From an uncultured Thermoplasmatales archaeon (GTDB taxonomy: Archaea; Thermoplasmatota; Penumbrarchaeia; Penumbrarchaeales; Penumbrarchaeaceae): a stretch of 64,000 bases of DNA. The notes under the pieces were generated by a model. The model had not been told where the DNA came from. It saw only the letters and a list, made by a program, of their open reading frames with translations, and ran no database searches. Each line of letters begins with the position of its first letter. Positions within the stretch are counted from its first letter, which is position 1. The stretch spans positions 10,492 through 74,491 of the forward strand of contig CAYULA010000014.1 of the NCBI GenBank assembly GCA_964445525.1. Direction: 5' to 3'. Shown piece by piece: positions 1 through 64,000 of this stretch. The translations under genes and the position numbers were made by a program.

Positions 1-98
1 ACATCCGAGGTCCTCTCCCCTGATCGAAAGCTTATAATCCATTCTGCGAGAATACCATCATCGGTGAAATGATGGAGGAGGCCACCATAATTCTTTGA

Positions 99-956
99 TT
101 ATGGTTTTAATGATAATATCTGATATTGTTTCAATGTCTTTAACCTGATATCGGTAATAAGGTCCTTTACCTTATTTTGGACATCCAGTTTCCTTGGAAC
201 CTTATGTCTTCTTTCCTTAATCATCTCCTTCAATTCATCATAACAGTCCAAAGACCTGGTTTTCACAATCAAATTCGTATTGAGTCTCTTCCTCTTCAAA
301 TCGATCAATTCGATTACCAATGGTTCATACATACTGAGAATAGGGTCCTTTACAAGTATCTGGATATTGGGCTCATACCTCGCCCTCTCGATATAGATCA
401 GACATGTCATTAGGGGCCTTATCGAATGTAGGACCTTCTTGGGATTTGACCAGTCCTCATTATACATATGCTTGCACCATCCGAATGCATGATCAACAAG
501 CGTCTGTGAAATGTATTCCATCGACATCCTGCGAATATCATCGAGAGCAATCCCCATGAATTCGGGCGGATGCACTATCCAATCATCGGAGAATACCCAG
601 TCGAACATATTCATGTTAGATTTTCCCATCAACCTCAGGAATTTGGATATCTCATGAATCTGCCATTCGTATTTCATCCCCTCGAATATGTATTCCCCCT
701 CCCTGGTCAATTTCCTTTCCAGTCCGGGGCTGAACATGTCGTTGGGATTGGTATAGAAGTAAGCACCTCTGATATCCACATCACTATTGTTTTCCGAGGA
801 GAATCCGTAATTATCGCTTCCACTGATACAGAGGAAAAATGGTTCGCAGTTTGATCTTTTCAACTGATATCTGACCTGATCGATTATCTCCTCATCAATC
901 TCCATGTTCCGGGAATCCGGATACGAGATTTGAATCTTTCCACTTGTAATGCTCAA
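99..956 (-). CDS. Pol-beta-superfamily nucleotidyltransferase (COG3541/PF10127-like)
   Basis: 285-aa ORF. The motif CISGSDNYGFSSENNSDVDIRGAYF (GS-x10-SDxDxRG) is typical of Pol-beta-fold nucleotidyltransferases. The rest is helical. Confidence 0.6.
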   Translation of the reverse strand: MSITSGKIQISYPDSRNMEIDEEIIDQVRYQLKRSNCEPFFLCISGSDNYGFSSENNSDVDIRGAYFYTNPNDMFSPGLERKLTREGEYIFEGMKYEWQIHEISKFLRLMGKSNMNMFDWVFSDDWIVHPPEFMGIALDDIRRMSMEYISQTLVDHAFGWCKHMYNEDWSNPKKVLHSIRPLMTCLIYIERARYEPNIQILVKDPILSMYEPLVIELIDLKRKRLNTNLIVKTRSLDCYDELKEMIKERRHKVPRKLDVQNKVKDLITDIRLKTLKQYQILSLKP

Positions 957-1095
957 ACAAGAAAAGACATTTTCATATTGACCATGGTGGAGAGTATCTA
1001 TCCTTCCATTAATGCAAATGCGTTAGCATAAAACGTCATTTTATGCAGATGGATCTGCAAAAATGAACGGATTCATTCCCGGGAAAACACAAAAG

Positions 1096-1338
1096 CTAAT
1101 TCGATCCCTCGGAGTCCATCCTGTCCCTCATCAGATCCACAAGCGCCGCCATGACCAGGGATTCGAAAGGATTCAGCCTGGCGGCATTGGATGATGCCGA
1201 GGCATGCATCCTCACCCTGTCCATCAGCTTGTCATAGGCTTCCCGGTCCTCCTTTCTGAGAGCTCTCCTGAACGTCTCCCAGGACCTGATCTCCTCTTCA
1301 AGAAGCATCCGGTAGGTCGGACATGTCTTACCCATCAT
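1096..1338 (-). CDS. small helical hypothetical protein, translationally coupled to the upstream RadB-like gene
   Basis: 80-aa ORF. Its ATG overlaps the stop of the 1335..2057 gene (ATGA overlap at 1335-1338). No family recognised. Confidence 0.45.
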   Translation of the reverse strand: MMGKTCPTYRMLLEEEIRSWETFRRALRKEDREAYDKLMDRVRMHASASSNAARLNPFESLVMAALVDLMRDRMDSEGSN

Positions 1339-2057
1339 ACCGCCTCCGAAAGGACCTGTCCGGACCAGAAGTCATCTATCATCGTCTGATAGGGGTGTAT
1401 GGGAGCTATATCGGTCCATCTTCCTCCCTTGGCGATCATCCTGATCCTTCCTCTCTGTCTGTTCCTCAGGGAAACCCAGTTGGAGCAGTGAGGGGTGATC
1501 AGAGGCATCAGGTCACTCCCACTGCTGCCACCGTATGCGGCTATCACGACACAGGATCCTCTGGCAGCCATCTCGTCCAGTGTTTTCATGCAGTTTTCGA
1601 TCATACCCTTGGCGGCTTCGGCATCAACCTCGGGATCGGAGAACAATCTGTCAAGCGCCGATACCATCACAAGAGGAGGAACATCCTCAAGCTCCAGCAG
1701 GCTCCCGTTGATGAGGGAATCCATCTGATAGGCGGTGAATGCCCTGGCTATCATCACCCTCTGGAGCATGCCTCTGGGATCGGTCCTCTGCATTCGGAGG
1801 ACCCTGGCCATGGCGAAGGGATCCGCCCTGTGCCCTCCGTCTATGTAGTAAGCGGCATCGCCCTTCCTGGCGGCGTTCACTATCAATCTGTCCATCAGGC
1901 TGTAGGTGAGGTCGGTCCTTCCGACTATGAGGTGTATGTCTCCCCTGGTGAAAGGTCCGAAAAGATCGTCGAATATGGTGAACCCTGTTGTTAAAATGCC
2001 GTCTAAACTGTGTTCTTCCATGGTTCTGCCTCGGGGGATATGAAGGATCAATTCCAT
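1335..2057 (-). CDS. RecA/RadB/KaiC-superfamily paralog with degenerate Walker A
   Basis: 240-aa ORF with a RadB-like layout (GFTIFDDLFGP..., YYIDGG, IARAFTAYQ, Walker-B-like LVMVSALD). The P-loop position reads GRTDLTYS, with no GK[ST]. An alternative ATG at 2021 is preceded by GAGG. Confidence 0.55.
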   Translation of the reverse strand: MELILHIPRGRTMEEHSLDGILTTGFTIFDDLFGPFTRGDIHLIVGRTDLTYSLMDRLIVNAARKGDAAYYIDGGHRADPFAMARVLRMQRTDPRGMLQRVMIARAFTAYQMDSLINGSLLELEDVPPLVMVSALDRLFSDPEVDAEAAKGMIENCMKTLDEMAARGSCVVIAAYGGSSGSDLMPLITPHCSNWVSLRNRQRGRIRMIAKGGRWTDIAPIHPYQTMIDDFWSGQVLSEAV

Positions 2058-2095
2058 GGTTCATAAGGTGAAGCGAGGGGGGGGGATGTCCGAAC

Positions 2096-4615
2096 GTGAG
2101 GGCAAAACTTATGCCTGTGTCATTCCAATACATGGCGGGGAAGCATATGAAGGAAGGCGTCTCTGTTCTGTTAATCAGGTTAATTGCGGTATTGATCATG
2201 TTTTCTTTCGTAATATCTGTCATGCCCGAGGTGGAAGCTCATCCGCCCGCAAGCATGAGTCTATCCTATGATTTCGGTCTCCAGGAACTTTCGGTTACGA
2301 TAACCCATTCCGTATCCAACCCATCCAGCCACTACGTGGATACTGTTACGGTATACAGGAATTCCAACGTTGTCAACACCTTTCCCTATACAAGCCAGCC
2401 GACAACAGGTACATTCACCTACACCTACGATGTCACGGCTTCGGACGGGGACACGCTTTCGGCGAAAGCCGACTGCAACATAGGGGGCTCTATTCAGAGG
2501 TCCACTACCGTCAATCTACCCGACGAGACCGATCCTACGATCAGAATAACCTCTCCCACCAACGGATCGGTGGTCGGCCAGGTTACCATCACGGTAACGG
2601 GGACGGCCTCTGACAACAAGGAACTGGACCTGGTCCAGGTCAGGACAGGAATGGATGACTGGATCAATGCTGATGGAACCACTTCCTGGTCTGCTTCGGT
2701 GACACTTCTGGAGGGAGACAATGTGATAAGGGCAAGGGCCGCGGATGGTTCCGGAAACGAGGCATTTGCATCCGTGATCGTCACCTATGATCCCGCAGCC
2801 GGGGACTCCTCTCCTCCCTCTGTAACGATAAGCAGCCCGAATCAGGGCGCTGTCCTTGACGATCCCTCATTGACAGTATCCGGGACCTCCTCCGACGATG
2901 TAGGTGTTGACAGGGTAGAGATAAAACTCAACGGAGGTGACTGGGGACTGGCCCAGGGAACGGTTTCATGGACCTATGAATTGCTCCTGTCGGAAGGTAT
3001 GAACCTCATAGAAGCGAGGGTCACAGACATTGCCGGCAAGACCGCAAATACCACTCTTGATGTGACCTACGATCCGGATTCGGGGGCGGATACCTTACTG
3101 CCATCAGTGGAGATCACCCTCCCTGCGGAAGGAGCCACCGTCAGCACTTCGGAGATAACGGTGTCGGGATCGGCATCAGACAATGTGGGAATCGAAAAGG
3201 TCGAAGTAAGGGTGAATAACGGCCTATGGAATACGGCCCAGGGAACAGCATCCTGGTCACTTCCCGTTTCCCTGGTAGAGGGAACGAATACCATAGAGGT
3301 CAGGGCAGAGGATCCTTCGGGAAACACAGGAGAGGATTCTGTTACGGTCACGTATGTTCCCGGAACCGCGGACCAGCCTCCGACCATACAGATCCTTTCG
3401 CCGGCAAACGGAACCGTTTTCTCCTCCGAACTTGTAACGGTGTCCGGGATAGCATCGGATGATCAATGCGCCTGCAGAGTGGAGGCCAGGATTTCAGGGA
3501 ACAACTGGGCAATGGCCTCGGGATTGAGCAGCTGGTCCATCATGCTCACTCTTCAACCGGGACAGAATATCATAGAAGCCAGAGTAACAGATGATTCGGG
3601 CAAGACCGGTCTGGACTCTATCACGGTGGAATTCGATGAGGAAGGTCCCACAGATACCATTCCTCCCGAACTCGTCATTGATCCTGTAGCAGATTTCGTG
3701 AACGATCCTTCATTGACACTTACAGGGAACGCATCGGATAACATAGACCTGGATTCGGTTGAGATCCGTCTCAACGGAGGATCCTGGAGAGCGGCCCAGG
3801 GCCTCGCCGTATGGTCGATTGCCCTTGAATTGGAAGAGGGATTGAATACCCTGGAGGTTCGGGTTTTAGATCTCGAGGGCAACTCGGTAAACGATTCGAT
3901 AACCGTCACTTATGAGCCCCCCTATGATCCCGGAACACTGGACGGGATAATAGAGGATGGAGAATACCCTTACAATGCTTCTTTCGATCAGGGAAGGTTC
4001 CAGATCTTCTGGGATATCAACGGAGATATACTGGAATTGGGAATGACGGCAAGGGCCTCCGGGTGGCTGTCTCTGGGAATTTCCCCCACGGTTGGAATGA
4101 AGGATGCAGATATGATAATAGGCTGGGTGGATGACAGTGATCGTGTATTCGTCTTCGATGCCTATTCCACCGGTGAGATAGGACCCCACCCGCCCGACAC
4201 GGAACTGGGTGGGACCGATGATATCTTGGAATTCGGAGGTACCCAGACCGGGGATCGGACAACGATCGAGATAACCAGGAAAGTTAACTCAACGGACCTC
4301 TACGACAAGAACTTCAGATCCGTGGAAACACTGGAGATCATATGGGGATATTCGGAATCGGACATGTTCGACGATTACCATTCCGCAAGAGGTTCGGGAG
4401 AGATAGTTATCATTCCTCAGGAGGTCGAGGATGAAGAGGAAGAGGAAGATGTGGAAGGTCCTCCGGTTGTCCTGATAGTAGTTCTTCTGGTCCTGCTGGT
4501 ATTAATCCTTGCGGCGGTTGCGGTCTTCACACAATCCAAGAGGAGAAGGGAGGCTGCCAGGATGGAGGAGGAGCTCAAATCCACTGAGCAAGAAAATGCT
4601 CGTAAGCTGCGATAG
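2096..4615 (+). CDS. membrane-anchored surface protein: 5 Ig-like repeats + DOMON-like domain + C-terminal TM anchor
   Basis: 839-aa ORF with GTG at 2096. ATG at 2147 is the more likely start and gives the signal/anchor MKEGVSVLLIRLIAVLIMFSFVISVMPEVEA. It has five ~95-aa repeats, a DOMON-like block, the acidic run EVEDEEEEED, the TM helix VVLIVVLLVLLVLILAAVAVF and a basic tail. Confidence 0.85.
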   Translation: MRAKLMPVSFQYMAGKHMKEGVSVLLIRLIAVLIMFSFVISVMPEVEAHPPASMSLSYDFGLQELSVTITHSVSNPSSHYVDTVTVYRNSNVVNTFPYTSQPTTGTFTYTYDVTASDGDTLSAKADCNIGGSIQRSTTVNLPDETDPTIRITSPTNGSVVGQVTITVTGTASDNKELDLVQVRTGMDDWINADGTTSWSASVTLLEGDNVIRARAADGSGNEAFASVIVTYDPAAGDSSPPSVTISSPNQGAVLDDPSLTVSGTSSDDVGVDRVEIKLNGGDWGLAQGTVSWTYELLLSEGMNLIEARVTDIAGKTANTTLDVTYDPDSGADTLLPSVEITLPAEGATVSTSEITVSGSASDNVGIEKVEVRVNNGLWNTAQGTASWSLPVSLVEGTNTIEVRAEDPSGNTGEDSVTVTYVPGTADQPPTIQILSPANGTVFSSELVTVSGIASDDQCACRVEARISGNNWAMASGLSSWSIMLTLQPGQNIIEARVTDDSGKTGLDSITVEFDEEGPTDTIPPELVIDPVADFVNDPSLTLTGNASDNIDLDSVEIRLNGGSWRAAQGLAVWSIALELEEGLNTLEVRVLDLEGNSVNDSITVTYEPPYDPGTLDGIIEDGEYPYNASFDQGRFQIFWDINGDILELGMTARASGWLSLGISPTVGMKDADMIIGWVDDSDRVFVFDAYSTGEIGPHPPDTELGGTDDILEFGGTQTGDRTTIEITRKVNSTDLYDKNFRSVETLEIIWGYSESDMFDDYHSARGSGEIVIIPQEVEDEEEEEDVEGPPVVLIVVLLVLLVLILAAVAVFTQSKRRREAARMEEELKSTEQENARKLR
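2522..3930 (+). repeat. five tandem ~95-aa Ig-like (Big-type) coding repeats
   Basis: The consensus P.v.ItsP..Ga.v....lTVSGtASDnvg...VEvr.NgG.W..AqGT.sWs..l.L.EG.N.IEaRv.D.sGnt....itVTYdP recurs five times in frame. Confidence 0.8.
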
Positions 4616-4811
4616 TTGCGGAATCCGTGATCTCCTGGACCGGAGATTTCCCTGCCCAGGCAAGATCCTGTTTCTTGTACTCGGCAGCCAGTATCTTCTT
4701 CATGTCCTCTCTGGAGAATGTACCGTCCATTCTCCTTCTTTTTTCCAGGTAGTCCAATCTTGAATGGAAGACCTCGTTGTAGAGGTCCTCCTTCCAGCTG
4801 TCATCATTCAT
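4575..4811 (-). CDS. hypothetical small protein
   Basis: 78-aa ORF that starts 1 nt after the stop of the aminopeptidase P gene on the same strand. Its 3' end overlaps the convergent surface-protein gene by 41 nt. No family recognised. Confidence 0.45.
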   Translation of the reverse strand: MNDDSWKEDLYNEVFHSRLDYLEKRRRMDGTFSREDMKKILAAEYKKQDLAWAGKSPVQEITDSATIAAYEHFLAQWI

Positions 4812-4812
4812 C

Positions 4813-6600
4813 CTATATCTCCGCGGTCCGATCTTTCAACCAGTTCTTGTGGTCTTCATCGAGATGCGGAGATAGATTGTCAAATACCTGCCGGTGATAA
4901 TCGTTGAACCACTCTACCTCCTCATCTGTCATTATCTCCCTGTCGATCAACTTAAGGTCGATCGGACAGAAGGTTATGGTCTCGAAACCGAGGAACTCCG
5001 AATCCTCCGATGACAGTTTCTCGTCCTTTCTTACGACTATGAGGTTCTCAATCCTTATCCCGTATTCTCCTTCCTTGTAATATCCGGGTTCGTTGGATAG
5101 GACATTCCCCGCCTGAAGCGGAACCCCGATATCTCTAGGGGTGAGTCCCATGGGCCCTTCATGAACATTGAGATAGTGGCCCACACCGTGTCCGGTTCCG
5201 TGATTGTAGTTCTTTCCCACATCCCAAAGTGACTTCCTTGCAGGGAGCTCCAGCTGTTTTCCGCTGAAACCCTTGGGAAACTTCAAAGTGGCAATTCCAA
5301 TATGCCCTTTGAGGACCCTTGTAAACATCTCCCTTTGTTCTTCGGTAGGCTCTCCCAGGGTAACGGTTCTCGTGATATCTGTTGTTCCGGTGTTGTATTG
5401 CGCACCGGAATCCAGAAGGAACAATCCCTCGGTTTTGAGTTCAACATCGGTTTCGGGAGTGGGATCATAATGTACAATCGCACCGTGTTCTGCATATCCG
5501 GCAATGGTCGTGAATGATAATCCCACGAAATCCTCTCCTTCCTTTCTGAAGGATTCAAGTTTGTCCGATGCCGAGATCTCTGTCACCCCTCCTTCCGGAA
5601 CCGATTCCTCGAGCCATTTCAGGAATTTTACCATGGCCACCCCGTCGGTAATAAGGCATTTCCTGAATCCCTTCAATTCCGTTTCGTTTTTGACCGATTT
5701 CAGGTCCGTTACGGGAGATCTCTCCTTGTGGACCTTTACCTTTCCTTCGAAGGGGATCATCAGCCATCTGTTGGTTGTCTTCGGATCTATCCATACCTTT
5801 TGTTCCTTATCAGCCATTTCCTTCAGGAATCCTCCAATTTCTTCGTATGGATGGATTTTCACCAGATCTCCGAGATGGTCTGTAATTTCTTCTGTTACCT
5901 TTTTCTCGTCAATGAAGAGATGTGCCTCATCCGATGTTATCACTGCATATGAGATGAAGACCGGATTGAATTCAATATCCTTCCCTCTCATATTGAATGT
6001 CCAGGCTATTGTATCCAGAGCACAGAGAACATGCGCTGTGCAGTCCTGTTTTTTCAACTTTTCCCTGATTTTATTCAGTTTATCCTGGATGCTCTCTCCG
6101 GTATGATCCGTGGGGAGTACCTCCAGAGGATCTTCGGAGGGGGAGGGCCTGTCCTCCCAGATCTCGTCCACGAGATTCCTTTCGATGTATTTTATGGAAG
6201 CCTCCTTTTCGGATAGGATCTTTTTGAGTTTCGAGGAGCTCTCAATGGATAGCAGTCTCGGGTCCACTCCCAGGACTCCGCCTCCGGACAGCTTGTCAGC
6301 GATCCATTCCTCTATCTTGGGAACATCGGGCATGCCCATCTTGTACAAATCTATCCCGGATCCTTTCAGCTGTTCCTCGGCCTGTATGAAGTATCTCCCG
6401 TCTGTCCAGAGCCCGGCCTCGTCCGATGCTATCACTACCTCTCCCGCCGATCCGGTGAAACCGGATATGAACTGCCTTCTCTTCCAGAAATCGGGGAGAT
6501 ATTCGCTGTGATGAGGATCCGTGGAGGGGACAAGATAGGCCTGGACCTCCTCTTCCTTCATGAGTTCCCTGAGCCGTTCGATCCTTTCCTTGACTTCCAT
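4813..6600 (-). CDS. Xaa-Pro aminopeptidase (M24B, three-domain aminopeptidase P type)
   Basis: Carries the M24 metal-ligand motifs HGTGHGVGHYLNVHEGP, SNEPGYY and GIRIENL, plus long creatinase-like N-terminal domains. The likely start is MEVKERIERLRELM at 6600; the ORF extends to 6678. Confidence 0.9.
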   Translation of the reverse strand: MEVKERIERLRELMKEEEVQAYLVPSTDPHHSEYLPDFWKRRQFISGFTGSAGEVVIASDEAGLWTDGRYFIQAEEQLKGSGIDLYKMGMPDVPKIEEWIADKLSGGGVLGVDPRLLSIESSSKLKKILSEKEASIKYIERNLVDEIWEDRPSPSEDPLEVLPTDHTGESIQDKLNKIREKLKKQDCTAHVLCALDTIAWTFNMRGKDIEFNPVFISYAVITSDEAHLFIDEKKVTEEITDHLGDLVKIHPYEEIGGFLKEMADKEQKVWIDPKTTNRWLMIPFEGKVKVHKERSPVTDLKSVKNETELKGFRKCLITDGVAMVKFLKWLEESVPEGGVTEISASDKLESFRKEGEDFVGLSFTTIAGYAEHGAIVHYDPTPETDVELKTEGLFLLDSGAQYNTGTTDITRTVTLGEPTEEQREMFTRVLKGHIGIATLKFPKGFSGKQLELPARKSLWDVGKNYNHGTGHGVGHYLNVHEGPMGLTPRDIGVPLQAGNVLSNEPGYYKEGEYGIRIENLIVVRKDEKLSSEDSEFLGFETITFCPIDLKLIDREIMTDEEVEWFNDYHRQVFDNLSPHLDEDHKNWLKDRTAEI

Positions 6601-6832
6601 AGTACTCACTCCAAGGCCCGTAATCGAGCTATCATGGATAAATATATTCCAAGAATATATGGAAATGATTGGAATCAATTGTCAGCATTGGTCAGGTTAT
6701 TCTTTTATAATTCCAACATACTATGAGAAAATGTGGTAGCAGGGCCAAATTCCATTGTTTTGGCAACGGGTAGTGGTTTCCTTGGAAGGGGTTTCAGGAA
6801 ATGTCGGTCAAATTGACGATCCCTCATTCAGG

Positions 6833-9340
6833 ATGATGATGGATAAAATCGAGGATCCAGTCGTAATAATAGACAGGAACGCCAAGATCCTCTATTCCAA
6901 TGAAAAGGCTCTGAAGATAATGGAAATGGGTAAGGATGAACTTCATGGAACTTCCATTATGGATCATTTACCGGAGAAACTTGTGGATTCCAGGAAGAAG
7001 ATCATTGAAGATGTACTCACAACCGGTGAGATACGCCATACATCCGGAAAGGTCCATGGAATTGACATATCGGTCAGTTACATACCAATCAGGAACCGGT
7101 CGGGAGATGTGATAAGCATAGGCATCCATGCATCGGATATCTCTGAAAGGATCAGGGCCAGATCCGAGATGGAAAGAGCCAGGGAGATAATGTCCAAGAT
7201 CGCCACAAATTTTCCAAATGGTGCTATAGTGGCGTATGACCAGGACCTGAGGTATTTCTTTGCCAGGGGAAAGGGATTGGAGGAAACGGGTCTCTCCACC
7301 GAGATGATGGAGGGTAGAACAATATACGAGGTCTTTCCCGAAGATATTGTGAAACAGATAGAGAAAGAGTACATCGAGGCTGTAAGGGGCAGGACCACAA
7401 CGATAGAGGTTCCCTTCGAGGGCAGAATATTCAGGACGATAAACAGTCCTCTAAAGGATACCGACGGGGAGATCATAGGCGGACTGACCATAACCCAGGA
7501 TATCACCGAAACTATCAGAATACGGGAGGATCTGGAAGCTTCAAGAAAAACCTACAAGGACATAGTTACCTCGATTCCCTCGGGTCTTTTTATCTATGAT
7601 TTCAATCCTCCTGAAAAACTGATTCTAAGATATGCAAACAAGGAAGCCAGCAGACTTACGGGTATAGATATCGAGAAATCCATTGGAAAAGAATTCAACG
7701 AGCTGTGGCCAAACGCCAAAGATGCCGGAATAACAGATTCCTATCTTGATGTTTTGAAAACGGGAAAGAAACTGGAAGTGGATGATATATTCTATCAGGA
7801 CAAGTTTGTTTCTGGGGCCTTCAGGTACAAGGTTTTTCCCATCCCCAACAACAAGCTCGTGGTTGCCTTCGAGAATATAACGGAAAGAAAGATGGCTGAA
7901 CTGGCTCTCCAGGAGAGCGAGGAAAAGTACAGGATACTGGTTGAGAATCAAACCGACCTTGTTGTGAAGATCGATGTGGACGGGAATTTTCTCTATGTGA
8001 GCCCTTCCTACTGCAGGATGTTCGGAAAAACCGAAAACGAACTCCTTGGAAACACTTTCATGCCCCTTGTTCACGAAGATGACAGAGAAAAAACCGCCAA
8101 TGCCATGAAGGAACTCATGAAACCACCTTATTCATGCTATGTTGAGCAGAGAGCAAAAACGGTTCATGGATGGAGATGGCTGGCCTGGTCGGACACATCG
8201 ATATTGAACGATGATGGTTATGTGAAAGAGATAATCGGTGTCGGAAGGGATTTCACCGAAAGGATTGAAGTCCAGAAAGCTCTGGAAGAGAGCGAGGATA
8301 TGATGAAATCCATATTCCGGGCAGCGCCGATAGGTATAGGAATGGTGGTGGATAGGAACTTCAAATTCATCAATGACAGGTTCTGCAGGATGCTGGGATA
8401 TGAAAGAGAGGAACTGCTGGATAAGAATGCCAGGATGATATATCCAACAGATGAGGATTATGAGCATGTTGGAGAGATAAAATACAGACAGATAGAGGAA
8501 AAGGGTACCGGAATCGTTGAGACAAGATTCCTTAAGAAGAACGGAGAGATTATGGATATCCTTCTTTCATCAACCCCGATCGACCAACATGATTGGTCAA
8601 AGGGAGTGATATTCACGGCTCTTGATATCACCGAGAGGCTGGAAGCAAAAAGTATGATGGAAGATGAAAGGAACAGAGCCGAATTGTATCTTGATCTTCT
8701 CAGTCATGACCTGGGAAACATACATCAGGGGATACTATCATGGGTAGGATTGTGCGACACACATTCGGATGATAGGGAATTTGCGGGAATGTGCTGGGAA
8801 AAAATAACCGAACTGGCAAAGAAATCAATTATGCTTACCAAGAACATCAAGCTGATCTCAAGATTGAAGGAGAGAAAACCGGAATTTGAGAGTTTTGTGA
8901 TTTCCGAATCCCTGATAAGGTCACTGGAAAGGGCGAAAAGCCTGGATCCTTCAAAGAAAGTTGATGTGGAGATGACCACTCCCGAGGGTGAGATGACTGT
9001 AATGGCCGAATCCCTCATTGAGGAGGTATTCTTCAATATCATACACAACGGAATCAAGTTCCAGGAGGGGAAAGATGCCTGGATCGGTATCGATGTCGCT
9101 TCAGAAAAAGATACCGTAATGGTGCGGATCTCCGACAAGGGTCCTGGTATCCCGGATGAGTTCAAGGAACTGATTTTCGACAGAACCAAAATGGGATCCC
9201 TACACAAGCATATGGGCATAGGTCTGGCACTTGTGAAGGAGCTCATGAACCGATACGGAGGATCTATTCATGTGGAAGATAGGATTCCGGGTGAATTGGA
9301 TAAAGGATCCACTTTTGTAATCGAATTCCCCCTCGCATAA
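6833..9340 (+). CDS. multi-PAS sensor histidine kinase (cytoplasmic)
   Basis: Several PAS/PAC-like blocks are separated by ITERK/ITERI linkers. It has the H-box LDLLSHDLGNIHQGI and a C-terminal HATPase_c (ISDKGPGIP, GIGLALVKEL). The ORF opens at TTG 6755 and the first ATGs are at 6833-6839. Confidence 0.85.
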   Translation: MMMDKIEDPVVIIDRNAKILYSNEKALKIMEMGKDELHGTSIMDHLPEKLVDSRKKIIEDVLTTGEIRHTSGKVHGIDISVSYIPIRNRSGDVISIGIHASDISERIRARSEMERAREIMSKIATNFPNGAIVAYDQDLRYFFARGKGLEETGLSTEMMEGRTIYEVFPEDIVKQIEKEYIEAVRGRTTTIEVPFEGRIFRTINSPLKDTDGEIIGGLTITQDITETIRIREDLEASRKTYKDIVTSIPSGLFIYDFNPPEKLILRYANKEASRLTGIDIEKSIGKEFNELWPNAKDAGITDSYLDVLKTGKKLEVDDIFYQDKFVSGAFRYKVFPIPNNKLVVAFENITERKMAELALQESEEKYRILVENQTDLVVKIDVDGNFLYVSPSYCRMFGKTENELLGNTFMPLVHEDDREKTANAMKELMKPPYSCYVEQRAKTVHGWRWLAWSDTSILNDDGYVKEIIGVGRDFTERIEVQKALEESEDMMKSIFRAAPIGIGMVVDRNFKFINDRFCRMLGYEREELLDKNARMIYPTDEDYEHVGEIKYRQIEEKGTGIVETRFLKKNGEIMDILLSSTPIDQHDWSKGVIFTALDITERLEAKSMMEDERNRAELYLDLLSHDLGNIHQGILSWVGLCDTHSDDREFAGMCWEKITELAKKSIMLTKNIKLISRLKERKPEFESFVISESLIRSLERAKSLDPSKKVDVEMTTPEGEMTVMAESLIEEVFFNIIHNGIKFQEGKDAWIGIDVASEKDTVMVRISDKGPGIPDEFKELIFDRTKMGSLHKHMGIGLALVKELMNRYGGSIHVEDRIPGELDKGSTFVIEFPLA

Positions 9341-9372
9341 TCATTTTCTATGATCTGTCCAATTCGGATATT

Positions 9373-9735
9373 ATGAAAGAGCTCTCGGCTGTCAAGCTGG
9401 TTGTGAACAAATCCAGATTCTATTCTCATCTTTACAGGATATCGGGACCGGAGAAGGTTGAAGAGATCCTCAAGGAACATAGAAGGAAGTACAAGAAGGC
9501 GAACCATCACTGCTATGCTTTCAAGTTCAAGGAAGAGGAATCCTTCAAGAACGACGGAGAGGTGGGCCATCCCGGACAGGCACTTCTTGAGATATTGAAA
9601 AGGGAGGATCTCGATTCCCACTGTCTCATGGTTTCCAGAATATTCGGCGGAAGGAAGCTGGGAGTGGGAGGTGTAACAAGAGCTTTCAAGGAGGCAGCTG
9701 ACGGATCCATCGAGGAGCTGAGATCACATTCTTGA
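9373..9735 (+). CDS. YigZ/IMPACT-family (UPF0029) N-terminal-domain protein
   Basis: 120 aa. KSRFYSHLYRI, ANHHCYAF, NDGEVGHPGQALLEIL and VSRIFGGRKLGVGGVTRAF match the UPF0029 signature blocks. Confidence 0.75.
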   Translation: MKELSAVKLVVNKSRFYSHLYRISGPEKVEEILKEHRRKYKKANHHCYAFKFKEEESFKNDGEVGHPGQALLEILKREDLDSHCLMVSRIFGGRKLGVGGVTRAFKEAADGSIEELRSHS

Positions 9736-10851
9736 CCAGATCTCCCTGTATTCCCCGTAGATCTCCTCTGCGAGATCGTCCCAGGTCGGAAGGGAATCCA
9801 GGAATTTCTTGCCGCCTTTTCCGAGCTTCTCCCTGAGGTCCGGGTCGTTTGCCAGTTCGAGTACGGCATCCGCGAAGAGATCCGGCCTTTTTGTGGGAAG
9901 AAGCCTTCCATTAACTCCGTCCTCGATGAGTTCAGGAGTTCCGCCGGCGGCTGTTGCGATCACGGGCCTCTCGAACTGGAAGGATTCGAGAATCACTCTG
10001 GGATTCCCCTCGTCAGAGACTGAGGATAAAACCAGTATATCGCTTCCGGCCATCATCTTCAGTACATCGGAGTATTCCGGAAGGAATCCCCTGAGTGTTG
10101 TATTTGTGAGATCGTTCTTCTTTATATATTCCTGAAGATCGTCCCACATTCCTCCCTCTCCGACAATGGTAAGGTGAATGGAGGGATCCTTCTCTTTCAG
10201 TATCTTCATTGATTTGAGGAGGTAGTCAACTCCTTTGTAAGGTCTCAAAGCGCTGAAACAGACCAGTTCCACGGGTCCTCTGTGATGATGGGGTTTGGGG
10301 GTTATTGATTTCTTATCCTTTTCGGGAACGTCAGGATTGAGGGAGGGATAGGTTATGATCCTGTTCTTTTCAACACCGAAGGAGATCAGCTGGTCTCTTA
10401 TGGAGGTTCCCGTTGACACGTATTTGGTGACCTTCCCCATATGAATATTGTAGGGAGGATCGGACATGTCCTGAACCTCCTTTATCATCTCCTGTCCGAC
10501 CATCCTCGAAAAGAGCGATATGAGGTATCCGTAAGCTCCGCATGCATGAGCGTGGATTATCATCTTTCCGTATTTCAGTCTGAACCTTATGAGCTGGATG
10601 AAGGTAACCGGAGGAAGGATGAGATACCTGATTACGGGATTTGCGTCATGGAGGAACGGCTGGATACGGTATATGGTGATATTCCCATTTCTTTCAACGG
10701 TCTTTGCCTCGCTGTTCCTGCATGAGTAGACTATGAAATCCACCCTGTCTTCCAATCTCCTCATGAGATTTGAGAAGTATGTGGATGCTCCTCCCTGCCG
10801 GGGAAGGTAAACTGGTGATCCGATCAAGACCTTCGGTCGCTTCTCCTTCAT
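9724..10851 (-). CDS. GT4-family (GT-B) glycosyltransferase
   Basis: 375 aa with the C-terminal GT4 motif EGNPRVILESFQFERPVIATAAGGTPELIEDGVNGRLL. It overlaps the convergent gene by 12 nt. Confidence 0.85.
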   Translation of the reverse strand: MKEKRPKVLIGSPVYLPRQGGASTYFSNLMRRLEDRVDFIVYSCRNSEAKTVERNGNITIYRIQPFLHDANPVIRYLILPPVTFIQLIRFRLKYGKMIIHAHACGAYGYLISLFSRMVGQEMIKEVQDMSDPPYNIHMGKVTKYVSTGTSIRDQLISFGVEKNRIITYPSLNPDVPEKDKKSITPKPHHHRGPVELVCFSALRPYKGVDYLLKSMKILKEKDPSIHLTIVGEGGMWDDLQEYIKKNDLTNTTLRGFLPEYSDVLKMMAGSDILVLSSVSDEGNPRVILESFQFERPVIATAAGGTPELIEDGVNGRLLPTKRPDLFADAVLELANDPDLREKLGKGGKKFLDSLPTWDDLAEEIYGEYREIWSRM

Positions 10852-11004
10852 CTGTGAGCACCCTGGAGCTTCTGTTCTATGATATGTTGTTATTTAACCG
10901 TTTGCAGGCAGCAGATGTTTGGAGATAATAATTGCGATATTCGGTCTACCCTCCCCGGCTCTGCCTTAAATCCTATACGAACCCATTTTTCCAGTGGAGA
11001 TCAT

Positions 11005-11202
11005 ATGGACCTCTTCTACAGGTGTGAAAGGTGTTCCATGGAAGATGTTTGGCGCATCAGGGTCCATGGAACAAGACCCATGGCAAGGACAATGATCAGT
11101 GATGTCAGGTGTCCTGTTTGCGGAGGTTCCATGGAGGAAACCGGATTCGATGCGGTATTCAATGTACAGGATCTCAGGGGGAAGTTCATTGCGGCAAGAT
11201 GA
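11005..11202 (+). CDS. small 4-Cys zinc-ribbon protein
   Basis: ATG at 11005 gives 65 aa with CERC...CPVC (CxxC-x25-CxxC). The longer ORF starting at 10879 lacks any recognisable N-terminal feature. Confidence 0.4.
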   Translation: MDLFYRCERCSMEDVWRIRVHGTRPMARTMISDVRCPVCGGSMEETGFDAVFNVQDLRGKFIAAR

Positions 11203-11422
11203 TCAATTCAGGGATGGTTTTCCGAATATTCTGGATCCAAAGACCGTTTCACTTGTGAATATCGGCATCATGACCGCACTGGGGCTGAACCAGGGTCTGC
11301 CTCTTCAAATTGCATTGGCCCGTGACGCGGGAGCACTAAGGGACGAGATAATCAGCGCAATGATGATGGGTCTGCCGGGTAAAAGGGAAGAGGTATTGGA
11401 GGGATACGAGAGGTCCACCTGA
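11189..11422 (+). CDS. AhpD/carboxymuconolactone-decarboxylase-like domain protein lacking catalytic Cys/His (possible remnant)
   Basis: ILDPKTVSLVNIGIMTALGLNQGLPLQIALARDAGALRDEII resembles the CMD-family helix pair, but the CxxC/H positions are not conserved. A candidate TTG start at 11189 follows AGGGGGA. The start is uncertain. Confidence 0.35.
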   Translation: MRQDDQFRDGFPNILDPKTVSLVNIGIMTALGLNQGLPLQIALARDAGALRDEIISAMMMGLPGKREEVLEGYERST

Positions 11423-11459
11423 TCTCAATCCTATTAAATGAAATTGTACATGACCGAGC

Positions 11460-11738
11460 ATGTTCCACGTTGTTATCGGGTGGATAGGCGCTTTTCTTTT
11501 TGCGGTCTGCGCGGTTCCCCAGGTTGTGAAGACATGGAGATCGAAATCCGCCTCTGATCTGTCATGGTTATTCCTTCTTTTCTGGCTTTTCGGGGAGCTT
11601 CTTACCCTCATCTATATCCTGATTGATGATTATATCGAGTCGATCACCCATTTCCCACTCTACATCAATTACGCTTTCAACACGGTCCTTGTTCTCTACC
11701 TGATATATGCAAAAAGCTTTTACGGCAGGTCTGCCTGA
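11460..11738 (+). CDS. SemiSWEET / PQ-loop family 3-TM transporter
   Basis: 92 aa with three predicted TM helices. The PQ-loop signature is AFLFAVCAVPQVVKTWRSKSASDLS. Confidence 0.8.
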   Translation: MFHVVIGWIGAFLFAVCAVPQVVKTWRSKSASDLSWLFLLFWLFGELLTLIYILIDDYIESITHFPLYINYAFNTVLVLYLIYAKSFYGRSA

Positions 11739-11821
11739 TTTTCCCTTCCGAAGACTCAGTATCCAACCTATTAATACCCAAAGCTGTATAACGGACCAAT
11801 CAAGACGGATGGGAAAGTCGG

Positions 11822-12472
11822 ATGGAAGCATTGACAATACTGATACTATGCGGTGCCGGGCTCATACTGCTGATCGCCTATCTGATGTATAGAATAGGTT
11901 CATACAAAAAAAAGATACAGGTAAAGGACTCCGCAGGTGAGATATCCCTTCTGGAAAAAGAAAGAAAACCCGACGCAAGAAACAACAATATCATCGAAAC
12001 CCCGACAATACCCGAGGGAGAGGTTCTGATAATACTCCACAAGGGGAATTCCAGGCCGTGGAGGAAAGCCGTCAGGAATAAATTGAGGGAAGGCAGAAGG
12101 GGGGTAATAATTACAATGAGGGATCCTTCCCAATTGAGGTCCTCCTTCAAGGGAGATGTCAGATTCATATGGCTTGACAGGTCAACCGCTCATAATTTGG
12201 GTAAGAATATAACCGTTGTCAATCCCACAAATCTGTCAAAATTACTTCAGGAGATCCAGGCATCCACGAAAAAAGAAGGCCTGGTATTGTTCAGGGGATT
12301 CGAGGATCTGCTTTCCTCCAACGATGCATCCAGGGTTATAAGGTTCTTGAAGATGCTTGACGAGTCCTGCAGGAAGGGGAATTTTTCCACTATTGTCCCC
12401 GCGCCTTACAAGGCGGTCCCGCAGAGGATCCGGGTGCAGCTCACGGAAGGTTTCGAGACGGTGGTGATCTGA
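11822..12472 (+). CDS. DUF835-like membrane-anchored protein
   Basis: 216 aa with an N-terminal TM helix (ILILCGAGLILLIAYLMY). The C-terminal domain has the DUF835-like blocks GVIITMRDP, RFIWLDRS, VNPTNLSKLL, LVLFRGFEDLL and VIRFLKMLDE. Confidence 0.65.
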   Translation: MEALTILILCGAGLILLIAYLMYRIGSYKKKIQVKDSAGEISLLEKERKPDARNNNIIETPTIPEGEVLIILHKGNSRPWRKAVRNKLREGRRGVIITMRDPSQLRSSFKGDVRFIWLDRSTAHNLGKNITVVNPTNLSKLLQEIQASTKKEGLVLFRGFEDLLSSNDASRVIRFLKMLDESCRKGNFSTIVPAPYKAVPQRIRVQLTEGFETVVI

Positions 12473-12473
12473 A

Positions 12474-15056
12474 TTGGCCTCGGAAGGACCATCACATCTG
12501 ACAGTTGATAGAAAGATACTGCTCCACCTGTTCGAGGTGAAGCACTCGGAGATGGATTTCGAGGTTCCCCAGAGCGTGGTCCAGGACGGGATCGCCGAAG
12601 CCGTATCCATCAGAAGGGACAATATCCCCAGAACCATGAAGAAGTTGAAAGAGGAGGATCTGGTATACGATGTCCTCAAGAGGATCAAGGGCCTCCCCAG
12701 GAAGAGGAAGGCATATTTTCTCACAGACAAGGGATTGGATTTTGCAAAGCAGGTGAAAGACGAGATAGGATATCACAAGGTTTTTCTTCAGTTATCCGAC
12801 GGATCGCTGAAGGAGATATACATGAAGGATGTGACAGGCTATTTGAGCGTTAATATTTCGTTAATTGACCTGCATCAGCTTGTCAACAACGATAATCTTC
12901 TGACGGAGAAGCAGATAAGATCCTTCCTTTCCGATGAGAGCGAGACACCCAACAGGATTGGTTCGGAGGGTTTTGTTTCCTTTCTACAGGACGTGCCAAT
13001 GCCCAAAAGATTCTTCGGCAGGGATGAGGAGCTGTTGATGATTCACCACTGGCTGGAGGAAGAAGGCGGGTCGATTCTTTCAATAACGGGTATAGCCGGA
13101 ATAGGGAAGACAACTCTTGCTGCCAAGGCCATAAAGGAGTCGGAGGGAAACATGCATGTCATGTGGTACAGGTTCCACCGCTGGGATTCCCTGAGAAACG
13201 TCCTGTTTTCGATTGCCAGGTTTCTGGACCAGATGGGGAGGTCGGGATTGAAGACCTACCTGGATTCAAATACCCGGCTGGACAGCAGGGAGTATTATTC
13301 CATAATCGAGTCATCTTTCAAGGACACCCCCATTTTCATGGTTTTCGACGATTTCCAGAGGGCGGCCGATGAGATAGTGGATTTCTTTTCCAACCTGAAG
13401 GAGATTGTTCCCCAGATGGAAGAGCTGAAGATCATTGTGGTGGGGAGGCAGGTGTTTCCCTTCTACGACAGGTCCGATGTCATGGTGAAGGGGATCGTCA
13501 AGGAACTGAACCTTACCGGTCTTGATAGAGAGAGCTGCAGGGGATTGCTCAAGATAAGGAACGTGAATGAGGACCTGTTCGACAAGGTATACGAGATAAC
13601 GAAAGGTCACCCCCTGTTCCTGCAACTGATATTATCCGCAGAGGACCTGGAGGATCAGAAGGATATCAAGAGATACATCTACGAGGAGATCTTCAAGAAA
13701 CTGGATTCCAGAGCCTCACTTTTGCTTCAGATAGCCTCTGTTTACAGATATCCCGTTCCTTCCGAGGCGTTTTTCATGGAGGAGGGACTGGATTTCACCA
13801 CGCTCGACAAGCTGGTGGAATCCAATCTTATCCAGGAGACCTCCTATGACGAGTACGAGGCGCATGATCTGATCAAGGAGTTCTTCTACAATCGGCTGAC
13901 CCCCCAACAGAAGACGGAATACCACAGGAAGGCCGCCGATCATTACATGGAGACCGGAAATGAGAGAGCCACCGTGGAGGCGATGTATCACATGGCAATG
14001 GGTGGACAGCCGGTCAAAGCTCTGAAACTGGCATCCACCTACGGGGAGTCGATCATCACCAAGGGTCTGATAGAGCAGTTTTCCTCCGTTCTATCACTTC
14101 TTGAAAAGGAGATAAGCGAGGAGACCAGGGAGTACAATGCGACAACCAGATTGTTGCAGGGCGAGCTCCAGATGGTAATGGGAAGATGGGACCGTGCACA
14201 ATCCGATCTGACAAGAGCTGCAGCAATCGGTGAGGCCGAGAACAAGCCCTTGATTTCGGGAAAGGCCAATCTCAGATTGGGCCAGATAGAGTCAAGAAGG
14301 GGAAAGAAGGAGGCAGCCGAGAAGAGGCTCCATAAGGCGTTGAAAATTGCCAGGAAGCTACAGAACAAGGAAGAGATGGCAAAAGCCCTTCAGGCCCTTG
14401 GAGAGCTCTATTCCACAAAGGGGGAATTCCGGGAGGCCAAGAAGAATCTCAGGGAGGCCCTTGAGATAGCAGAAGAGCTCGAAAACCCCACTCTTGAAGC
14501 GATCTCCCATACGGGTCTGGGTATCATTCATTCGAATCAGGACAAACCCGATCTGGCCATCGATCAGTTCGAGAAGGCTATCATGGCTCTGGAAACGGAC
14601 GAAAACGCACTGGAGCTTGCACGTGTCAAGATCAATACGGGCACAGTTCAAGCCTCTACCGGGGAGTACGAGGAGGCCATAGCCAATTTCGAGGATGCCA
14701 TAGAACTTTGCAATCAGACAGGGGATATCAGACTGCAAGCATATGCGCTTGCGGGAGCGGCTCATGTATACATAATGGACAATGAGCCCGAGACAGCCAG
14801 GGATTATCTCGAGGAAGCACTCAGTATCTTCACCAGTATGGGAGAGAGATACAAGATCGCAATGGTCAACCTGGATATGGGAAGACTTCATCTTCTGAAG
14901 AAGGAATACAATCAGATGAGAAAGGACCTTGACCTCTCCCTTTCCATTCTGGAGGAACTGAATCTGCCTTTCTATTATTCCAAGGTGAAAAGCGAGATAG
15001 TGAAGATGCTTGAATCCAAGGGAAGATTCAAGGAAGCAAAGAGATACTCGTCCTAG
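12474..15056 (+). CDS. wHTH - STAND/AAA NTPase - TPR regulator-like protein
   Basis: 860 aa with a TTG start 1 nt after the DUF835 stop. It has an N-terminal winged helix (RKILLHLFE...PRKRKAYFLTDKG), Walker A ITGIAGIGKTTLAAKA, Walker B IFMVFDDFQ and a C-terminal ~350 aa of TPR-like repeats. Confidence 0.8.
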   Translation: MASEGPSHLTVDRKILLHLFEVKHSEMDFEVPQSVVQDGIAEAVSIRRDNIPRTMKKLKEEDLVYDVLKRIKGLPRKRKAYFLTDKGLDFAKQVKDEIGYHKVFLQLSDGSLKEIYMKDVTGYLSVNISLIDLHQLVNNDNLLTEKQIRSFLSDESETPNRIGSEGFVSFLQDVPMPKRFFGRDEELLMIHHWLEEEGGSILSITGIAGIGKTTLAAKAIKESEGNMHVMWYRFHRWDSLRNVLFSIARFLDQMGRSGLKTYLDSNTRLDSREYYSIIESSFKDTPIFMVFDDFQRAADEIVDFFSNLKEIVPQMEELKIIVVGRQVFPFYDRSDVMVKGIVKELNLTGLDRESCRGLLKIRNVNEDLFDKVYEITKGHPLFLQLILSAEDLEDQKDIKRYIYEEIFKKLDSRASLLLQIASVYRYPVPSEAFFMEEGLDFTTLDKLVESNLIQETSYDEYEAHDLIKEFFYNRLTPQQKTEYHRKAADHYMETGNERATVEAMYHMAMGGQPVKALKLASTYGESIITKGLIEQFSSVLSLLEKEISEETREYNATTRLLQGELQMVMGRWDRAQSDLTRAAAIGEAENKPLISGKANLRLGQIESRRGKKEAAEKRLHKALKIARKLQNKEEMAKALQALGELYSTKGEFREAKKNLREALEIAEELENPTLEAISHTGLGIIHSNQDKPDLAIDQFEKAIMALETDENALELARVKINTGTVQASTGEYEEAIANFEDAIELCNQTGDIRLQAYALAGAAHVYIMDNEPETARDYLEEALSIFTSMGERYKIAMVNLDMGRLHLLKKEYNQMRKDLDLSLSILEELNLPFYYSKVKSEIVKMLESKGRFKEAKRYSS

Positions 15057-16330
15057 GAGAACATTCCTTCCGGAGCCTCGGAGGGTTCCTGTTCTTCCCT
15101 TCTGCCCCTGATCTTTTCCAGGGCGGAGAAAATATCATCACTGCTAATGGACCTGTGATTTCTCCTTATTGCAAACATACCGGCTTCCGTGCAGAGGCTC
15201 CTGAGGTCCGCGCCCGAGAGGTCCTCCGTTCTTCTTGCCAATTCCTTGAGATCCACCTTCTTTGCAAGCTTCATGCCCTTGGTATGTATCCCGAGGATCT
15301 TCTCTCTTCCCTTTTCATCCGGAAGAGGTACCTTGATAATCCTGTCGAATCTGCCAGGCCGCATCAGGGCCTCGTCGAGAATATCCTTTCTGTTGGTTGC
15401 CGCCATTATGCCGATTTCGGACAGAGCGTGGAATCCGTCCATTTCGGCCAGAAGCTGCATAAGTGTTCGCTGCACTTCCCTGTCTCCAGTGGTGTCCATT
15501 CCTAGCCTCTTGGCTCCGATGGCATCCAGTTCGTCGATGAATATTATGCAGGGTTTCTTTTCCTTTGCCATCTGGAAAAGCTCCCTCACCAGTCTTCCTC
15601 CCTCTCCGATGAATTTCTGGACCAGTTCGGACCCGACCATTCTTATGAAGGTGCATTCGGCTGAATTTGCCACTGCTTTTGCAAGAAGTGTCTTTCCCGT
15701 ACCAGGTGCCCCGACCAATAATACTCCGGATGGGGGATTGATCCCGATCTTCTTGAAGAGATTGGGATTTTTGAGTGGGAGCTCAACGGTCTCCTTTACT
15801 TCGTTTATTACTTCGTCAAGGCCGCCTATGTCTCTGTAGGTGACCGTGGGCCTCTCTATCAGCTCCGATCCCATTATGATGGGATCCTTGCCCTTTGTCA
15901 AGGCCCTCATTATCACGAGGTTGTTGCGGTCCAGACCAACCCTGACACCAACGTCGAGTTCGGAGAAATCGACGTCTTCTGAGGAGGTCGTGATGAATGT
16001 CTGGCCGGTTCCGTTCTTGATTATTATTTCATCTTCGGAGAGGACCTCCACTATCTCTCCTATGAGCATGGGAGGCTTCATTACATCGTCCAGTTGCTTC
16101 TTGAGGAGGTTTCTTTCTCTCCTGACCATGTTGAGCTCGTCGTAGGCTGCGGAGAGTTCGCGCTTGTATGCTTCCCTTTCGAGGTTCCCGGTATACTCCA
16201 TGGACCTTATCTGCCCCTTGAGTATCTTGATCTCCTCCCTCAAACTGTCGAGTTCCTGGACCAAGACATCAACGTCCTCCTTGTTTTTTACCGTGGGGGA
16301 GACCTTCTCCTCGTTTTCGGTGGACGACAT
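15053..16330 (-). CDS. pan: proteasome-activating nucleotidase (PAN, AAA+ ATPase)
   Basis: 425 aa with an N-terminal coiled coil, an OB region, Walker A GVLLVGAPGTGKTLLAKAVA, Walker B IIFIDELDA and ATNRKDILDEALMRPGRFDR. Confidence 0.9.
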   Translation of the reverse strand: MSSTENEEKVSPTVKNKEDVDVLVQELDSLREEIKILKGQIRSMEYTGNLEREAYKRELSAAYDELNMVRRERNLLKKQLDDVMKPPMLIGEIVEVLSEDEIIIKNGTGQTFITTSSEDVDFSELDVGVRVGLDRNNLVIMRALTKGKDPIIMGSELIERPTVTYRDIGGLDEVINEVKETVELPLKNPNLFKKIGINPPSGVLLVGAPGTGKTLLAKAVANSAECTFIRMVGSELVQKFIGEGGRLVRELFQMAKEKKPCIIFIDELDAIGAKRLGMDTTGDREVQRTLMQLLAEMDGFHALSEIGIMAATNRKDILDEALMRPGRFDRIIKVPLPDEKGREKILGIHTKGMKLAKKVDLKELARRTEDLSGADLRSLCTEAGMFAIRRNHRSISSDDIFSALEKIRGRREEQEPSEAPEGMFS

Positions 16331-16418
16331 CTTAAACCTCCGATATTTCTTCCCTTACGTGGGTTGTGTAAAAAAAAGTTCCTATGGGATTCCCGGGGAA
16401 TTGTATGATATTATTGTA

Positions 16419-17549
16419 CTATATTGTCAAATTTCCGTTTTTCATGATAATTTCTTCGAAACCTTCCCCGGTGACCGTAATCGTGGGTTCCTTTATCAAT
16501 CCGTCAAGGTGGATTAGTGCTCTTGCATCGTTGTCATAATTGGCACCGATCGCTATATGGCAGGTCCCGTATACCTTTTCATCCTCCAGCATGTTTCCGA
16601 TTATGGTTGCTGAGGGATTCAGGCCGATACCGAGTTCTCCCAGGTTGTTCGTGTTCTGTCTGTAATGGTCGAGCTGGTCTTGGGGTATCTTTCCTTCCTT
16701 GACGAAGTTTTCCGTGGTCTCCTTTGCTCTGGAGATGGTCTCCCTCAGCTTATCGGCTTCGTCTTTTCCGCTGATCGTGGTGACAAAGCCACCATCAACA
16801 TCGCATTCGATGGGGTTTTCTATGATTATTATGCCTTTATCCGAGGCTATGGACCCGTCGAAGACAATCTTTCCCCTGGAAGCTCCCAGTTCCGGAGAGA
16901 TGAAAGTTTCTCCGGCAGGGAGGTTGCCCCCGTCTCCCGGGGAGGAGAAGTCACCGTCGTCGGTCTTTGCTTCCCTGTTGTTTATACCTATGGTGATGTC
17001 GGTTCCGGAGGGAGCCTTAATATGCACATTGTGACCCCTGTCAAGGATCTCTTTTATCTTTTTGCAATTGTTTTTGAGTTCTTCGTAATCTATGGGAACC
17101 GTCCTGATGAACATGTCCTCGGTCACCGAAGGCGACCAGAAGGATCTGGATATTTTCTCTCCGAGTAGATAGTTGAAGTAGTGATCGTAGGTATTGTCTC
17201 CCACTGTTATTGGAGTCTTTATAGCTTCGGGATCCTTGCCGAGCTTTTCCTCGGAGATGGAGATGAGGACCTCCGGCTCTGACCTTATGGCCGAGAGTAC
17301 CTCCGGTGATGCCATATCAAGCTGAGATTTGACAGGCTGGATCATCAATACGGGATTTGACTCCAGTTCTTCGGATGCCTTGAAGAGGGCCTTGGAGATC
17401 CTCGAGACGTCTCTCGAAGGGTTCGTTATGATGAGGACCCTGTCGTCCTTCTTGATCTTCATGACATCTTTCATGGCAACCCTGGCAGCCTTCATGAGGT
17501 CTTCGGAGAGGACCTCTGAATTGTTCTCTTTCACTCTTTTTCCCTCCAT
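16419..17549 (-). CDS. M29-family (AmpS/aminopeptidase T-like) aminopeptidase
   Basis: 376 aa with COG2309-like blocks (MKAARVAMKDVMKIKKDDRVLIITNP; CHIAIGANYD...IHLDGLI). Confidence 0.75.
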   Translation of the reverse strand: MEGKRVKENNSEVLSEDLMKAARVAMKDVMKIKKDDRVLIITNPSRDVSRISKALFKASEELESNPVLMIQPVKSQLDMASPEVLSAIRSEPEVLISISEEKLGKDPEAIKTPITVGDNTYDHYFNYLLGEKISRSFWSPSVTEDMFIRTVPIDYEELKNNCKKIKEILDRGHNVHIKAPSGTDITIGINNREAKTDDGDFSSPGDGGNLPAGETFISPELGASRGKIVFDGSIASDKGIIIIENPIECDVDGGFVTTISGKDEADKLRETISRAKETTENFVKEGKIPQDQLDHYRQNTNNLGELGIGLNPSATIIGNMLEDEKVYGTCHIAIGANYDNDARALIHLDGLIKEPTITVTGEGFEEIIMKNGNLTI

Positions 17550-17602
17550 TTTATTCCTTAATACAGCGTTAAGGGAAAGAAAGGTTTTCCATTTTTTGGC
17601 CT
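17381..17602. repeat. direct repeat copy A (5' end and upstream region of the aminopeptidase gene)
   Basis: Aligns by eye with 19029..19240. The core tccttcttgatcttcatgacatctttcatggcaaccctggcagccttcatgaggtcttcggagaggacctc is identical in both copies, and both end in ggttttccatttttt(g)gcct. Confidence 0.85.
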
Positions 17603-17643
17603 AAAATGGCAAGAGCTTCTATGACGGATAAAATACACAGTTT

Positions 17644-18912
17644 TCACATATCCAGAAGGAAGCTCCAAAGAGATCTTATATTGACATCACCAGGTCCTTC
17701 CTCTTCTCCTGTCCAGGTTATTATAGTTTTTTTCATATGAGGATCCGCTACGGGGAATTTTCCAAATGGTGTGAACTCCCTTTTCAGGTTATTGGGTACC
17801 AGTCTGTTGGTAACTTGAATCAGCTCCACAGGATCCTCATTTTGACATACAACAAAATCTACCTCGTAACCGTTGCTTCTCCAGTAGAAGATCTTCGCAG
17901 AAGAACTGTCCGAGGTCCTCCTCATCAGCTCCAATAGAACCGCATTCTCCATCTCTCTCCCTATCTGTTCACCGGTCATGTTAACAGCAATACCGGTGTC
18001 TGGAAGGTATACTTTCGGTATGGAAAGATCGGATGTTTTCTCCGATCTGGAATATTTTCTGAGCAATACCGCAAATCCCGCGTCCTCCAGATGAGATAGG
18101 TACTGATATAGCGTTTTCTTTGATCCTTCATATCTCATTGAAGTCCAGGTCCTGTGTAGTTTGTTCACCGAAAGCTCCTTTGAGTAGGAGGCAATAATAT
18201 TCCTTATCAGGAACTTGAGCAAAGCCAGGTTCGAGATGCCGTACCTCTCAACTAGGTCTCGATATATTACAAGATCCAAATAATCACCATAGAATCTCTG
18301 TCGCAGGCCAGGCTCTTTTATGATCCCGGGAAAGGAACCTTTGTGCAGGTATTCCTCCAGGGCTCTTCTAATCGATATAATGTTTCTTGTACCGAGATTA
18401 CTCGGGATTTTTATATCCTTGAACGAGAGGTATTCCCTGAAGGACAATGGATACAGGGCCTGTTTCAAGGATCTTCCCCTGAGTGAGGTATCTATCTCCT
18501 TTGCAAGCAGCTTCGAACTCGAACCGGTGAGAAAGATGTTGAACCTCTTCTTCTCGTACAGGGAAATGACAGCTTTCTCCCATTTTTCAATTCTCTGGGG
18601 CTCATCGAAAATGATGGTATCGGGTTCCTTTCCAAAGATCTCCTCAAATATGGAAACCGAATCAAATATATCCTTGGCAGTCCAATCTTCAAGCTGGATG
18701 TCATCGAAATTGAGATAGAGGACCGTTTCAAGGTCCATTTCTCTGACCATGTCCAGGAAAACATATGATTTCCCAGCCCTCCTTGGTCCGTATACGACCT
18801 GAATAAATTCCCTTGTGGGTATCAATTGGATATTCCTTTTCCTGATCTCAATATTTTTGATATCCTCTCTCTTGTCGATAAGATACTTCTCCATGGAATC
18901 CCTATCAATCAT
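17644..18912 (-). CDS. COG1373-type AAA+ ATPase (AAA_14 + DUF4143)
   Basis: 422 aa with Walker A YGPRRAGKSYVFLDM and Walker B TIIFDEPQRI. The C-terminal region is typical of the DUF4143 archaeal ATPase family. Confidence 0.8.
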   Translation of the reverse strand: MIDRDSMEKYLIDKREDIKNIEIRKRNIQLIPTREFIQVVYGPRRAGKSYVFLDMVREMDLETVLYLNFDDIQLEDWTAKDIFDSVSIFEEIFGKEPDTIIFDEPQRIEKWEKAVISLYEKKRFNIFLTGSSSKLLAKEIDTSLRGRSLKQALYPLSFREYLSFKDIKIPSNLGTRNIISIRRALEEYLHKGSFPGIIKEPGLRQRFYGDYLDLVIYRDLVERYGISNLALLKFLIRNIIASYSKELSVNKLHRTWTSMRYEGSKKTLYQYLSHLEDAGFAVLLRKYSRSEKTSDLSIPKVYLPDTGIAVNMTGEQIGREMENAVLLELMRRTSDSSSAKIFYWRSNGYEVDFVVCQNEDPVELIQVTNRLVPNNLKREFTPFGKFPVADPHMKKTIITWTGEEEGPGDVNIRSLWSFLLDM

Positions 18913-18951
18913 ATGTGGTTACAAAGAACTCCATATGATAAATATATTGCG

Positions 18952-19197
18952 TTACTGATGACCATATATATGAATAATATTACTTCTTGAAAAACCACAG
19001 TAAGGGGAATCATTTATATTAAAACAAATGAAGAGTGCCTCCGAGATCATCGAAACTTCTCTCGGGGGATTGGTGATGATGAGGGCCCTCTCGTCCTTCT
19101 TGATCTTCATGACATCTTTCATGGCAACCCTGGCAGCCTTCATGAGGTCTTCGGAGAGGACCTCCGAAATGTTCTCTTCCACTCTTTTTCCCTCCAT
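18952..19197 (-). pseudogene. truncated duplicate of the M29 aminopeptidase 5' end
   Basis: The first ~55 aa (MEGKRVEENISEVLSEDLMKAARVAMKDVMKIKKDERALIITNPPREVSMISEALF) are near-identical to the N-terminus of the 16419..17549 product. The sequence then diverges and stops. Confidence 0.75.
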
Positions 19198-19240
19198 TTT
19201 CTTCCTTGCAAAGGAAAGAAAGGTTTTCCATTTTTTGCCT
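19029..19240. repeat. direct repeat copy B
   Basis: Paralogous to 17381..17602. The left ~50 bp are more diverged and there is a 6-bp indel near the right end. Confidence 0.85.
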
Positions 19241-19501
19241 GAGTGGGTGACATTAGATCTTCTGGATTATTTTGAACTGGAGAACATTTAACTGTAATTT
19301 TTCCAGGTTCCCTATGTCCGAAAAGATGAATCTTATATTACTTTGATTTAATAAAATGATTCTCTGAGAGGATATCCGAGTCTGTAGAATATGATATGTA
19401 AAGAAGTATGGGGATTTCCATATTTCAGATTATTTTTCATACTTATTTGGAAAAAAATGTGGTCCTCGATTTCCGGAAAATGTAGTCATGAAGGTAAAAT
19501 T

Positions 19502-19532
19502 AAAAAAAGGGGGCTGTGAAAACACAGCCCCC
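19502..19532 (-). terminator. hairpin + T-run terminator downstream of the 19559..20485 gene
   Basis: The 10-bp perfect stem gggggctgtg/cacagccccc has a 4-nt loop. On the minus strand it is followed by T7. Confidence 0.55.
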
Positions 19533-19558
19533 TGTGGTCCGGTGGAACCTCTACTTCA

Positions 19559-20485
19559 TCAGGCCCTCTTCCTCTTGACGAATCCAACCATCATAACTGC
19601 CATGATGGTGAGGGCCATTATCGCCAGAACCGGTTCATAGCCCGGTATGGAGAAACCTCGTTGACGTATATAGAGGGAATAATCCGCTATATCTGATATG
19701 TCACCCAGACTCTCGGCCTGTGCCGATACTATTCTGAGCCTTATGACATCCACCTTGTTCTTCCACACATTCCACTCAACTGGGGTTGTCACGGAAACCG
19801 TGAGTACCTTCTCCTGCTTCTCGGGAACGGAGAACTTGTCCTGTGAGAGCTGTATGGTCCAGCCCATGTCCGCCAGTTTATCGAGATTTGTGATCTCGAC
19901 CCTGAGCCTGTCTGCGGCATTGCCCTCGTTGATGAGCCTTATCTGGAATCCGAGAGAGGATCCGGGACCCACCTGCACGTAGGGCTTCTCGCATCCCACA
20001 GAGAACTGGTAGTACTGCTTTATCACAATGATGGCGGTAGCAGGATCAACGGTTCCCCCGAGTGATCCGGGGCTGTATCTCCATCTTCCGGACACCGACA
20101 GCTGTCCCTGTGTCTGCCTCGATGTCTCCACGGGGACCTGCACCGAAAGGGTGAAGCTCTGCTGCTTCTGAGCCTTGTTGAAGGTCAGGGAGGGAGGCAC
20201 GGACACTGGCCATCCGCCTGCATCGGCCTGTAGGGTGACCACCAGATACTGTATGTTGGGTGACCATGGAATCTGTGCGGATACGGTTCCGGTGAATGTG
20301 ACCACACCGTCCTGTCCCGGTGCCACGTAAGCTGTCTGTTTTGTCTGAGCGAGTTCGATCCTTATGGCAGGTGCACCTACTCCCTCTGCCACGTTTTCTT
20401 CCTTGGGAAGGTAAACGAACATTGATCCCATCATCAGGACCATTATCAGGAAGATGCTTACCCTGAAAGCCGATTTTCCGATCAT
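19559..20485 (-). CDS. membrane-anchored surface protein with two beta-sandwich (CARDB/NEW3-like) domains
   Basis: ATG at 20485 is preceded by GGAGGTGG. It has the signal/anchor FRVSIFLIMVLMMGSMFVYL and the C-terminal TM VLAIMALTIMAVMMVGFV followed by KRKRA. The ORF extends to 20602. Confidence 0.65.
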   Translation of the reverse strand: MIGKSAFRVSIFLIMVLMMGSMFVYLPKEENVAEGVGAPAIRIELAQTKQTAYVAPGQDGVVTFTGTVSAQIPWSPNIQYLVVTLQADAGGWPVSVPPSLTFNKAQKQQSFTLSVQVPVETSRQTQGQLSVSGRWRYSPGSLGGTVDPATAIIVIKQYYQFSVGCEKPYVQVGPGSSLGFQIRLINEGNAADRLRVEITNLDKLADMGWTIQLSQDKFSVPEKQEKVLTVSVTTPVEWNVWKNKVDVIRLRIVSAQAESLGDISDIADYSLYIRQRGFSIPGYEPVLAIMALTIMAVMMVGFVKRKRA

Positions 20486-20623
20486 TTGGTTCCACCTCCG
20501 TGAGGCCAGTTCATTCGGAGCCGAACCTGGCCCAACGGGCCTTATATTCCGTTCTGGGATATAAAAGGTAAGCTGAACTAAGATGACGCCGATATATAAC
20601 AATATCTGTTGATACCGTGAAAA

Positions 20624-21613
20624 TCAAGCCCTTCCCTTGTCCTGTGTCTTCCATGCCCTGGGGTAGGTGCCAGTATCCATCAGCACCCTGGAAGGGGAAG
20701 CTGCCTGACCCTTGCCGCCTTTGATCATTTTCGATGTATCCATATCCGCCTTTCCCAGGGCGGTCAGCTCTCCTTTCATTGTCAGTATCGACACGACCTC
20801 TCCCTGTCTGATCCCGTCCTCCACCCCCGCTAATCCCGGAACACCAACGGGAGCTCCGTGGCAGACAGCATCCACTGCGGAATCCTTAAGAACAATACTC
20901 CTGAGGTGTCCCACCATCTCCTCTGCGGGTTTGACCACCTTTCTTATCAGCTCCTCATCACCGCTTTTGAAAATCTCCCACGCATCCCTGAGTTCCTGCA
21001 ATGTGAAGCTGTCACCTTCCCTGATGCTTCCTGACCTTGTCCTTCTCAATTCCGTCATGTTTCCCCCCACCCCCATAACCTCTCCCATATCGTGAAGTAG
21101 AGTTCTGACGTATGTCCCGGATTCGCACCCGATAAGCACCAGGAAATCGTTTTCCTCCGCATCCAGGACCTTCATGTAATCAATTCTTCTGGTCCTCAAC
21201 CCCCTCTTCACCGCGGACCTAACGGGAACCATCTGATATATCTCACCCGTGAAATCGGATACCAGCCTTTTCAAATCCTCCGCGTTCACACGGGAGTGAA
21301 GGTGCAAAATCGCAATATACTCCTTTCCCCCGGCAAGGGTGGTGTCAAGCAGCTTGACCGTATCACCGAGTGCAACCGGGAGAACTCCCGTTGTGTTGGG
21401 GTCCAGTGTTCCGTGGTGTCCCGCTTTCTCTATGCCCAGTATCTCCTTGATCCAGGATACCACCTGATGGCTGGTGGGTCCTCTGGGTTTGTCAATTACA
21501 ACCATTCCCTTTCTCAAAAGATCGGGGACCTTCCTTTCCCAGGGATTTGTACCGAAGCGAGGCTCCCTTGCATCGAGTACATTCATCTTCTCCGATTCCA
21601 GCGGGAGCTTCAT
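20624..21613 (-). CDS. cbf5: tRNA/rRNA pseudouridine synthase Cbf5 (TruB family with PUA domain)
   Basis: VVIDKPRGPTSHQVVSWIK...GHHGTLDPNTTGVLPVALG carries the catalytic Asp motif. A C-terminal PUA-like region is present. Confidence 0.9.
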   Translation of the reverse strand: MKLPLESEKMNVLDAREPRFGTNPWERKVPDLLRKGMVVIDKPRGPTSHQVVSWIKEILGIEKAGHHGTLDPNTTGVLPVALGDTVKLLDTTLAGGKEYIAILHLHSRVNAEDLKRLVSDFTGEIYQMVPVRSAVKRGLRTRRIDYMKVLDAEENDFLVLIGCESGTYVRTLLHDMGEVMGVGGNMTELRRTRSGSIREGDSFTLQELRDAWEIFKSGDEELIRKVVKPAEEMVGHLRSIVLKDSAVDAVCHGAPVGVPGLAGVEDGIRQGEVVSILTMKGELTALGKADMDTSKMIKGGKGQAASPSRVLMDTGTYPRAWKTQDKGRA

Positions 21614-21652
21614 GATCCGTCCAAAGGTTATTTGCGTAATAAAATCATCTGT

Positions 21653-22126
21653 TCAGGAAAGATGCTTTTTCAGCTTTCTTATCATCAGATCGTTCTTTTC
21701 TCTTAGCTCCTCGAAAACAGGCAGGACCTCCTCCATCTTCCTGGAATGCTTGATTTTTTTCCTGAACTTCTTGTAATTTCCGGAAAATTTCAGGGGATCC
21801 TTCATGTATTCATTCCTGGCTTCCCTCAAAACCTTGTGGTTTGACCTCTCTATCAGTATATTGAACAATCCCATGATCTCGGAATAGGAATCCAGAGCTT
21901 CGACGACAGGACCCGAGTAACCCTTTTCCTCCTCGCCGGATAGAATTATCTCCCCGAATAATCCCGGAACGATCCTCTCCCCCAGACCCCTGAAACATCT
22001 CTCGTTGGATAGTTCGAATCCTCCGCCGCAACGGGAACAATGAACGATCACCTTTCCATCGGAGTATTCAATTTTTCCACTGCAGTTACCCTTGTCCTTG
22101 AACAAACGCGATCTGATATTCAACAA
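21653..22126 (-). CDS. hypothetical protein with N-terminal Cys cluster
   Basis: 157-aa ORF with a TTG start and no N-terminal ATG. It has GNCSG...VHCSRCGG...ERC, then a Lys-rich helical tail. It is the last gene of the KaiC-like operon. The start is uncertain. Confidence 0.4.
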   Translation of the reverse strand: MLNIRSRLFKDKGNCSGKIEYSDGKVIVHCSRCGGGFELSNERCFRGLGERIVPGLFGEIILSGEEEKGYSGPVVEALDSYSEIMGLFNILIERSNHKVLREARNEYMKDPLKFSGNYKKFRKKIKHSRKMEEVLPVFEELREKNDLMIRKLKKHLS

Positions 22127-22200
22127 GCACTCGTCCTCATGGACAAGTTTAAATTTTGCTATTTTAATATGATCCCGTTATCCTACTCGGCGGATAAATT

Positions 22201-24138
22201 CTACTCTTCTTCGAGGAGCTCGTCTATATTTCCCAGAGCCTCGTCGAGGATCTTTCTGTGATCTTTTTTCCCGATACCCAGATCCATACCCTCGGTGTCC
22301 GGATCGATCTCACTTCCGCCGGACACTGTCTTTTTCACCACTTTTTTCCTGATCGGCCGTACCCTTCTCCCGGGATCTGGACTTTTTCCGGATCCGGATC
22401 CTTCGATATCCACATCATCCCCGCCCTGGCCTTTAGGATGCTCCTTTATCTTCCGCTTCACCTTTCTCCTGACCCTGGGTGCCGGTTTTTCTTCCTCTTC
22501 TTCGATCTCTTCCAGCTCGGGAACTCTGGCAACCAGGTTGGTCTCGTGTCCGTTGTCATCGGGTTCGATGGCCCTTTCCGGTGGGGACTCCACTGTTTCC
22601 GGAGGAAGCGGAGCGATGTCAGGTCCGTCCGGAATGATCATGTTGTCCCTTATCTGGAAAGGGAGCGGGTTTGCATCGAAGTCCACTCCGGAAAGGGATC
22701 TGATAACCATCTCCCTGTGAAACCTGCCTTTCTCCATCTTCTTGTTGATTTCCAGCGTTCCGTCGAAGATCTCCATTATTCTCGATTCGAGCTCCTTTGA
22801 CAGCGAATCCTTCTCCAGAAGGAAGAGGGATGCCATCTCGTCATCCTTGAACTTGGCTCTGAGCCTCTGGATGAAATTATATACCTGGCTGAATTCGAAT
22901 ATGTTGGTGGCGGGACCTATTATGTGAACGATCCCCATCTTGTTTGTAGAGTACGTGAGCTCCCTCAGACCCTTGTTGATGGCTATGCCGAGGTTTGAGA
23001 GGATTTTTGAGGATTTCAGAGCGTGTCCGTCCCTCTCCACCCCGATTATCCTCTCACCCCTCCAGCTGAACCAGTCAACTATCCTGAACCTTCCGCTTTC
23101 CTCCAGTTCATCGGGATCGAGCCCGTTGGATTTGAGCAGCATCCTTATGGATCTCGGAGGTTCCTTGGATAGGACCATAAGGGCGGAGGATCCGTTGTTC
23201 AAACCCCGGTTCAAAAGACCGGATATGAACATGTCTCGCTCTATTCCCGATGGAGAGATCAGTAGGATGGAGGCTCCTTTCGGTATGCCCCCTCCCATCT
23301 TCTTGTCCAGAAGTTCCAGTCCTGTGGATACCTTCTTGTTCAAAGCCCCGTCGAGTATATCCTCGTAAAGATTGTATTTCGATAAAAGTTCGTCCTTTCC
23401 CTCAAAGTGGAACTGGAAAACACTGGATGCTTTTTTCACCGCTTCCTCCTTTCCCAGAAGGAAGGTTGAAAGACCCACCATGGAGTTGAAAAGAGCAGAA
23501 AGGGCGGTTCTGACATCACCGGGTGATGCCTTGGCCCACATCTCCTTGTCCAGTTTCAGGGAATTATCCCTTGTGAGCTCAACGAATTTCAGTAATTCGT
23601 ATTTCTCCCTCATTATTGAGAGCTTCAGCTTGAACGCTGAAAGATCGGTATGGGTTGACAGATCCTTCAAATATTCCTGGAAAACCTTGTGGAACAGATC
23701 GAGTATCTCCTCGTGATCGGAAGATCCTCCCTTCTTTTCCATTGCCTCAATCAGACTTGACCTGAAAGGCTCATGTATCTGTTCCAGAAGGTCCTGCCTG
23801 CCCCTCACATCATCCGATAGCCTGATCATCTCCTCTTTCATTGAGGAGGAGATTATATCCCTTGCAAGCTCCTCTCCTATCAAAGATGAGATGAAGTCCA
23901 GTGCCTTCCTGAGAAATGCGGAAAGTGCTTCAAGTGATTCAAGGGAATCGGAAAGATTGTTTACAACCTTGCCCTCGTCCGTGATTGTGAATTTGACTAG
24001 TTTTGGATTTTCCACCCTTGCCCTCTCGAGTATTATTCTGAAGGTTGAAACCTCCAGTCTGAACTGACCTATCTCCGGCGATGTCATCTTGCCGATGAAG
24101 CTCTCCAGGAGCTTTCCGTAGATCAGAACATCATTCAT
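22201..24138 (-). CDS. KaiC/RecA-superfamily (COG0467-like) protein with dead P-loop, long helical N-domain and charged disordered tail
   Basis: 645 aa. The central block LDKKMGGGIPKGASILLISPSGIERDMFISGLL...ALMVLSKEPP aligns to the KaiC-like fold, but Walker A is SPSGIERD with no Lys. The C-terminal ~130 aa are K/R/E/P-rich low complexity. Confidence 0.7.
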   Translation of the reverse strand: MNDVLIYGKLLESFIGKMTSPEIGQFRLEVSTFRIILERARVENPKLVKFTITDEGKVVNNLSDSLESLEALSAFLRKALDFISSLIGEELARDIISSSMKEEMIRLSDDVRGRQDLLEQIHEPFRSSLIEAMEKKGGSSDHEEILDLFHKVFQEYLKDLSTHTDLSAFKLKLSIMREKYELLKFVELTRDNSLKLDKEMWAKASPGDVRTALSALFNSMVGLSTFLLGKEEAVKKASSVFQFHFEGKDELLSKYNLYEDILDGALNKKVSTGLELLDKKMGGGIPKGASILLISPSGIERDMFISGLLNRGLNNGSSALMVLSKEPPRSIRMLLKSNGLDPDELEESGRFRIVDWFSWRGERIIGVERDGHALKSSKILSNLGIAINKGLRELTYSTNKMGIVHIIGPATNIFEFSQVYNFIQRLRAKFKDDEMASLFLLEKDSLSKELESRIMEIFDGTLEINKKMEKGRFHREMVIRSLSGVDFDANPLPFQIRDNMIIPDGPDIAPLPPETVESPPERAIEPDDNGHETNLVARVPELEEIEEEEEKPAPRVRRKVKRKIKEHPKGQGGDDVDIEGSGSGKSPDPGRRVRPIRKKVVKKTVSGGSEIDPDTEGMDLGIGKKDHRKILDEALGNIDELLEEE

Positions 24139-24151
24139 TTCGTCTCACCGA

Positions 24152-24874
24152 TCAACCTATGACCTCGTCAGGGGACACCTCTATTCCATTATCCATGATG
24201 AGGAAAGGGTGTTTAAGGGGATCATGTTTGGTGAACCTCATCTTCTTGACGGTCAGCGTTCTTCTGTATTCTCCTGCAGTTGACTCGTAATCCATCTTGA
24301 TGAGGGAATCGGCTATGAACTCCTCTATTCCATACCTGGAATCGTTACCTCCGGTCACCTCTGAGATGATCACGGAGGTGATTCCGGATTCTTTTAAAAA
24401 TCTTGAAAACTTGAAGAGCTCCCTTCTCATCAGCTCATTGGATTTGTAGTAGACGCCGACCGCAGTGACGGAATCCAGAACAAGCCTCTTGGCCCCGCTG
24501 AAGGTGATGTGATTCTTGAGGAAATCCTGCAGGGTCTCGAAGCTGGCAAGGCCCCATTCAAGTTCCTCGGAGGAAGAGCATTCTATTCTCATCTTTCCAA
24601 GATCGATAAGGTATGCCTTGCCCTCCTTTTCCAGGGACTCAAGATCCATTCCGTAGGATCTGGCCGCTCTCAGGATCGAATCCCTGCTTTCCTCCAGAGT
24701 GAGGTATATGCTGGGTTCATCTTCAATCAATGCACCGTTGTGGACGTAATGTATGCCGAATAGCGATTTGGCACTGCCCGGAGGTCCTGTGATGAGATTG
24801 ATTGTCCCGTCCGGGAAACCGGATCCGATCAATTCGTCCATGCCCGGTATGTGGGTGGCCTTTCTGTTATTCAT
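24152..24874 (-). CDS. KaiC-like (RAD55/COG0467) ATPase
   Basis: It has IPGMDELIGSGFPDGTINLITGPPGSAKSLFGIHYV (intact Walker A) and the Walker B LVLDSV. The likely start, MNNRKATH at 24874, lies 2 nt after the upstream stop. The ORF extends to 24904. Confidence 0.85.
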   Translation of the reverse strand: MNNRKATHIPGMDELIGSGFPDGTINLITGPPGSAKSLFGIHYVHNGALIEDEPSIYLTLEESRDSILRAARSYGMDLESLEKEGKAYLIDLGKMRIECSSSEELEWGLASFETLQDFLKNHITFSGAKRLVLDSVTAVGVYYKSNELMRRELFKFSRFLKESGITSVIISEVTGGNDSRYGIEEFIADSLIKMDYESTAGEYRRTLTVKKMRFTKHDPLKHPFLIMDNGIEVSPDEVIG

Positions 24875-25172
24875 TCTCTGTTTCCTCCTTGTAGTGATCT
24901 TCAATGATCTCCCCGTAGACAGATCTTATTTCCTCCGTCTTTCCGCTGCCGATGAGGAGAGAGGCTTCCTCGAGTATGGAATCGGATACCATCAAGGCGG
25001 AATCCTCTGTCAATACACTGCTTCCCTGGGATATTTTCTCGTACTGCCTTTGAACGATAAATCTTGAAAGAACCCCGATGTAAGCGGAAAGGACCTTCTC
25101 GAAATCCTTCAAGATGGGATGGGGAATTCTGTCGATCTCTCCCGAGTTGATCTCCTGGGCGACAATGCTCAT
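24867..25172 (-). CDS. hypothetical 101-aa protein
   Basis: The ORF shares an ATGA overlap with the upstream wHTH gene (25169-25172) and abuts the KaiC-like gene. No family recognised. Confidence 0.5.
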   Translation of the reverse strand: MSIVAQEINSGEIDRIPHPILKDFEKVLSAYIGVLSRFIVQRQYEKISQGSSVLTEDSALMVSDSILEEASLLIGSGKTEEIRSVYGEIIEDHYKEETENE

Positions 25173-25654
25173 TCCTCGATCACCTCACCAACACTTTCCA
25201 ACAGAACATCCACTTTCTCCTCCAGGAGTGATTTCTTGGCGCATAATCTCAAAAGATTGGATGCCATTGCATCTCCTCCGACCCTTTTCAATGAACTGTA
25301 GAGGCAGATCAATTCGTTGAAGGGATTGCCGTTGGTCTCAATGTCGTTCAAAAGAGTTGTCCGGCCCAGTATCATCGAGGCCATCTCCCTGAGCTCAATG
25401 TTGATGTCTTTGAGATACCTTTCCTCGATGTTCTTATCCATCTTGAGCTTGTACTGTCCCCAGCCGACCCTCTCCACCAATCCCTCGGATCTGAGTCTGC
25501 TGACGATGGATGTAACGAGCTGAAGGTCCATGTCCAGTTCGGTGGATATTTCCTTGGGGGAGATGAGGTCGAGCGGCCTTTCGGTGAAGATGGAGGCGAT
25601 CCTGTCCGTTTTGGACTCCTTCATCCTTCCCCTTTTCGGCCTTTTCATATACAT
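25169..25654 (-). CDS. winged-helix (MarR/TrmB-like) DNA-binding protein with uncharacterised C-domain
   Basis: ISPKEISTELDMDLQLVTSIVSRLRSEGLVERVGWGQYKL is a typical wHTH. The start is ambiguous: the ORF extends to 25729, with internal ATGs at 25654 and 25648. Confidence 0.6.
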   Translation of the reverse strand: MYMKRPKRGRMKESKTDRIASIFTERPLDLISPKEISTELDMDLQLVTSIVSRLRSEGLVERVGWGQYKLKMDKNIEERYLKDINIELREMASMILGRTTLLNDIETNGNPFNELICLYSSLKRVGGDAMASNLLRLCAKKSLLEEKVDVLLESVGEVIEE

Positions 25655-25789
25655 ACCCCGACCCTGAGAAATGCTGATAATTCGAACAGCCCGGGCAACC
25701 ATATATAACAGTTTTGTGATATTTCTCAAGGAGCAACTTTAACCGACCGCATACGTTAAAACCGATCATATTATTCCAAGGGAGTTCCC

Positions 25790-26935
25790 ATGGAAGAAGA
25801 AGGCAGGTCTGAAGCCGAGGTCCTGGAAATGGTCGAGGAACTCAAGGAGAAGGATATCTCCTTCGGGTCAGGAAGGATCTTCGGATCAATGTGCACCACT
25901 CCCCATCCTCTGGCAGTCAGGATAAATGCGCGGATGTCCGAGGCGAATCTGGGTAACCCGGGTTTATATCCCGGAACACTGGAAATGGAGAGGCAGGTTA
26001 TTGGGAATCTTGGTTCCATATTGCATCTGGACAGGCCGTTCGGACATGTTCTATCCGGCGGAACCGAGGCCAATATCACGGCACTATACAGAGCAAAGAG
26101 AATGACCGGTAAGAGGAAGGTGATCTTTCCAAGGTCCGCCCATTTCTCGGTCCTGAAAGCTGTAAAACTGCTAGACCTGAAGCCTGTTCCCATCGAACTG
26201 AATGATCATTTCTCCATATCACTGGATCACCTGGAGGACTCCCTTGATGAGGAGGTTGCCTGTGTTTTTACCGTGGCGGGAACCACCGAGCTGGGCGCTG
26301 TGGATAGAATCAAAAGGGTGTCCGAGATAGTCGGGAATGTTCCGCTGCATGTGGATGCCGCCTTCGGGGGCTTCGTCCTCCCCTTTCTGGAAGAAATGGA
26401 TATGATAGAAGATGACCTCAGGAGATGGGATTTCAGGGTGGACGGGGTTACCACCTTATCCGTGGACCCGCACAAAATGGGAGGTTCCACAATTCCCGCC
26501 GGATGTTTGCTTTTCAGAGAGGAATACCCATTGAAGTATCTGGCCGTGAGCTCTCCATATCTTACCAATACCAAAGCATACACACTTGCGGGTACGAGGG
26601 ATTCCGGAGCTGTTTGCGGTGCTTTCGCCGTAATGGAGCTTCTGGGTAGAAAGGGTTACAGGGAACGGGTCAGAAGCTGTATGGACAATACATTTTACCT
26701 GAAAACAGGTCTCGAGAAACTGGGGTTGGAACCCGTGATGGATCCTGTAATGAACATAGTTGCAGTCCACCATTGTGATCCTGATAACGTCCAGAGTTTG
26801 ATGGAGGAGGAAGGATATTACCTCTCGAGGGTCAAACAGCCATCAGCATTGAGATTTGTTGTAATGCCCCATGTTAACAAGAAATCCATAGATAATATGC
26901 TCCCCGTTCTGGATAAAGTCTTAAAAAGGGCTTGA
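25790..26935 (+). CDS. mfnA: PLP-dependent L-tyrosine/L-aspartate decarboxylase MfnA
   Basis: 381 aa, a group II decarboxylase with the PLP-Lys motif SVDPHKMG and GGTEANI. AAGGGAG precedes the ATG. Confidence 0.9.
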   Translation: MEEEGRSEAEVLEMVEELKEKDISFGSGRIFGSMCTTPHPLAVRINARMSEANLGNPGLYPGTLEMERQVIGNLGSILHLDRPFGHVLSGGTEANITALYRAKRMTGKRKVIFPRSAHFSVLKAVKLLDLKPVPIELNDHFSISLDHLEDSLDEEVACVFTVAGTTELGAVDRIKRVSEIVGNVPLHVDAAFGGFVLPFLEEMDMIEDDLRRWDFRVDGVTTLSVDPHKMGGSTIPAGCLLFREEYPLKYLAVSSPYLTNTKAYTLAGTRDSGAVCGAFAVMELLGRKGYRERVRSCMDNTFYLKTGLEKLGLEPVMDPVMNIVAVHHCDPDNVQSLMEEEGYYLSRVKQPSALRFVVMPHVNKKSIDNMLPVLDKVLKRA

Positions 26936-28237
26936 TCACTGTCTCTTTTCCCATTTCTCCAGTTCCAGGACTTCCGAAAGTGTCGAACCCCTCTGGATCT
27001 CTTCCCTGATCCTGTTCTCCCTCTCCTTGACATCCAGGGCCCTGTTCGCGATCTCAACCGCCCTTTCCCTCGGTATGACAACGATTCCAGAATCATCCGC
27101 TATTATCCAATCCCCGGGTCTGACCTCCACACCTCCGCATTCTATATCGACCCGGAGTTCGCCGAATCCCTTCGGTTCGCCTGCATTTGGTGCCAGATAT
27201 CTGGAGAATACCGGTACATCCATCTTCATTATGTCATCAATATCCCTGGCGGCACCGTCCAGGATCACCCCGGAGATCCCTCTCATCTTGCACGACCATG
27301 TTGCAAGCTCCCCCCAGGGACTTATGTGTCTGGATCCTGCATCGATAACTATAACGTCGCCGGGACTTGCCTTTTCTATGGCCTCAACAGTCTTGGCCCA
27401 ATCCCCGTCAATGGTCCTGCAGGTAAAGGCCGGACCTACGCATTTCATCCCTGGTTTGACCGGTCTTATACCCGTCATGGCACCCTTCTTGTGTAGTGCA
27501 TCCGCAACATTGGGTGCCGAAACCTCCATCAGGGCTTTCCTTATACCCTCTTGATCGGTGTACCTTCTGTATCCCTTGCTCTCGACCTTCTCACCGGTGG
27601 TCATAGCTTTTTTAATGCTATGAGCGGCACTCTTGACATCCGGACTTTTGGTTATGGCCCCCCCGACGATAATTATGGAAGCACCGGCTTTCAGCAGGTC
27701 TGCGGCGGTTTCCGAAGTAATACCACCTGCAACTGCAATGGGAAGCGAGGTTTTCCCGGAAAGGTTCCTCAACTCCTCGGTAAAGGTCATCCCCATCATC
27801 TGGTCGTCGATGGAGACATGCAGACAGAGCAGATCCACTCCCATCTTTTCGAGTTCACCCGCTCTCGAAACCTTGTCCTCGACCCCCATCAGATCTATCA
27901 TTGTCCTGCATCCGTATTTGTTTCCGGCTCTTACGGCTTCTTTGATCGTACCGTCGTCGGTGACTCCCATTATCGTATTGACCGTGGCTCCCGCCCTTGC
28001 CACCATTTCGGTCTCGAATCCTCCGGTGTCCATGGTCTTCATGTCAGCGACAATGGTCCTTCCCGGAAACCCAGCCCTCAATTTCCTTATAATATCCATT
28101 CCCTCGCTCTTTATAAGAGGGGTGCCAGCTTCTATCCAGTCAGCCCCTCCCTGTAGCGCTTCATCGGCTATCTGGATGGATCTGCCTCCCTGAATGAGGT
28201 CCAGTGCAACCTGCAGAATGGGATATTCGTGGTCCAT
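26936..28237 (-). CDS. bifunctional 3-hexulose-6-phosphate synthase (OMPdecase fold) / RraA-like fusion protein
   Basis: The N-terminal part has ILQVALDL...ADMKTMD...VAGGI (HPS-like). The C-terminal part has GDVIVIDAG...WGELATWSCKMRGISGVILDGAARD (RraA/DlpA family). Confidence 0.85.
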   Translation of the reverse strand: MDHEYPILQVALDLIQGGRSIQIADEALQGGADWIEAGTPLIKSEGMDIIRKLRAGFPGRTIVADMKTMDTGGFETEMVARAGATVNTIMGVTDDGTIKEAVRAGNKYGCRTMIDLMGVEDKVSRAGELEKMGVDLLCLHVSIDDQMMGMTFTEELRNLSGKTSLPIAVAGGITSETAADLLKAGASIIIVGGAITKSPDVKSAAHSIKKAMTTGEKVESKGYRRYTDQEGIRKALMEVSAPNVADALHKKGAMTGIRPVKPGMKCVGPAFTCRTIDGDWAKTVEAIEKASPGDVIVIDAGSRHISPWGELATWSCKMRGISGVILDGAARDIDDIMKMDVPVFSRYLAPNAGEPKGFGELRVDIECGGVEVRPGDWIIADDSGIVVIPRERAVEIANRALDVKERENRIREEIQRGSTLSEVLELEKWEKRQ

Positions 28238-28328
28238 GGCCCCGATAGGTTTGGAAGACTATTTCAAATCATCTGAGAGGGAATCTCTTAAGTCCTACAT
28301 CCGTATAAAGTAGCAGAGGTCGATTTTG

Positions 28329-29699
28329 ATGAGGAACATTTTCAGAGCTTACGACATCAGAGGAATCTGGGGAGAGGACCTGGGTCCGCAGGGTTGTCTT
28401 GACATAGGAAGGGGCCTCGGAGCATTCCTGAGAGAGGACCTGGGCATGAAGAGAGTTGTCGTCGGATACGATGTGAGGACCACATCTCCTTCATTCAACG
28501 GAGCTCTCACTGCCGGTCTACTGTCCTCGGGAGTCGATGTTACATCCGTGGGAAGATGCGGTTTCGGGGTTGCCATGTTCGCCGGATCCCATTCGGGAGC
28601 CGATGCATCCTGCTTCATAACCGCATCCCATCTGACCCCGGAATGGAACGGCCTGAAGATCTATTTCGGTGACGGTGTCGGATTTCCCGAAGAACATATC
28701 ATGGCCGTAAGGGACCGGGTAATGGAGAAGAGGTTTGTCCATCCCTCATGGAAAGATGCGGGGTCCTTCATGGAAGAAGATTATCTGGATCGATATGTGG
28801 ATTTCTGGAAGTTGAGGTATTCGAACCATTTCAAGCAGAGAAAACCCAGGATCGCCGTGGACTGCGGAGGAGGGGCCATGACACTGAGTGCCCCTCAGGT
28901 CATGACAGCTGTCGGAGCCGAGGTGGAACTCGTAAACGGCGAGACCGATCCTTTCTTCAGGGGAAGGCCCTCCGAACCCAAACCCGATAATCTCGTGGAG
29001 ATGAAGGATAGGGTACTGGAAAAGGATCTGGATTTCGGTGTTGCATTCGACGGGGACGGTGACAGGGCCGTGGTGGTTGACGATACCGGAAGGTTCCTAT
29101 CCACCGATAGACTGGGAATAATAATAGCCTCGAACCTGGTCGCGAAAAACCAGGGAGGTCTGGTACTTGCCAACGTTGAATCTTCCATGGCAGTGGAGGA
29201 TGTTCTGGTACCGATAGGAGCCAGGGTAAAGAGGATCAAGGTGGGCCATACGTTCCTCACACTGGAAGCCAAACAGCACGAAGCGATCTTCGGCGTGGAA
29301 AAATCCGGACACCTGATAGTCCCGGAACATGTCCTCTTCGACGATGCGATCGTTGCCCCTCTGGAGGTGATGAGGATAATCAACTCAGAAGGAAGGAAAC
29401 TTTCTGAAATTGCGAACGAGATCCCTCAGTATGAAACCGATTCCAAAGCCTTCAATTGTCCCGATGACCTAAAGTTCCAGGTGGTTTACAATCTGAGAGA
29501 GGAGCTCAAGAAAACCAAAGAAAAGGTCAACGACATGGACGGTGTCAGGGTTGACATGGAGGAAGGATGGGTCCTCATAAGATGCTCCAACACCTCTCCA
29601 GTTATCAGGATGACGGTAGAGGCAAGGTCAAAAGCTTCTCTCAAAAAAATTGCAGATGAATATTCTAGTATGCTCGAAGAAGAAATTGAAAGGATATAG
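28329..29699 (+). CDS. phosphohexomutase (phosphoglucomutase/phosphomannomutase/GlmM family)
   Basis: Phosphoserine loop FITASHLTPEWNGLKIY, metal loop GVAFDGDGDR and sugar loop GVEKSGH are present. ATG at 28329 immediately follows TTG at 28326. Confidence 0.85.
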   Translation: MRNIFRAYDIRGIWGEDLGPQGCLDIGRGLGAFLREDLGMKRVVVGYDVRTTSPSFNGALTAGLLSSGVDVTSVGRCGFGVAMFAGSHSGADASCFITASHLTPEWNGLKIYFGDGVGFPEEHIMAVRDRVMEKRFVHPSWKDAGSFMEEDYLDRYVDFWKLRYSNHFKQRKPRIAVDCGGGAMTLSAPQVMTAVGAEVELVNGETDPFFRGRPSEPKPDNLVEMKDRVLEKDLDFGVAFDGDGDRAVVVDDTGRFLSTDRLGIIIASNLVAKNQGGLVLANVESSMAVEDVLVPIGARVKRIKVGHTFLTLEAKQHEAIFGVEKSGHLIVPEHVLFDDAIVAPLEVMRIINSEGRKLSEIANEIPQYETDSKAFNCPDDLKFQVVYNLREELKKTKEKVNDMDGVRVDMEEGWVLIRCSNTSPVIRMTVEARSKASLKKIADEYSSMLEEEIERI

Positions 29700-29707
29700 A
29701 TGTAAAT

Positions 29708-30169
29708 TCACTGCCCCTTTCTCTGTTCGGTGAGGTTCTTGATATTGGCCAGAACAGCATCCATCATCTGCCTGTACTTCTTCCTTTCGTTCATCCTCCA
29801 TTTCAGGTTGAATCCCATTGATTCGATCCTGTAATCCAGGGAGGAAGTAAGGAGTGTGCCGTAAGGTCTTGTTTCCAGGTTGATCTTCAGAATTCCGAAC
29901 ATGGGACCGTCCACAACCTCCAGTTCTATGAACTCCTCGTGATGCATGATCTTTATTTTCAACTTGAGGGGTTCCTTCATTCCCTTCGGGGCCAGATCAA
30001 CGGTCTGACCGAGCTTCATTCTGGGATCGGGAGGAAACCCAAGTGTTCCGGTATTTGTCTGCCCCCACATCCTTGCCAGGTCTATGTTCGTCAGTACGGA
30101 ATATACCTCCTTGGGAGGAGCAAGCACCTCTTCTAGATTCTCCTCTTTACCGACGGAACCCAAAGACAA
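29708..30169 (-). CDS. SRPBCC/START-like fold protein (tentative)
   Basis: 153 aa. The size and alternating beta pattern with a C-terminal helix resemble polyketide-cyclase/SRPBCC proteins. No strict motif was found. Confidence 0.5.
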   Translation of the reverse strand: MSLGSVGKEENLEEVLAPPKEVYSVLTNIDLARMWGQTNTGTLGFPPDPRMKLGQTVDLAPKGMKEPLKLKIKIMHHEEFIELEVVDGPMFGILKINLETRPYGTLLTSSLDYRIESMGFNLKWRMNERKKYRQMMDAVLANIKNLTEQRKGQ

Positions 30170-30251
30170 TCACCCCATTAAAATACCGATCAAGCTGAGG
30201 GGTCATGTCATTATATCTAAAAAACATTTGCGCGGACCGGTCCAGAATAAT

Positions 30252-30276
30252 TAGTTGCGCACGCAACTATTATATA
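30252..30276 (+). promoter_or_regulatory. palindromic operator candidate abutting a TATA-like box upstream of marR-MATE
   Basis: tagttgcg-ca-cgcaacta is a perfect 8-bp inverted repeat (30252-30269). It is immediately followed by ttatata (30270-30276), about 26 nt before the marR ATG. Confidence 0.5.
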
Positions 30277-30301
30277 ACACGCTTCCTTACAAACAAGGGC
30301 A

Positions 30302-30742
30302 ATGACAGATGATCCGAGTTCCACAAGATCCTTCGGAAGATCCATCTCCAGGCTGAATGTATACAAGAACATCTACATGAGCAGGGCGCTGGAGCCATAC
30401 GGAATCGGATCAGGACAGTATATTTTTCTTCTATACCTCTACCGGATGGAAGGGGCCTCCCAGGATGAGCTTACGGATAAGATTCTGGTTGACAAGGCCA
30501 CAACAGCAAGGGCTGCCAAGAAACTGGAGGAGAAGGGATACATCAGAAGGATCAGGGATAAAGACGACGGAAGGATACGGAGACTGCAGTTGACAACCAA
30601 GGGGATGGAGTTCGAACCAATCCTGAGGAAAATAATGGATGAGTGGACCTTTGGTCTTACATCAGGTCTTTCCGAAAGTGAGAAAGAGGACCTCCTGGAC
30701 CTTCTTGAGAAGATGGAGAACAATGCAGGGGGTATGATTTGA
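30302..30742 (+). CDS. MarR-family transcriptional regulator
   Basis: 146 aa with the typical MarR wHTH (GASQDELTDKILVDKATTARAAKKLEEKGYIRRIRDKDDGRIRRLQLTTKG). Confidence 0.85.
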   Translation: MTDDPSSTRSFGRSISRLNVYKNIYMSRALEPYGIGSGQYIFLLYLYRMEGASQDELTDKILVDKATTARAAKKLEEKGYIRRIRDKDDGRIRRLQLTTKGMEFEPILRKIMDEWTFGLTSGLSESEKEDLLDLLEKMENNAGGMI

Positions 30743-32118
30743 AGGGAAAGACCCAGGGTGTAAAAACCCTCCTGGGGAATCCAAGGAAGGCCATAATCAA
30801 GCTCTCGATACCGATGATCATCGCCATGTCGGTGCAGACGATCTACAACGTTGCCGATGCGGTGTGGGTGGCGGGCCTTCCCGATGGTGAGAATGCTCTT
30901 GCGGCGATAGGATTGTTCTTCCCCTTCTTCTTCATGATAATGGCCCTGGCAACCGGAATCGGAGTGGGGGGAGGAGCTGCGATTTCCAGGAGGATAGGGG
31001 CCAAAGACAAGAGTGGAGCGGATAACGTTGCCGACCACATGATCGTGCTTGTTATTGTCATATCCATTCTCTTCACTGTACCAATGTTCATTCTCTTTCC
31101 CAGGATCCTGGAATTGATGGGAGCCGGCGAATCTCTCGGCCTCTCGGTCGGTTACGGGAGGATAATCATAGGTTTCTCGTTCATAATATTCTTCAACAAC
31201 ATCACCAACGCCATATTGAGAGCGGAGGGAGACACGAAAAGAGCGATGATAGCAATGGTTATCGGCTCCGGTCTCAATATTGTCCTAGATCCGGTTTTCA
31301 TCTATATTTTCGATCTGGGTGTGGAAGGTGCCGCCTGGGCCACCATGCTTTCCTTTTCCATCACCTTGTTGATAATGTTTTACTGGTTGTTTCTGAAGAA
31401 GGATACATTCGTAACGTTCAATCTGAAGGATTTCTCTTTTCGCTTTCATATACTGAAGGATATAATGAGGGTCGGGCTGCCTTCTTCGCTACAGCAGATG
31501 TCCATGTCCTTCAACATGATCTTTCTCAATACCATCGTTTTGGAGGTCGGGGGCGATTACGGTGTTGCCGTCTTCTCCACCGGATGGAGAGTGGTTTCAA
31601 TGACCGTACTGCCTCTGATGGGGATAGCCACAGCCCTGGTATCCGTTGCGGGAGCGGCATACGGAGCCAGATCTTACAGGAAGCTGAAATTGTCCCTGAG
31701 ATATGCCATAAAATTCGGTCTTACAATCACGATCCCGGTTTCCATAATTATTTTCGTATTCGCACCTGTTATCGTTCTTGCTTTCACCTGGTCTGAAAGC
31801 TCTTCCAACCTGAGAGGAGATCTCATAATTCTACTTCGGTTCTTTTCCCTGATGCCCTACACGGCAGCCTTCGGTATGCTTTCAGGTGCTGTTTTCCAGG
31901 CCATCGGGAAAGGCTTCAACTCGCTTGCAGCCACGATAATCAGAACGGTTATTCTATCTCTTTTGTTCGCTTTCCTGCTTGGAATAGTACTGAATTGGGG
32001 CCTTCGAGGGGTATGGACAGGAATACTATTCGGAAATGCGGTGGGAGCCTCCCTGTCATATCTCTGGATAAGATATCACCTCGGAGGGCTTATCAAAGGA
32101 CGTATCGCCGGAGAATGA
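30739..32118 (+). CDS. MATE-family multidrug/toxin efflux transporter
   Basis: 459 aa with ~12 TM helices. The N-terminus (IIKLSIPMIIAMSVQTIYNVADAVWVAGL) is typical of MATE proteins. The TTG start overlaps the marR stop. Confidence 0.9.
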   Translation: MKGKTQGVKTLLGNPRKAIIKLSIPMIIAMSVQTIYNVADAVWVAGLPDGENALAAIGLFFPFFFMIMALATGIGVGGGAAISRRIGAKDKSGADNVADHMIVLVIVISILFTVPMFILFPRILELMGAGESLGLSVGYGRIIIGFSFIIFFNNITNAILRAEGDTKRAMIAMVIGSGLNIVLDPVFIYIFDLGVEGAAWATMLSFSITLLIMFYWLFLKKDTFVTFNLKDFSFRFHILKDIMRVGLPSSLQQMSMSFNMIFLNTIVLEVGGDYGVAVFSTGWRVVSMTVLPLMGIATALVSVAGAAYGARSYRKLKLSLRYAIKFGLTITIPVSIIIFVFAPVIVLAFTWSESSSNLRGDLIILLRFFSLMPYTAAFGMLSGAVFQAIGKGFNSLAATIIRTVILSLLFAFLLGIVLNWGLRGVWTGILFGNAVGASLSYLWIRYHLGGLIKGRIAGE

Positions 32119-34749
32119 TCACTCATTATTCTCCACCGGTGCCAAAACCGAGACATCTGCCGAAAGCTTGGTTCCGTCATAGTCCACCTTGATCTTGACT
32201 CCCTCTGTAACGCTGCCCTTCATGAGTTCCATTGCGATCAGTGTCTCAAGGTCCTTCTGGATTATCCTCTTCAGAGGTCTGGCTCCGTAAACCGGATCGT
32301 ATCCCTTTTGGGCTACATGGTCCTTTGCCGATTCCGAAAGTTCCACTTCAATGGACCTGTCAGAGAGCCTCCTGTTGAGGTCCTTGATCTGAAGGTCCGT
32401 GATGGACCTGATCTCCTCAAATCCCAGTGGTTTGAATAAGACGATATCGTCAACCCTGTTGAGGAATTCGGGTTTGAACTCCCTTTTGAGGACCTCATGT
32501 ACTGCTTCCTCGATTCCCGGTCTGAAAGAACCGTCAGCATCAATGCCTTCCACTATTGCCGTGGATCCTATGTTGGAAGTGAGTATCAAAATGGTGTTCT
32601 TGAAATCGATGGTCCTTCCCTTGGAATCTGTGACCCTGCCGTCATCCAGTATCTGAAGCAGAATGTTGAAAACCTCAGGATGGGCCTTCTCTATTTCATC
32701 GAAGAGGATTACCGAATACGGTTTCCTTCTGACAGCTTCGGTCAGCTGTCCCCCTTCTTCGTATCCTACATACCCGGGAGGGGCACCTATAAGCCTCGAT
32801 GTGGAGAATTTCTCCATGTACTCGCTCATGTCTATTCTGATGATGTTCTCCTCCGTGTCGAACATTGCTTCCGCAAGCGCCTTTGCGAGTTCGGTCTTTC
32901 CAACACCTGTGGGTCCCAGGAAAATGAAGGATCCTATGGGCCTTCTCGGGTCTTTTATGCCCGCCCTTGCCCTGATAACAGCTTCGGTCACTTTCCTTAC
33001 CCCTTCATCCTGTCCGACAACTCTCTGATGCAGTGTATCCTCAAGGTGGAGGACCTTCTGTCTCTCTCCCTCCATCAAGCGGTTGGTGGGGATCCCGGTC
33101 CATCTGGAGACTATCTCCGATATCTCCTCCTCGGTAACGACATCCCTTATCATTGTGGTGCCGTTTTTCTCCTTGATCCTCTTGTCCATCTGGGCAAGCT
33201 CTCTTTCCAGTGAAGGGAGCTTTCCGTGCTTCAACTCGGCAGCCCTGTTCAGATCATATTCCATTTCCGCATCTTCCAGCTCCTTTTTTGTTTCCTCGAT
33301 GATCTTTTTCAGCTGGGATAATGTCACGATATCCTTCTTTTCCCTGTCCCATCTCTCGGAGAGCTCTTCGGATTTTTTCTTCAATTCCTTCAGCTCCGCC
33401 CCGATCGTTTTCAGTCTCTCCTTGGATGCCCTGTCCTTCTCCTTTCTCAGGGCCGCTTCCTCGATCTCCAGTCTCATTACCTTTCGCACGAGTCGGTCCA
33501 GCTCCTCCGGTCTGGAGTCTATCTCGGTCCTGATCATCGAACATGCCTCATCAAGAAGGTCGATGGCCTTGTCGGGAAGGAACCTGTCGGAGATATAGCG
33601 ATCCGAAAGAACCGCGGCGGAAACCAGAGATGTGTCCTTTATCGTTACCCCGTGGTGGACCTCGAATCTTTCTTTCAGACCTCTCAGGATGGAAATGGTG
33701 TCCTCAACCGAGGGTTCGTCCACCATTACCGGCTGGAATCTTCGTTCCAATGCAGCGTCCTTTTCGATGTATTTCCGGTATTCATCGATGGTGGTGGCTC
33801 CTATACAATGGAGCTCACCCCTGGAAAGCATTGGTTTGAGCATGTTCCCCGCATCGAGGGATCCCTCAGCCTTGCCGGTTCCGACTATGGTGTGAAGTTC
33901 GTCTATGAAAAGGAGTATCCTTCCCTGGGAGGTTTTCACCTCGTTGAGTACTGCCTTCAGCCTCTCCTCGAACTCTCCCCTGAACTTCGCCCCTGCGACA
34001 AGGGAACCCATATCAAGGGCGAATATGGACTTGTCCCTGATGGAATCCGGGACGTCACCCCTGACTATTCTCTGGGCAAGTCCCTCAACGATGGCTGTTT
34101 TTCCAACTCCGGGATCACCGATAAGGACAGGATTGTTCTTGGTCCTTCTGCTAAGCACCCTTATTACCCTTCTTATCTCGTTGTCCCTTCCGATTATGGG
34201 ATCCAGCTTCCCGGACCTTGCCTCCTCGACGAGTTCCCTGCCGAATCTTTCCAGGGGATCGTAACCCGCCTCGGGGGTTTCTGAATCCACTCTCTGACGC
34301 CCTCTGAGCTCCGAAAGAGCCTTCAGCACGGGCTCTCTCTTGATTCCTTTTTTATTGAGGATCTTACCCGCTTCCGTCTTCTTTCCCTCATCGATATGGG
34401 ATAGGAGAATATGCTCAACAGATACGAACCTGTCCTTCATCCTGTCTGCTTCTTCCTTGGAATCGGCAAGGAGTCTGATCAATCTGTTTGTGGCCACCAC
34501 GTTTTCCTCGCTGTAGCTCTCGCTTCCCATCTTTGGAAGGCTCTCAAGATAGGATCTTAGATCCTGGAGAATATCCCCGGGGTCCTTGTCAAGTTTTTCA
34601 ATGATAAGAGGTACCAACCCATCCCTCTGATCGAGCAAAGCCGATAGGAGGTGTTCTCCGTCGAATGTCGGATTCCCCAGTCTCATTGCGGTTATCTGGG
34701 CATCCTGTATGGCCTCTCGTGACCTCTGTGTGAACTGATTCAGGTCCAT
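32119..34749 (-). CDS. clpB: ClpB / Hsp104-type disaggregase
   Basis: 876 aa with a Clp N-domain, two AAA modules ([15 protein letters not shown]; [17 protein letters not shown]) and a long middle coiled coil. Confidence 0.95.
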
Positions 34750-34837
34750 TACATGTCACCTCTTGTAGTAAATACTAACTATACAACTTTAGGTTGTTAA
34801 TTGATAATGGATACTACTATAAAAAATTATTGCAAAT

Positions 34838-36022
34838 TCAGGTATCCGGGAGAGTGAAGAAGAATCTTGATCCCTTGCCATCACCTTCGCTTTCAGCCCA
34901 TACCTTTCCATCATGGGCCTTGATTATCCCCTTTACGATAGCCAGACCCAGTCCGGTGCTGCCCTCAACCCTTTTTCCGGTCCTGTAGAACCTCTCGAAG
35001 ATCCTCTCAAGCTCCTCGGGTCCTATACCCCTGCCGGAATCGCGTATCTCTACCTGAACCCCATTTTGCCTCTTTCGGGCTATGACCTTGAAATCCTTCC
35101 CCTCGGGTGAATACCTGTTGGCATTGGACAGGAAGTTGCTCAGAACCCTTCTGATTTTGTGGCGGTCAGCATTTATGATGAGATCTTCATCCATCTCCAA
35201 AGAGACCGATTGTTTCTTCTTGGATGCGGGACCTCTGATGTCGTCAACCGCCTCCTCCAGTAGGTTGCAAAGGTTGAGATTTTCCCTGTTGAGCTTCATG
35301 GTTCCCATGTCCATTCTCGAGAGGTCCAGGGTATCCTGTCTCAGTCTTTCAAGCGCCTCTGAGGCCCTTTCCATGGTTTTGAAAATCCTCTTCAGGTTTT
35401 CATCCAGGGACTGGAAATAGATCTCCTCTATCATCTCGAGATTTGCCTTTATCACCGTGATTGGTGTGCCCATGTCATGTGATAATATCGATATGAATTC
35501 GTTTTTTATGTTATCCGCATCCTTGAGCTTTTCATTGGTGATGGCGAGTTTGTTCAGGATCGATTCCCTGAGCATATTCTCCTGGCGCAGCTGCTTGTTG
35601 ACAAAAAACATCTCGTCTCTCACTTCCTTGAGCTGCAAATGCGTGTTGACCCTCGCAAGAAGTTCAGGCGTATTGAAGGGTTTGGTAACATAATCCTGAG
35701 CTCCAACCTGGAATCCCCTGATCCTGGATTCCTCGTCGGTCTTTGCTGTCAGAAATATCACCGGTATGTCCATGGTTGATTCATTTTCTCTGAGTTGGCT
35801 GCAGGTTTGGTATCCGTCCATCTCCGGCATCATAACATCCAGAAGGATGATGTCTGGTCTGGATGCCTCGACCTTTTTCAGAGCATCCTTTCCGTTGAGG
35901 GCAAAGGAGATCTCGTAACCCTCGTCTCTCAGTATCGATCCCAGTATCTGAATGTTCTTTGGTACATCATCCACCACCAATACAGATCTCTTCCTTTCCG
36001 CATTACCTTCCTCAGGGATCAT
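34838..36022 (-). CDS. response-regulator receiver fused to histidine kinase (REC-HisKA-HATPase)
   Basis: REC is VLVVDDVPKN...DIILLDVMMPEMDG, the H-box is ILSHDMGTPITVI, and HATPase is IRDSGRGIGPE, GLGLAIVKG. An ATGA overlap joins it to the upstream kinase gene. Confidence 0.9.
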   Translation of the reverse strand: MIPEEGNAERKRSVLVVDDVPKNIQILGSILRDEGYEISFALNGKDALKKVEASRPDIILLDVMMPEMDGYQTCSQLRENESTMDIPVIFLTAKTDEESRIRGFQVGAQDYVTKPFNTPELLARVNTHLQLKEVRDEMFFVNKQLRQENMLRESILNKLAITNEKLKDADNIKNEFISILSHDMGTPITVIKANLEMIEEIYFQSLDENLKRIFKTMERASEALERLRQDTLDLSRMDMGTMKLNRENLNLCNLLEEAVDDIRGPASKKKQSVSLEMDEDLIINADRHKIRRVLSNFLSNANRYSPEGKDFKVIARKRQNGVQVEIRDSGRGIGPEELERIFERFYRTGKRVEGSTGLGLAIVKGIIKAHDGKVWAESEGDGKGSRFFFTLPDT

Positions 36023-39000
36023 TTCACCAGCTCCCCCGTGTTCAAGTTGTTCTTGAGTTTCGATACCAGGTTGGAAGCTTTCCTCAAATTGTTTGTCATC
36101 CCCTCGATATCGAACCTTCTCACATTCTCATTAAGGTCCGATCCCAGTCGAGAAAGCTCCTGTATGTCGAGGTCCCTTCCGAGTGCCTGAAGCTTATTGG
36201 ATACCTCCTCCATTGAATCCATCGATGAGGTGTCTGTTGCCTTTTTCAAAGGCTCCTCCAATTCCCTGATGATTTTATCTGGTATCTCTGAAGAATCAGG
36301 TCTGTAGAAACAGGAAATATCGATCTCCCCGGATTCCGAGCAGGTTTTTGTTTCTTTCTCGATCGTGTCTTTCACCGCTTCATGTGGCAGGAAATTTGCC
36401 AGGTTTGATAACAGGTCCTCTTTCGAGAATGGTTTCAGCAATGCTCCGTTGAACCCTTTGAAGACCAGTTCCTCCTCCCCTTTTCTTATTATGGAAGCTG
36501 TAAGGGCTATAATCGGGATCTCCTCCATTTTCAGGTCTTTTCTTATGGCCTCCGCCGTTTCGAAACCGTCCATCACCGGCATTTTGATATCCAGAAGTAT
36601 CAGGTCTGCACCGTCCTTTGAAAGGACATCAAGGGCTTCTTTTCCGTTTTCGACCTCTGTTATCTGAAGGTCATGGGATTCAAGGAATCCTCTGACGATT
36701 CCCCTGTTGCTCTCAACATCATCGGCCACAAGGATTCTGGATCCCTTGAACATTATCTTGCCCTGGAAATCTTCTCTCTCTATCTTTTCCCTTGCATCCG
36801 GTGATCTCTTTACGTCTTCTATGATTATGTGGAATCGGGATCCCTTTCCCACCTCACTTTTCAGTTCGATACTTCCGTTCATCATACTTATCAGTCTTCT
36901 GCTAATGGCCAGACCCAGTCCAGTTCCTCCGTACTTTCCCGAATCCTGCCCCTTCATCTGATCGAACATTCCGAAAATCCTCTCCTTTTCCTCCTCTGGA
37001 ATGCCTATACCCGTATCCGAGACCATCAGATGAAGATCATAATTTCCATCTTCGTTGGGATTCACCCAGGATTTTATTGATATTCCTCCTTTTTCGGTGA
37101 ATTTTAGGGCATTCCCTACCAGGTTCATCATTACCTGCCTGATCCTGACCTCGTCCAGATGTAGATCTTCGGGGATCTCACCTAGTATCTCATTTTTGAG
37201 GAACAGACCCTTTGAATCGGCCTTGTTTTGAAAGATCTTTTTCATCTCTTCGGTTAGGCTTGAAATACTGATAGGCTGATAACAAAGTTCCAGTTTCCCG
37301 GATTCGATCTTTGAGAGGTCCAGTATGTCATTTATGAGCCTCAGAAGTGTCTTGCCGCCGGACCTGATTGCGTCCAGGTATTCTTTAAGGGAGGGATCCT
37401 CGATCTTTCCGGAAAGAATCTCGGAGAAACCGAGAATTGCATTCATCGGAGTTCGGATTTCATGGGACATGTTCGCCAAAAATTCCGATTTCATCCTTGT
37501 TGCTTCCTCGGCCTCTCTCCTGGCTTTGAGCATCTCCTTTTCCGCATTTTTCTGTTTTGATATGTCCCGATATATCCCGTATACCGCTTCGAGTCTCCCT
37601 TCTATCGATATCGGAGTTCCGAGAATGGATACATCTATGAGTTGGCCGTCTTTTGTCAATCTTTTAGTCTCATTGAACAATGTCTTTCCATTTGAGACCT
37701 GATTGGTAAGTGCCATGCCCTCTTCTTTCAGTTCCTCCGGAACTATCAGATCGTTTATCTTGCATCCCGATGCCTCTTCAGGTTTGAATCCGAAAAGCTC
37801 GGTAAAACCCCTGTTGATCCTCAATACACGGTCATCCCTGTCCAGTACGACTATGGCCTCAGGTGATCCCTCGAAAAGCTCCTCCATGTAGGCTTTCTGG
37901 ACAGCCGTTCCATATTCTGCAAGTTTTATCTTGGTGATATCTGAAATTATTATACCAATATCCTCACCCGATCTGAAAGCTTTCATGGAAAACTGGTTCA
38001 TTCCCGGATTCCAATTTGATACAAGCTCCTCGGTGAAATAGGGTTTGCCAGTTCTGAAAACTTCCATCAAAGCATCGTGTCTCTCGGATCTTTCCTCCAG
38101 AGGAACCAATTCCGTCAATTTCCTTCCGATTGCTTCCTCGAGAGGGACCTTGAATCTCTCGGATCCGGATTCATTTGCCATTATCAGCCTCATGTCTTTA
38201 TCCAAAAGCATGAATCCATCAGTGGCGGAGTCCATGAATGTGGACAATCTCTCCTCGCTCTTTCTGAGCTCTTCTTCGGAATTTTTACTTTCAGTTATAT
38301 CCTGCTGTGTTCCGGATAATCTTAATGCCCTGCCATTTTCATCCCTTTCGCTGATCCTTCCCTTTATGTGCAACCATCGCCAGGTTCCGTTTTTGGCCTT
38401 CACGCGGAACTCGTTTTCAATTTTTTCGGAAATAGTCTCCGGATTTAACCTCATATTAGAAAGTGCGGTACCTCTGTCTTGCGGATGAATCAGGTCCTTC
38501 CAGGAATCGAATCCCTTTCCAACCTCGTCTCGGTTGTATCCAAGAAAACTCAACCAACTGTCATCCATGTGGAGATTTTGTTTCTGAATATCAAGCTCCC
38601 AGAGACCGAGATTTCCGGCTTCAAGAGCCATATCAAGTCTTTCCCTTGATTTCCTTTCCATTTCTTCTATCTGCATTCTCTGTAGGAATTCTCCTATGAG
38701 CAAACCTGTTCTTTCTATCGTTTCCACCTGATCTTTCCTTAGGGAACGGGTATCATTCATGAAAATCAATATGAAACCCTTGTCTCCGCTTCCCAGTTTC
38801 ATGGGAATCGAAAAAAGATTTTTTTCTTTGATGGGCATTTTAGAGACAGTTCCATCTCCGAGTTCATAGGTCCCGCTGAATGTTTCACCGGCAGAGATGA
38901 ATTCTTTTATTGTTCGTTTCATCTCTTTTTTTATGACATTGGTCCATATGTTTTTCTCGGAATCGTTTCCAATAATACCTTGGGAGTTGTCATCCATGGT

Positions 39001-40404
39001 TTCGAACATCAAAATACCCTGTGACCGGGTGTAATCCTGTATAATGCCCAAAACTTCAGAGATTCCTTCCTTCTTGGATTCGGAAGACATTAACATACGT
39101 GCAATATCTTTCTGAAACAGGAGATTCTCCTCGTTCCATTTCCTTTTCCTAATATCCCTCATAACACACTGTATCGATTCGAATCTATCATCTTTGAAAG
39201 TCGGACGACCGAACACTTCCACCGGGAAGGAATTGCCTGACTTTGATTTATACATGAATTCGGCAGAATCCGAGGTCCGATTGTGTATCAGGTTCTCGAT
39301 CAATGGTATGATTTTCTCGTAATCATCCGGATTGTCAAGGTATTCCAGCACATTGCTGCCAACAACCTCGTTCTGTTCATACCCTCCGAATTCTTTTACG
39401 GTCGGAGAACAATATATTATATTACCTTGATAGTTGATGGAAAAAACGATATCTCCCTGGTTCTCTGTGAGCAGCCTGAACTGCATCTCTCTTTCTTCTA
39501 TCTCTCTTCTCAATTTCAATTTCTCCGTGATATCCTCACCGGAACTGACAGTGGAGGTTATGTTTCCCTGATCATCTTTCATATAGCTATTGTGCCAGGC
39601 AATTGTCTTGACTTCACCGGATCTGGATATGATCTCGCTTTCAACGTAATGCGAGCCGGATAATTCGCCTGAAATGATCCTGTTGAAATGTGTCATTACA
39701 TCATTCCGGTTCTCTTCGGGGATCACCATATCGAACCAATTCCTTCCGAGGAGCTCCTTTTCCCTGTAACCGAGTACCTCGCATCCCTTGGGATTTATCA
39801 ATTTCACCCTCTGATCGCTTCCGATTACAACGAAGATTACTGATGCAACATCCACATATGTTTTGAGTCTGGATCCCTCTTTTTTTACTATTGCCCTTGT
39901 TCTCTTAAGCTCTTCCCTTGACTCCTCGAGTTCGGCAAGTATCTCTGCCGCATGAGCATTGGCATTTGCCAGGGCCCCGTTGAGTTTTTCAATCTCCTCG
40001 TTCTTGATCTCGATCTCGGCCATGAGTTCGCAAGCATGAGCGTTGGCTTTGGCTAGTTCATTGTTCAGGCTTTCCAGGGCCTCCTTCTTCAATTCAAGTT
40101 CAGCAACGAGTTCTGCCGACCTTGCGGTGACCTCCGACAATCTTACATTCTTCTCATCCAGCTCGGCATACAGTTCGGCAGAGTCGGCACTAACATTTGC
40201 AAGCCTCTGGGACAGGTAACGGAATTTATCCCTCTGATCCTCGAGTTTTCTGATAATTCCCTGGATATCTTTTATCCTTGTCCGGTCAAGAACGGCCTTG
40301 TTCTCTTTCGAGATTTCCTTTAACATCATTTTTATTTCGGATATTTTATCCTCGGTTTCGGATTCGAGATAACTATCCCCGTTTTTACCTTCTTTCTCTA
40401 CCAT
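36019..40404 (-). CDS. large cytoplasmic hybrid sensor kinase (coiled coil, multiple PAS, GAF-like, HisKA, HATPase, REC, C-terminal helical domain)
   Basis: H-box FLANMSHEIRTPMNAILGF, HATPase VSDTGIGIPEE...GTGLGLAISRRL and REC ILVADDVESNRG...LILLDIKMPVMDG are present. No TM segment was seen. ATG at 40404 follows GGAGAA. The ORF extends to GTG at 40437. Confidence 0.9.
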   Translation of the reverse strand: MVEKEGKNGDSYLESETEDKISEIKMMLKEISKENKAVLDRTRIKDIQGIIRKLEDQRDKFRYLSQRLANVSADSAELYAELDEKNVRLSEVTARSAELVAELELKKEALESLNNELAKANAHACELMAEIEIKNEEIEKLNGALANANAHAAEILAELEESREELKRTRAIVKKEGSRLKTYVDVASVIFVVIGSDQRVKLINPKGCEVLGYREKELLGRNWFDMVIPEENRNDVMTHFNRIISGELSGSHYVESEIISRSGEVKTIAWHNSYMKDDQGNITSTVSSGEDITEKLKLRREIEEREMQFRLLTENQGDIVFSINYQGNIIYCSPTVKEFGGYEQNEVVGSNVLEYLDNPDDYEKIIPLIENLIHNRTSDSAEFMYKSKSGNSFPVEVFGRPTFKDDRFESIQCVMRDIRKRKWNEENLLFQKDIARMLMSSESKKEGISEVLGIIQDYTRSQGILMFETMDDNSQGIIGNDSEKNIWTNVIKKEMKRTIKEFISAGETFSGTYELGDGTVSKMPIKEKNLFSIPMKLGSGDKGFILIFMNDTRSLRKDQVETIERTGLLIGEFLQRMQIEEMERKSRERLDMALEAGNLGLWELDIQKQNLHMDDSWLSFLGYNRDEVGKGFDSWKDLIHPQDRGTALSNMRLNPETISEKIENEFRVKAKNGTWRWLHIKGRISERDENGRALRLSGTQQDITESKNSEEELRKSEERLSTFMDSATDGFMLLDKDMRLIMANESGSERFKVPLEEAIGRKLTELVPLEERSERHDALMEVFRTGKPYFTEELVSNWNPGMNQFSMKAFRSGEDIGIIISDITKIKLAEYGTAVQKAYMEELFEGSPEAIVVLDRDDRVLRINRGFTELFGFKPEEASGCKINDLIVPEELKEEGMALTNQVSNGKTLFNETKRLTKDGQLIDVSILGTPISIEGRLEAVYGIYRDISKQKNAEKEMLKARREAEEATRMKSEFLANMSHEIRTPMNAILGFSEILSGKIEDPSLKEYLDAIRSGGKTLLRLINDILDLSKIESGKLELCYQPISISSLTEEMKKIFQNKADSKGLFLKNEILGEIPEDLHLDEVRIRQVMMNLVGNALKFTEKGGISIKSWVNPNEDGNYDLHLMVSDTGIGIPEEEKERIFGMFDQMKGQDSGKYGGTGLGLAISRRLISMMNGSIELKSEVGKGSRFHIIIEDVKRSPDAREKIEREDFQGKIMFKGSRILVADDVESNRGIVRGFLESHDLQITEVENGKEALDVLSKDGADLILLDIKMPVMDGFETAEAIRKDLKMEEIPIIALTASIIRKGEEELVFKGFNGALLKPFSKEDLLSNLANFLPHEAVKDTIEKETKTCSESGEIDISCFYRPDSSEIPDKIIRELEEPLKKATDTSSMDSMEEVSNKLQALGRDLDIQELSRLGSDLNENVRRFDIEGMTNNLRKASNLVSKLKNNLNTGELVK

Positions 40405-40420
40405 TTGTATTCTCCATATT

Positions 40421-40807
40421 TCAGAAAGTGGCAACACTGGTTTCCTTTCCGACCATGCTTACAACAGTTGACAGTCCGGCAAGCTCGGCCTCCTCGTAGA
40501 ATTCCTTTGACTGCAGGTCCTTTGGAATGGAACAGTAATACTGGGTGCAGGGGGCGCATATGAGCATCTTCCCTCCAAGTGAGAAGAACTGTTCTATGTA
40601 TTCATCCAGAGGATCGAAACCTTCCACCTTGACTCCTTTGCTCGATTCCTTCAGGGACCATATTGTCCCGTCCATTGTCAGGAACATTGTAACATTCTTT
40701 CCCAGGGCCAGTGCCGTGCAAGCCCATCCATAGGCAAGAGTGGCCGCTGCTCCCCTGTCCTGTTTCCCGGTTCTGAGGACCACAAGCACCTCGGCGTCAT
40801 TATCCAT
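40421..40807 (-). CDS. DsrE/DsrF-family sulfur-relay-like protein
   Basis: 128 aa with a DsrE-like Rossmann pattern (VLVVLRTGK..., VTMFLTMDG, KMLICAPC). Confidence 0.7.
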   Translation of the reverse strand: MDNDAEVLVVLRTGKQDRGAAATLAYGWACTALALGKNVTMFLTMDGTIWSLKESSKGVKVEGFDPLDEYIEQFFSLGGKMLICAPCTQYYCSIPKDLQSKEFYEEAELAGLSTVVSMVGKETSVATF

Positions 40808-40826
40808 TAAATACCTCCTTTTTGAT

Positions 40827-41414
40827 TCAAATGAAAAGTGTTATCTTGCTGTTTAGAGAGAGCGATAGGAATGATGTTACCCCGCACCAGTTTGTCTTGT
40901 CTCCCTCTATGATGTCATCACATGTCAGCCCGAATAGATCCATCGAAGTGTCACAGCAGTGGAATACAGCTCCCAATTCCCTGGATTGTTCAATTAGAAC
41001 CGGAAGATCATCGATACCCTTCTCCTTGAGCAAGCTCTTCATGGCTTTTTTTCCCATACCTCCGAAATTCATTCGTGAAAGCGGAAGTTCATCTGCCGAA
41101 GAAGGCATCATTTTATTCATGAGTCTTGATGACCTATTTCCTTCGCTTTTTGAATCCTTTGATCCATTTTTCAAAGCATTAGCTCCCCAGAATGTGAAGA
41201 AAAGGTGAACCTCCATCCCGAGTGCCAGAGCTCCGTTGGCAATTGTGAAAGCGGCAAAGAGCCTATCCCATTCACCGCTGAAACAGACTATTGAAACCTT
41301 CTTTTCCGTTAACTGTGAGTCGAGCTGATTCTGGAGGGATTCAATTCTTCTTTCAAGTTCCGTTAATCGGCCTTCGACGGAATCTTTTACTGTAGTGGGT
41401 TTCGGATCAGCCAT
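40827..41414 (-). CDS. DsrE2/COG2210-like protein with N-terminal coiled-coil extension
   Basis: 195 aa. VSIVCFSGEWDRLFAAFTIANGALALGMEVHLFFTFWG and VFHCCDTSMDLFGL resemble the DsrE2/YrkE-type family. Confidence 0.7.
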   Translation of the reverse strand: MADPKPTTVKDSVEGRLTELERRIESLQNQLDSQLTEKKVSIVCFSGEWDRLFAAFTIANGALALGMEVHLFFTFWGANALKNGSKDSKSEGNRSSRLMNKMMPSSADELPLSRMNFGGMGKKAMKSLLKEKGIDDLPVLIEQSRELGAVFHCCDTSMDLFGLTCDDIIEGDKTNWCGVTSFLSLSLNSKITLFI

Positions 41415-41423
41415 GTCTAATCC

Positions 41424-41654
41424 TCAGGCAATGAGTATCCTTGCGGTCACGACCTGTCCGTTTTTGGAAAGCTTCTGGAGAGGATTGCCGGTTGTGTCGC
41501 ACCAGGCCTTTACATCACTTTCAAAGGCAAGATCGTCGGCCTGGATCTCAATCACACTTCCCTTGTCTATCTTTCTTCTTGCCTTTGCAAGTTCGATGAT
41601 CGGACGGGGGTATTTCATACCCTTTGCATCGATCTGGACGGTTTGATCTTTCAT
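41424..41654 (-). CDS. TusA/SirA-like protein lacking the conserved active-site Cys
   Basis: IDAKGMKYPRPIIELAKARRKIDKGSVIEIQADD matches the TusA signature (D.rG..CP.P), but with Tyr (TAC, 41610-41612) at the Cys position. ATG at 41654 is preceded by AGGTGA. Confidence 0.7.
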   Translation of the reverse strand: MKDQTVQIDAKGMKYPRPIIELAKARRKIDKGSVIEIQADDLAFESDVKAWCDTTGNPLQKLSKNGQVVTARILIA

Positions 41655-41917
41655 CTTCTTCACCTTGCAATTAACATGTTAAGTAAATAATCCAGCTTGA
41701 TATCGAATTTCAGTTCAAACATCCAGAAGGTGTTTATTTAATGGTTATTTCACAGGTTCGCATATTGATATCAATAATTTTCTTGGCCAAGTTCTTTGAA
41801 TCATTTAAATCAAGAAACCTGAAAGTTCTAAATATACATTAGAAAACAATATATCGGGAGAGATTGATACCCTTTCTGAAATTTATACCAATTTTTTACA
41901 TGAATGGGGGTCTTTCC

Positions 41918-44900
41918 ATGTTCGGATTGGAGAAGAGAACAGGCCGTATGCTCAAGATAAAATCCATAGTCATATCAGTTTTGATGGTCCTGACATCCAT
42001 CATTTTGGTTCAGGGATCCGAAAAAGCATATTCCGTATCCTCGGGCGATCTCGTTCTGCATTATAATTTTAATGAAGGTTCGGGTCAAAACGTTTCAGAT
42101 TCAAGCGGTAACGGATGGGATGCAACATTAGGCTTGGATTACGAAGAAGGAGAAAGGGATCCAGAATGGGTCTCCGGTGTAAACGGAACCTGTCTGGAAT
42201 TTGACGGTGTGGAAGACCTGGTCATGTGTAATCCGTTTGATATGCCAGAGGATGAATTTACCGTTGCATTCTGGCTTAAAACAGGTGAAAATGATAGGAG
42301 AATATATCCTTTCTCATATGCTGTTGAGGGGGAGGATAATGAGCTTTTGATCTACATGGATGATGACATCACGGTAGAGGTTGACTGGCCCAATGAGTTT
42401 CATGTAGATAGGGACCTGAGAGATAATGAATGGCACCATCTTGCGATCACTTGGAGAAGTGATAATGGTACCATAGATATGTACGTTGATGGCATATTGG
42501 AAAGGTCAGCCACAACGGCTGAGGGTGAGACCTTAGAACAGAACGGATCTCTTATGCTGGGTTATGAGCAGGATTCAGTTGGGGGTGGATTTGAAAATGA
42601 ACAGGGTTTCGCCGGGTCCATGGATGAACTTATCATCACAGGTTCTTACATGAACTCTACCGAAATCATGGATCTGTTCGGTGAATACAATCCCCCTCCC
42701 TCGGGTCTTGAAATTTTTCCTGGTAGCCAGTTCCTTGATCTTTCTTGGAATTCTGCAGAGGATCTCGGCCTTGACTTCTATAATATCTATCGTGTGGGCC
42801 CCGAAGATATCGGAAGCGGTTTGAGAGGATTCTATTATAACAACAGCAATCTGACCGATCTGCGGTTTTCAAGAATAGATGATCAGGTTAATTTCGACTG
42901 GGGATTCGATTCTCCGGGTGGTGATATTGATGATGAAACATTCTCGGTCTCATGGAGAGGATATCTGAAACTGGAAAATGATGGGCAATATGATTTCTAC
43001 ACTACCACCGATGATGGATTGAGGCTCTGGGTCGACGGGGATCTAATTATTGACGACTGGAATAATCATGCATCAACGGAAAGAACGGCATACAAATATC
43101 TGGAGAGGGGATTTCATTCCATAAGATTGGATTATTATGACAATTCACTTACAGCCACGGTAAAAATGGAGATGGATGGCCCTCGTTCTCCAAGGATGAT
43201 CATACCTTCGGATCTGCTGTTTTCCTTCAACCTGACGGAAATGGAATCGATCGGAACCTCCGCTTCCAACAATTTCAGGGATTCGGATCTGGAATCAGGG
43301 TCCCCGTATTTTTATCAGATCAGCTATATCGACGGGGACGGTATCGAGAGCGGTCGCTCCGGAATCGAGGGTGGAATACCCTCTGTGCCTTCAACGTTCA
43401 TTGTGAATCCTTATGAAGCTGACGGAACCGTCGGTCAGAAACTGAAATTCAGATTAACCATTGGCAATGATGCAAGATACAATGATTGGTTCGAATTGGA
43501 GGTTCTGGAACCATTCGCCGGATGGGTGACCCTTGAAGGAGATGAATATTTCATTGAATCAGGAAGGAGAGAGTATCTGGATATGTTTGTGGACATCCCC
43601 TTGAATGCAACAGATGGGACTGTTCAGATCCGGATGGAGATGAAATCTTCTCTAAACGATGTTGTTCAGGTTGCATCCGTGTGGATTGACATATCAACGG
43701 ATCCCGTTTTAATGAATCTCAGACCCTATGACGGTTTCCGATCTGGATCAACCGAAATCATGATATCATGGGATACGGCTATTTTATCTTCAACGAAAGC
43801 CTATCTCAAGAAAAAGGATGAGAGTACATATACGGAATACAACGGGACAAACGGCATTTATCATGTTGTGAATATTTCAGGTCTTTCCAGGGAAACCTAT
43901 TACGAATATTACGTAGTATCTGTCTCGGAATTCGGTTCTACTCAAAGTGATGTAAGGGATTTCTACGTGGACAAAGGAGTGCAGTTCAAGGTATCCTTAA
44001 TGGATGAATCAATAAAGAGAGATTACGGACAGATGGTCACTGTTCATGTGCAAAACACCGATGATAAACTGCATCATGTTATTGTTACGGTTGACAACCC
44101 GCATGATGATCTTGTTGCAGGTTTTGTTGGTTCGGGATCTACAGATCGCTCACTTCCCGTCATGCCAGGTACAACGTCAGTTGTAAAACTTGCCCTCCAT
44201 GCCCAGGATGCAAAGGATATCGAGCACAGATTATTCCTTAACCTTACAACAGTTTCGTCAGATGGAGATGAGCCTCTTAAATCCTATGCTGTTATGAAAG
44301 TCAGATTGGATCATGTTTTCGTTAACCTGACCCTGACTGAAGTATCGACCGATCCTTATACACTTACGAAGAAGATACGTATAGAAAATACAGATGACAC
44401 TGTAACGGATCTAAGGGTTTACTCACAGGACAGGTATTCTTCCTATCTGAATATGGAACCATCTATCCAGCATGGAAACCTCAGGTCGGGTCACTCCATT
44501 GAAATTGATATATCCCCCCAGCTGACGTTCAGTTTCATCCCCTTCACATCGACAATATTCGTATCGGCCTATGACAAGACCTATCATATCGATCTTGATT
44601 TTTCCCCTCCTTCTGGCTGGGATGTTTTCTGCGCATCGCTTTTCCCCAACTGGGGAGGTTTTCCTTTCGTGGAGATCCCTGAAAATGATATGGACATGGA
44701 TGGATTGCTCGATGGTGAGGATGACGATATAGACGGTGACGGCATTCCGAATTCAGAGGAACCTTCATTCACCATGGATACCGATAATGACGGATTTCCC
44801 AACATGATCGACCCGGATGATGACGGAGACGGAAATCCGGACATCAGTGATCCATGGAGAATTGATTTCGACAATGACTGGATCCCGAATTATATCGATC

Positions 44901-47900
44901 CAGACAGGGATGGAGATGGAATAGATAATATCAATGATACCTACCCGGACGATCTGGACAATGACGGGATCAACAACGGCAGGGACCTGGATGATGATAA
45001 TGACCGCATTAAAGACAGTGATGATTATCACCCCCAGGATCATGATAACGACGGTGAAAATGATGACAAGGATTCCGATGATGATAACGACCTCATCTCT
45101 GATGTTTCCGATACTTACCCTTACGATCAAGATAATGACGGGAATCCCGATGTTGATGACGGTGATTGGAAAGGGGGCGGAGAGGCAAGCCCGAAATCCA
45201 ATAAATGGAATCCGAATCCGGCTCCTGGGGGTTCTCCTGGGAATTTCGGAGGAGGAGGGGGTTCTGATTCATCCGGGGGAAGCGATTGGTACTGCACCAA
45301 CAAACCTGAACTAGACCTGGCCGAGCTATTACTATTCCTTTTTGATCTCGGTATGATTCTATTCGGATTGGTTACTGGAATACTGGCTGCCAGTGCAACC
45401 GCTGCTTGCATGTGGGGATTGATTGGGATTATCGGAGGATTCATCAAAGACCAGGCAATGGATGCTGCCTGGGGTTCCTTCGAAGATATGACGGGATTCA
45501 ACTGGGCTGCCACAAGAAAGAGTTTTGTTCAGAGCGGTCTTGATTTCTTCGGATTATCCAGAGGAACAAAGAATTCGGGACCGACAAGAGGGATCGATGA
45601 TGTGCTTAAATATTATAACCTGGCTGAAACGGATACATCGGATTATCCGGTTACTCTTGTTAATACTAATGGTATCCATTATTTCTGGCAGGAAGAGGTG
45701 GACTCCGTTGTGCAAATACATTATGCCACCAGTCAGGAGATAACCAGGCAACCCGTGGAGGAGATCTTGCTGACCAACACCTCTACCGACTCGGTTGATC
45801 CTTCCGTTATCTCCGACCCATACGGAAGGATCTATCTGGTTTATGCGGAAAACGGGCCATCTTCCAGCAGGCTCATGGTAAAATGGACGGATACCGATGG
45901 AAACTGGGATGAGAGTGTCGAGGTAGCCAGTTCCACGGGTAATATTCACCAACCCCAGATGATGAAGGACTCCAGGGGAAGATCCCACCTGGTTTGGATG
46001 GACAGCAGATATGGTAATTACGAGATAATGCATTCCTATTCCGATAGTCTCTATCATGACCACCCCCATATTGAAACACCAAAGAGATTGACCGATACCC
46101 TGTCGGTTTCTGCCCAGCCTGAGATTGGCATCGGAGGTAACAACGATGTTCACGTTGTATGGTCCGACGGATCGGGGGCATCCAGGGAGATCTATCATAT
46201 AATGAGCGATGACAGGGGAGAAAGCTGGGGTTCCAACTACCAGGTCTCCAATTCCGGAAATGGTACGGGAGAACCGGCACTGGCATTGACTGAACAGAAT
46301 GTCGTCCATGTTGTATGGAAGGATTCGAGACATGGAGAGAGCGAGCTTTATTACAGAAAGGGGCCTGATTCAGCATCAAGCTGGGGGGAAGAGGAAAGAT
46401 TGACGGATGACACCTCCTATTCCGAGTTTCCCGTTCTGAATATCTACAAGGAAAATCTGATCCTGACCTGGCACGATGACAGAACAAATATCGATCTTCT
46501 CTATTTCAAGACATATAATTCAACAGAAGGTGAGTGGTCGCTTACCAAGCGTGTGCCTGCTGGTATTCCAACTCTCGATTCCCTGTTTTTCGAGTTGGAA
46601 CTTACTCCGAAGGACTCATCAGGCGAGGTCAAACCCCATGACTTCTACCTCATGCTGGATGACATAGTAATCGGTTCCGTCATAAATCAGGTTCCCGACG
46701 GAAAGTATCTTTTCGAGATACCCATGGATGTCCTATCAGCAGCATCGGCTGCAAGGTCCACAGGCAAACTGAAGCTGGTGACCAAACACATGAATCCGGG
46801 TCATTACACGGTTGCTGCCAACTGGAAGCTGATGTGGCATTTCACATATGATAATACCTATGTCTGTGCTCCGGATCAGTACACTGCCGATATGTATTTG
46901 AGGGAAAATCTTTCCGATCGGTGGTTGACCGAGGATCCTGCCATTTACGCCAATGATATCAGTCTGTCCGATTCCATGCCGGATTTGAATGACACCATAC
47001 AGATCACCGCAACCGTGAGAAATCAGGGAGGTGATGCTGCACAAGATGTTGAAGTGAGATTCTACGAACAGGAACCGGGAAACTCTTCCAGACAGATCGG
47101 AGATACTTTGATAATTGAATCATTGGCACCTCATGGAAATGAGTCGGTAACCGTCCAATGGACCGCATCAAGCAACGCGTCCAGGATTTACGTCGTGGTT
47201 GATGAGGATGAAAAAATCAACGAACTTGTCGAGACAAATAACGTGGAGTATATCAGGGTAACGGTTTTGAGGGAAGAACCTCCAAAGTGTATGATAAGTA
47301 TAAACGGCGGGAACCTCTATACCCATCGTGATTATGTAATAATCTCAATAGAAACGGATTCTGCAAATGAAGTATCCCACTATTCTCTCTCAAATGATAA
47401 TATCACATGGTCCGATTGGATGTGGATAAACACACACGTTTCCTGGTATCTGGAAGAGGATACAAGGTCCGATACAATTGAAGAGGATCAGAGAACCATA
47501 TATTGCAAGGTTATGGATATGGCAGGTCTCCAGTCAGAGGTAATATCGGCAAAGATTGGATATTATCCTGACAATCCTGTAGTATTGAATTCTTCCCTTA
47601 ATGAGGGAATCGTCGATGTCAACGAATCGATTTCGATAGAGTTCAACAATCCCATGGACGATATCTCAACAAGAACCTCAGTTATCTTAGAACCATCCCT
47701 TGACGGATCCTTTTTCTGGGAGAATTATACTTTGTTCTTCAAACCTATGGATGGTTGGGAACCAGATCTGATCTACAACATCACAATACTCGACACAGCG
47801 ATGGATTTCGCTGGAAGAGAAATAGACCGGGAATACAACTGGTCCTTCATTGCCATTGAGGAGGGTCCCGGAGATGATGATGACGATGATTACACGGATA

Positions 47901-48217
47901 CCGATGGTGACGGCATGCCTGACTGGTGGGAGGACCTACACGGATTTAACAAGACAGATCCTTCCGATGCTTCAGGGGACCTCGACGGTGACGGGAGGAC
48001 AAATCTGGAGGAATTCAATAATGGGACCGATCCGGAGAATATTGATGAACCTGCAGATGACGACGACGATGACGACGATGAAGAGGAAGATGATGATGGT
48101 GGAATCGGTGGTCTGTTAATCTGTGCGATCCCCGTAATGATAGTTATAATCCTGATTGCGGTGATCGTTGTGGTTGTCTTTATAAAACGGGGAGGTAAAT
48201 CCGAAATAGAGGAATAG
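41918..48217 (+). CDS. giant (~2,100 aa) multidomain surface protein: LamG-like, FN3-like, PA14, CARDB-like, Asp-rich Ca-binding repeats, mid-chain TM hairpin, BNR-type propeller repeats, C-terminal TM anchor
   Basis: This is a single uninterrupted ORF that opens at 41864. ATG at 41918 follows GGGGGT and gives the signal/anchor KIKSIVISVLMVLTSIILVQG. The PA14 block is GLRGFYYNNSNL...FSVSWRGYL...TTTDDGLRLWVDGDLIIDDWNNH. BNR-like motifs are SDDRGESWG and TDTDGNWDE. The C-terminus is DDDDDDDEEEDDDG + TM + KRGGKSEIEE. Confidence 0.85.
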   Translation: MFGLEKRTGRMLKIKSIVISVLMVLTSIILVQGSEKAYSVSSGDLVLHYNFNEGSGQNVSDSSGNGWDATLGLDYEEGERDPEWVSGVNGTCLEFDGVEDLVMCNPFDMPEDEFTVAFWLKTGENDRRIYPFSYAVEGEDNELLIYMDDDITVEVDWPNEFHVDRDLRDNEWHHLAITWRSDNGTIDMYVDGILERSATTAEGETLEQNGSLMLGYEQDSVGGGFENEQGFAGSMDELIITGSYMNSTEIMDLFGEYNPPPSGLEIFPGSQFLDLSWNSAEDLGLDFYNIYRVGPEDIGSGLRGFYYNNSNLTDLRFSRIDDQVNFDWGFDSPGGDIDDETFSVSWRGYLKLENDGQYDFYTTTDDGLRLWVDGDLIIDDWNNHASTERTAYKYLERGFHSIRLDYYDNSLTATVKMEMDGPRSPRMIIPSDLLFSFNLTEMESIGTSASNNFRDSDLESGSPYFYQISYIDGDGIESGRSGIEGGIPSVPSTFIVNPYEADGTVGQKLKFRLTIGNDARYNDWFELEVLEPFAGWVTLEGDEYFIESGRREYLDMFVDIPLNATDGTVQIRMEMKSSLNDVVQVASVWIDISTDPVLMNLRPYDGFRSGSTEIMISWDTAILSSTKAYLKKKDESTYTEYNGTNGIYHVVNISGLSRETYYEYYVVSVSEFGSTQSDVRDFYVDKGVQFKVSLMDESIKRDYGQMVTVHVQNTDDKLHHVIVTVDNPHDDLVAGFVGSGSTDRSLPVMPGTTSVVKLALHAQDAKDIEHRLFLNLTTVSSDGDEPLKSYAVMKVRLDHVFVNLTLTEVSTDPYTLTKKIRIENTDDTVTDLRVYSQDRYSSYLNMEPSIQHGNLRSGHSIEIDISPQLTFSFIPFTSTIFVSAYDKTYHIDLDFSPPSGWDVFCASLFPNWGGFPFVEIPENDMDMDGLLDGEDDDIDGDGIPNSEEPSFTMDTDNDGFPNMIDPDDDGDGNPDISDPWRIDFDNDWIPNYIDPDRDGDGIDNINDTYPDDLDNDGINNGRDLDDDNDRIKDSDDYHPQDHDNDGENDDKDSDDDNDLISDVSDTYPYDQDNDGNPDVDDGDWKGGGEASPKSNKWNPNPAPGGSPGNFGGGGGSDSSGGSDWYCTNKPELDLAELLLFLFDLGMILFGLVTGILAASATAACMWGLIGIIGGFIKDQAMDAAWGSFEDMTGFNWAATRKSFVQSGLDFFGLSRGTKNSGPTRGIDDVLKYYNLAETDTSDYPVTLVNTNGIHYFWQEEVDSVVQIHYATSQEITRQPVEEILLTNTSTDSVDPSVISDPYGRIYLVYAENGPSSSRLMVKWTDTDGNWDESVEVASSTGNIHQPQMMKDSRGRSHLVWMDSRYGNYEIMHSYSDSLYHDHPHIETPKRLTDTLSVSAQPEIGIGGNNDVHVVWSDGSGASREIYHIMSDDRGESWGSNYQVSNSGNGTGEPALALTEQNVVHVVWKDSRHGESELYYRKGPDSASSWGEEERLTDDTSYSEFPVLNIYKENLILTWHDDRTNIDLLYFKTYNSTEGEWSLTKRVPAGIPTLDSLFFELELTPKDSSGEVKPHDFYLMLDDIVIGSVINQVPDGKYLFEIPMDVLSAASAARSTGKLKLVTKHMNPGHYTVAANWKLMWHFTYDNTYVCAPDQYTADMYLRENLSDRWLTEDPAIYANDISLSDSMPDLNDTIQITATVRNQGGDAAQDVEVRFYEQEPGNSSRQIGDTLIIESLAPHGNESVTVQWTASSNASRIYVVVDEDEKINELVETNNVEYIRVTVLREEPPKCMISINGGNLYTHRDYVIISIETDSANEVSHYSLSNDNITWSDWMWINTHVSWYLEEDTRSDTIEEDQRTIYCKVMDMAGLQSEVISAKIGYYPDNPVVLNSSLNEGIVDVNESISIEFNNPMDDISTRTSVILEPSLDGSFFWENYTLFFKPMDGWEPDLIYNITILDTAMDFAGREIDREYNWSFIAIEEGPGDDDDDDYTDTDGDGMPDWWEDLHGFNKTDPSDASGDLDGDGRTNLEEFNNGTDPENIDEPADDDDDDDDEEEDDDGGIGGLLICAIPVMIVIILIAVIVVVVFIKRGGKSEIEE
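44678..45170 (+). repeat. Asp-rich thrombospondin-type-3-like calcium-binding repeat region (coding)
   Basis: About 165 aa of reiterated DxDxDGxxDxxD-type units (DIDGDGIPN, DTDNDGFPN, DDDGDGNPD, DRDGDGIDN, DLDNDGINN, DHDNDGEND, DQDNDGNPD). Confidence 0.6.
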
Positions 48218-48272
48218 AATGTTAAAAGACAATGTTACATTTTAATAAATATCAAGTCGTTTGAACGTTTGG

Positions 48273-49061
48273 ATGATATCACCCGGCACGAGGTCCGCAA
48301 TATCGGTTATTCTAGCATTTCTTATGTTCAGTCTCTGGACCGCCGACCTGATCCTCCTCTTTCAACTGGACCTTGCGGAGATTCCATTCTGGATTGTACC
48401 TCTGGCAATGTTATGGCATGCTTATGTTGATACGGGACTCTTCATAACCGCTCATGACTCCATGCACGGGTCAATACTTCCAAGGCACAGGAAACTCAAC
48501 AACCTTGTGGGAGTTATCGCAGTATTTCTCTATGCAATGTTTTCCTACAATAAGCTAAGAACAAAGCATTGGGAGCATCACAGGAATCCCGCAACGGAAA
48601 AGGATCCTGATTTTCATGACGGTAAACACAAAGGATTCTTTCCATGGTATTTCAGATTCATGAAGAAATACCTGACCATTCCTCAACTGGCCGGCATGGG
48701 TATTATTTTCGGTTTCTTCACTTTCATTGTCGGTGTTGCGGTTGAGAATGTAATCCTGTTCTGGATGGTTCCCGCTTTCCTCTCCACATATCAACTATTC
48801 TATTTCGGAACCTATTTACCGCACAGGGAACCGGAGGAAGGCTATACCAACAGGCACAGGGCCAGGTCCAATCCTTACCCCTATTTCGTATCACTTGCCA
48901 CCTGCTACCATTTCGGATATCATCTGGAACATCATGTTTTTCCCCAGGCCCAGTGGTGGTTGTTACCCCGTGTGAGGTCCAAATGGAAGAAATTGAAGAA
49001 AACCGTTGATGAATTTGATAATACAAAGGGAGCAAGAAAGGAATTTATGGAAAAAATTTAA
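48273..49061 (+). CDS. crtW: beta-carotene ketolase CrtW-like membrane di-iron enzyme (fatty-acid desaturase superfamily)
   Basis: It has three His boxes (HDSMHGS; HWEHHRNP; HLEHH) plus the CrtW-like blocks FITAHDSMHGS, DPDFHDG, FFPWYFRF, FGTYLPHR and NRHRARS. The ORF opens at TTG 48261. Confidence 0.8.
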   Translation: MISPGTRSAISVILAFLMFSLWTADLILLFQLDLAEIPFWIVPLAMLWHAYVDTGLFITAHDSMHGSILPRHRKLNNLVGVIAVFLYAMFSYNKLRTKHWEHHRNPATEKDPDFHDGKHKGFFPWYFRFMKKYLTIPQLAGMGIIFGFFTFIVGVAVENVILFWMVPAFLSTYQLFYFGTYLPHREPEEGYTNRHRARSNPYPYFVSLATCYHFGYHLEHHVFPQAQWWLLPRVRSKWKKLKKTVDEFDNTKGARKEFMEKI

Positions 49062-49086
49062 AAAAAAAGGGGGCCAAGAAGCCCCC
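49060..49086 (-). terminator. hairpin + T-run terminator between convergent crtW-like and DUF4397 genes
   Basis: The stem gggggc/gccccc has a 6-nt loop. On the minus strand it is followed by T9. It sits 25 nt past the stop of the 49111..49890 gene. Confidence 0.5.
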
Positions 49087-49110
49087 TGCATTTAGTTATC
49101 CGATATTATT

Positions 49111-49890
49111 TTACCGATCTAAAACAAGAAGAGCTCCAAGAGAAGGTTCATCCTCTCCGGGAGATACGAGACCGGTAGCGAATACGGTGTACATTCTGCC
49201 TCTTTTAAGCATCACGTCATCCACAGACAGGACAACGGTGTCTGTTCCTGCCAGTCTCACCTCGAGGTCATAGGATCCTTTCCTTACCCTGAGGTAGTCC
49301 TCCACATCCGTGAACTGGACGTTGGAGAACAGGACCGGACCATCCTTGACGGCAACGTCCACAGCCGGTGCGTCAGGAGATGTATGGACGAATCTTACAG
49401 AGGACCTGAACCATGACCTGGAATACCTGAAATCTTCCAGAACTATGGGCTGGATGTTCTCTAGCTTGTCAGCGGCCACGATTGTGTAGTCCCTGAGTGG
49501 CCTGGCCTTGAGATCAGCATCGATCACCACAGGTGATGTCTGACCTGCGGGAACGACCTGTATATTGTATGTGTCTCTTCCTCTCGAGAACGGAACCCTT
49601 ATGTAATCTGTAACCTCACTGAATTTGAGGCTGCTGACCACCTTGTTTCCATCGACCCATATATCAACCGCCGGAGCATCCGGGGAGAGGTGGACGGCCC
49701 TGATCCTTGCATCGGTCCATCTCCATCTCCAATTTCCCCAGGATTCTTCCTCTTTCTCATCGTCATCCCTTCGCCATCTTCTCGCATCAACATCTGCTGC
49801 AACCAAAACCGACCCGAGGATCATAAGCACGAGGATCCCGAGGACGGCAAACATGTGTGTTCTTTTCACCTTCAAACCTCCTATAAACAT
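49111..49890 (-). CDS. secreted/anchored DUF4397-domain protein (two repeats)
   Basis: It has an N-terminal TM/signal (FAVLGILVLMILGSVLVAA) and two copies of (I/V)R.VH.SPDAPAVD(I/V).V. Confidence 0.75.
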   Translation of the reverse strand: MFIGGLKVKRTHMFAVLGILVLMILGSVLVAADVDARRWRRDDDEKEEESWGNWRWRWTDARIRAVHLSPDAPAVDIWVDGNKVVSSLKFSEVTDYIRVPFSRGRDTYNIQVVPAGQTSPVVIDADLKARPLRDYTIVAADKLENIQPIVLEDFRYSRSWFRSSVRFVHTSPDAPAVDVAVKDGPVLFSNVQFTDVEDYLRVRKGSYDLEVRLAGTDTVVLSVDDVMLKRGRMYTVFATGLVSPGEDEPSLGALLVLDR

Positions 49891-50099
49891 AGGTTGAAGC
49901 TAATAAAGCTAACTTTATAGATATCAGGTGTCCCTACCATATGATGGATCGTTTGCAGATATGAATGTCCAGCATGAGATTATCCCTCAATAGAAAGTTA
50001 GATAAAGGTATCCGACCAATTTATTCATATCCAAGATAACCATAATTGAAATAAAATAGGGTTTTATTTGGATTATAGTTAAATAAGGGGGCATAAACG

Positions 50100-50855
50100 G
50101 TGAAGTTAGATAAACTGCTTTGGGCCGGTGTCGGATTCGGTATTGCCGTATCATCCGTGACCGCTATAATCCTCTTTCTGCCCATTGATGGTCAGGACGA
50201 GGAGGAAAATGAGGAAACCACCGGAAATACCGGTGGGGTTTACTTTCTGAAAATAGAAGGGATAGAGGGAGAATGTTCGGATCCCGGGCATGACAGCTGG
50301 AGTGAGATATCCTCATTCAGCCAGAGTATAATAATGAGATCCGGCGGAGGATCCTCTTCCGGGAGGACAAGATCCGAAGGTTCCTCCTCAATTCAGACAT
50401 TCACCATATCAAAGAGAGTTGACAAGGCAACACCGAGGATCCTCGAGGCCTGTGTGAATGGAGAACTCCTTTCGGAGGTGGAGATCGATTTCTGTTCGAT
50501 CGGAGTATCCGGATATCTGAAAAGTTACATGACCTATACATTGAAAGATGTTTTAGTCGAAGGTTATTCCACACAGGGTCAATCCGAGGATGTGGTTATC
50601 CCGACCGAGGAGACCAACATAAATTCATCCGAACCGCAGTTGAACAACGATTTCATTGTCATAAATCAGCACAGCGAAATGGTAAAATATCAGCCGTCAC
50701 AGATAACCGGTATCAGAAAGATGGAAACCAGGCCTCTGGAGATAGTCACCATCAGCTATGAAGAGATCGAGGTATCCTATACCGAATCCGATGATGAGGG
50801 GGAAAGCAAGGGAAAAGTGCAATACACCTGGAAGATTGAAGGAGCGGAATCTTAG
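50100..50855 (+). CDS. membrane-anchored Hcp-family (T6SS tube protein fold, PF05638-like) protein
   Basis: The GTG start lies 8 nt after AAGGGGG. It has the TM helix LLWAGVGFGIAVSSVTAIILFLPI and an acidic linker, followed by Hcp-like blocks VYFLKIEGIEGECSDPGHDSWSEISSFSQ, FTISKRVDKATPRILEACVNGELL, YTLKDVLVEGYS and VTISYEEIEVSYTE...GKVQYTWKI. Confidence 0.75.
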   Translation: MKLDKLLWAGVGFGIAVSSVTAIILFLPIDGQDEEENEETTGNTGGVYFLKIEGIEGECSDPGHDSWSEISSFSQSIIMRSGGGSSSGRTRSEGSSSIQTFTISKRVDKATPRILEACVNGELLSEVEIDFCSIGVSGYLKSYMTYTLKDVLVEGYSTQGQSEDVVIPTEETNINSSEPQLNNDFIVINQHSEMVKYQPSQITGIRKMETRPLEIVTISYEEIEVSYTESDDEGESKGKVQYTWKIEGAES

Positions 50856-50915
50856 TCCTCCCATATACTACCAAAATCCCTATATGGAGATTAATCACTG
50901 GCATCATCGATATTC

Positions 50916-51875
50916 ATGAACAAATTCGATGAAAAAATTCAGGAAAGTGTCGGCGGAAAGCTGATGACAAAAACCATCCACACCATCCAGGTCAATATCA
51001 CCTTGAAATGCAACCAGGAGTGCACTCACTGCCATCACAAGGCTGGTCCGGATAGGGAGGAGATGATGAATTGGGAGACAATGGAAAGGATAGTGGAGAT
51101 CTCAAAGGATCCTTCAATTGAAATAATCGATATTACCGGGGGAGCACCTGAGGAACATCCAGATTTAAAGAGATTCGTGAAAGCCCTCAAGGATATCGGA
51201 AAGCACGTCATGGTCAGAACAAATCTGACTGCTCTTATGAAGGAGGAAAACAGGCATCTTGCGGAGTTCTTTTGTGACAATTCCATCGAGCTGATAGCCT
51301 CACTTCCCTGCTATGAGGTTGCGGAGGTGGATTGTGTCAGGGGCGATGGAGTTTTTGACACCTCCATTGAAGGATTGAAACTGTTGAATTCATTGGGATA
51401 CGGGAGGGATGATGATCTTAAACTGAATCTTGTGTTCAATCCAATGGCTGATTTTCTTCCTCCGCCCCAGGGAGCTCTGCTTGCAGAATACAAGGAAATA
51501 CTGAAAAAGGAACACGATATCGATTTCACCTCTCTTTTCACCATCACCAATATGCCCATCGGAAGATTCTGGGAGGACCTCAAGAAGAAGGGGAAGGATG
51601 ACCAATACATGAAACTGCTCATGGACAATTTCAATCCCACCACCGTAGACGCGCTGATGTGCAGATTTCAGATAAGTATCGGATGGGACGGAACCATCTA
51701 TGACTGCGATTTCAATCAGGCACTGGGACTGGGTGTTGTTGAGGGCATTCCCAAAAATATCTCTGAAATAGAAAAGTCGGGGCCGGAAACCAGACAGATA
51801 AACACCGGCAACCACTGTTTCGGATGCACGGCCGGGGCAGGATCCTCCTGTGGCGGAGCTCTGCTGGAGGATTGA
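50916..51875 (+). CDS. arsS: radical SAM/Cys-rich-domain protein (TIGR04167, ArsS-type)
   Basis: CNQECTHC is a CX3CX2C radical SAM cluster motif. The C-terminal signature HCFGCTAGAGSSCGGAL is characteristic of the rSAM/selenodomain (DUF3641) family. Confidence 0.8.
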   Translation: MNKFDEKIQESVGGKLMTKTIHTIQVNITLKCNQECTHCHHKAGPDREEMMNWETMERIVEISKDPSIEIIDITGGAPEEHPDLKRFVKALKDIGKHVMVRTNLTALMKEENRHLAEFFCDNSIELIASLPCYEVAEVDCVRGDGVFDTSIEGLKLLNSLGYGRDDDLKLNLVFNPMADFLPPPQGALLAEYKEILKKEHDIDFTSLFTITNMPIGRFWEDLKKKGKDDQYMKLLMDNFNPTTVDALMCRFQISIGWDGTIYDCDFNQALGLGVVEGIPKNISEIEKSGPETRQINTGNHCFGCTAGAGSSCGGALLED

Positions 51876-51876
51876 T

Positions 51877-52569
51877 ATGGTCGAGGACCGACCTTCATGC
51901 ATAGTCCTGATGATAAGATCTCCCGAACCTGGAAAGGTTAAGACCAGACTTGCTGCGGATGTGGGAGATGAAATTGCACTCAAACTCTACCTGGCATTCA
52001 TCGAAGACAGCCTTGAAATGCTTGAAAGATTAAACATTGATGTCATACTCTCAGTGTATTCCAATGACAATAATAGGCAAATCATGGATCATATCCATAA
52101 AGACCATAAAATAATCGATCAGAAAGGAAAGAACCTGGGCGAAAGACAGTGTAATAGCCTGAATGTTGCTTTCAGGCTTGGGTATGGAAAGGCAGTTGTG
52201 ATGGCTGCGGACTGCCCGGACCTGGAACCGGATTTCATCGAGGGGGCATTCGCATCTCTTAACCATTGCGATGCTGTCATCGGTCCCTGTGAAGATGGGG
52301 GTTACTATCTTCTGGGAATAAACAGGGAAAAACTGGATCAAGGTATATTTTCGGATGTTGAATGGGGTAGTGACCAGGTGATGGAAAAAATCAGGTCCAA
52401 TGCTAACCACCTGGGTCTGATCATGTTCGAACTTCCCCTGTGGTATGATGTTGATACATATGATGATCTGGTGGTCATGGGCAATCGAATAAGAGGATCC
52501 GAGAGGGCTCGAAATACCATGGAGATCTTTCCGCAGGCAAGGAAATCGGAGGATCTTCCCCTTGAATGA
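51877..52569 (+). CDS. DUF2064 / TIGR04282-type (CofC-like) transferase associated with ArsS-type rSAM
   Basis: CIVLMIRSPEPGKVKTRLAADVGDEIALKLYLAFIEDSL is the typical DUF2064 N-terminus. The ATG lies 1 nt after the arsS-like stop. Confidence 0.75.
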   Translation: MVEDRPSCIVLMIRSPEPGKVKTRLAADVGDEIALKLYLAFIEDSLEMLERLNIDVILSVYSNDNNRQIMDHIHKDHKIIDQKGKNLGERQCNSLNVAFRLGYGKAVVMAADCPDLEPDFIEGAFASLNHCDAVIGPCEDGGYYLLGINREKLDQGIFSDVEWGSDQVMEKIRSNANHLGLIMFELPLWYDVDTYDDLVVMGNRIRGSERARNTMEIFPQARKSEDLPLE

Positions 52570-52570
52570 G

Positions 52571-53254
52571 ATGAAGATATCCGTTATTGTCCCTGTACTC
52601 AATGAGAAGGACATCATAAACGACCTGATCAGCCACTTACGCTCCCTTCCGGGAGGCAAGGAAGTTGAGATCATAGTGGTGGAAGGATCGAAGGAAAGGG
52701 ATACGATTGAGGCTATAGAGGATGCAACAGTTCTGAAATTGACCTCTCCCCGAGGAAGAGGAATTCAGATGAACACGGGAGCTGATTCTGCTTCAGGTGA
52801 TATTTTTCTATTCCACCATTCGGACAGCAGGCTTCCGGAGGAAGCATTCCGATTGGTCAAGGATTCGTTGAAGGATGAGAGGATCATGGGGGGAGCATTC
52901 ACTCTAAGATTTGACAAGGCGCCCATTCACATGAGAATGGCGTATCCGATTCATGACCTGAGGGGAAGGATAACAAGAATCCCTTTCGGGGATCAGTCAA
53001 TATTTCTCAGAAGGGAAGCCTTCGAGAGACTGGGGGGTTATAAAAATTACAGGATTTTGGAAGATATTGATCTTATGCAAAGGATGAGGAGAAAAGGAAT
53101 CAAGATCAGGATTCTGAAAGAAAAGGTTGTATCCTCCAGCAGAAGATACCTGGAAAGAGGACCGATCAGGAATCTTATCAACAATCTATTCATAATCACC
53201 CTCTTCAAATTGGGAGTGGATCCCAACCGTCTGGAGAAATTATATCCCAAATAG
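52571..53254 (+). CDS. GT2-family glycosyltransferase (TIGR04283-type, rSAM-associated transferase 2)
   Basis: ISVIVPVLNEKDII is a GT2 N-terminal motif. The length and the C-terminal block (FGDQSIFLRREAFERLGGY) fit the family. The start is ATG 52571 or TTG 52562. Confidence 0.75.
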   Translation: MKISVIVPVLNEKDIINDLISHLRSLPGGKEVEIIVVEGSKERDTIEAIEDATVLKLTSPRGRGIQMNTGADSASGDIFLFHHSDSRLPEEAFRLVKDSLKDERIMGGAFTLRFDKAPIHMRMAYPIHDLRGRITRIPFGDQSIFLRREAFERLGGYKNYRILEDIDLMQRMRRKGIKIRILKEKVVSSSRRYLERGPIRNLINNLFIITLFKLGVDPNRLEKLYPK

Positions 53255-53262
53255 TATCTTTT

Positions 53263-53697
53263 TCAGGATCTGGAATATTGACCCATCAGCTGGGTGGAAT
53301 CTATTGAATGCTTTTTTACCTGCTGGTAGAACTCTTTCTTCTCCGAGGCGTTGATATCTTCGGTATCCAGCGCATAAAGTTTGAAGAAATACCTGTGGGT
53401 ACCGCTTGGAGGGGAGGGTCCTCCGTAGTCCGTCTTTCCGAAGTCATTTTTGGCCATCTTTGCATTACCAGGGACATGACCGTGATCTATCTGACCGGGT
53501 TTCGGGGGAAGATTGGACACCAACCAGTGGGTGAAAGTACCTTTGGGCGCATCGGGATCGTCCATTATAAGGGCCAGGCTCCTTGCGTTTGGCGGGACAT
53601 TGTCCCAGGCAAGATGAGGATTGGTATCCCTTCCGTCAGCCGTGAACTCAGGGGGTATTTTTTCTTCGTTTTCGAAATCTTCACTCCATATTCTCAT
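53263..53697 (-). CDS. YbhB/YbcL (PEBP/Raf-kinase-inhibitor-like) family protein
   Basis: DDPDAPKGTFTHWLVSNLP and GPSPPSGTHRYFFKLYALD are the PEBP signatures. Confidence 0.9.
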   Translation of the reverse strand: MRIWSEDFENEEKIPPEFTADGRDTNPHLAWDNVPPNARSLALIMDDPDAPKGTFTHWLVSNLPPKPGQIDHGHVPGNAKMAKNDFGKTDYGGPSPPSGTHRYFFKLYALDTEDINASEKKEFYQQVKKHSIDSTQLMGQYSRS

Positions 53698-53764
53698 ACC
53701 TTCACCTTATGAACCTTGATCTGCGGTTATAAAAAATTTTTCAACCATGGATAAAAGATAGGAT

Positions 53765-64000: not shown

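Follow-up and report, generated by a model that had tools for sequence, protein, structure and literature searches.

A cassette of four minus-strand genes, g1-g4, lies in the interval between mfnA and cbf5 in the 64-kb window, which is the whole stretch of DNA from an uncultured Thermoplasmatota archaeon that was analysed (Table 1). The initial annotation described five chained genes on this strand. All five open reading frames are real and lie at the coordinates given there. Most of the junctions were also as described, namely the 4-nt ATGA overlap of g1 and g2, the 13-nt gap between g3 and g4 and the 74-nt gap between g4 and g5. The reported 2-nt gap between g2 and g3, however, is an 8-nt overlap at ATGAATAA. 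The flanking genes that were checked are mfnA, a RraA/OMP-decarboxylase fusion, cbf5 and a gene for a FixG_C-like protein.

Table 1. Genes and features of the cassette locus, in positions of the window
Feature	Position	Strand	Remarks
Cassette, g1-g4		-	four genes, mfnA-cbf5 interval
Palindrome TATCACA-N4-TGTTATA	25704..25721	-	imperfect; putative operator/promoter of the cassette
g1, 161 aa	25169..25654	-	basic N-terminus, probable winged helix (~27-72), helical C-terminal half
g2, 101 aa	24867..25172	-	overlaps g1 and g3
g3, 240 aa	24152..24874	-	single-domain KaiC-type ATPase, catalytic motifs intact
g3 Walker A, GPPGSAKS	24764-24787	-	motif match
g4, 645 aa	22201-24138	-	N-domain, iKaiC domain, disordered linker, C-terminal helix
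g4 N-terminal domain, residues 1-265	23344..24138	-	two tandem helices/beta-hairpin/helices units
g4 inactivated KaiC (iKaiC) domain, residues 266-503	22630..23343	-	PF06745 and fold match
g4 degenerate P-loop, SPSGIERD	23233-23256	-	replaces P-loop
g4 disordered linker, residues 507-625	22264..22620	-	pLDDT below 50
g4 C-terminal amphipathic helix, residues 627-642	22213..22260	-	consensus IL.EA..TID.LL
g5, 157 aa	21653..22126	-	Cys-cluster protein; adjoins the cassette, not a member

Extent and inheritance of the unit

The tight linkage of g1-g4, with overlaps or gaps of 13-23 nt, holds across 17 related genomes. When the junctions were compared over 14-17 genomes, the g1/g2 overlap was 4 nt (1 nt in two loci, and a 1-nt gap in one), the g2/g3 overlap was 1-11 nt (41-49 nt in two loci, as the reading frames were called) and g3 and g4 were separated by 13-23 nt. 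Judged from this arrangement, g1-g4 are translationally coupled. Orthologues of g1, g3 (g3-type) and g4 are found in the same 18 genomes, and full-length g1 occurs only in cassette-bearing genomes, in one copy per genome. In a sister genus (genus g2) all four genes are absent and mfnA directly faces g5-cbf5. The fifth gene is kept beside cbf5 at three such loci (L050-L052), while a fourth, L053, ends at a contig edge. Because mfnA faces g5-cbf5 where g1-g4 are missing, g5 is a separable neighbour, and the five-gene unit first proposed has to be reduced to four genes. The gap that precedes g5 is AT-rich and contains a TATA-like sequence, and C30, C33 and C44 are invariant in the encoded protein. 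Judged from the gene content of these loci, g1-g4 are inherited or lost as one block.

Gene g2 varies the most within this block. It has no Pfam match, and its sole NCBIfam match, NF003142, is far below threshold (E=0.055, 12.6 bits against a 198-bit cut-off). Its orthologues are 28-49% identical and have the motifs LIGVLSRFIV and LLIG in common, and one homologue was found outside the family, in an unrelated context (G026). Three loci (L023, L024 and L029) are without g2, and there g1 abuts g3 or sits 130 nt away. Since g2 has been lost in three genomes, the unit of some species consists of three genes, and by this distribution g2 is a dispensable accessory.

Gene order is conserved among the relatives, as are overlaps and promoter motif, and by sequence comparison their combined conservation in 17 genomes exceeds chance. 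It could still be argued that there is no functional unit here and that adjacency reflects family-level synteny only. The genes mfnA, cbf5 and the next gene also keep their order, so that at this evolutionary depth nothing can be concluded from gene order by itself. However, the start/stop overlaps are conserved, g1-g4 are gained or lost jointly and are strictly co-distributed, and analogous trios occur in unrelated contexts. This reading is already disfavoured, and we regard it as very improbable. The presence or absence of a four-gene block between conserved housekeeping genes is also what would be expected of a mobile or defence cassette, in which an ATPase, a pseudo-ATPase and a DNA-binding protein were gained as an island, and g1 has weak PADLOC matches to winged helices of the AbiEi, CasR and CARF types. 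However, g2, g3 and g4 have no PADLOC match, none of the identified genes of the locus codes for an integrase, and the cassette is always found at the same place. In addition, the cassette proteins and the products of the flanking genes lose identity in parallel, which is expected for vertical descent. There is very little likelihood that the cassette is of this kind.

The KaiC-fold pair

The assignment of g3 as a KaiC-like ATPase with intact Walker A and Walker B motifs is confirmed by its match to the Pfam KaiC family (PF06745, E=1.2e-62). Besides Walker A it has the catalytic pair within LTLEES, Walker B within LVLDS and KKMRF, which we take to be the KaiC 'K.R' finger motif; as far as its sequence tells, g3 retains every ATPase motif. 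It is the best-conserved gene of the cassette, with orthologues that are 72-93% identical, and it aligns to KaiC with 129 bits for CI and 67 bits for CII.

Residues 270-501 of g4 also match PF06745 (E=3.4e-18, 66 bits). The initial annotation noted SPSGIERD in place of a P-loop, and the losses go further. In addition to the replacement of GK[ST] by E-R-D, the first catalytic Glu is gone (EE to K-E, in LSKEP) and the Walker B Asp is a His (IVHII). The model matches the folds of PH0284, SSO2452, KaiC CI and FlaH with a target TM of about 0.8. The ATPase motifs of g4 have been lost and the complete KaiC fold has been kept. The signature DW[FY]SW..ERI[IV]G[VI]E is common to distant members and marks g4 as belonging to a recognisable, predicted inactive KaiC subfamily. 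In g4 the aligned counterpart of the g3 motif KKMRF reads RSLSG, which speaks against a mixed ring that is catalytically productive. Over its first half, the KaiC domain of g4 has a slightly better alignment with CII than with CI; since g3 resembles CI, the two proteins could mimic a split CI/CII stack.

The domain is flanked as had been described, by a helical N-domain of ~265 aa and a low-confidence tail of 119 residues rich in K/R/E/D/P/G. The N-domain has a pLDDT of 87 in AlphaFold models, and its topology is repeated in residues 3-111 and 140-245, although the hhalign match between the two repeats is weak (E=0.015 over 85 columns). It has no PDB fold match (top Foldseek E=0.35, TM below 0.25) and is very rare, with 19 matches among 1.84 billion representative proteins. 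All eight distant N-domain proteins of at least 500 aa have a KaiC domain immediately after it, and two short ones (269 and 206 aa) have no Pfam match. The C-terminal parts of the N-domain and KaiC proteins vary and include TPR plus a Zn ribbon, or a second KaiC domain. The linker of g4 (K+R 23, D+E 27, P 14, G 13) is net acidic overall, yet K/R-rich patches are present in g4. Its length and sequence are not alignable among orthologues, and the predicted C-terminal helix (pLDDT ~78) is the sole conserved block past residue 505 in 23 orthologues.

The winged-helix protein and the promoter element

That g1 encodes a winged-helix protein is supported by several weak Pfam matches at residues 27-72 (MarR_2, HTH_24, MarR and Fe_dep_repress). 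The best of these, MarR_2, has E=1.8e-4 and 22 bits, below the Pfam cut-off of 27, and the g1 profile matches MarR-type FabT in the PDB with E=0.007. The palindrome overlaps a TATA-like box ~50 nt upstream of the g1 ATG. Since translation of g1 has to begin downstream of the TATA/operator, TTG 25729 was rejected as its start codon and ATG 25654 (or 25648) is taken instead.

The palindrome occurs once in the window against 0 expected. Among the 17 orthologous loci with an assembled g1 upstream region (L023 starts inside g1 and was left out), the exact palindrome is found at the same position in 16, and L013 has one substitution. The remainder of the intergenic region is not alignable among these loci. 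The palindrome is absent from the cassette-less loci L050-L053. Three genomes of the genus have the same motif at a second site, 38-46 nt ahead of a gene for a TPR protein. Further genomic matches are few, and a reversed-pattern control also gives occasional matches. Position and conservation suggest that g1 binds the palindrome; it could also be an unusually conserved BRE/TATA element or the site of another factor.

Could g3 and g4 be a recombination or repair mediator pair that acts on DNA in the manner of RadA paralogues (cf. Rad55-Rad57 and archaeal Ral/aRadC), with the g4 tail and the g1 winged helix binding DNA? Databases name the orthologues 'RAD55 family ATPase', the RadA paralogue SSO2452 (2w0m) is among the matches of g3 (E=4.7e-23) as well as the best fold matches of g4, and the K/R-rich patches of g4 would fit such a role. 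However, g3 is far nearer to KaiC (E ~1e-57) than to RadA/RadB models (E=0.0015 and 0.077, far below cut-off), the flanks mfnA and cbf5 are not repair genes and none adjoins the cassette, and the tail is acidic on the whole. A palindrome embedded in a promoter together with a winged helix suits regulation better than repair, and the mediator reading is unlikely.

Relation to known KaiC systems and a proposed switch

Other Thermoplasmatota have analogous trios of a regulator, a KaiC and a dead KaiC, in genomic surroundings other than this one. For example, at L070/L071 an iKaiC of 571 aa accompanies a protein of 83 aa and a KaiC that has 57% identity with g3. At L049, L068 and L069 a winged-helix protein is followed by a KaiC 51-53% identical to g3 and then a giant protein, and the genes abut. 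The giant protein starts with a g4-type iKaiC with the signature ERIIGVERDG..LK, a segment demonstrated for L049 alone among the three. In these operons, however, the giant protein of 1700-2400 aa has the dead KaiC at its cytoplasmic end and also carries Zn ribbons and LTD/DUF11 surface domains. The dead KaiC of the cassette belongs to a soluble protein of 645 aa, which has an N-terminal domain in place of these. The regulators have no detectable homology with g1 beyond the HTH. For distant g4-like proteins in G026, G031 and G035, the adjacent available stretch, which in L030 and L031 is a short contig, contains no KaiC gene, so the active/dead pairing is not universal.

It may be asked whether the cassette has an accessory role in a surface or type-IV-pilus-like machine, in which the KaiC pair regulates a secretion-type ATPase as ArlH does ArlI and g5 is the link. 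In two other families, genes for T2SSE-type secretion ATPases are directly preceded by genes for distant g5 homologues (hhalign E=8e-8). The nearest KaiC relatives of g3 elsewhere adjoin giant surface proteins, and ArlH/FlaH is a structural neighbour of g4. However, the sister genus keeps g5 without g1-g4, no T2SSE, pilin or archaellum gene is present among the flanking genes checked and the g4 model has no membrane or extracellular part. The ArlH model reaches 40 bits against a cut-off of 215, and we consider an accessory role quite unlikely.

In profile searches, ArlH, GvpD, circadian KaiC and PADLOC defence models gave sub-threshold matches or none, and the cassette is assigned to none of the first three. 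ArlH (FlaH) is a single-domain KaiC fold that regulates a partner via nucleotide and phosphorylation state, as is proposed here for the cassette. The partner of ArlH is the archaellum ATPase ArlI, whereas that of g3 would be a dead paralogue and a DNA-binding protein, and no arlI or arlJ is found near the cassette. Like the cyanobacterial circadian KaiC, to whose CI domain it aligns in full length, g3 keeps Walker A, the EE pair, Walker B and K.R. Circadian KaiC is a tandem CI-CII double ring, whereas the cassette domains are separate polypeptides and the second is dead. With 127 bits (cut-off 546) and 167 bits (cut-off 408) the KaiC models stay far short of their thresholds, and there is no kaiA or kaiB in the cassette locus. 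A RecA/KaiC-fold pseudo-ATPase retained as a structural partner is also seen in Rad55-Rad57 and in Elongator Elp4-6, and g4 and its relatives have weak, sub-threshold matches to PAXNEB (Elp4), but those complexes differ in biological context, with a DNA or tRNA role.

Makarova, Galperin and Koonin are said to have proposed, in mBio in 2017, that archaeal KaiC-like ATPases and their iKaiC partners are signal transduction hubs. The cassette resembles such hubs in that an active single-domain KaiC adjoins a KaiC-fold protein without ATPase motifs and a winged-helix protein. The genome is also rich in KaiC paralogues, with 20 PF06745 matches, among which RadA/RadB-type RecA-superfamily genes may be included. 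It differs from them in its own duplicated N-domain, its charged disordered tail with a terminal helix, the small g2 and the conserved, putative palindromic operator. This variant has, to our knowledge, no characterised member. The initial annotation did not recognise the architecture as a characterised system, but KaiC/iKaiC with DNA-binding partners is a concept already published. As 'KaiC-based signal transduction', with inactivated KaiC domains as archaeal signalling components, it is cited and used in PMC5847659.

The view that the active/dead KaiC pair and the winged-helix protein form a self-contained module is upheld by coupling, block gain or loss, co-distribution and the analogous trios. 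On balance we lean, modestly, towards g1-g4 being a self-contained, probably self-regulated KaiC-based switch of the KaiC/iKaiC kind proposed by Makarova et al. (2017). In this switch g3 would form a KaiC-type ring, hydrolyse ATP and probably autophosphorylate. The dead KaiC domain of g4 would bind g3, either as a stacked ring that mimics cyanobacterial CI/CII or in a mixed assembly. It would link the nucleotide state of g3 to the duplicated N-domain, which may be an input or adaptor, and to the charged, flexible tail, whose conserved terminal helix would serve for docking. Through its state the complex would control g1, as a dimeric winged-helix protein, and g2 may act as a dispensable adaptor. 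For autorepression, g1 would sit on the palindrome at the TATA box of its own gene, and it may also bind at a few other promoters. The conserved, putative palindromic operator would give this variant a concrete, testable output.

Extent and conservation of the gene unit

The window lies on contig C14. The metagenome-assembled genome to which this contig belongs has 3.56 Mb and is 89.9% complete. The initial annotation described a five-gene operon, and all five minus-strand open reading frames were found where it had placed them: g1 encodes a winged-helix protein, g2 a small protein, g3 an intact KaiC-like ATPase, g4 a protein with a dead KaiC-like domain and g5 a Cys-cluster protein. The ATGA overlap between g1 and g2, the 13-nt gap between g3 and g4 and the 74-nt gap between g4 and g5 were described correctly. 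The 2-nt gap claimed between g2 and g3 is instead an 8-nt overlap, ATGAATAA.

Positions of the five genes, the flanking genes and the exact putative operator sites discussed with them
Feature	Position	Strand	Size or remark
g1	25169-25654	minus	161 aa
g2	24867-25172	minus	101 aa
g3	24152-24874	minus	240 aa
g4	22201-24138	minus	645 aa
g5	21653-22126	minus	157 aa
mfnA-like PLP decarboxylase gene	25790-26935		divergent flank of the cassette
cbf5	20624-21613		flank on the g5 side
Putative operator TATCACA-N4-TGTTATA	25704-25721		~50 nt 5' of the g1 start codon (ATG)
Operator copy at TPR gene, source genome G000	G000:C27:41100-41117 (L077:1502-1519)
Operator copy at TPR gene, genome G001	G001:C190:4247-4264
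Operator copy at TPR gene, genome G003	G003:C25:322-339

The order of the locus, from the divergent mfnA through g1-g2-g3-g4-g5 to cbf5 and the gene after it, is kept in 17 genomes, which represent six genera of the family to which the archaeon belongs. The spacing is also similar across loci. g1 and g2 share 4 nt, except for two loci with a 1-nt overlap and one with a 1-nt gap; g2 and g3 overlap by 1-11 nt (41-49 nt in two loci by ORF calls), and g3 and g4 are 13-23 nt apart. The distances are 32-111 nt between g4 and g5 (475 nt in one split locus) and 14-65 nt between g5 and cbf5. In the genome G004 (L014 / G004:C19:14874-16863) the g4 orthologue is divided into two open reading frames, one of 530 aa and a separate one for the tail, the cause being a frameshift or else a fault in the assembly.

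Synteny alone proves little because the housekeeping flanks are equally conserved, and the genes could be neighbors without forming a unit. This explanation is disfavored by the conserved coupling, the absence of the genes as a block and their co-distribution, which establish g1-g4 as a unit. Four genomes of a sister genus (76-90% complete) possess cbf5 and have no orthologue of g1, g2 or g4, nor of g3, for which the best match is 32% identical. On three contigs from this genus the divergent mfnA is followed directly by g5-cbf5, therefore g1-g4 are absent exactly as a block and g5 is retained. Full-length g1 occurs in one copy per genome, exactly in the genomes with g3 and g4, and in 280-odd other sampled genomes of the phylum it was not found, the matches there being weak and limited to the HTH region. 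It has thus been shown that g1-g4 are a coupled cassette inherited as a block, and the unit first proposed with five genes has four.

The loci of the sister genus, which hold g5 without the cassette, rule out g5 as a fifth member. It is preceded by its own AT-rich gap with a TATA-like sequence and matches no family in Pfam or NCBIfam. An accessory role in a pilus or in secretion, reached through g5, is disfavored since g5 is separable from the cassette. The g5 family has three invariant Cys residues and a PGF.G.IIL motif. Distant homologues (L072:1486-2052 and L073:1375-1980; hhalign E=8e-8) are present in two other families of the class, directly upstream of, or overlapping the start of, genes for T2SSE-type secretion ATPases; within the cassette-bearing family g5 always precedes cbf5 instead.

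Within the cassette, g2 is dispensable. It is absent from L023 (G020), L024 (G009) and L029 (G022), loci from three species of one genus in which other species retain it; in two of these loci g1 and g3 abut or overlap, and in the third they are 130 nt apart. No Pfam match was found for g2, and its single NCBIfam match is far below threshold (E=0.055). The proposal that g2 or the C-terminal half of g1 is a free repeat of the g4 N-domain is unsupported (hhalign E=0.04-0.4), as is homology of g2 with an 83-aa gene product at the locus L070 (E=0.032). A 136-aa gene adjoining the g2 homologue of G026 was rejected as a relative of g1.

The active and inactivated KaiC domains

Both g3 and g4 match the KaiC family PF06745 above its curated cut-off of 26.6 bits, g3 with 211.7 bits (E=1.2e-62) and g4 with 66.3 bits over residues 270-501. 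g3 is a single-domain KaiC-type ATPase. Its Walker A (GPPGSAKS) and Walker B (LVLDS) are intact, as the initial annotation stated, and the catalytic Glu pair (LTLEES) and the K.R motif are likewise kept. When Walker A (GxxxxGK[ST]), the catalytic Glu pair and the Walker B Asp were required together, g3 qualified and g4 did not. As the initial annotation had it, SPSGIERD replaces the P-loop in g4; in addition, the Glu pair reads K-E (LSKEP) and the Walker B Asp is a His (IVHII). The KaiC/RecA fold is nevertheless complete in the AlphaFold model of g4, which was built on 29 homologues, and Foldseek aligns it with a target TM of ~0.8 to PH0284, SSO2452, KaiC CI and FlaH. g4 therefore keeps the KaiC fold and has lost the ATPase motifs, which is what iKaiC, the inactivated KaiC-like domain of Makarova 2017, is said to denote. 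Its degenerate P-loop, G.E[KR][DN], is kept in 23 orthologues and in distant members, and in the KaiC-domain alignment these proteins form a coherent iKaiC subfamily with this P-loop, a lost Glu pair and the signature DW[FY]SW..ERI[IV]G[VI]E. The association with an active partner and a DNA-binding protein is also found: a 13-nt gap separates g4 from g3 upstream of it, the winged-helix gene g1 belongs to the unit, and this arrangement recurs in 17 genomes. The source genome has 20 PF06745 matches above the cut-off, three of them besides g4 in open frames of 479-719 aa (contigs C19, C34 and C50), which fits a large family of KaiC paralogues.

Comparison with characterized systems placed g3 below the model cut-offs for ArlH, GvpD and circadian KaiC. 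Circadian KaiC has two tandem KaiC domains, whereas g3 has one, and the scores for the circadian models TIGR02655 (127.6 bits vs 546.25) and NF006799 (167.3 vs 408) are low; g3 is also below the thermo_KaiC cut-off, and no KaiA- or KaiB-like gene is found among the identifiable genes in and adjoining the cassette. The ArlH/FlaH models gave 40.1 bits (NF052589; cut-off 215) and 42.5 bits (NF004723; cut-off 194), and arlH genes belong to arl clusters that also contain arlI and arlJ while the neighbors of the cassette are mfnA and cbf5. GvpD (PF07088, cut-off 24 bits) gave 15.6 bits for g3 and no match for g4. The database name "RAD55 family" and the presence of SSO2452 among the fold neighbors would suit a RadA-paralogue-type repair pair, a reading disfavored by the much stronger similarity to KaiC, the RadA and RadB models reaching only E=0.0015 (17 bits vs 403) and E=0.077, and by the genomic context. 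A defense island was rejected: PADLOC-DB 2.0 has no match for g2, g3, g4 or g5 and only weak generic winged-helix similarities for g1, and the cassette keeps to one locus and is inherited vertically.

The initial annotation did not recognize the architecture as a characterized system. The pairing of an active with an inactivated KaiC, with DNA-binding partners, is however an already published concept, which is cited and used in PMC5847659, and the cassette opens no new category. What is new is a soluble iKaiC carrying a rare duplicated N-domain without a fold match in the PDB, a charged g4 tail ending in a conserved helix, a small optional partner (g2), a precisely conserved putative operator, and natural variants without the cassette or without g2 that define the core.

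Residues 1-265 of g4 are predicted with confidence (pLDDT 87, AlphaFold) and are modeled as two tandem units, in each of which a beta-hairpin stands between sets of helices. The alignment of one half with the other is weak (hhalign E=0.015), and Foldseek found no match to this domain in the PDB (best E=0.35, TM <0.25). A profile of the domain has 19 matches only among 1.84 billion representative proteins. In all eight distant matches of at least 500 aa the KaiC domain follows the N-domain directly, and is itself followed by nothing, by TPR repeats plus Zn ribbons or by a second KaiC domain; two short matches have no Pfam match. At the other end, residues 507-625 are of low confidence, charged, Pro/Gly-rich and variable between orthologues, and residues 627-642 form a conserved amphipathic helix. 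Nearly all g4 orthologues extend ~20 residues beyond this helix to a K/R-rich end; g4 of the window stops directly after it (..ELLEEE; 22201-22215).

The putative regulator and the putative operator

Residues 27-72 of g1 match several HTH families, all weakly and below the curated cut-offs (MarR_2 22 bits vs 27; HTH_24 18.3 vs 21.9), and its profile matches FabT in the PDB with E=0.007. g1 is probably a DNA-binding protein. When the mfnA-g1 spacers were aligned by eye, one block of the type AAATATCACAAAA[AC]TGTTATATA was near-invariant across genera and the remainder was unalignable. The core of this block, TATCACA-N4-TGTTATA, is an imperfect inverted repeat (6/7 positions) whose right arm is a TATA-like box. 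It is present once in the 64-kb window, where none is expected. Among 17 orthologous loci with an assembled g1 upstream region, 16 have an exact copy and L013 has one substitution; L023, which starts within g1, stands outside the count. The cassette-less loci do not have the motif. Its geometry is what would be expected if a dimeric winged-helix protein occluded the promoter, and we infer that g1 is the protein that binds it.

Exact matches to the operator are rare genome-wide, with 1-3 in cassette-bearing genomes and none in the genomes of the sister genus. A second copy lies 38-46 nt upstream of a gene for a 404-aa TPR protein in the source genome and in two others of its genus. This protein may be a partner or co-regulated because distant proteins with the N-domain and iKaiC carry fused TPR repeats. 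A reversed-pattern control for the genome-wide search was not zero, so a wider regulon is a lead only, and among the few matches the TPR-gene site is the sole one worth following. Separately, the promoter region of a gene for an AAA_14/DUF4143 (COG1373-type) ATPase in the source genome (G000:C82:2860-2925; L076:1485-1540) has three ATATCACA/TGTGATAT half-sites, which include both the perfect palindrome TGTGATAT-TGCA-ATATCACA and a copy of the cassette operator with one mismatch. In another genus, two genomes also have exact operator-like sites (G018:C99:171-188 and G023:C72:37894-37911; L079, L080), located just 3' of a pair of glycosyltransferase genes that are orthologous between them.

Relatives, proposed mechanism and implications

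Other Thermoplasmatota, as well as a record with the label "Methanobacteriota archaeon", have KaiC proteins 51-57% identical to g3 beside g4-type dead KaiC domains. In L049, L068 and L069 a winged-helix gene is followed by a KaiC gene and a gene for a giant protein of 1700-2400 aa. The comparison of the giant proteins with g4 covered that of L049, whose N-terminus matches g4 residues 313-430 (hhalign E=5e-10); Zn ribbons and LTD/DUF11 surface domains come after this part. Homology between g1 and the regulators of these trios was rejected, as the HTH alone aligns (E=0.012, 0.2). In L070 and L071 an 83-aa gene precedes a KaiC gene and a gene for a 571-aa iKaiC with a Zn ribbon that is 35% identical to g4 over 218 residues. 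The trios therefore suggest a conserved core of a regulator, a g3-type KaiC and a g4-type iKaiC with interchangeable accessory domains. The pairing is frequent and not obligatory, since no KaiC gene adjoins class-level g4-like proteins in the available stretch of G026, G031 and G035, two of these three contigs being short.

As read from the sequences, the cassette combines one competent and one dead KaiC domain with a conserved palindrome over the promoter. It is proposed that g3 forms an ATP-driven ring and that the dead KaiC domain of g4 binds it. g4 would then link g3 to the N-domain, as input or adaptor, and to the tethered C-terminal helix, and the state of the assembly may govern g1 at its own promoter. 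The whole of g3 can be aligned to cyanobacterial KaiC CI (129 bits; 67 bits to CII), and the first half of the g4 KaiC domain aligns slightly better to CII than to CI. A split CI/CII-like stack of the two proteins is attractive for this reason, and the case that the alignments make for it is thin. In the KaiC-domain alignment the K.R motif of g3 reads R.S in g4, which presumably argues against a productive mixed ring.

A bolder possibility is that the cassette works autonomously as a minimal transcriptional switch or hourglass timer driven by ATP. An active g3 ring resembling CI would stack on a dead CII-like g4 ring, the duplicated N-domain, of a kind not seen before, would provide g4 with a new sensor fold, and the tethered helix at the g4 C-terminus would gate the repressor g1 at the palindrome over its own TATA box. 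That all of these parts hold jointly is improbable; if they did, the cassette would be a closed feedback loop with KaiABC-like logic built from different parts.

KaiC-like ATPases are the most expanded candidate signaling proteins in archaea, and to our knowledge the input, partner or output is known for almost none of them. Here an active ATPase, a dead partner with a distinct accessory domain, a DNA-binding protein and a near-invariant putative operator are found together, and the sister genus that lacks all four genes, together with the three species that have lost g2, defines the core parts. Such a compact soluble cassette leads to specific in vitro predictions that involve four small recombinant proteins and a 20-bp DNA.

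What the first reader, a model, noticed from the sequence alone, without database searches (positions are those of the whole stretch)
50100..50855. Membrane-tethered Hcp (T6SS tube-family) homolog in an archaeal context with no other secretion-system genes
The ORF has a GTG start 8 nt after AAGGGGG. It encodes a short basic N-terminus, one TM helix (LLWAGVGFGIAVSSVTAIILFLPI) and an acidic linker (DGQDEEENEETTG). About 190 aa then reproduce, block for block, the conserved strands I associate with Hcp/PF05638. These blocks are VYFLKIEGIEGECSDPGHDSWSEISSFSQ, a Gly/Ser-rich loop, FTISKRVDKATPRILEACVNGELLSEVEI, YTLKDVLVEGYS and VTISYEEIEVSYTE..GKVQYTWKI. A ~45-aa insertion (VIPTEETNINS...IRKMETRP) precedes the last strands. 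Nothing in the 64 kb resembles TssB/C, VgrG, a baseplate or a sheath; the ClpB at 32 kb is an ordinary disaggregase. The backbone genes (PAN, Cbf5, MfnA) are archaeal. An Hcp ring covalently tethered to the outer face of the membrane cannot act as an ejected tube. That suggests a different, undescribed role, such as a surface receptor or chaperone ring, a pore accessory, or an exapted phage-tail-tube relative.
Basis: partly seen in the sequence, partly recalled or inferred. Interest (0 to 1): 0.75.

Follow-up and report, generated by a model that had tools for sequence, protein, structure and literature searches.

The report
Membrane-anchored orphan Hcp in an archaeon
An archaeon of the Thermoplasmatota carries a gene for the tube protein of the bacterial type VI secretion "speargun", but it has a membrane anchor and no speargun genes nearby, and it proves to be one of many exported, stand-alone copies of this protein whose job is unknown.

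Summary
ORF 50100-50855 (+) encodes 251 aa: a 5-residue tail, a 24-residue uncharged helix, a 19-residue linker (net charge -7), and a full Hcp domain with a ~44-aa loop insertion. Pfam PF05638 scores 110 bits (E 1.3e-31). The AlphaFold core has pLDDT >90. Foldseek top hits are Hcp crystal structures (E 1e-14, TM 0.86-0.92).

The contig is archaeal (PAN, Cbf5, MfnA; nearest named Cbf5 are Thermoplasmatota) and uniform in composition. No T6SS or contractile-injection gene lies in the 64 kb.

The gene is under purifying selection (dN/dS ~0.13). The start codon and Shine-Dalgarno-like run are conserved in four loci, so the anchor is not an annotation artefact.

The architecture is not unique. An exhaustive search found dozens of Hcp cluster representatives with signal peptides, lipoboxes or anchors, some named as archaeal MAG proteins. 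It also found secreted chains with six tandem Hcp domains. Six distinct exported loci lack T6SS genes. Leaderless relatives (41-44% identical) sit inside real T6SS clusters.

Best reading: an exapted T6SS Hcp displayed as a tethered ring outside the membrane. Ring formation, topology and function are inferred, not shown. It is a new variant of a known kind.

The parts
50085..50091 (+). Shine-Dalgarno-like AAGGGGG, 8 nt upstream of the start codon
   Evidence: Read directly. A GGGG(G) run at the same distance is conserved in the four homologous loci.
50100..50855 (+). Complete CDS (251 aa plus stop) of the membrane-anchored Hcp-domain protein
   Evidence: ORF list. PF05638 E 1.3e-31. dN/dS 0.12-0.15 against 96% and 87% identical orthologues. 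The start column is GTG/GTG/TTG/ATG in four loci.
50100..50114 (+). Short N-terminal tail MKLDK (two Lys, one Asp), predicted cytoplasmic
   Evidence: Sequence. The orientation is inferred from the charge distribution under the positive-inside rule.
50115..50186 (+). Hydrophobic segment L6-I29, a 24-residue uncharged run containing G10xxxG14. Predicted to be an uncleaved signal anchor (TM helix).
   Evidence: Kyte-Doolittle 19-residue mean is 2.1-2.2 in the orthologues. The uncharged run is 24 residues. L7, W8, G12, F13, G14, A16, V20, T21, L25, L27 and P28 are invariant in four sequences down to 49% identity. There are no small residues at -1/-3 for signal peptidase I and no lipobox (sequence).
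50187..50243 (+). Acidic linker DGQDEEENEETTGNTGGVY (net charge -7). It begins with the invariant motif DGQDEE; with the two preceding residues the motif reads P-(I/T)-DGQDEE.
   Evidence: The model has pLDDT below 50 here. A similar motif follows the helix in P0024 (TDGQPDDEEEE) and P0059 (TDGMD).
50235..50600 (+). Hcp domain, N-terminal part: strands b1-b5, the Gly/Ser-rich extended loop and the conserved helix DKATPRILEACVNG
   Evidence: AF2 strands E46-52, E68-79, E96-106, H111-120, E123-134 and E140-159, with pLDDT mostly above 90. Foldseek matches Hcp crystal structures.
50601..50732 (+). Clade-specific insertion of about 44 aa (P168-R211) in the loop between strand b5 and the last three strands
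   Evidence: There is no counterpart in 10 other Hcp sequences. pLDDT is 46-66. dN/dS is 0.18 against the 87% orthologue, so the insertion is under constraint.
50733..50852 (+). Hcp domain, C-terminal part: three strands and an acidic tail
   Evidence: AF2 strands E213-219, E222-230 and E236-245, with pLDDT about 95. P212, E214, I223, Y227 and T228 are nearly invariant across 64 Hcp sequences.

Best explanation
The gene encodes a T6SS-independent, exapted Hcp. It descends from a bacterial type VI secretion tube gene that gained an N-terminal Sec-type signal anchor.

The protein is inserted N-in/C-out as a type II single-pass membrane protein. Its Hcp beta-barrel domain therefore sits on the outer face of the archaeal cytoplasmic membrane, at the end of a ~19-residue acidic, flexible linker.

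Like all solved Hcp proteins, it most likely forms a hexameric ring. The six N-termini leave one face of the ring, so the ring would lie roughly parallel to the membrane on six tethers.

The protein is tethered, exported through Sec, unaccompanied by sheath, spike or baseplate genes, and carries a 44-residue loop insertion per subunit. For these reasons it is not polymerised into an ejected tube. It most likely acts as a static ring-shaped binding or holding platform, a surface chaperone or receptor for a secreted partner.

Shown: Hcp sequence and fold, the conserved and selected hydrophobic N-terminus, the archaeal contig, the orphan context, and the existence of a wide exported Hcp class.

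Inferred: no cleavage of the anchor, outside orientation, hexamer formation, absence of tube formation, and the binding role.
For: Identity. PF05638 gives 110 bits over the full profile and TIGR03344 is above its cut-off. The AF2 core has pLDDT above 90. Foldseek places Hcp crystal structures first: 7fcf E 1.3e-14 TM 0.86, 8yun TM 0.92, 1y12 TM 0.86.

The gene and its anchor are real.
- The start column and the GGGG(G) run are conserved in four loci, and one locus has an ATG at that position.
- The only in-frame start codon between codon 2 and the first Hcp strand (codon 48) is GTG at codon 20, inside the helix. A leaderless Hcp therefore cannot be made.
- dN/dS is 0.12-0.15 for the whole gene and 0.18-0.34 for the helix.

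Anchor rather than cleaved leader. The uncharged run is 24 residues, there is no AXA-type site or lipobox, and the helix is as conserved (46%) as the whole protein (50%) against P0003.

Outside orientation. The N-flank is net positive and the C-flank has a charge of -7. Relatives carry unmistakable cleavable signal peptides ending directly at the Hcp N-terminus, or lipoboxes with Pro/Thr/Glu linkers.

Ring compatibility.
- The hexamer-interface elements named in PMC3925092 (the helix and the C-terminal strands) are the most conserved columns.
- Engineered proteins fused to the N-terminus of Hcp1 crystallise as hexamers: 4kss, 6ap1 and 7o42, each with 6 chains and the Hcp part at the C-terminal end of the chain.
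- Natural secreted chains with exactly six Hcp domains exist. One of them gives a model with pTM 0.78.

T6SS independence. No T6SS or CIS family was found in the 64 kb. None was found in five other exported-Hcp loci. By contrast, 79 ORFs from 8 leaderless-Hcp loci include 7 TssF, 6 VipB and 4 TssG.

Origin. With the insertion excised, the domain is 41-44% identical to leaderless 160-aa Hcp. Members of that group, P0173 and P0218, lie in full T6SS clusters.
Against: Nothing about quaternary structure, topology or cleavage was measured. No dedicated predictor (SignalP, DeepTMHMM) and no multimer prediction were available. The invariant motif at the helix exit (P-I/T-D-G-Q-D-E-E) could be a processing site.

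The insertion is modelled with low confidence, so its position relative to the stacking faces is unknown.

No conserved neighbour or partner was found, so the 'binding platform' role has no direct support.

Only 64 kb of the genome was seen. The close clade has only four sequences plus one distant relative (P0024).

The count of exported forms among top hits is somewhat biased, because the search profile included the hydrophobic N-terminus.
Confidence: 0.6

Rival explanations
1. The hydrophobic N-terminus is a cleaved secretion signal, or the conserved P-I/T-D-G-Q-D-E-E motif is a processing site. The mature protein would then be a soluble Hcp ring released into the pseudo-periplasm or the medium rather than tethered.
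For: Forty-one of 124 exported Hcp representatives have the Hcp domain starting directly after a short leader, with AXA-like ends such as ...TWA|AAYIKFDG. Soluble exported Hcp therefore clearly exists. The motif at the helix exit is invariant in the clade.
Against: The uncharged run is 24 residues and there are no small residues at -1/-3. Helix residues including G12-F13-G14 are invariant at 49% overall identity, and dN/dS is 0.18-0.34. That pattern is unusual for a discarded leader.
Confidence: 0.15
2. The six helices with their GxxxG motif bundle into a membrane pore that continues into the ~4 nm Hcp lumen. The protein would be a channel or a conduit accessory rather than a passive platform.
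For: The G10xxxG14 (small-xxx-small) motif is conserved in the helix. Hcp rings have a 40 A channel (PMC3925092).
Against: The helix has no polar or charged lining residues. The linker is predicted to be disordered. No transporter partner is conserved.
Confidence: 0.07
3. The protein no longer forms rings. The Hcp barrel would be reused as a monomeric surface or adhesin-like module, or would be a decaying horizontally transferred remnant.
For: The large loop insertion and low pLDDT over 160-212. The gene lies near very large surface proteins.
Against: Purifying selection acts on every segment. The hexamer-interface helix and C-terminal strands are the best conserved parts. Six-domain single chains in the same sequence neighbourhood argue that the ring is the functional unit.
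Confidence: 0.08
4. Reverse topology: N-terminus out and Hcp domain in the cytoplasm, tethered to the inner face of the membrane.
For: None specific. Topology was not measured.
Against: The C-terminal flank has seven acidic and no basic residues, while the N-flank is net positive. Relatives carry cleavable signal peptides or lipoboxes that place the domain outside.
Confidence: 0.05
5. It is a conventional tube subunit of a T6SS or contractile injection system encoded elsewhere. The N-terminal helix would be a gene-calling artefact, or the contig would be bacterial or chimeric.
For: Only 64 kb of the genome was seen. Orphan hcp genes are common in bacteria that have a T6SS (my own knowledge).
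Against: - The start codon, the SD-like run and helix residues are conserved in four loci from independent assemblies.
- No usable start lies near the Hcp N-terminus.
- PAN, Cbf5 and MfnA are on the same contig.
- GC is uniform.
- Tetranucleotide correlation is r=0.94 between the Hcp segment and the PAN/Cbf5 segment, against 0.04-0.58 for unrelated loci.
- No archaeal T6SS is known to me.
Confidence: 0.03

Closest known systems
T6SS tube protein Hcp/TssD. Examples are P. aeruginosa Hcp1 (PDB 1Y12), the Hcp of PDB 7FCF, and the leaderless 160-aa Hcp of planctomycete T6SS clusters such as P0173 (Pirellulaceae MAG).
   Same: The same Pfam family across the full profile. The same fold, with TM 0.86-0.92. 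41-44% identity once the insertion is removed. The helix and C-terminal strands that build the hexamer are conserved.
   Different: - It has an N-terminal membrane anchor plus an acidic linker instead of a leaderless cytoplasmic start.
- It has a 44-aa insertion between b5 and b6.
- It sits in an archaeal genome.
- No sheath, spike, baseplate or ClpV gene lies within 64 kb, whereas P0173 and P0218 are embedded in T6SS clusters.
Other Sec-exported orphan Hcp-domain proteins seen only as database entries. Examples are P0059 'Hcp family T6SS effector [Thermoplasmatota archaeon]', P0203 '[Nitrosopumilus sp.]', and the lipobox forms P0215, P0216 and P0225-P0233.
   Same: An N-terminal leader, anchor or lipid anchor, often a flexible acidic or Pro/Thr-rich linker, then one Hcp domain, all in orphan genomic contexts. 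The lipobox group also has a ~30-aa insertion in the same loop.
   Different: The window clade has its own anchor sequence, the DGQDEE motif and its own insertion. It is monophyletic in 59 of 60 bootstraps, but its link to the other groups is unresolved. None of these proteins is characterised in the papers searched.
Engineered N-terminal fusions to Hcp1 used as hexamerisation scaffolds: GspE-Hcp1 (4KSR/4KSS), Vps4-Hcp1 (6AP1) and TrwK-Hcp1 (7O42).
   Same: A partner is attached through a linker to the N-terminus of Hcp, and the ring still forms as six chains. The geometry is the same as six anchors hanging from one face of the ring.
   Different: These are artificial and cytoplasmic. The partner is a hexameric ATPase, not a transmembrane helix.
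Phage and contractile-injection tail tube proteins (T4 gp19, Afp1/Pvc1-type).
   Same: A distantly related tube fold.
   Different: The match is much weaker: best viral model E 2.6e-6, TM 0.71 or less, about 10% identity. There is no PF06841 hit. No phage genes lie nearby and no relatives were found in viral contigs.
Hcp with C-terminal extension toxins ('evolved Hcp', Hcp-ET). This comparison rests on my own knowledge.
   Same: An Hcp domain fused to an extra module.
   Different: In those proteins the extension is a C-terminal toxin, and they are still fired by a T6SS. Here the extra module is an N-terminal export and anchor signal, and no T6SS is present.

Membership tests
Hcp domain family (Pfam PF05638 / Hcp1-like fold) | Sequence match above the curated threshold over the whole domain | tested here: met
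   PF05638 110 bits against a 23.5 cut-off, profile positions 1-129 of 129. TIGR03344 70 bits against 58.9.
Hcp domain family (Pfam PF05638 / Hcp1-like fold) | Two-sheet beta-barrel with one helix, superposable on solved Hcp | tested here: met
   AF2 core pLDDT above 90. Foldseek against PDB puts Hcp structures at E 1e-14 with TM (target-normalised) 0.86-0.92.
Hcp domain family (Pfam PF05638 / Hcp1-like fold) | Hexameric ring | not testable with these tools
   No multimer prediction was available. Indirect support only: conserved interface elements, N-terminal fusions that keep the hexamer, and six-domain natural chains.
Functional T6SS tube subunit (TssD) | Encoded with, or in a genome that has, T6SS core genes (TssB/C sheath, VgrG, TssE/F/G/K baseplate, TssJ/L/M, ClpV) | tested here: not met
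   None was found in the 64 kb. The AAA+ protein is ClpB, not ClpV. The rest of the genome was not seen. In the control, leaderless Hcp loci do show these genes.
Functional T6SS tube subunit (TssD) | Leaderless cytoplasmic protein that is exported only by sheath contraction | tested here: not met
   A conserved 24-residue hydrophobic N-terminal segment is part of the selected ORF.
Functional T6SS tube subunit (TssD) | Head-to-tail stacking of rings into a tube (loop L4,5 against the C-terminus; PMC3925092) | not testable with these tools
The tether and the 44-aa insertion make stacking unlikely, but this is inference.
Phage / eCIS tail tube proteins | Closest sequence or fold relatives are viral tube proteins, in a phage or CIS gene context | tested here: not met
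   Viral Foldseek hits are weak. There is no relative in viral contigs and there are no phage genes in the window.
Archaeal type IV pilin-like proteins (class III signal peptide) | A prepilin peptidase site, (K/R)-(G/A) immediately before the hydrophobic helix | tested here: not met
   The N-terminus is MKLDK|LLWAG, with no G/A at -1. The motif definition comes from my own knowledge.
Sec signal-anchor (type II) membrane proteins | A single N-terminal hydrophobic span of at least ~20 residues, no signal peptidase I or II site, and a more positive N-flank | tested here: met
   Kyte-Doolittle mean 2.1-2.2 over at least 19 residues. A 24-residue uncharged run with a C-flank net charge of -7. No lipobox or AXA site (sequence). 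These are heuristic tests only, with no dedicated predictor.

The most novel reading that the evidence does not exclude
Sec-exported Hcp rings are a widespread, unrecognised extracytoplasmic module of bacteria and archaea that works without any T6SS. They come in soluble, lipid-anchored, helix-anchored and single-chain six-domain forms.

One concrete possibility is a defensive decoy or sponge. The ring would be acquired from T6SS-armed neighbours and displayed on the cell surface. There it would capture Hcp-dependent effectors, or cap incoming Hcp tubes. That would be the first anti-T6SS device described in an archaeon.

Alternatively, these rings form a new class of ring-shaped envelope chaperone.
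Probability: 0.12. Interest if true: 0.85.

Novelty: new variant of a known kind. Interest (0 to 1): 0.6.

Why it matters
Hcp is regarded as a dedicated part of the contractile type VI machine. It is made in the cytoplasm, stacked into a tube and fired.

A conserved, selected Hcp that is instead sent through Sec and tied to the outside of an archaeal membrane shows that the ring has been reused for something else. The survey made here suggests this reuse is common:
- dozens of diverged exported clusters;
- forms found in Thermoplasmatota and Nitrosopumilus MAGs;
- natural six-domain single chains.

This has three consequences.
- Automatic annotation of such genes as 'T6SS effector Hcp' is misleading. 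They should not be taken as evidence of a T6SS in archaea or other lineages.
- It defines a simple, testable family for asking what an isolated Hcp ring does on a cell surface.
- Natural tethered or single-chain Hcp rings may be useful as scaffolds, as Hcp1 already is in structural biology.

Tried and rejected
- Two scans of GTDB species genomes found no relative. One used the clade alignment and one used the adjacent radical SAM protein. I therefore could not name the species or look at synteny in relatives. The phylum was inferred from Cbf5 hit names.
- A viral-contig scan found nothing.
- The metagenome scan returned only generic leaderless Hcp at 40% identity or less. I used these as a T6SS-linkage control.
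- tRNA and Rfam scans of the window were empty.
- No flanking repeats or mobile-element ends surround the gene.
- I looked for a conserved neighbour among the exported-Hcp loci. None exists. The only similarity is between the 2117-aa window protein and a 955-aa neighbour of P0003. It is a generic DxDxDG-repeat plus C-terminal anchor module.
- A first tree script timed out. The faster NJ tree resolves only the four-member clade (59/60) and not its origin or its link to P0024 or P0059.
- Six literature searches found no paper on exported, anchored, archaeal or tandem Hcp. That is absence in the held library, not proof of absence.
- I considered and rejected a type IV pilin-like signal, a Tat signal (no RR) and a lipobox for the window protein.
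- A hexamer test by concatenation was not possible: six copies exceed the 1200-residue limit and would not count as window sequence.
Full report
**1. What is in the sequence**

The ORF 50100-50855 on the + strand is real. It starts with GTG and encodes 251 aa. AAGGGGG lies at 50085-50091, 8 nt upstream of the start.

Pfam PF05638 (T6SS_HCP) matches residues 49-227 over the complete profile (1-129 of 129). The match has E 1.3e-31 and 110 bits against a cut-off of 23.5. NCBIfam TIGR03344 (TssD) scores 70 bits against 58.9. A sequence search of the PDB returns only Hcp proteins and engineered Hcp1 fusions, the best being 7fcf at E 4.7e-16.

**2. Structure**

An AlphaFold2 model was built on a 64-sequence alignment.
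- The strands and the single helix of the Hcp barrel have pLDDT mostly above 90.
- Residues 1-45 are below 50.
- The 160-212 loop is at 46-66.

Foldseek against the PDB ranks Hcp crystal structures first. 7fcf gives E 1.3e-14 and TM 0.86, 8yun gives TM 0.92, and 1y12 gives TM 0.86.

Against predicted viral structures the best hits are tail-tube and tail-completion proteins. They reach only E 2.6e-6, TM 0.71 or less and about 10% identity. The protein therefore belongs to the T6SS Hcp lineage rather than being a phage tube derivative.

**3. The N-terminus is part of the protein**

Four loci from independent assemblies were aligned. They carry a start codon in the same column (GTG, GTG, TTG, ATG), preceded at the same distance by a GGGG(G) run.

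Reading the codons, the only in-frame start codon between codon 2 and the first Hcp strand (codon 48) is GTG at codon 20, inside the helix. A canonical leaderless Hcp therefore cannot be produced.

The four proteins are 96%, 87% and 49% identical to the window protein. They keep L7, W8, G12, F13, G14, A16, V20, T21, L25, L27 and P28, and the motif D30-G-Q-D-E-E35.

Nei-Gojobori estimates:

| Segment | dN/dS |
|---|---|
| Whole gene | 0.12-0.15 |
| Helix segment | 0.18-0.34 |
| Insertion | 0.18 |

The helix is about as conserved against P0003 (46%) as the whole protein (50%).

The hydrophobic segment is a 24-residue uncharged run. Its Kyte-Doolittle 19-residue mean is 2.1-2.2. It has no small residues at -1/-3, no lipobox, no twin arginine and no prepilin-peptidase site. 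The N-flank is MKLDK. The following 19 residues have a net charge of -7 and no basic residue.

By the positive-inside rule this is an N-in/C-out signal anchor. This is a heuristic inference, because no dedicated predictor was available.

**4. The insertion**

Compared with ten other Hcp sequences, residues ~168-211 have no counterpart. They lie between the long strand b5 (140-159) and the last three strands (213-245).

According to PMC3925092, ring-on-ring stacking in E. coli Hcp1 uses loop L4,5 and the C-terminus. Single tryptophan substitutions at those positions abolish tube formation.

I could not inspect model coordinates. Whether the insertion covers a stacking face is therefore undetermined.

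**5. Genomic setting**

The contig is archaeal.
- PAN: 516 bits.
- Cbf5: 394 bits.
- MfnA: 433 bits.
- The best named relatives of the Cbf5 (58-62% identity) are Thermoplasmatota MAGs.

GC content is even, at 0.43-0.53. The tetranucleotide profile of the 8-kb segment carrying the gene correlates at r=0.94 with the segment carrying PAN and Cbf5. Unrelated loci give 0.04-0.58. The local gene order is reproduced in Logan, ENA and JGI assemblies of other samples.

Every other ORF of 150 aa or more was scanned. None belongs to a T6SS, phage-tail or CIS family. The AAA+ protein at 32 kb passes the ClpB equivalog (1313 bits, cut-off 1232) and fails ClpV1 (813 bits, cut-off 885).

Immediate neighbours of the gene:
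- upstream, a divergently transcribed DUF4397 protein;
- further upstream, a fatty-acid desaturase and a 2117-aa surface protein;
- downstream, an arsenosugar-type cassette of ArsS plus two glycosyltransferases.

This synteny holds only among the close orthologues. The 49%-identical P0003 has different neighbours. No functional linkage can therefore be read from the neighbourhood.

**6. Relatives**

The word-indexed search of 5.8 billion proteins found only three close relatives. All three have the same architecture.

The exhaustive HMMER search of 1.84 billion cluster representatives found 6,234 Hcp-like proteins. Among its best 150:
- P0024 (228 aa) shares the helix pattern, a TDGQPDDEEEE linker and a shorter insertion. 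It lies on a 1.7-kb contig.
- Of 109 single-domain representatives, 74 have a hydrophobic leader or anchor, 5 have a lipobox and 20 are leaderless. The search profile included the helix, so this count is somewhat biased.

- In 41 the Hcp domain follows the leader directly, as in a cleavable signal peptide.
- In 37 there is a short linker.
- In 46 there is a long linker, often acidic or Pro/Thr-rich.
- 15 carry a lipobox.

A lipobox group (P0215, P0216, P0225-P0233) carries a ~30-aa insertion in the same loop as the window protein. NCBI already labels two such proteins as Hcp in archaeal MAGs, one in Thermoplasmatota (P0059) and one in Nitrosopumilus (P0203).

Five further exported-Hcp loci, each with up to 10 kb of flank on either side, have no T6SS gene and no shared neighbour. 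As a control, 79 ORFs from eight leaderless-Hcp loci of the same metagenome scan include 7 TssF, 7 ImpE, 7 ImpA_N, 6 VipB and 4 TssG.

With its insertion removed, the window domain is 41-44% identical to leaderless 160-aa Hcp proteins. Two members of that group sit in full T6SS clusters: P0173 (Pirellulaceae) and P0218. The exported forms therefore derive from genuine T6SS tube proteins.

A neighbour-joining tree supports the four-member window clade (59/60) but resolves nothing deeper.

**7. How it most likely works**

Shown:
- an Hcp barrel;
- a conserved N-terminal hydrophobic span and acidic linker;
- purifying selection;
- an orphan, archaeal context.

Inferred: the protein is inserted by Sec as a type II membrane protein and forms the usual hexamer. 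The six linkers leave one face of the ring, so the ring floats a few nanometres above the membrane.

Three observations make the ring plausible.
- The helix DKATPRILEACVNG and the C-terminal strands build the subunit interface in Hcp1 (PMC3925092). They are the most conserved columns.
- Engineered proteins fused to the N-terminus of Hcp1 crystallise as six-chain rings: 4kss, 6ap1 and 7o42.
- Secreted proteins with exactly six Hcp domains in one chain exist (P0005). One of them, in an orphan context, gives a model with pTM 0.78 over 1068 residues. That fits a fixed ring-like arrangement, though I could not view the geometry.

A tethered, Sec-exported ring without sheath or spike cannot be loaded and fired. 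The most economical role is a static binding platform that reuses the effector-holding lumen of Hcp. This functional step has no direct evidence.

**8. Rivals**

The rivals considered are a cleaved, soluble form, a pore, a non-ring module, reverse topology, and a conventional tube subunit of a machine encoded elsewhere. They are weighed in the structured sections of this report.

**9. Membership and novelty**

The protein is a member of the Hcp domain family: the sequence and fold tests are met. It fails two defining features of a functional T6SS tube subunit, namely a leaderless cytoplasmic protein and linkage to T6SS core genes.

I found no paper on exported, membrane-anchored, archaeal or tandem Hcp in the held library.

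I rate it a new variant of a known kind. It is interesting mainly because it points to a large overlooked class. It also shows that 'Hcp' annotations in archaeal MAGs are not evidence of a T6SS.

**10. Limits**

- No multimer or topology predictor was available.
- No model coordinates could be inspected.
- Only 64 kb of the genome was seen.
- The species was not identified.
- The function is unknown.

Noticed in passing
P0005 (locus L099:10001-13207), P0004 and P0006-P0023; not in the window: These are giant secreted proteins (1000-2164 aa) with exactly six full-length Hcp domains in one chain. P0005 scores 649 bits on PF05638 in 6 stretches. Many have N-termini like RRRLxxExLExRxLLA. P0005 lies in an orphan context with no T6SS genes. 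Its AF2 model has pTM 0.78 and pLDDT 79. They are possibly single-chain pseudo-hexameric rings. No paper was found.
   Followed up: partly
P0215, P0216, P0225-P0233 (for example L010:10001-10750): These are lipobox-type Hcp proteins with a long Pro/Thr/Glu-rich linker. They carry a ~30-aa insertion (GSNPLAYALVAPAPD...GPFIVQAVDAP) in the same loop as the window's insertion. The context is orphan (caspase-like peptidase, response regulator, NUDIX).
   Followed up: partly
P0203, P0052, P0063, P0040, P0065, P0100, P0140; also P0234, P0250, P0260: These are Nitrosopumilus-type exported Hcp proteins. One set has repeated DSFFDVF motifs between the leader and the Hcp domain. Another set has C-terminal repeats of the form PxW..A.WW..G.I.D..F..GI.YLI. 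Some are among the nearest neighbours of the window domain by distance.
   Followed up: no
window 50181-50204 (residues P28-E35): The motif P-(I/T)-D-G-Q-D-E-E at the exit of the helix is invariant in the clade. It is echoed in P0024 (TDGQPDDEEEE) and P0059 (TDGMD). It could be a processing or recognition site. It remains unexplained.
   Followed up: partly
window 50916-53254 (+): A three-gene cassette lies directly downstream. It comprises the ArsS-type radical SAM protein (TIGR04167, 414 bits) and the TIGR04282 and TIGR04283 glycosyltransferases. This is an arsenosugar-type pathway in a Thermoplasmatota contig.
   Followed up: partly
window 41864-48217 (+) and L001:10778-13645 (-): A 2117-aa surface protein has Pentaxin/LamG, PA14, CARDB and Big_5 domains. 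It ends in thrombospondin-type-3-like DxDxDG repeats, a poly-Asp/Glu run and a C-terminal TM helix. The same C-terminal module (41% identity over 108 aa) ends the 955-aa protein next to the P0003 Hcp gene. It is probably a generic lineage-specific surface anchor.
   Followed up: partly
window 58012-60042 (-), 55346-56353 (-), 32119-34749 (-): Bacterial-type genes lie on the archaeal contig: an NAD-dependent DNA ligase LigA, a D-Ala-D-Ala ligase-family protein and ClpB. This suggests substantial gene flow from bacteria into this lineage, consistent with acquisition of the Hcp gene.
   Followed up: no
window 22201-24904 (-): A tandem pair of KaiC-family ATPase genes (644 aa and 249 aa) lies next to Cbf5.
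   Followed up: no
window 36019-40437 (-) and 6755-9340 (+): Very large PAS-rich hybrid histidine kinases are present. One is 1471 aa with multiple PAS domains plus HisKA, HATPase and a receiver domain. This is an unusually rich sensory repertoire for a Thermoplasmatota contig.
   Followed up: no
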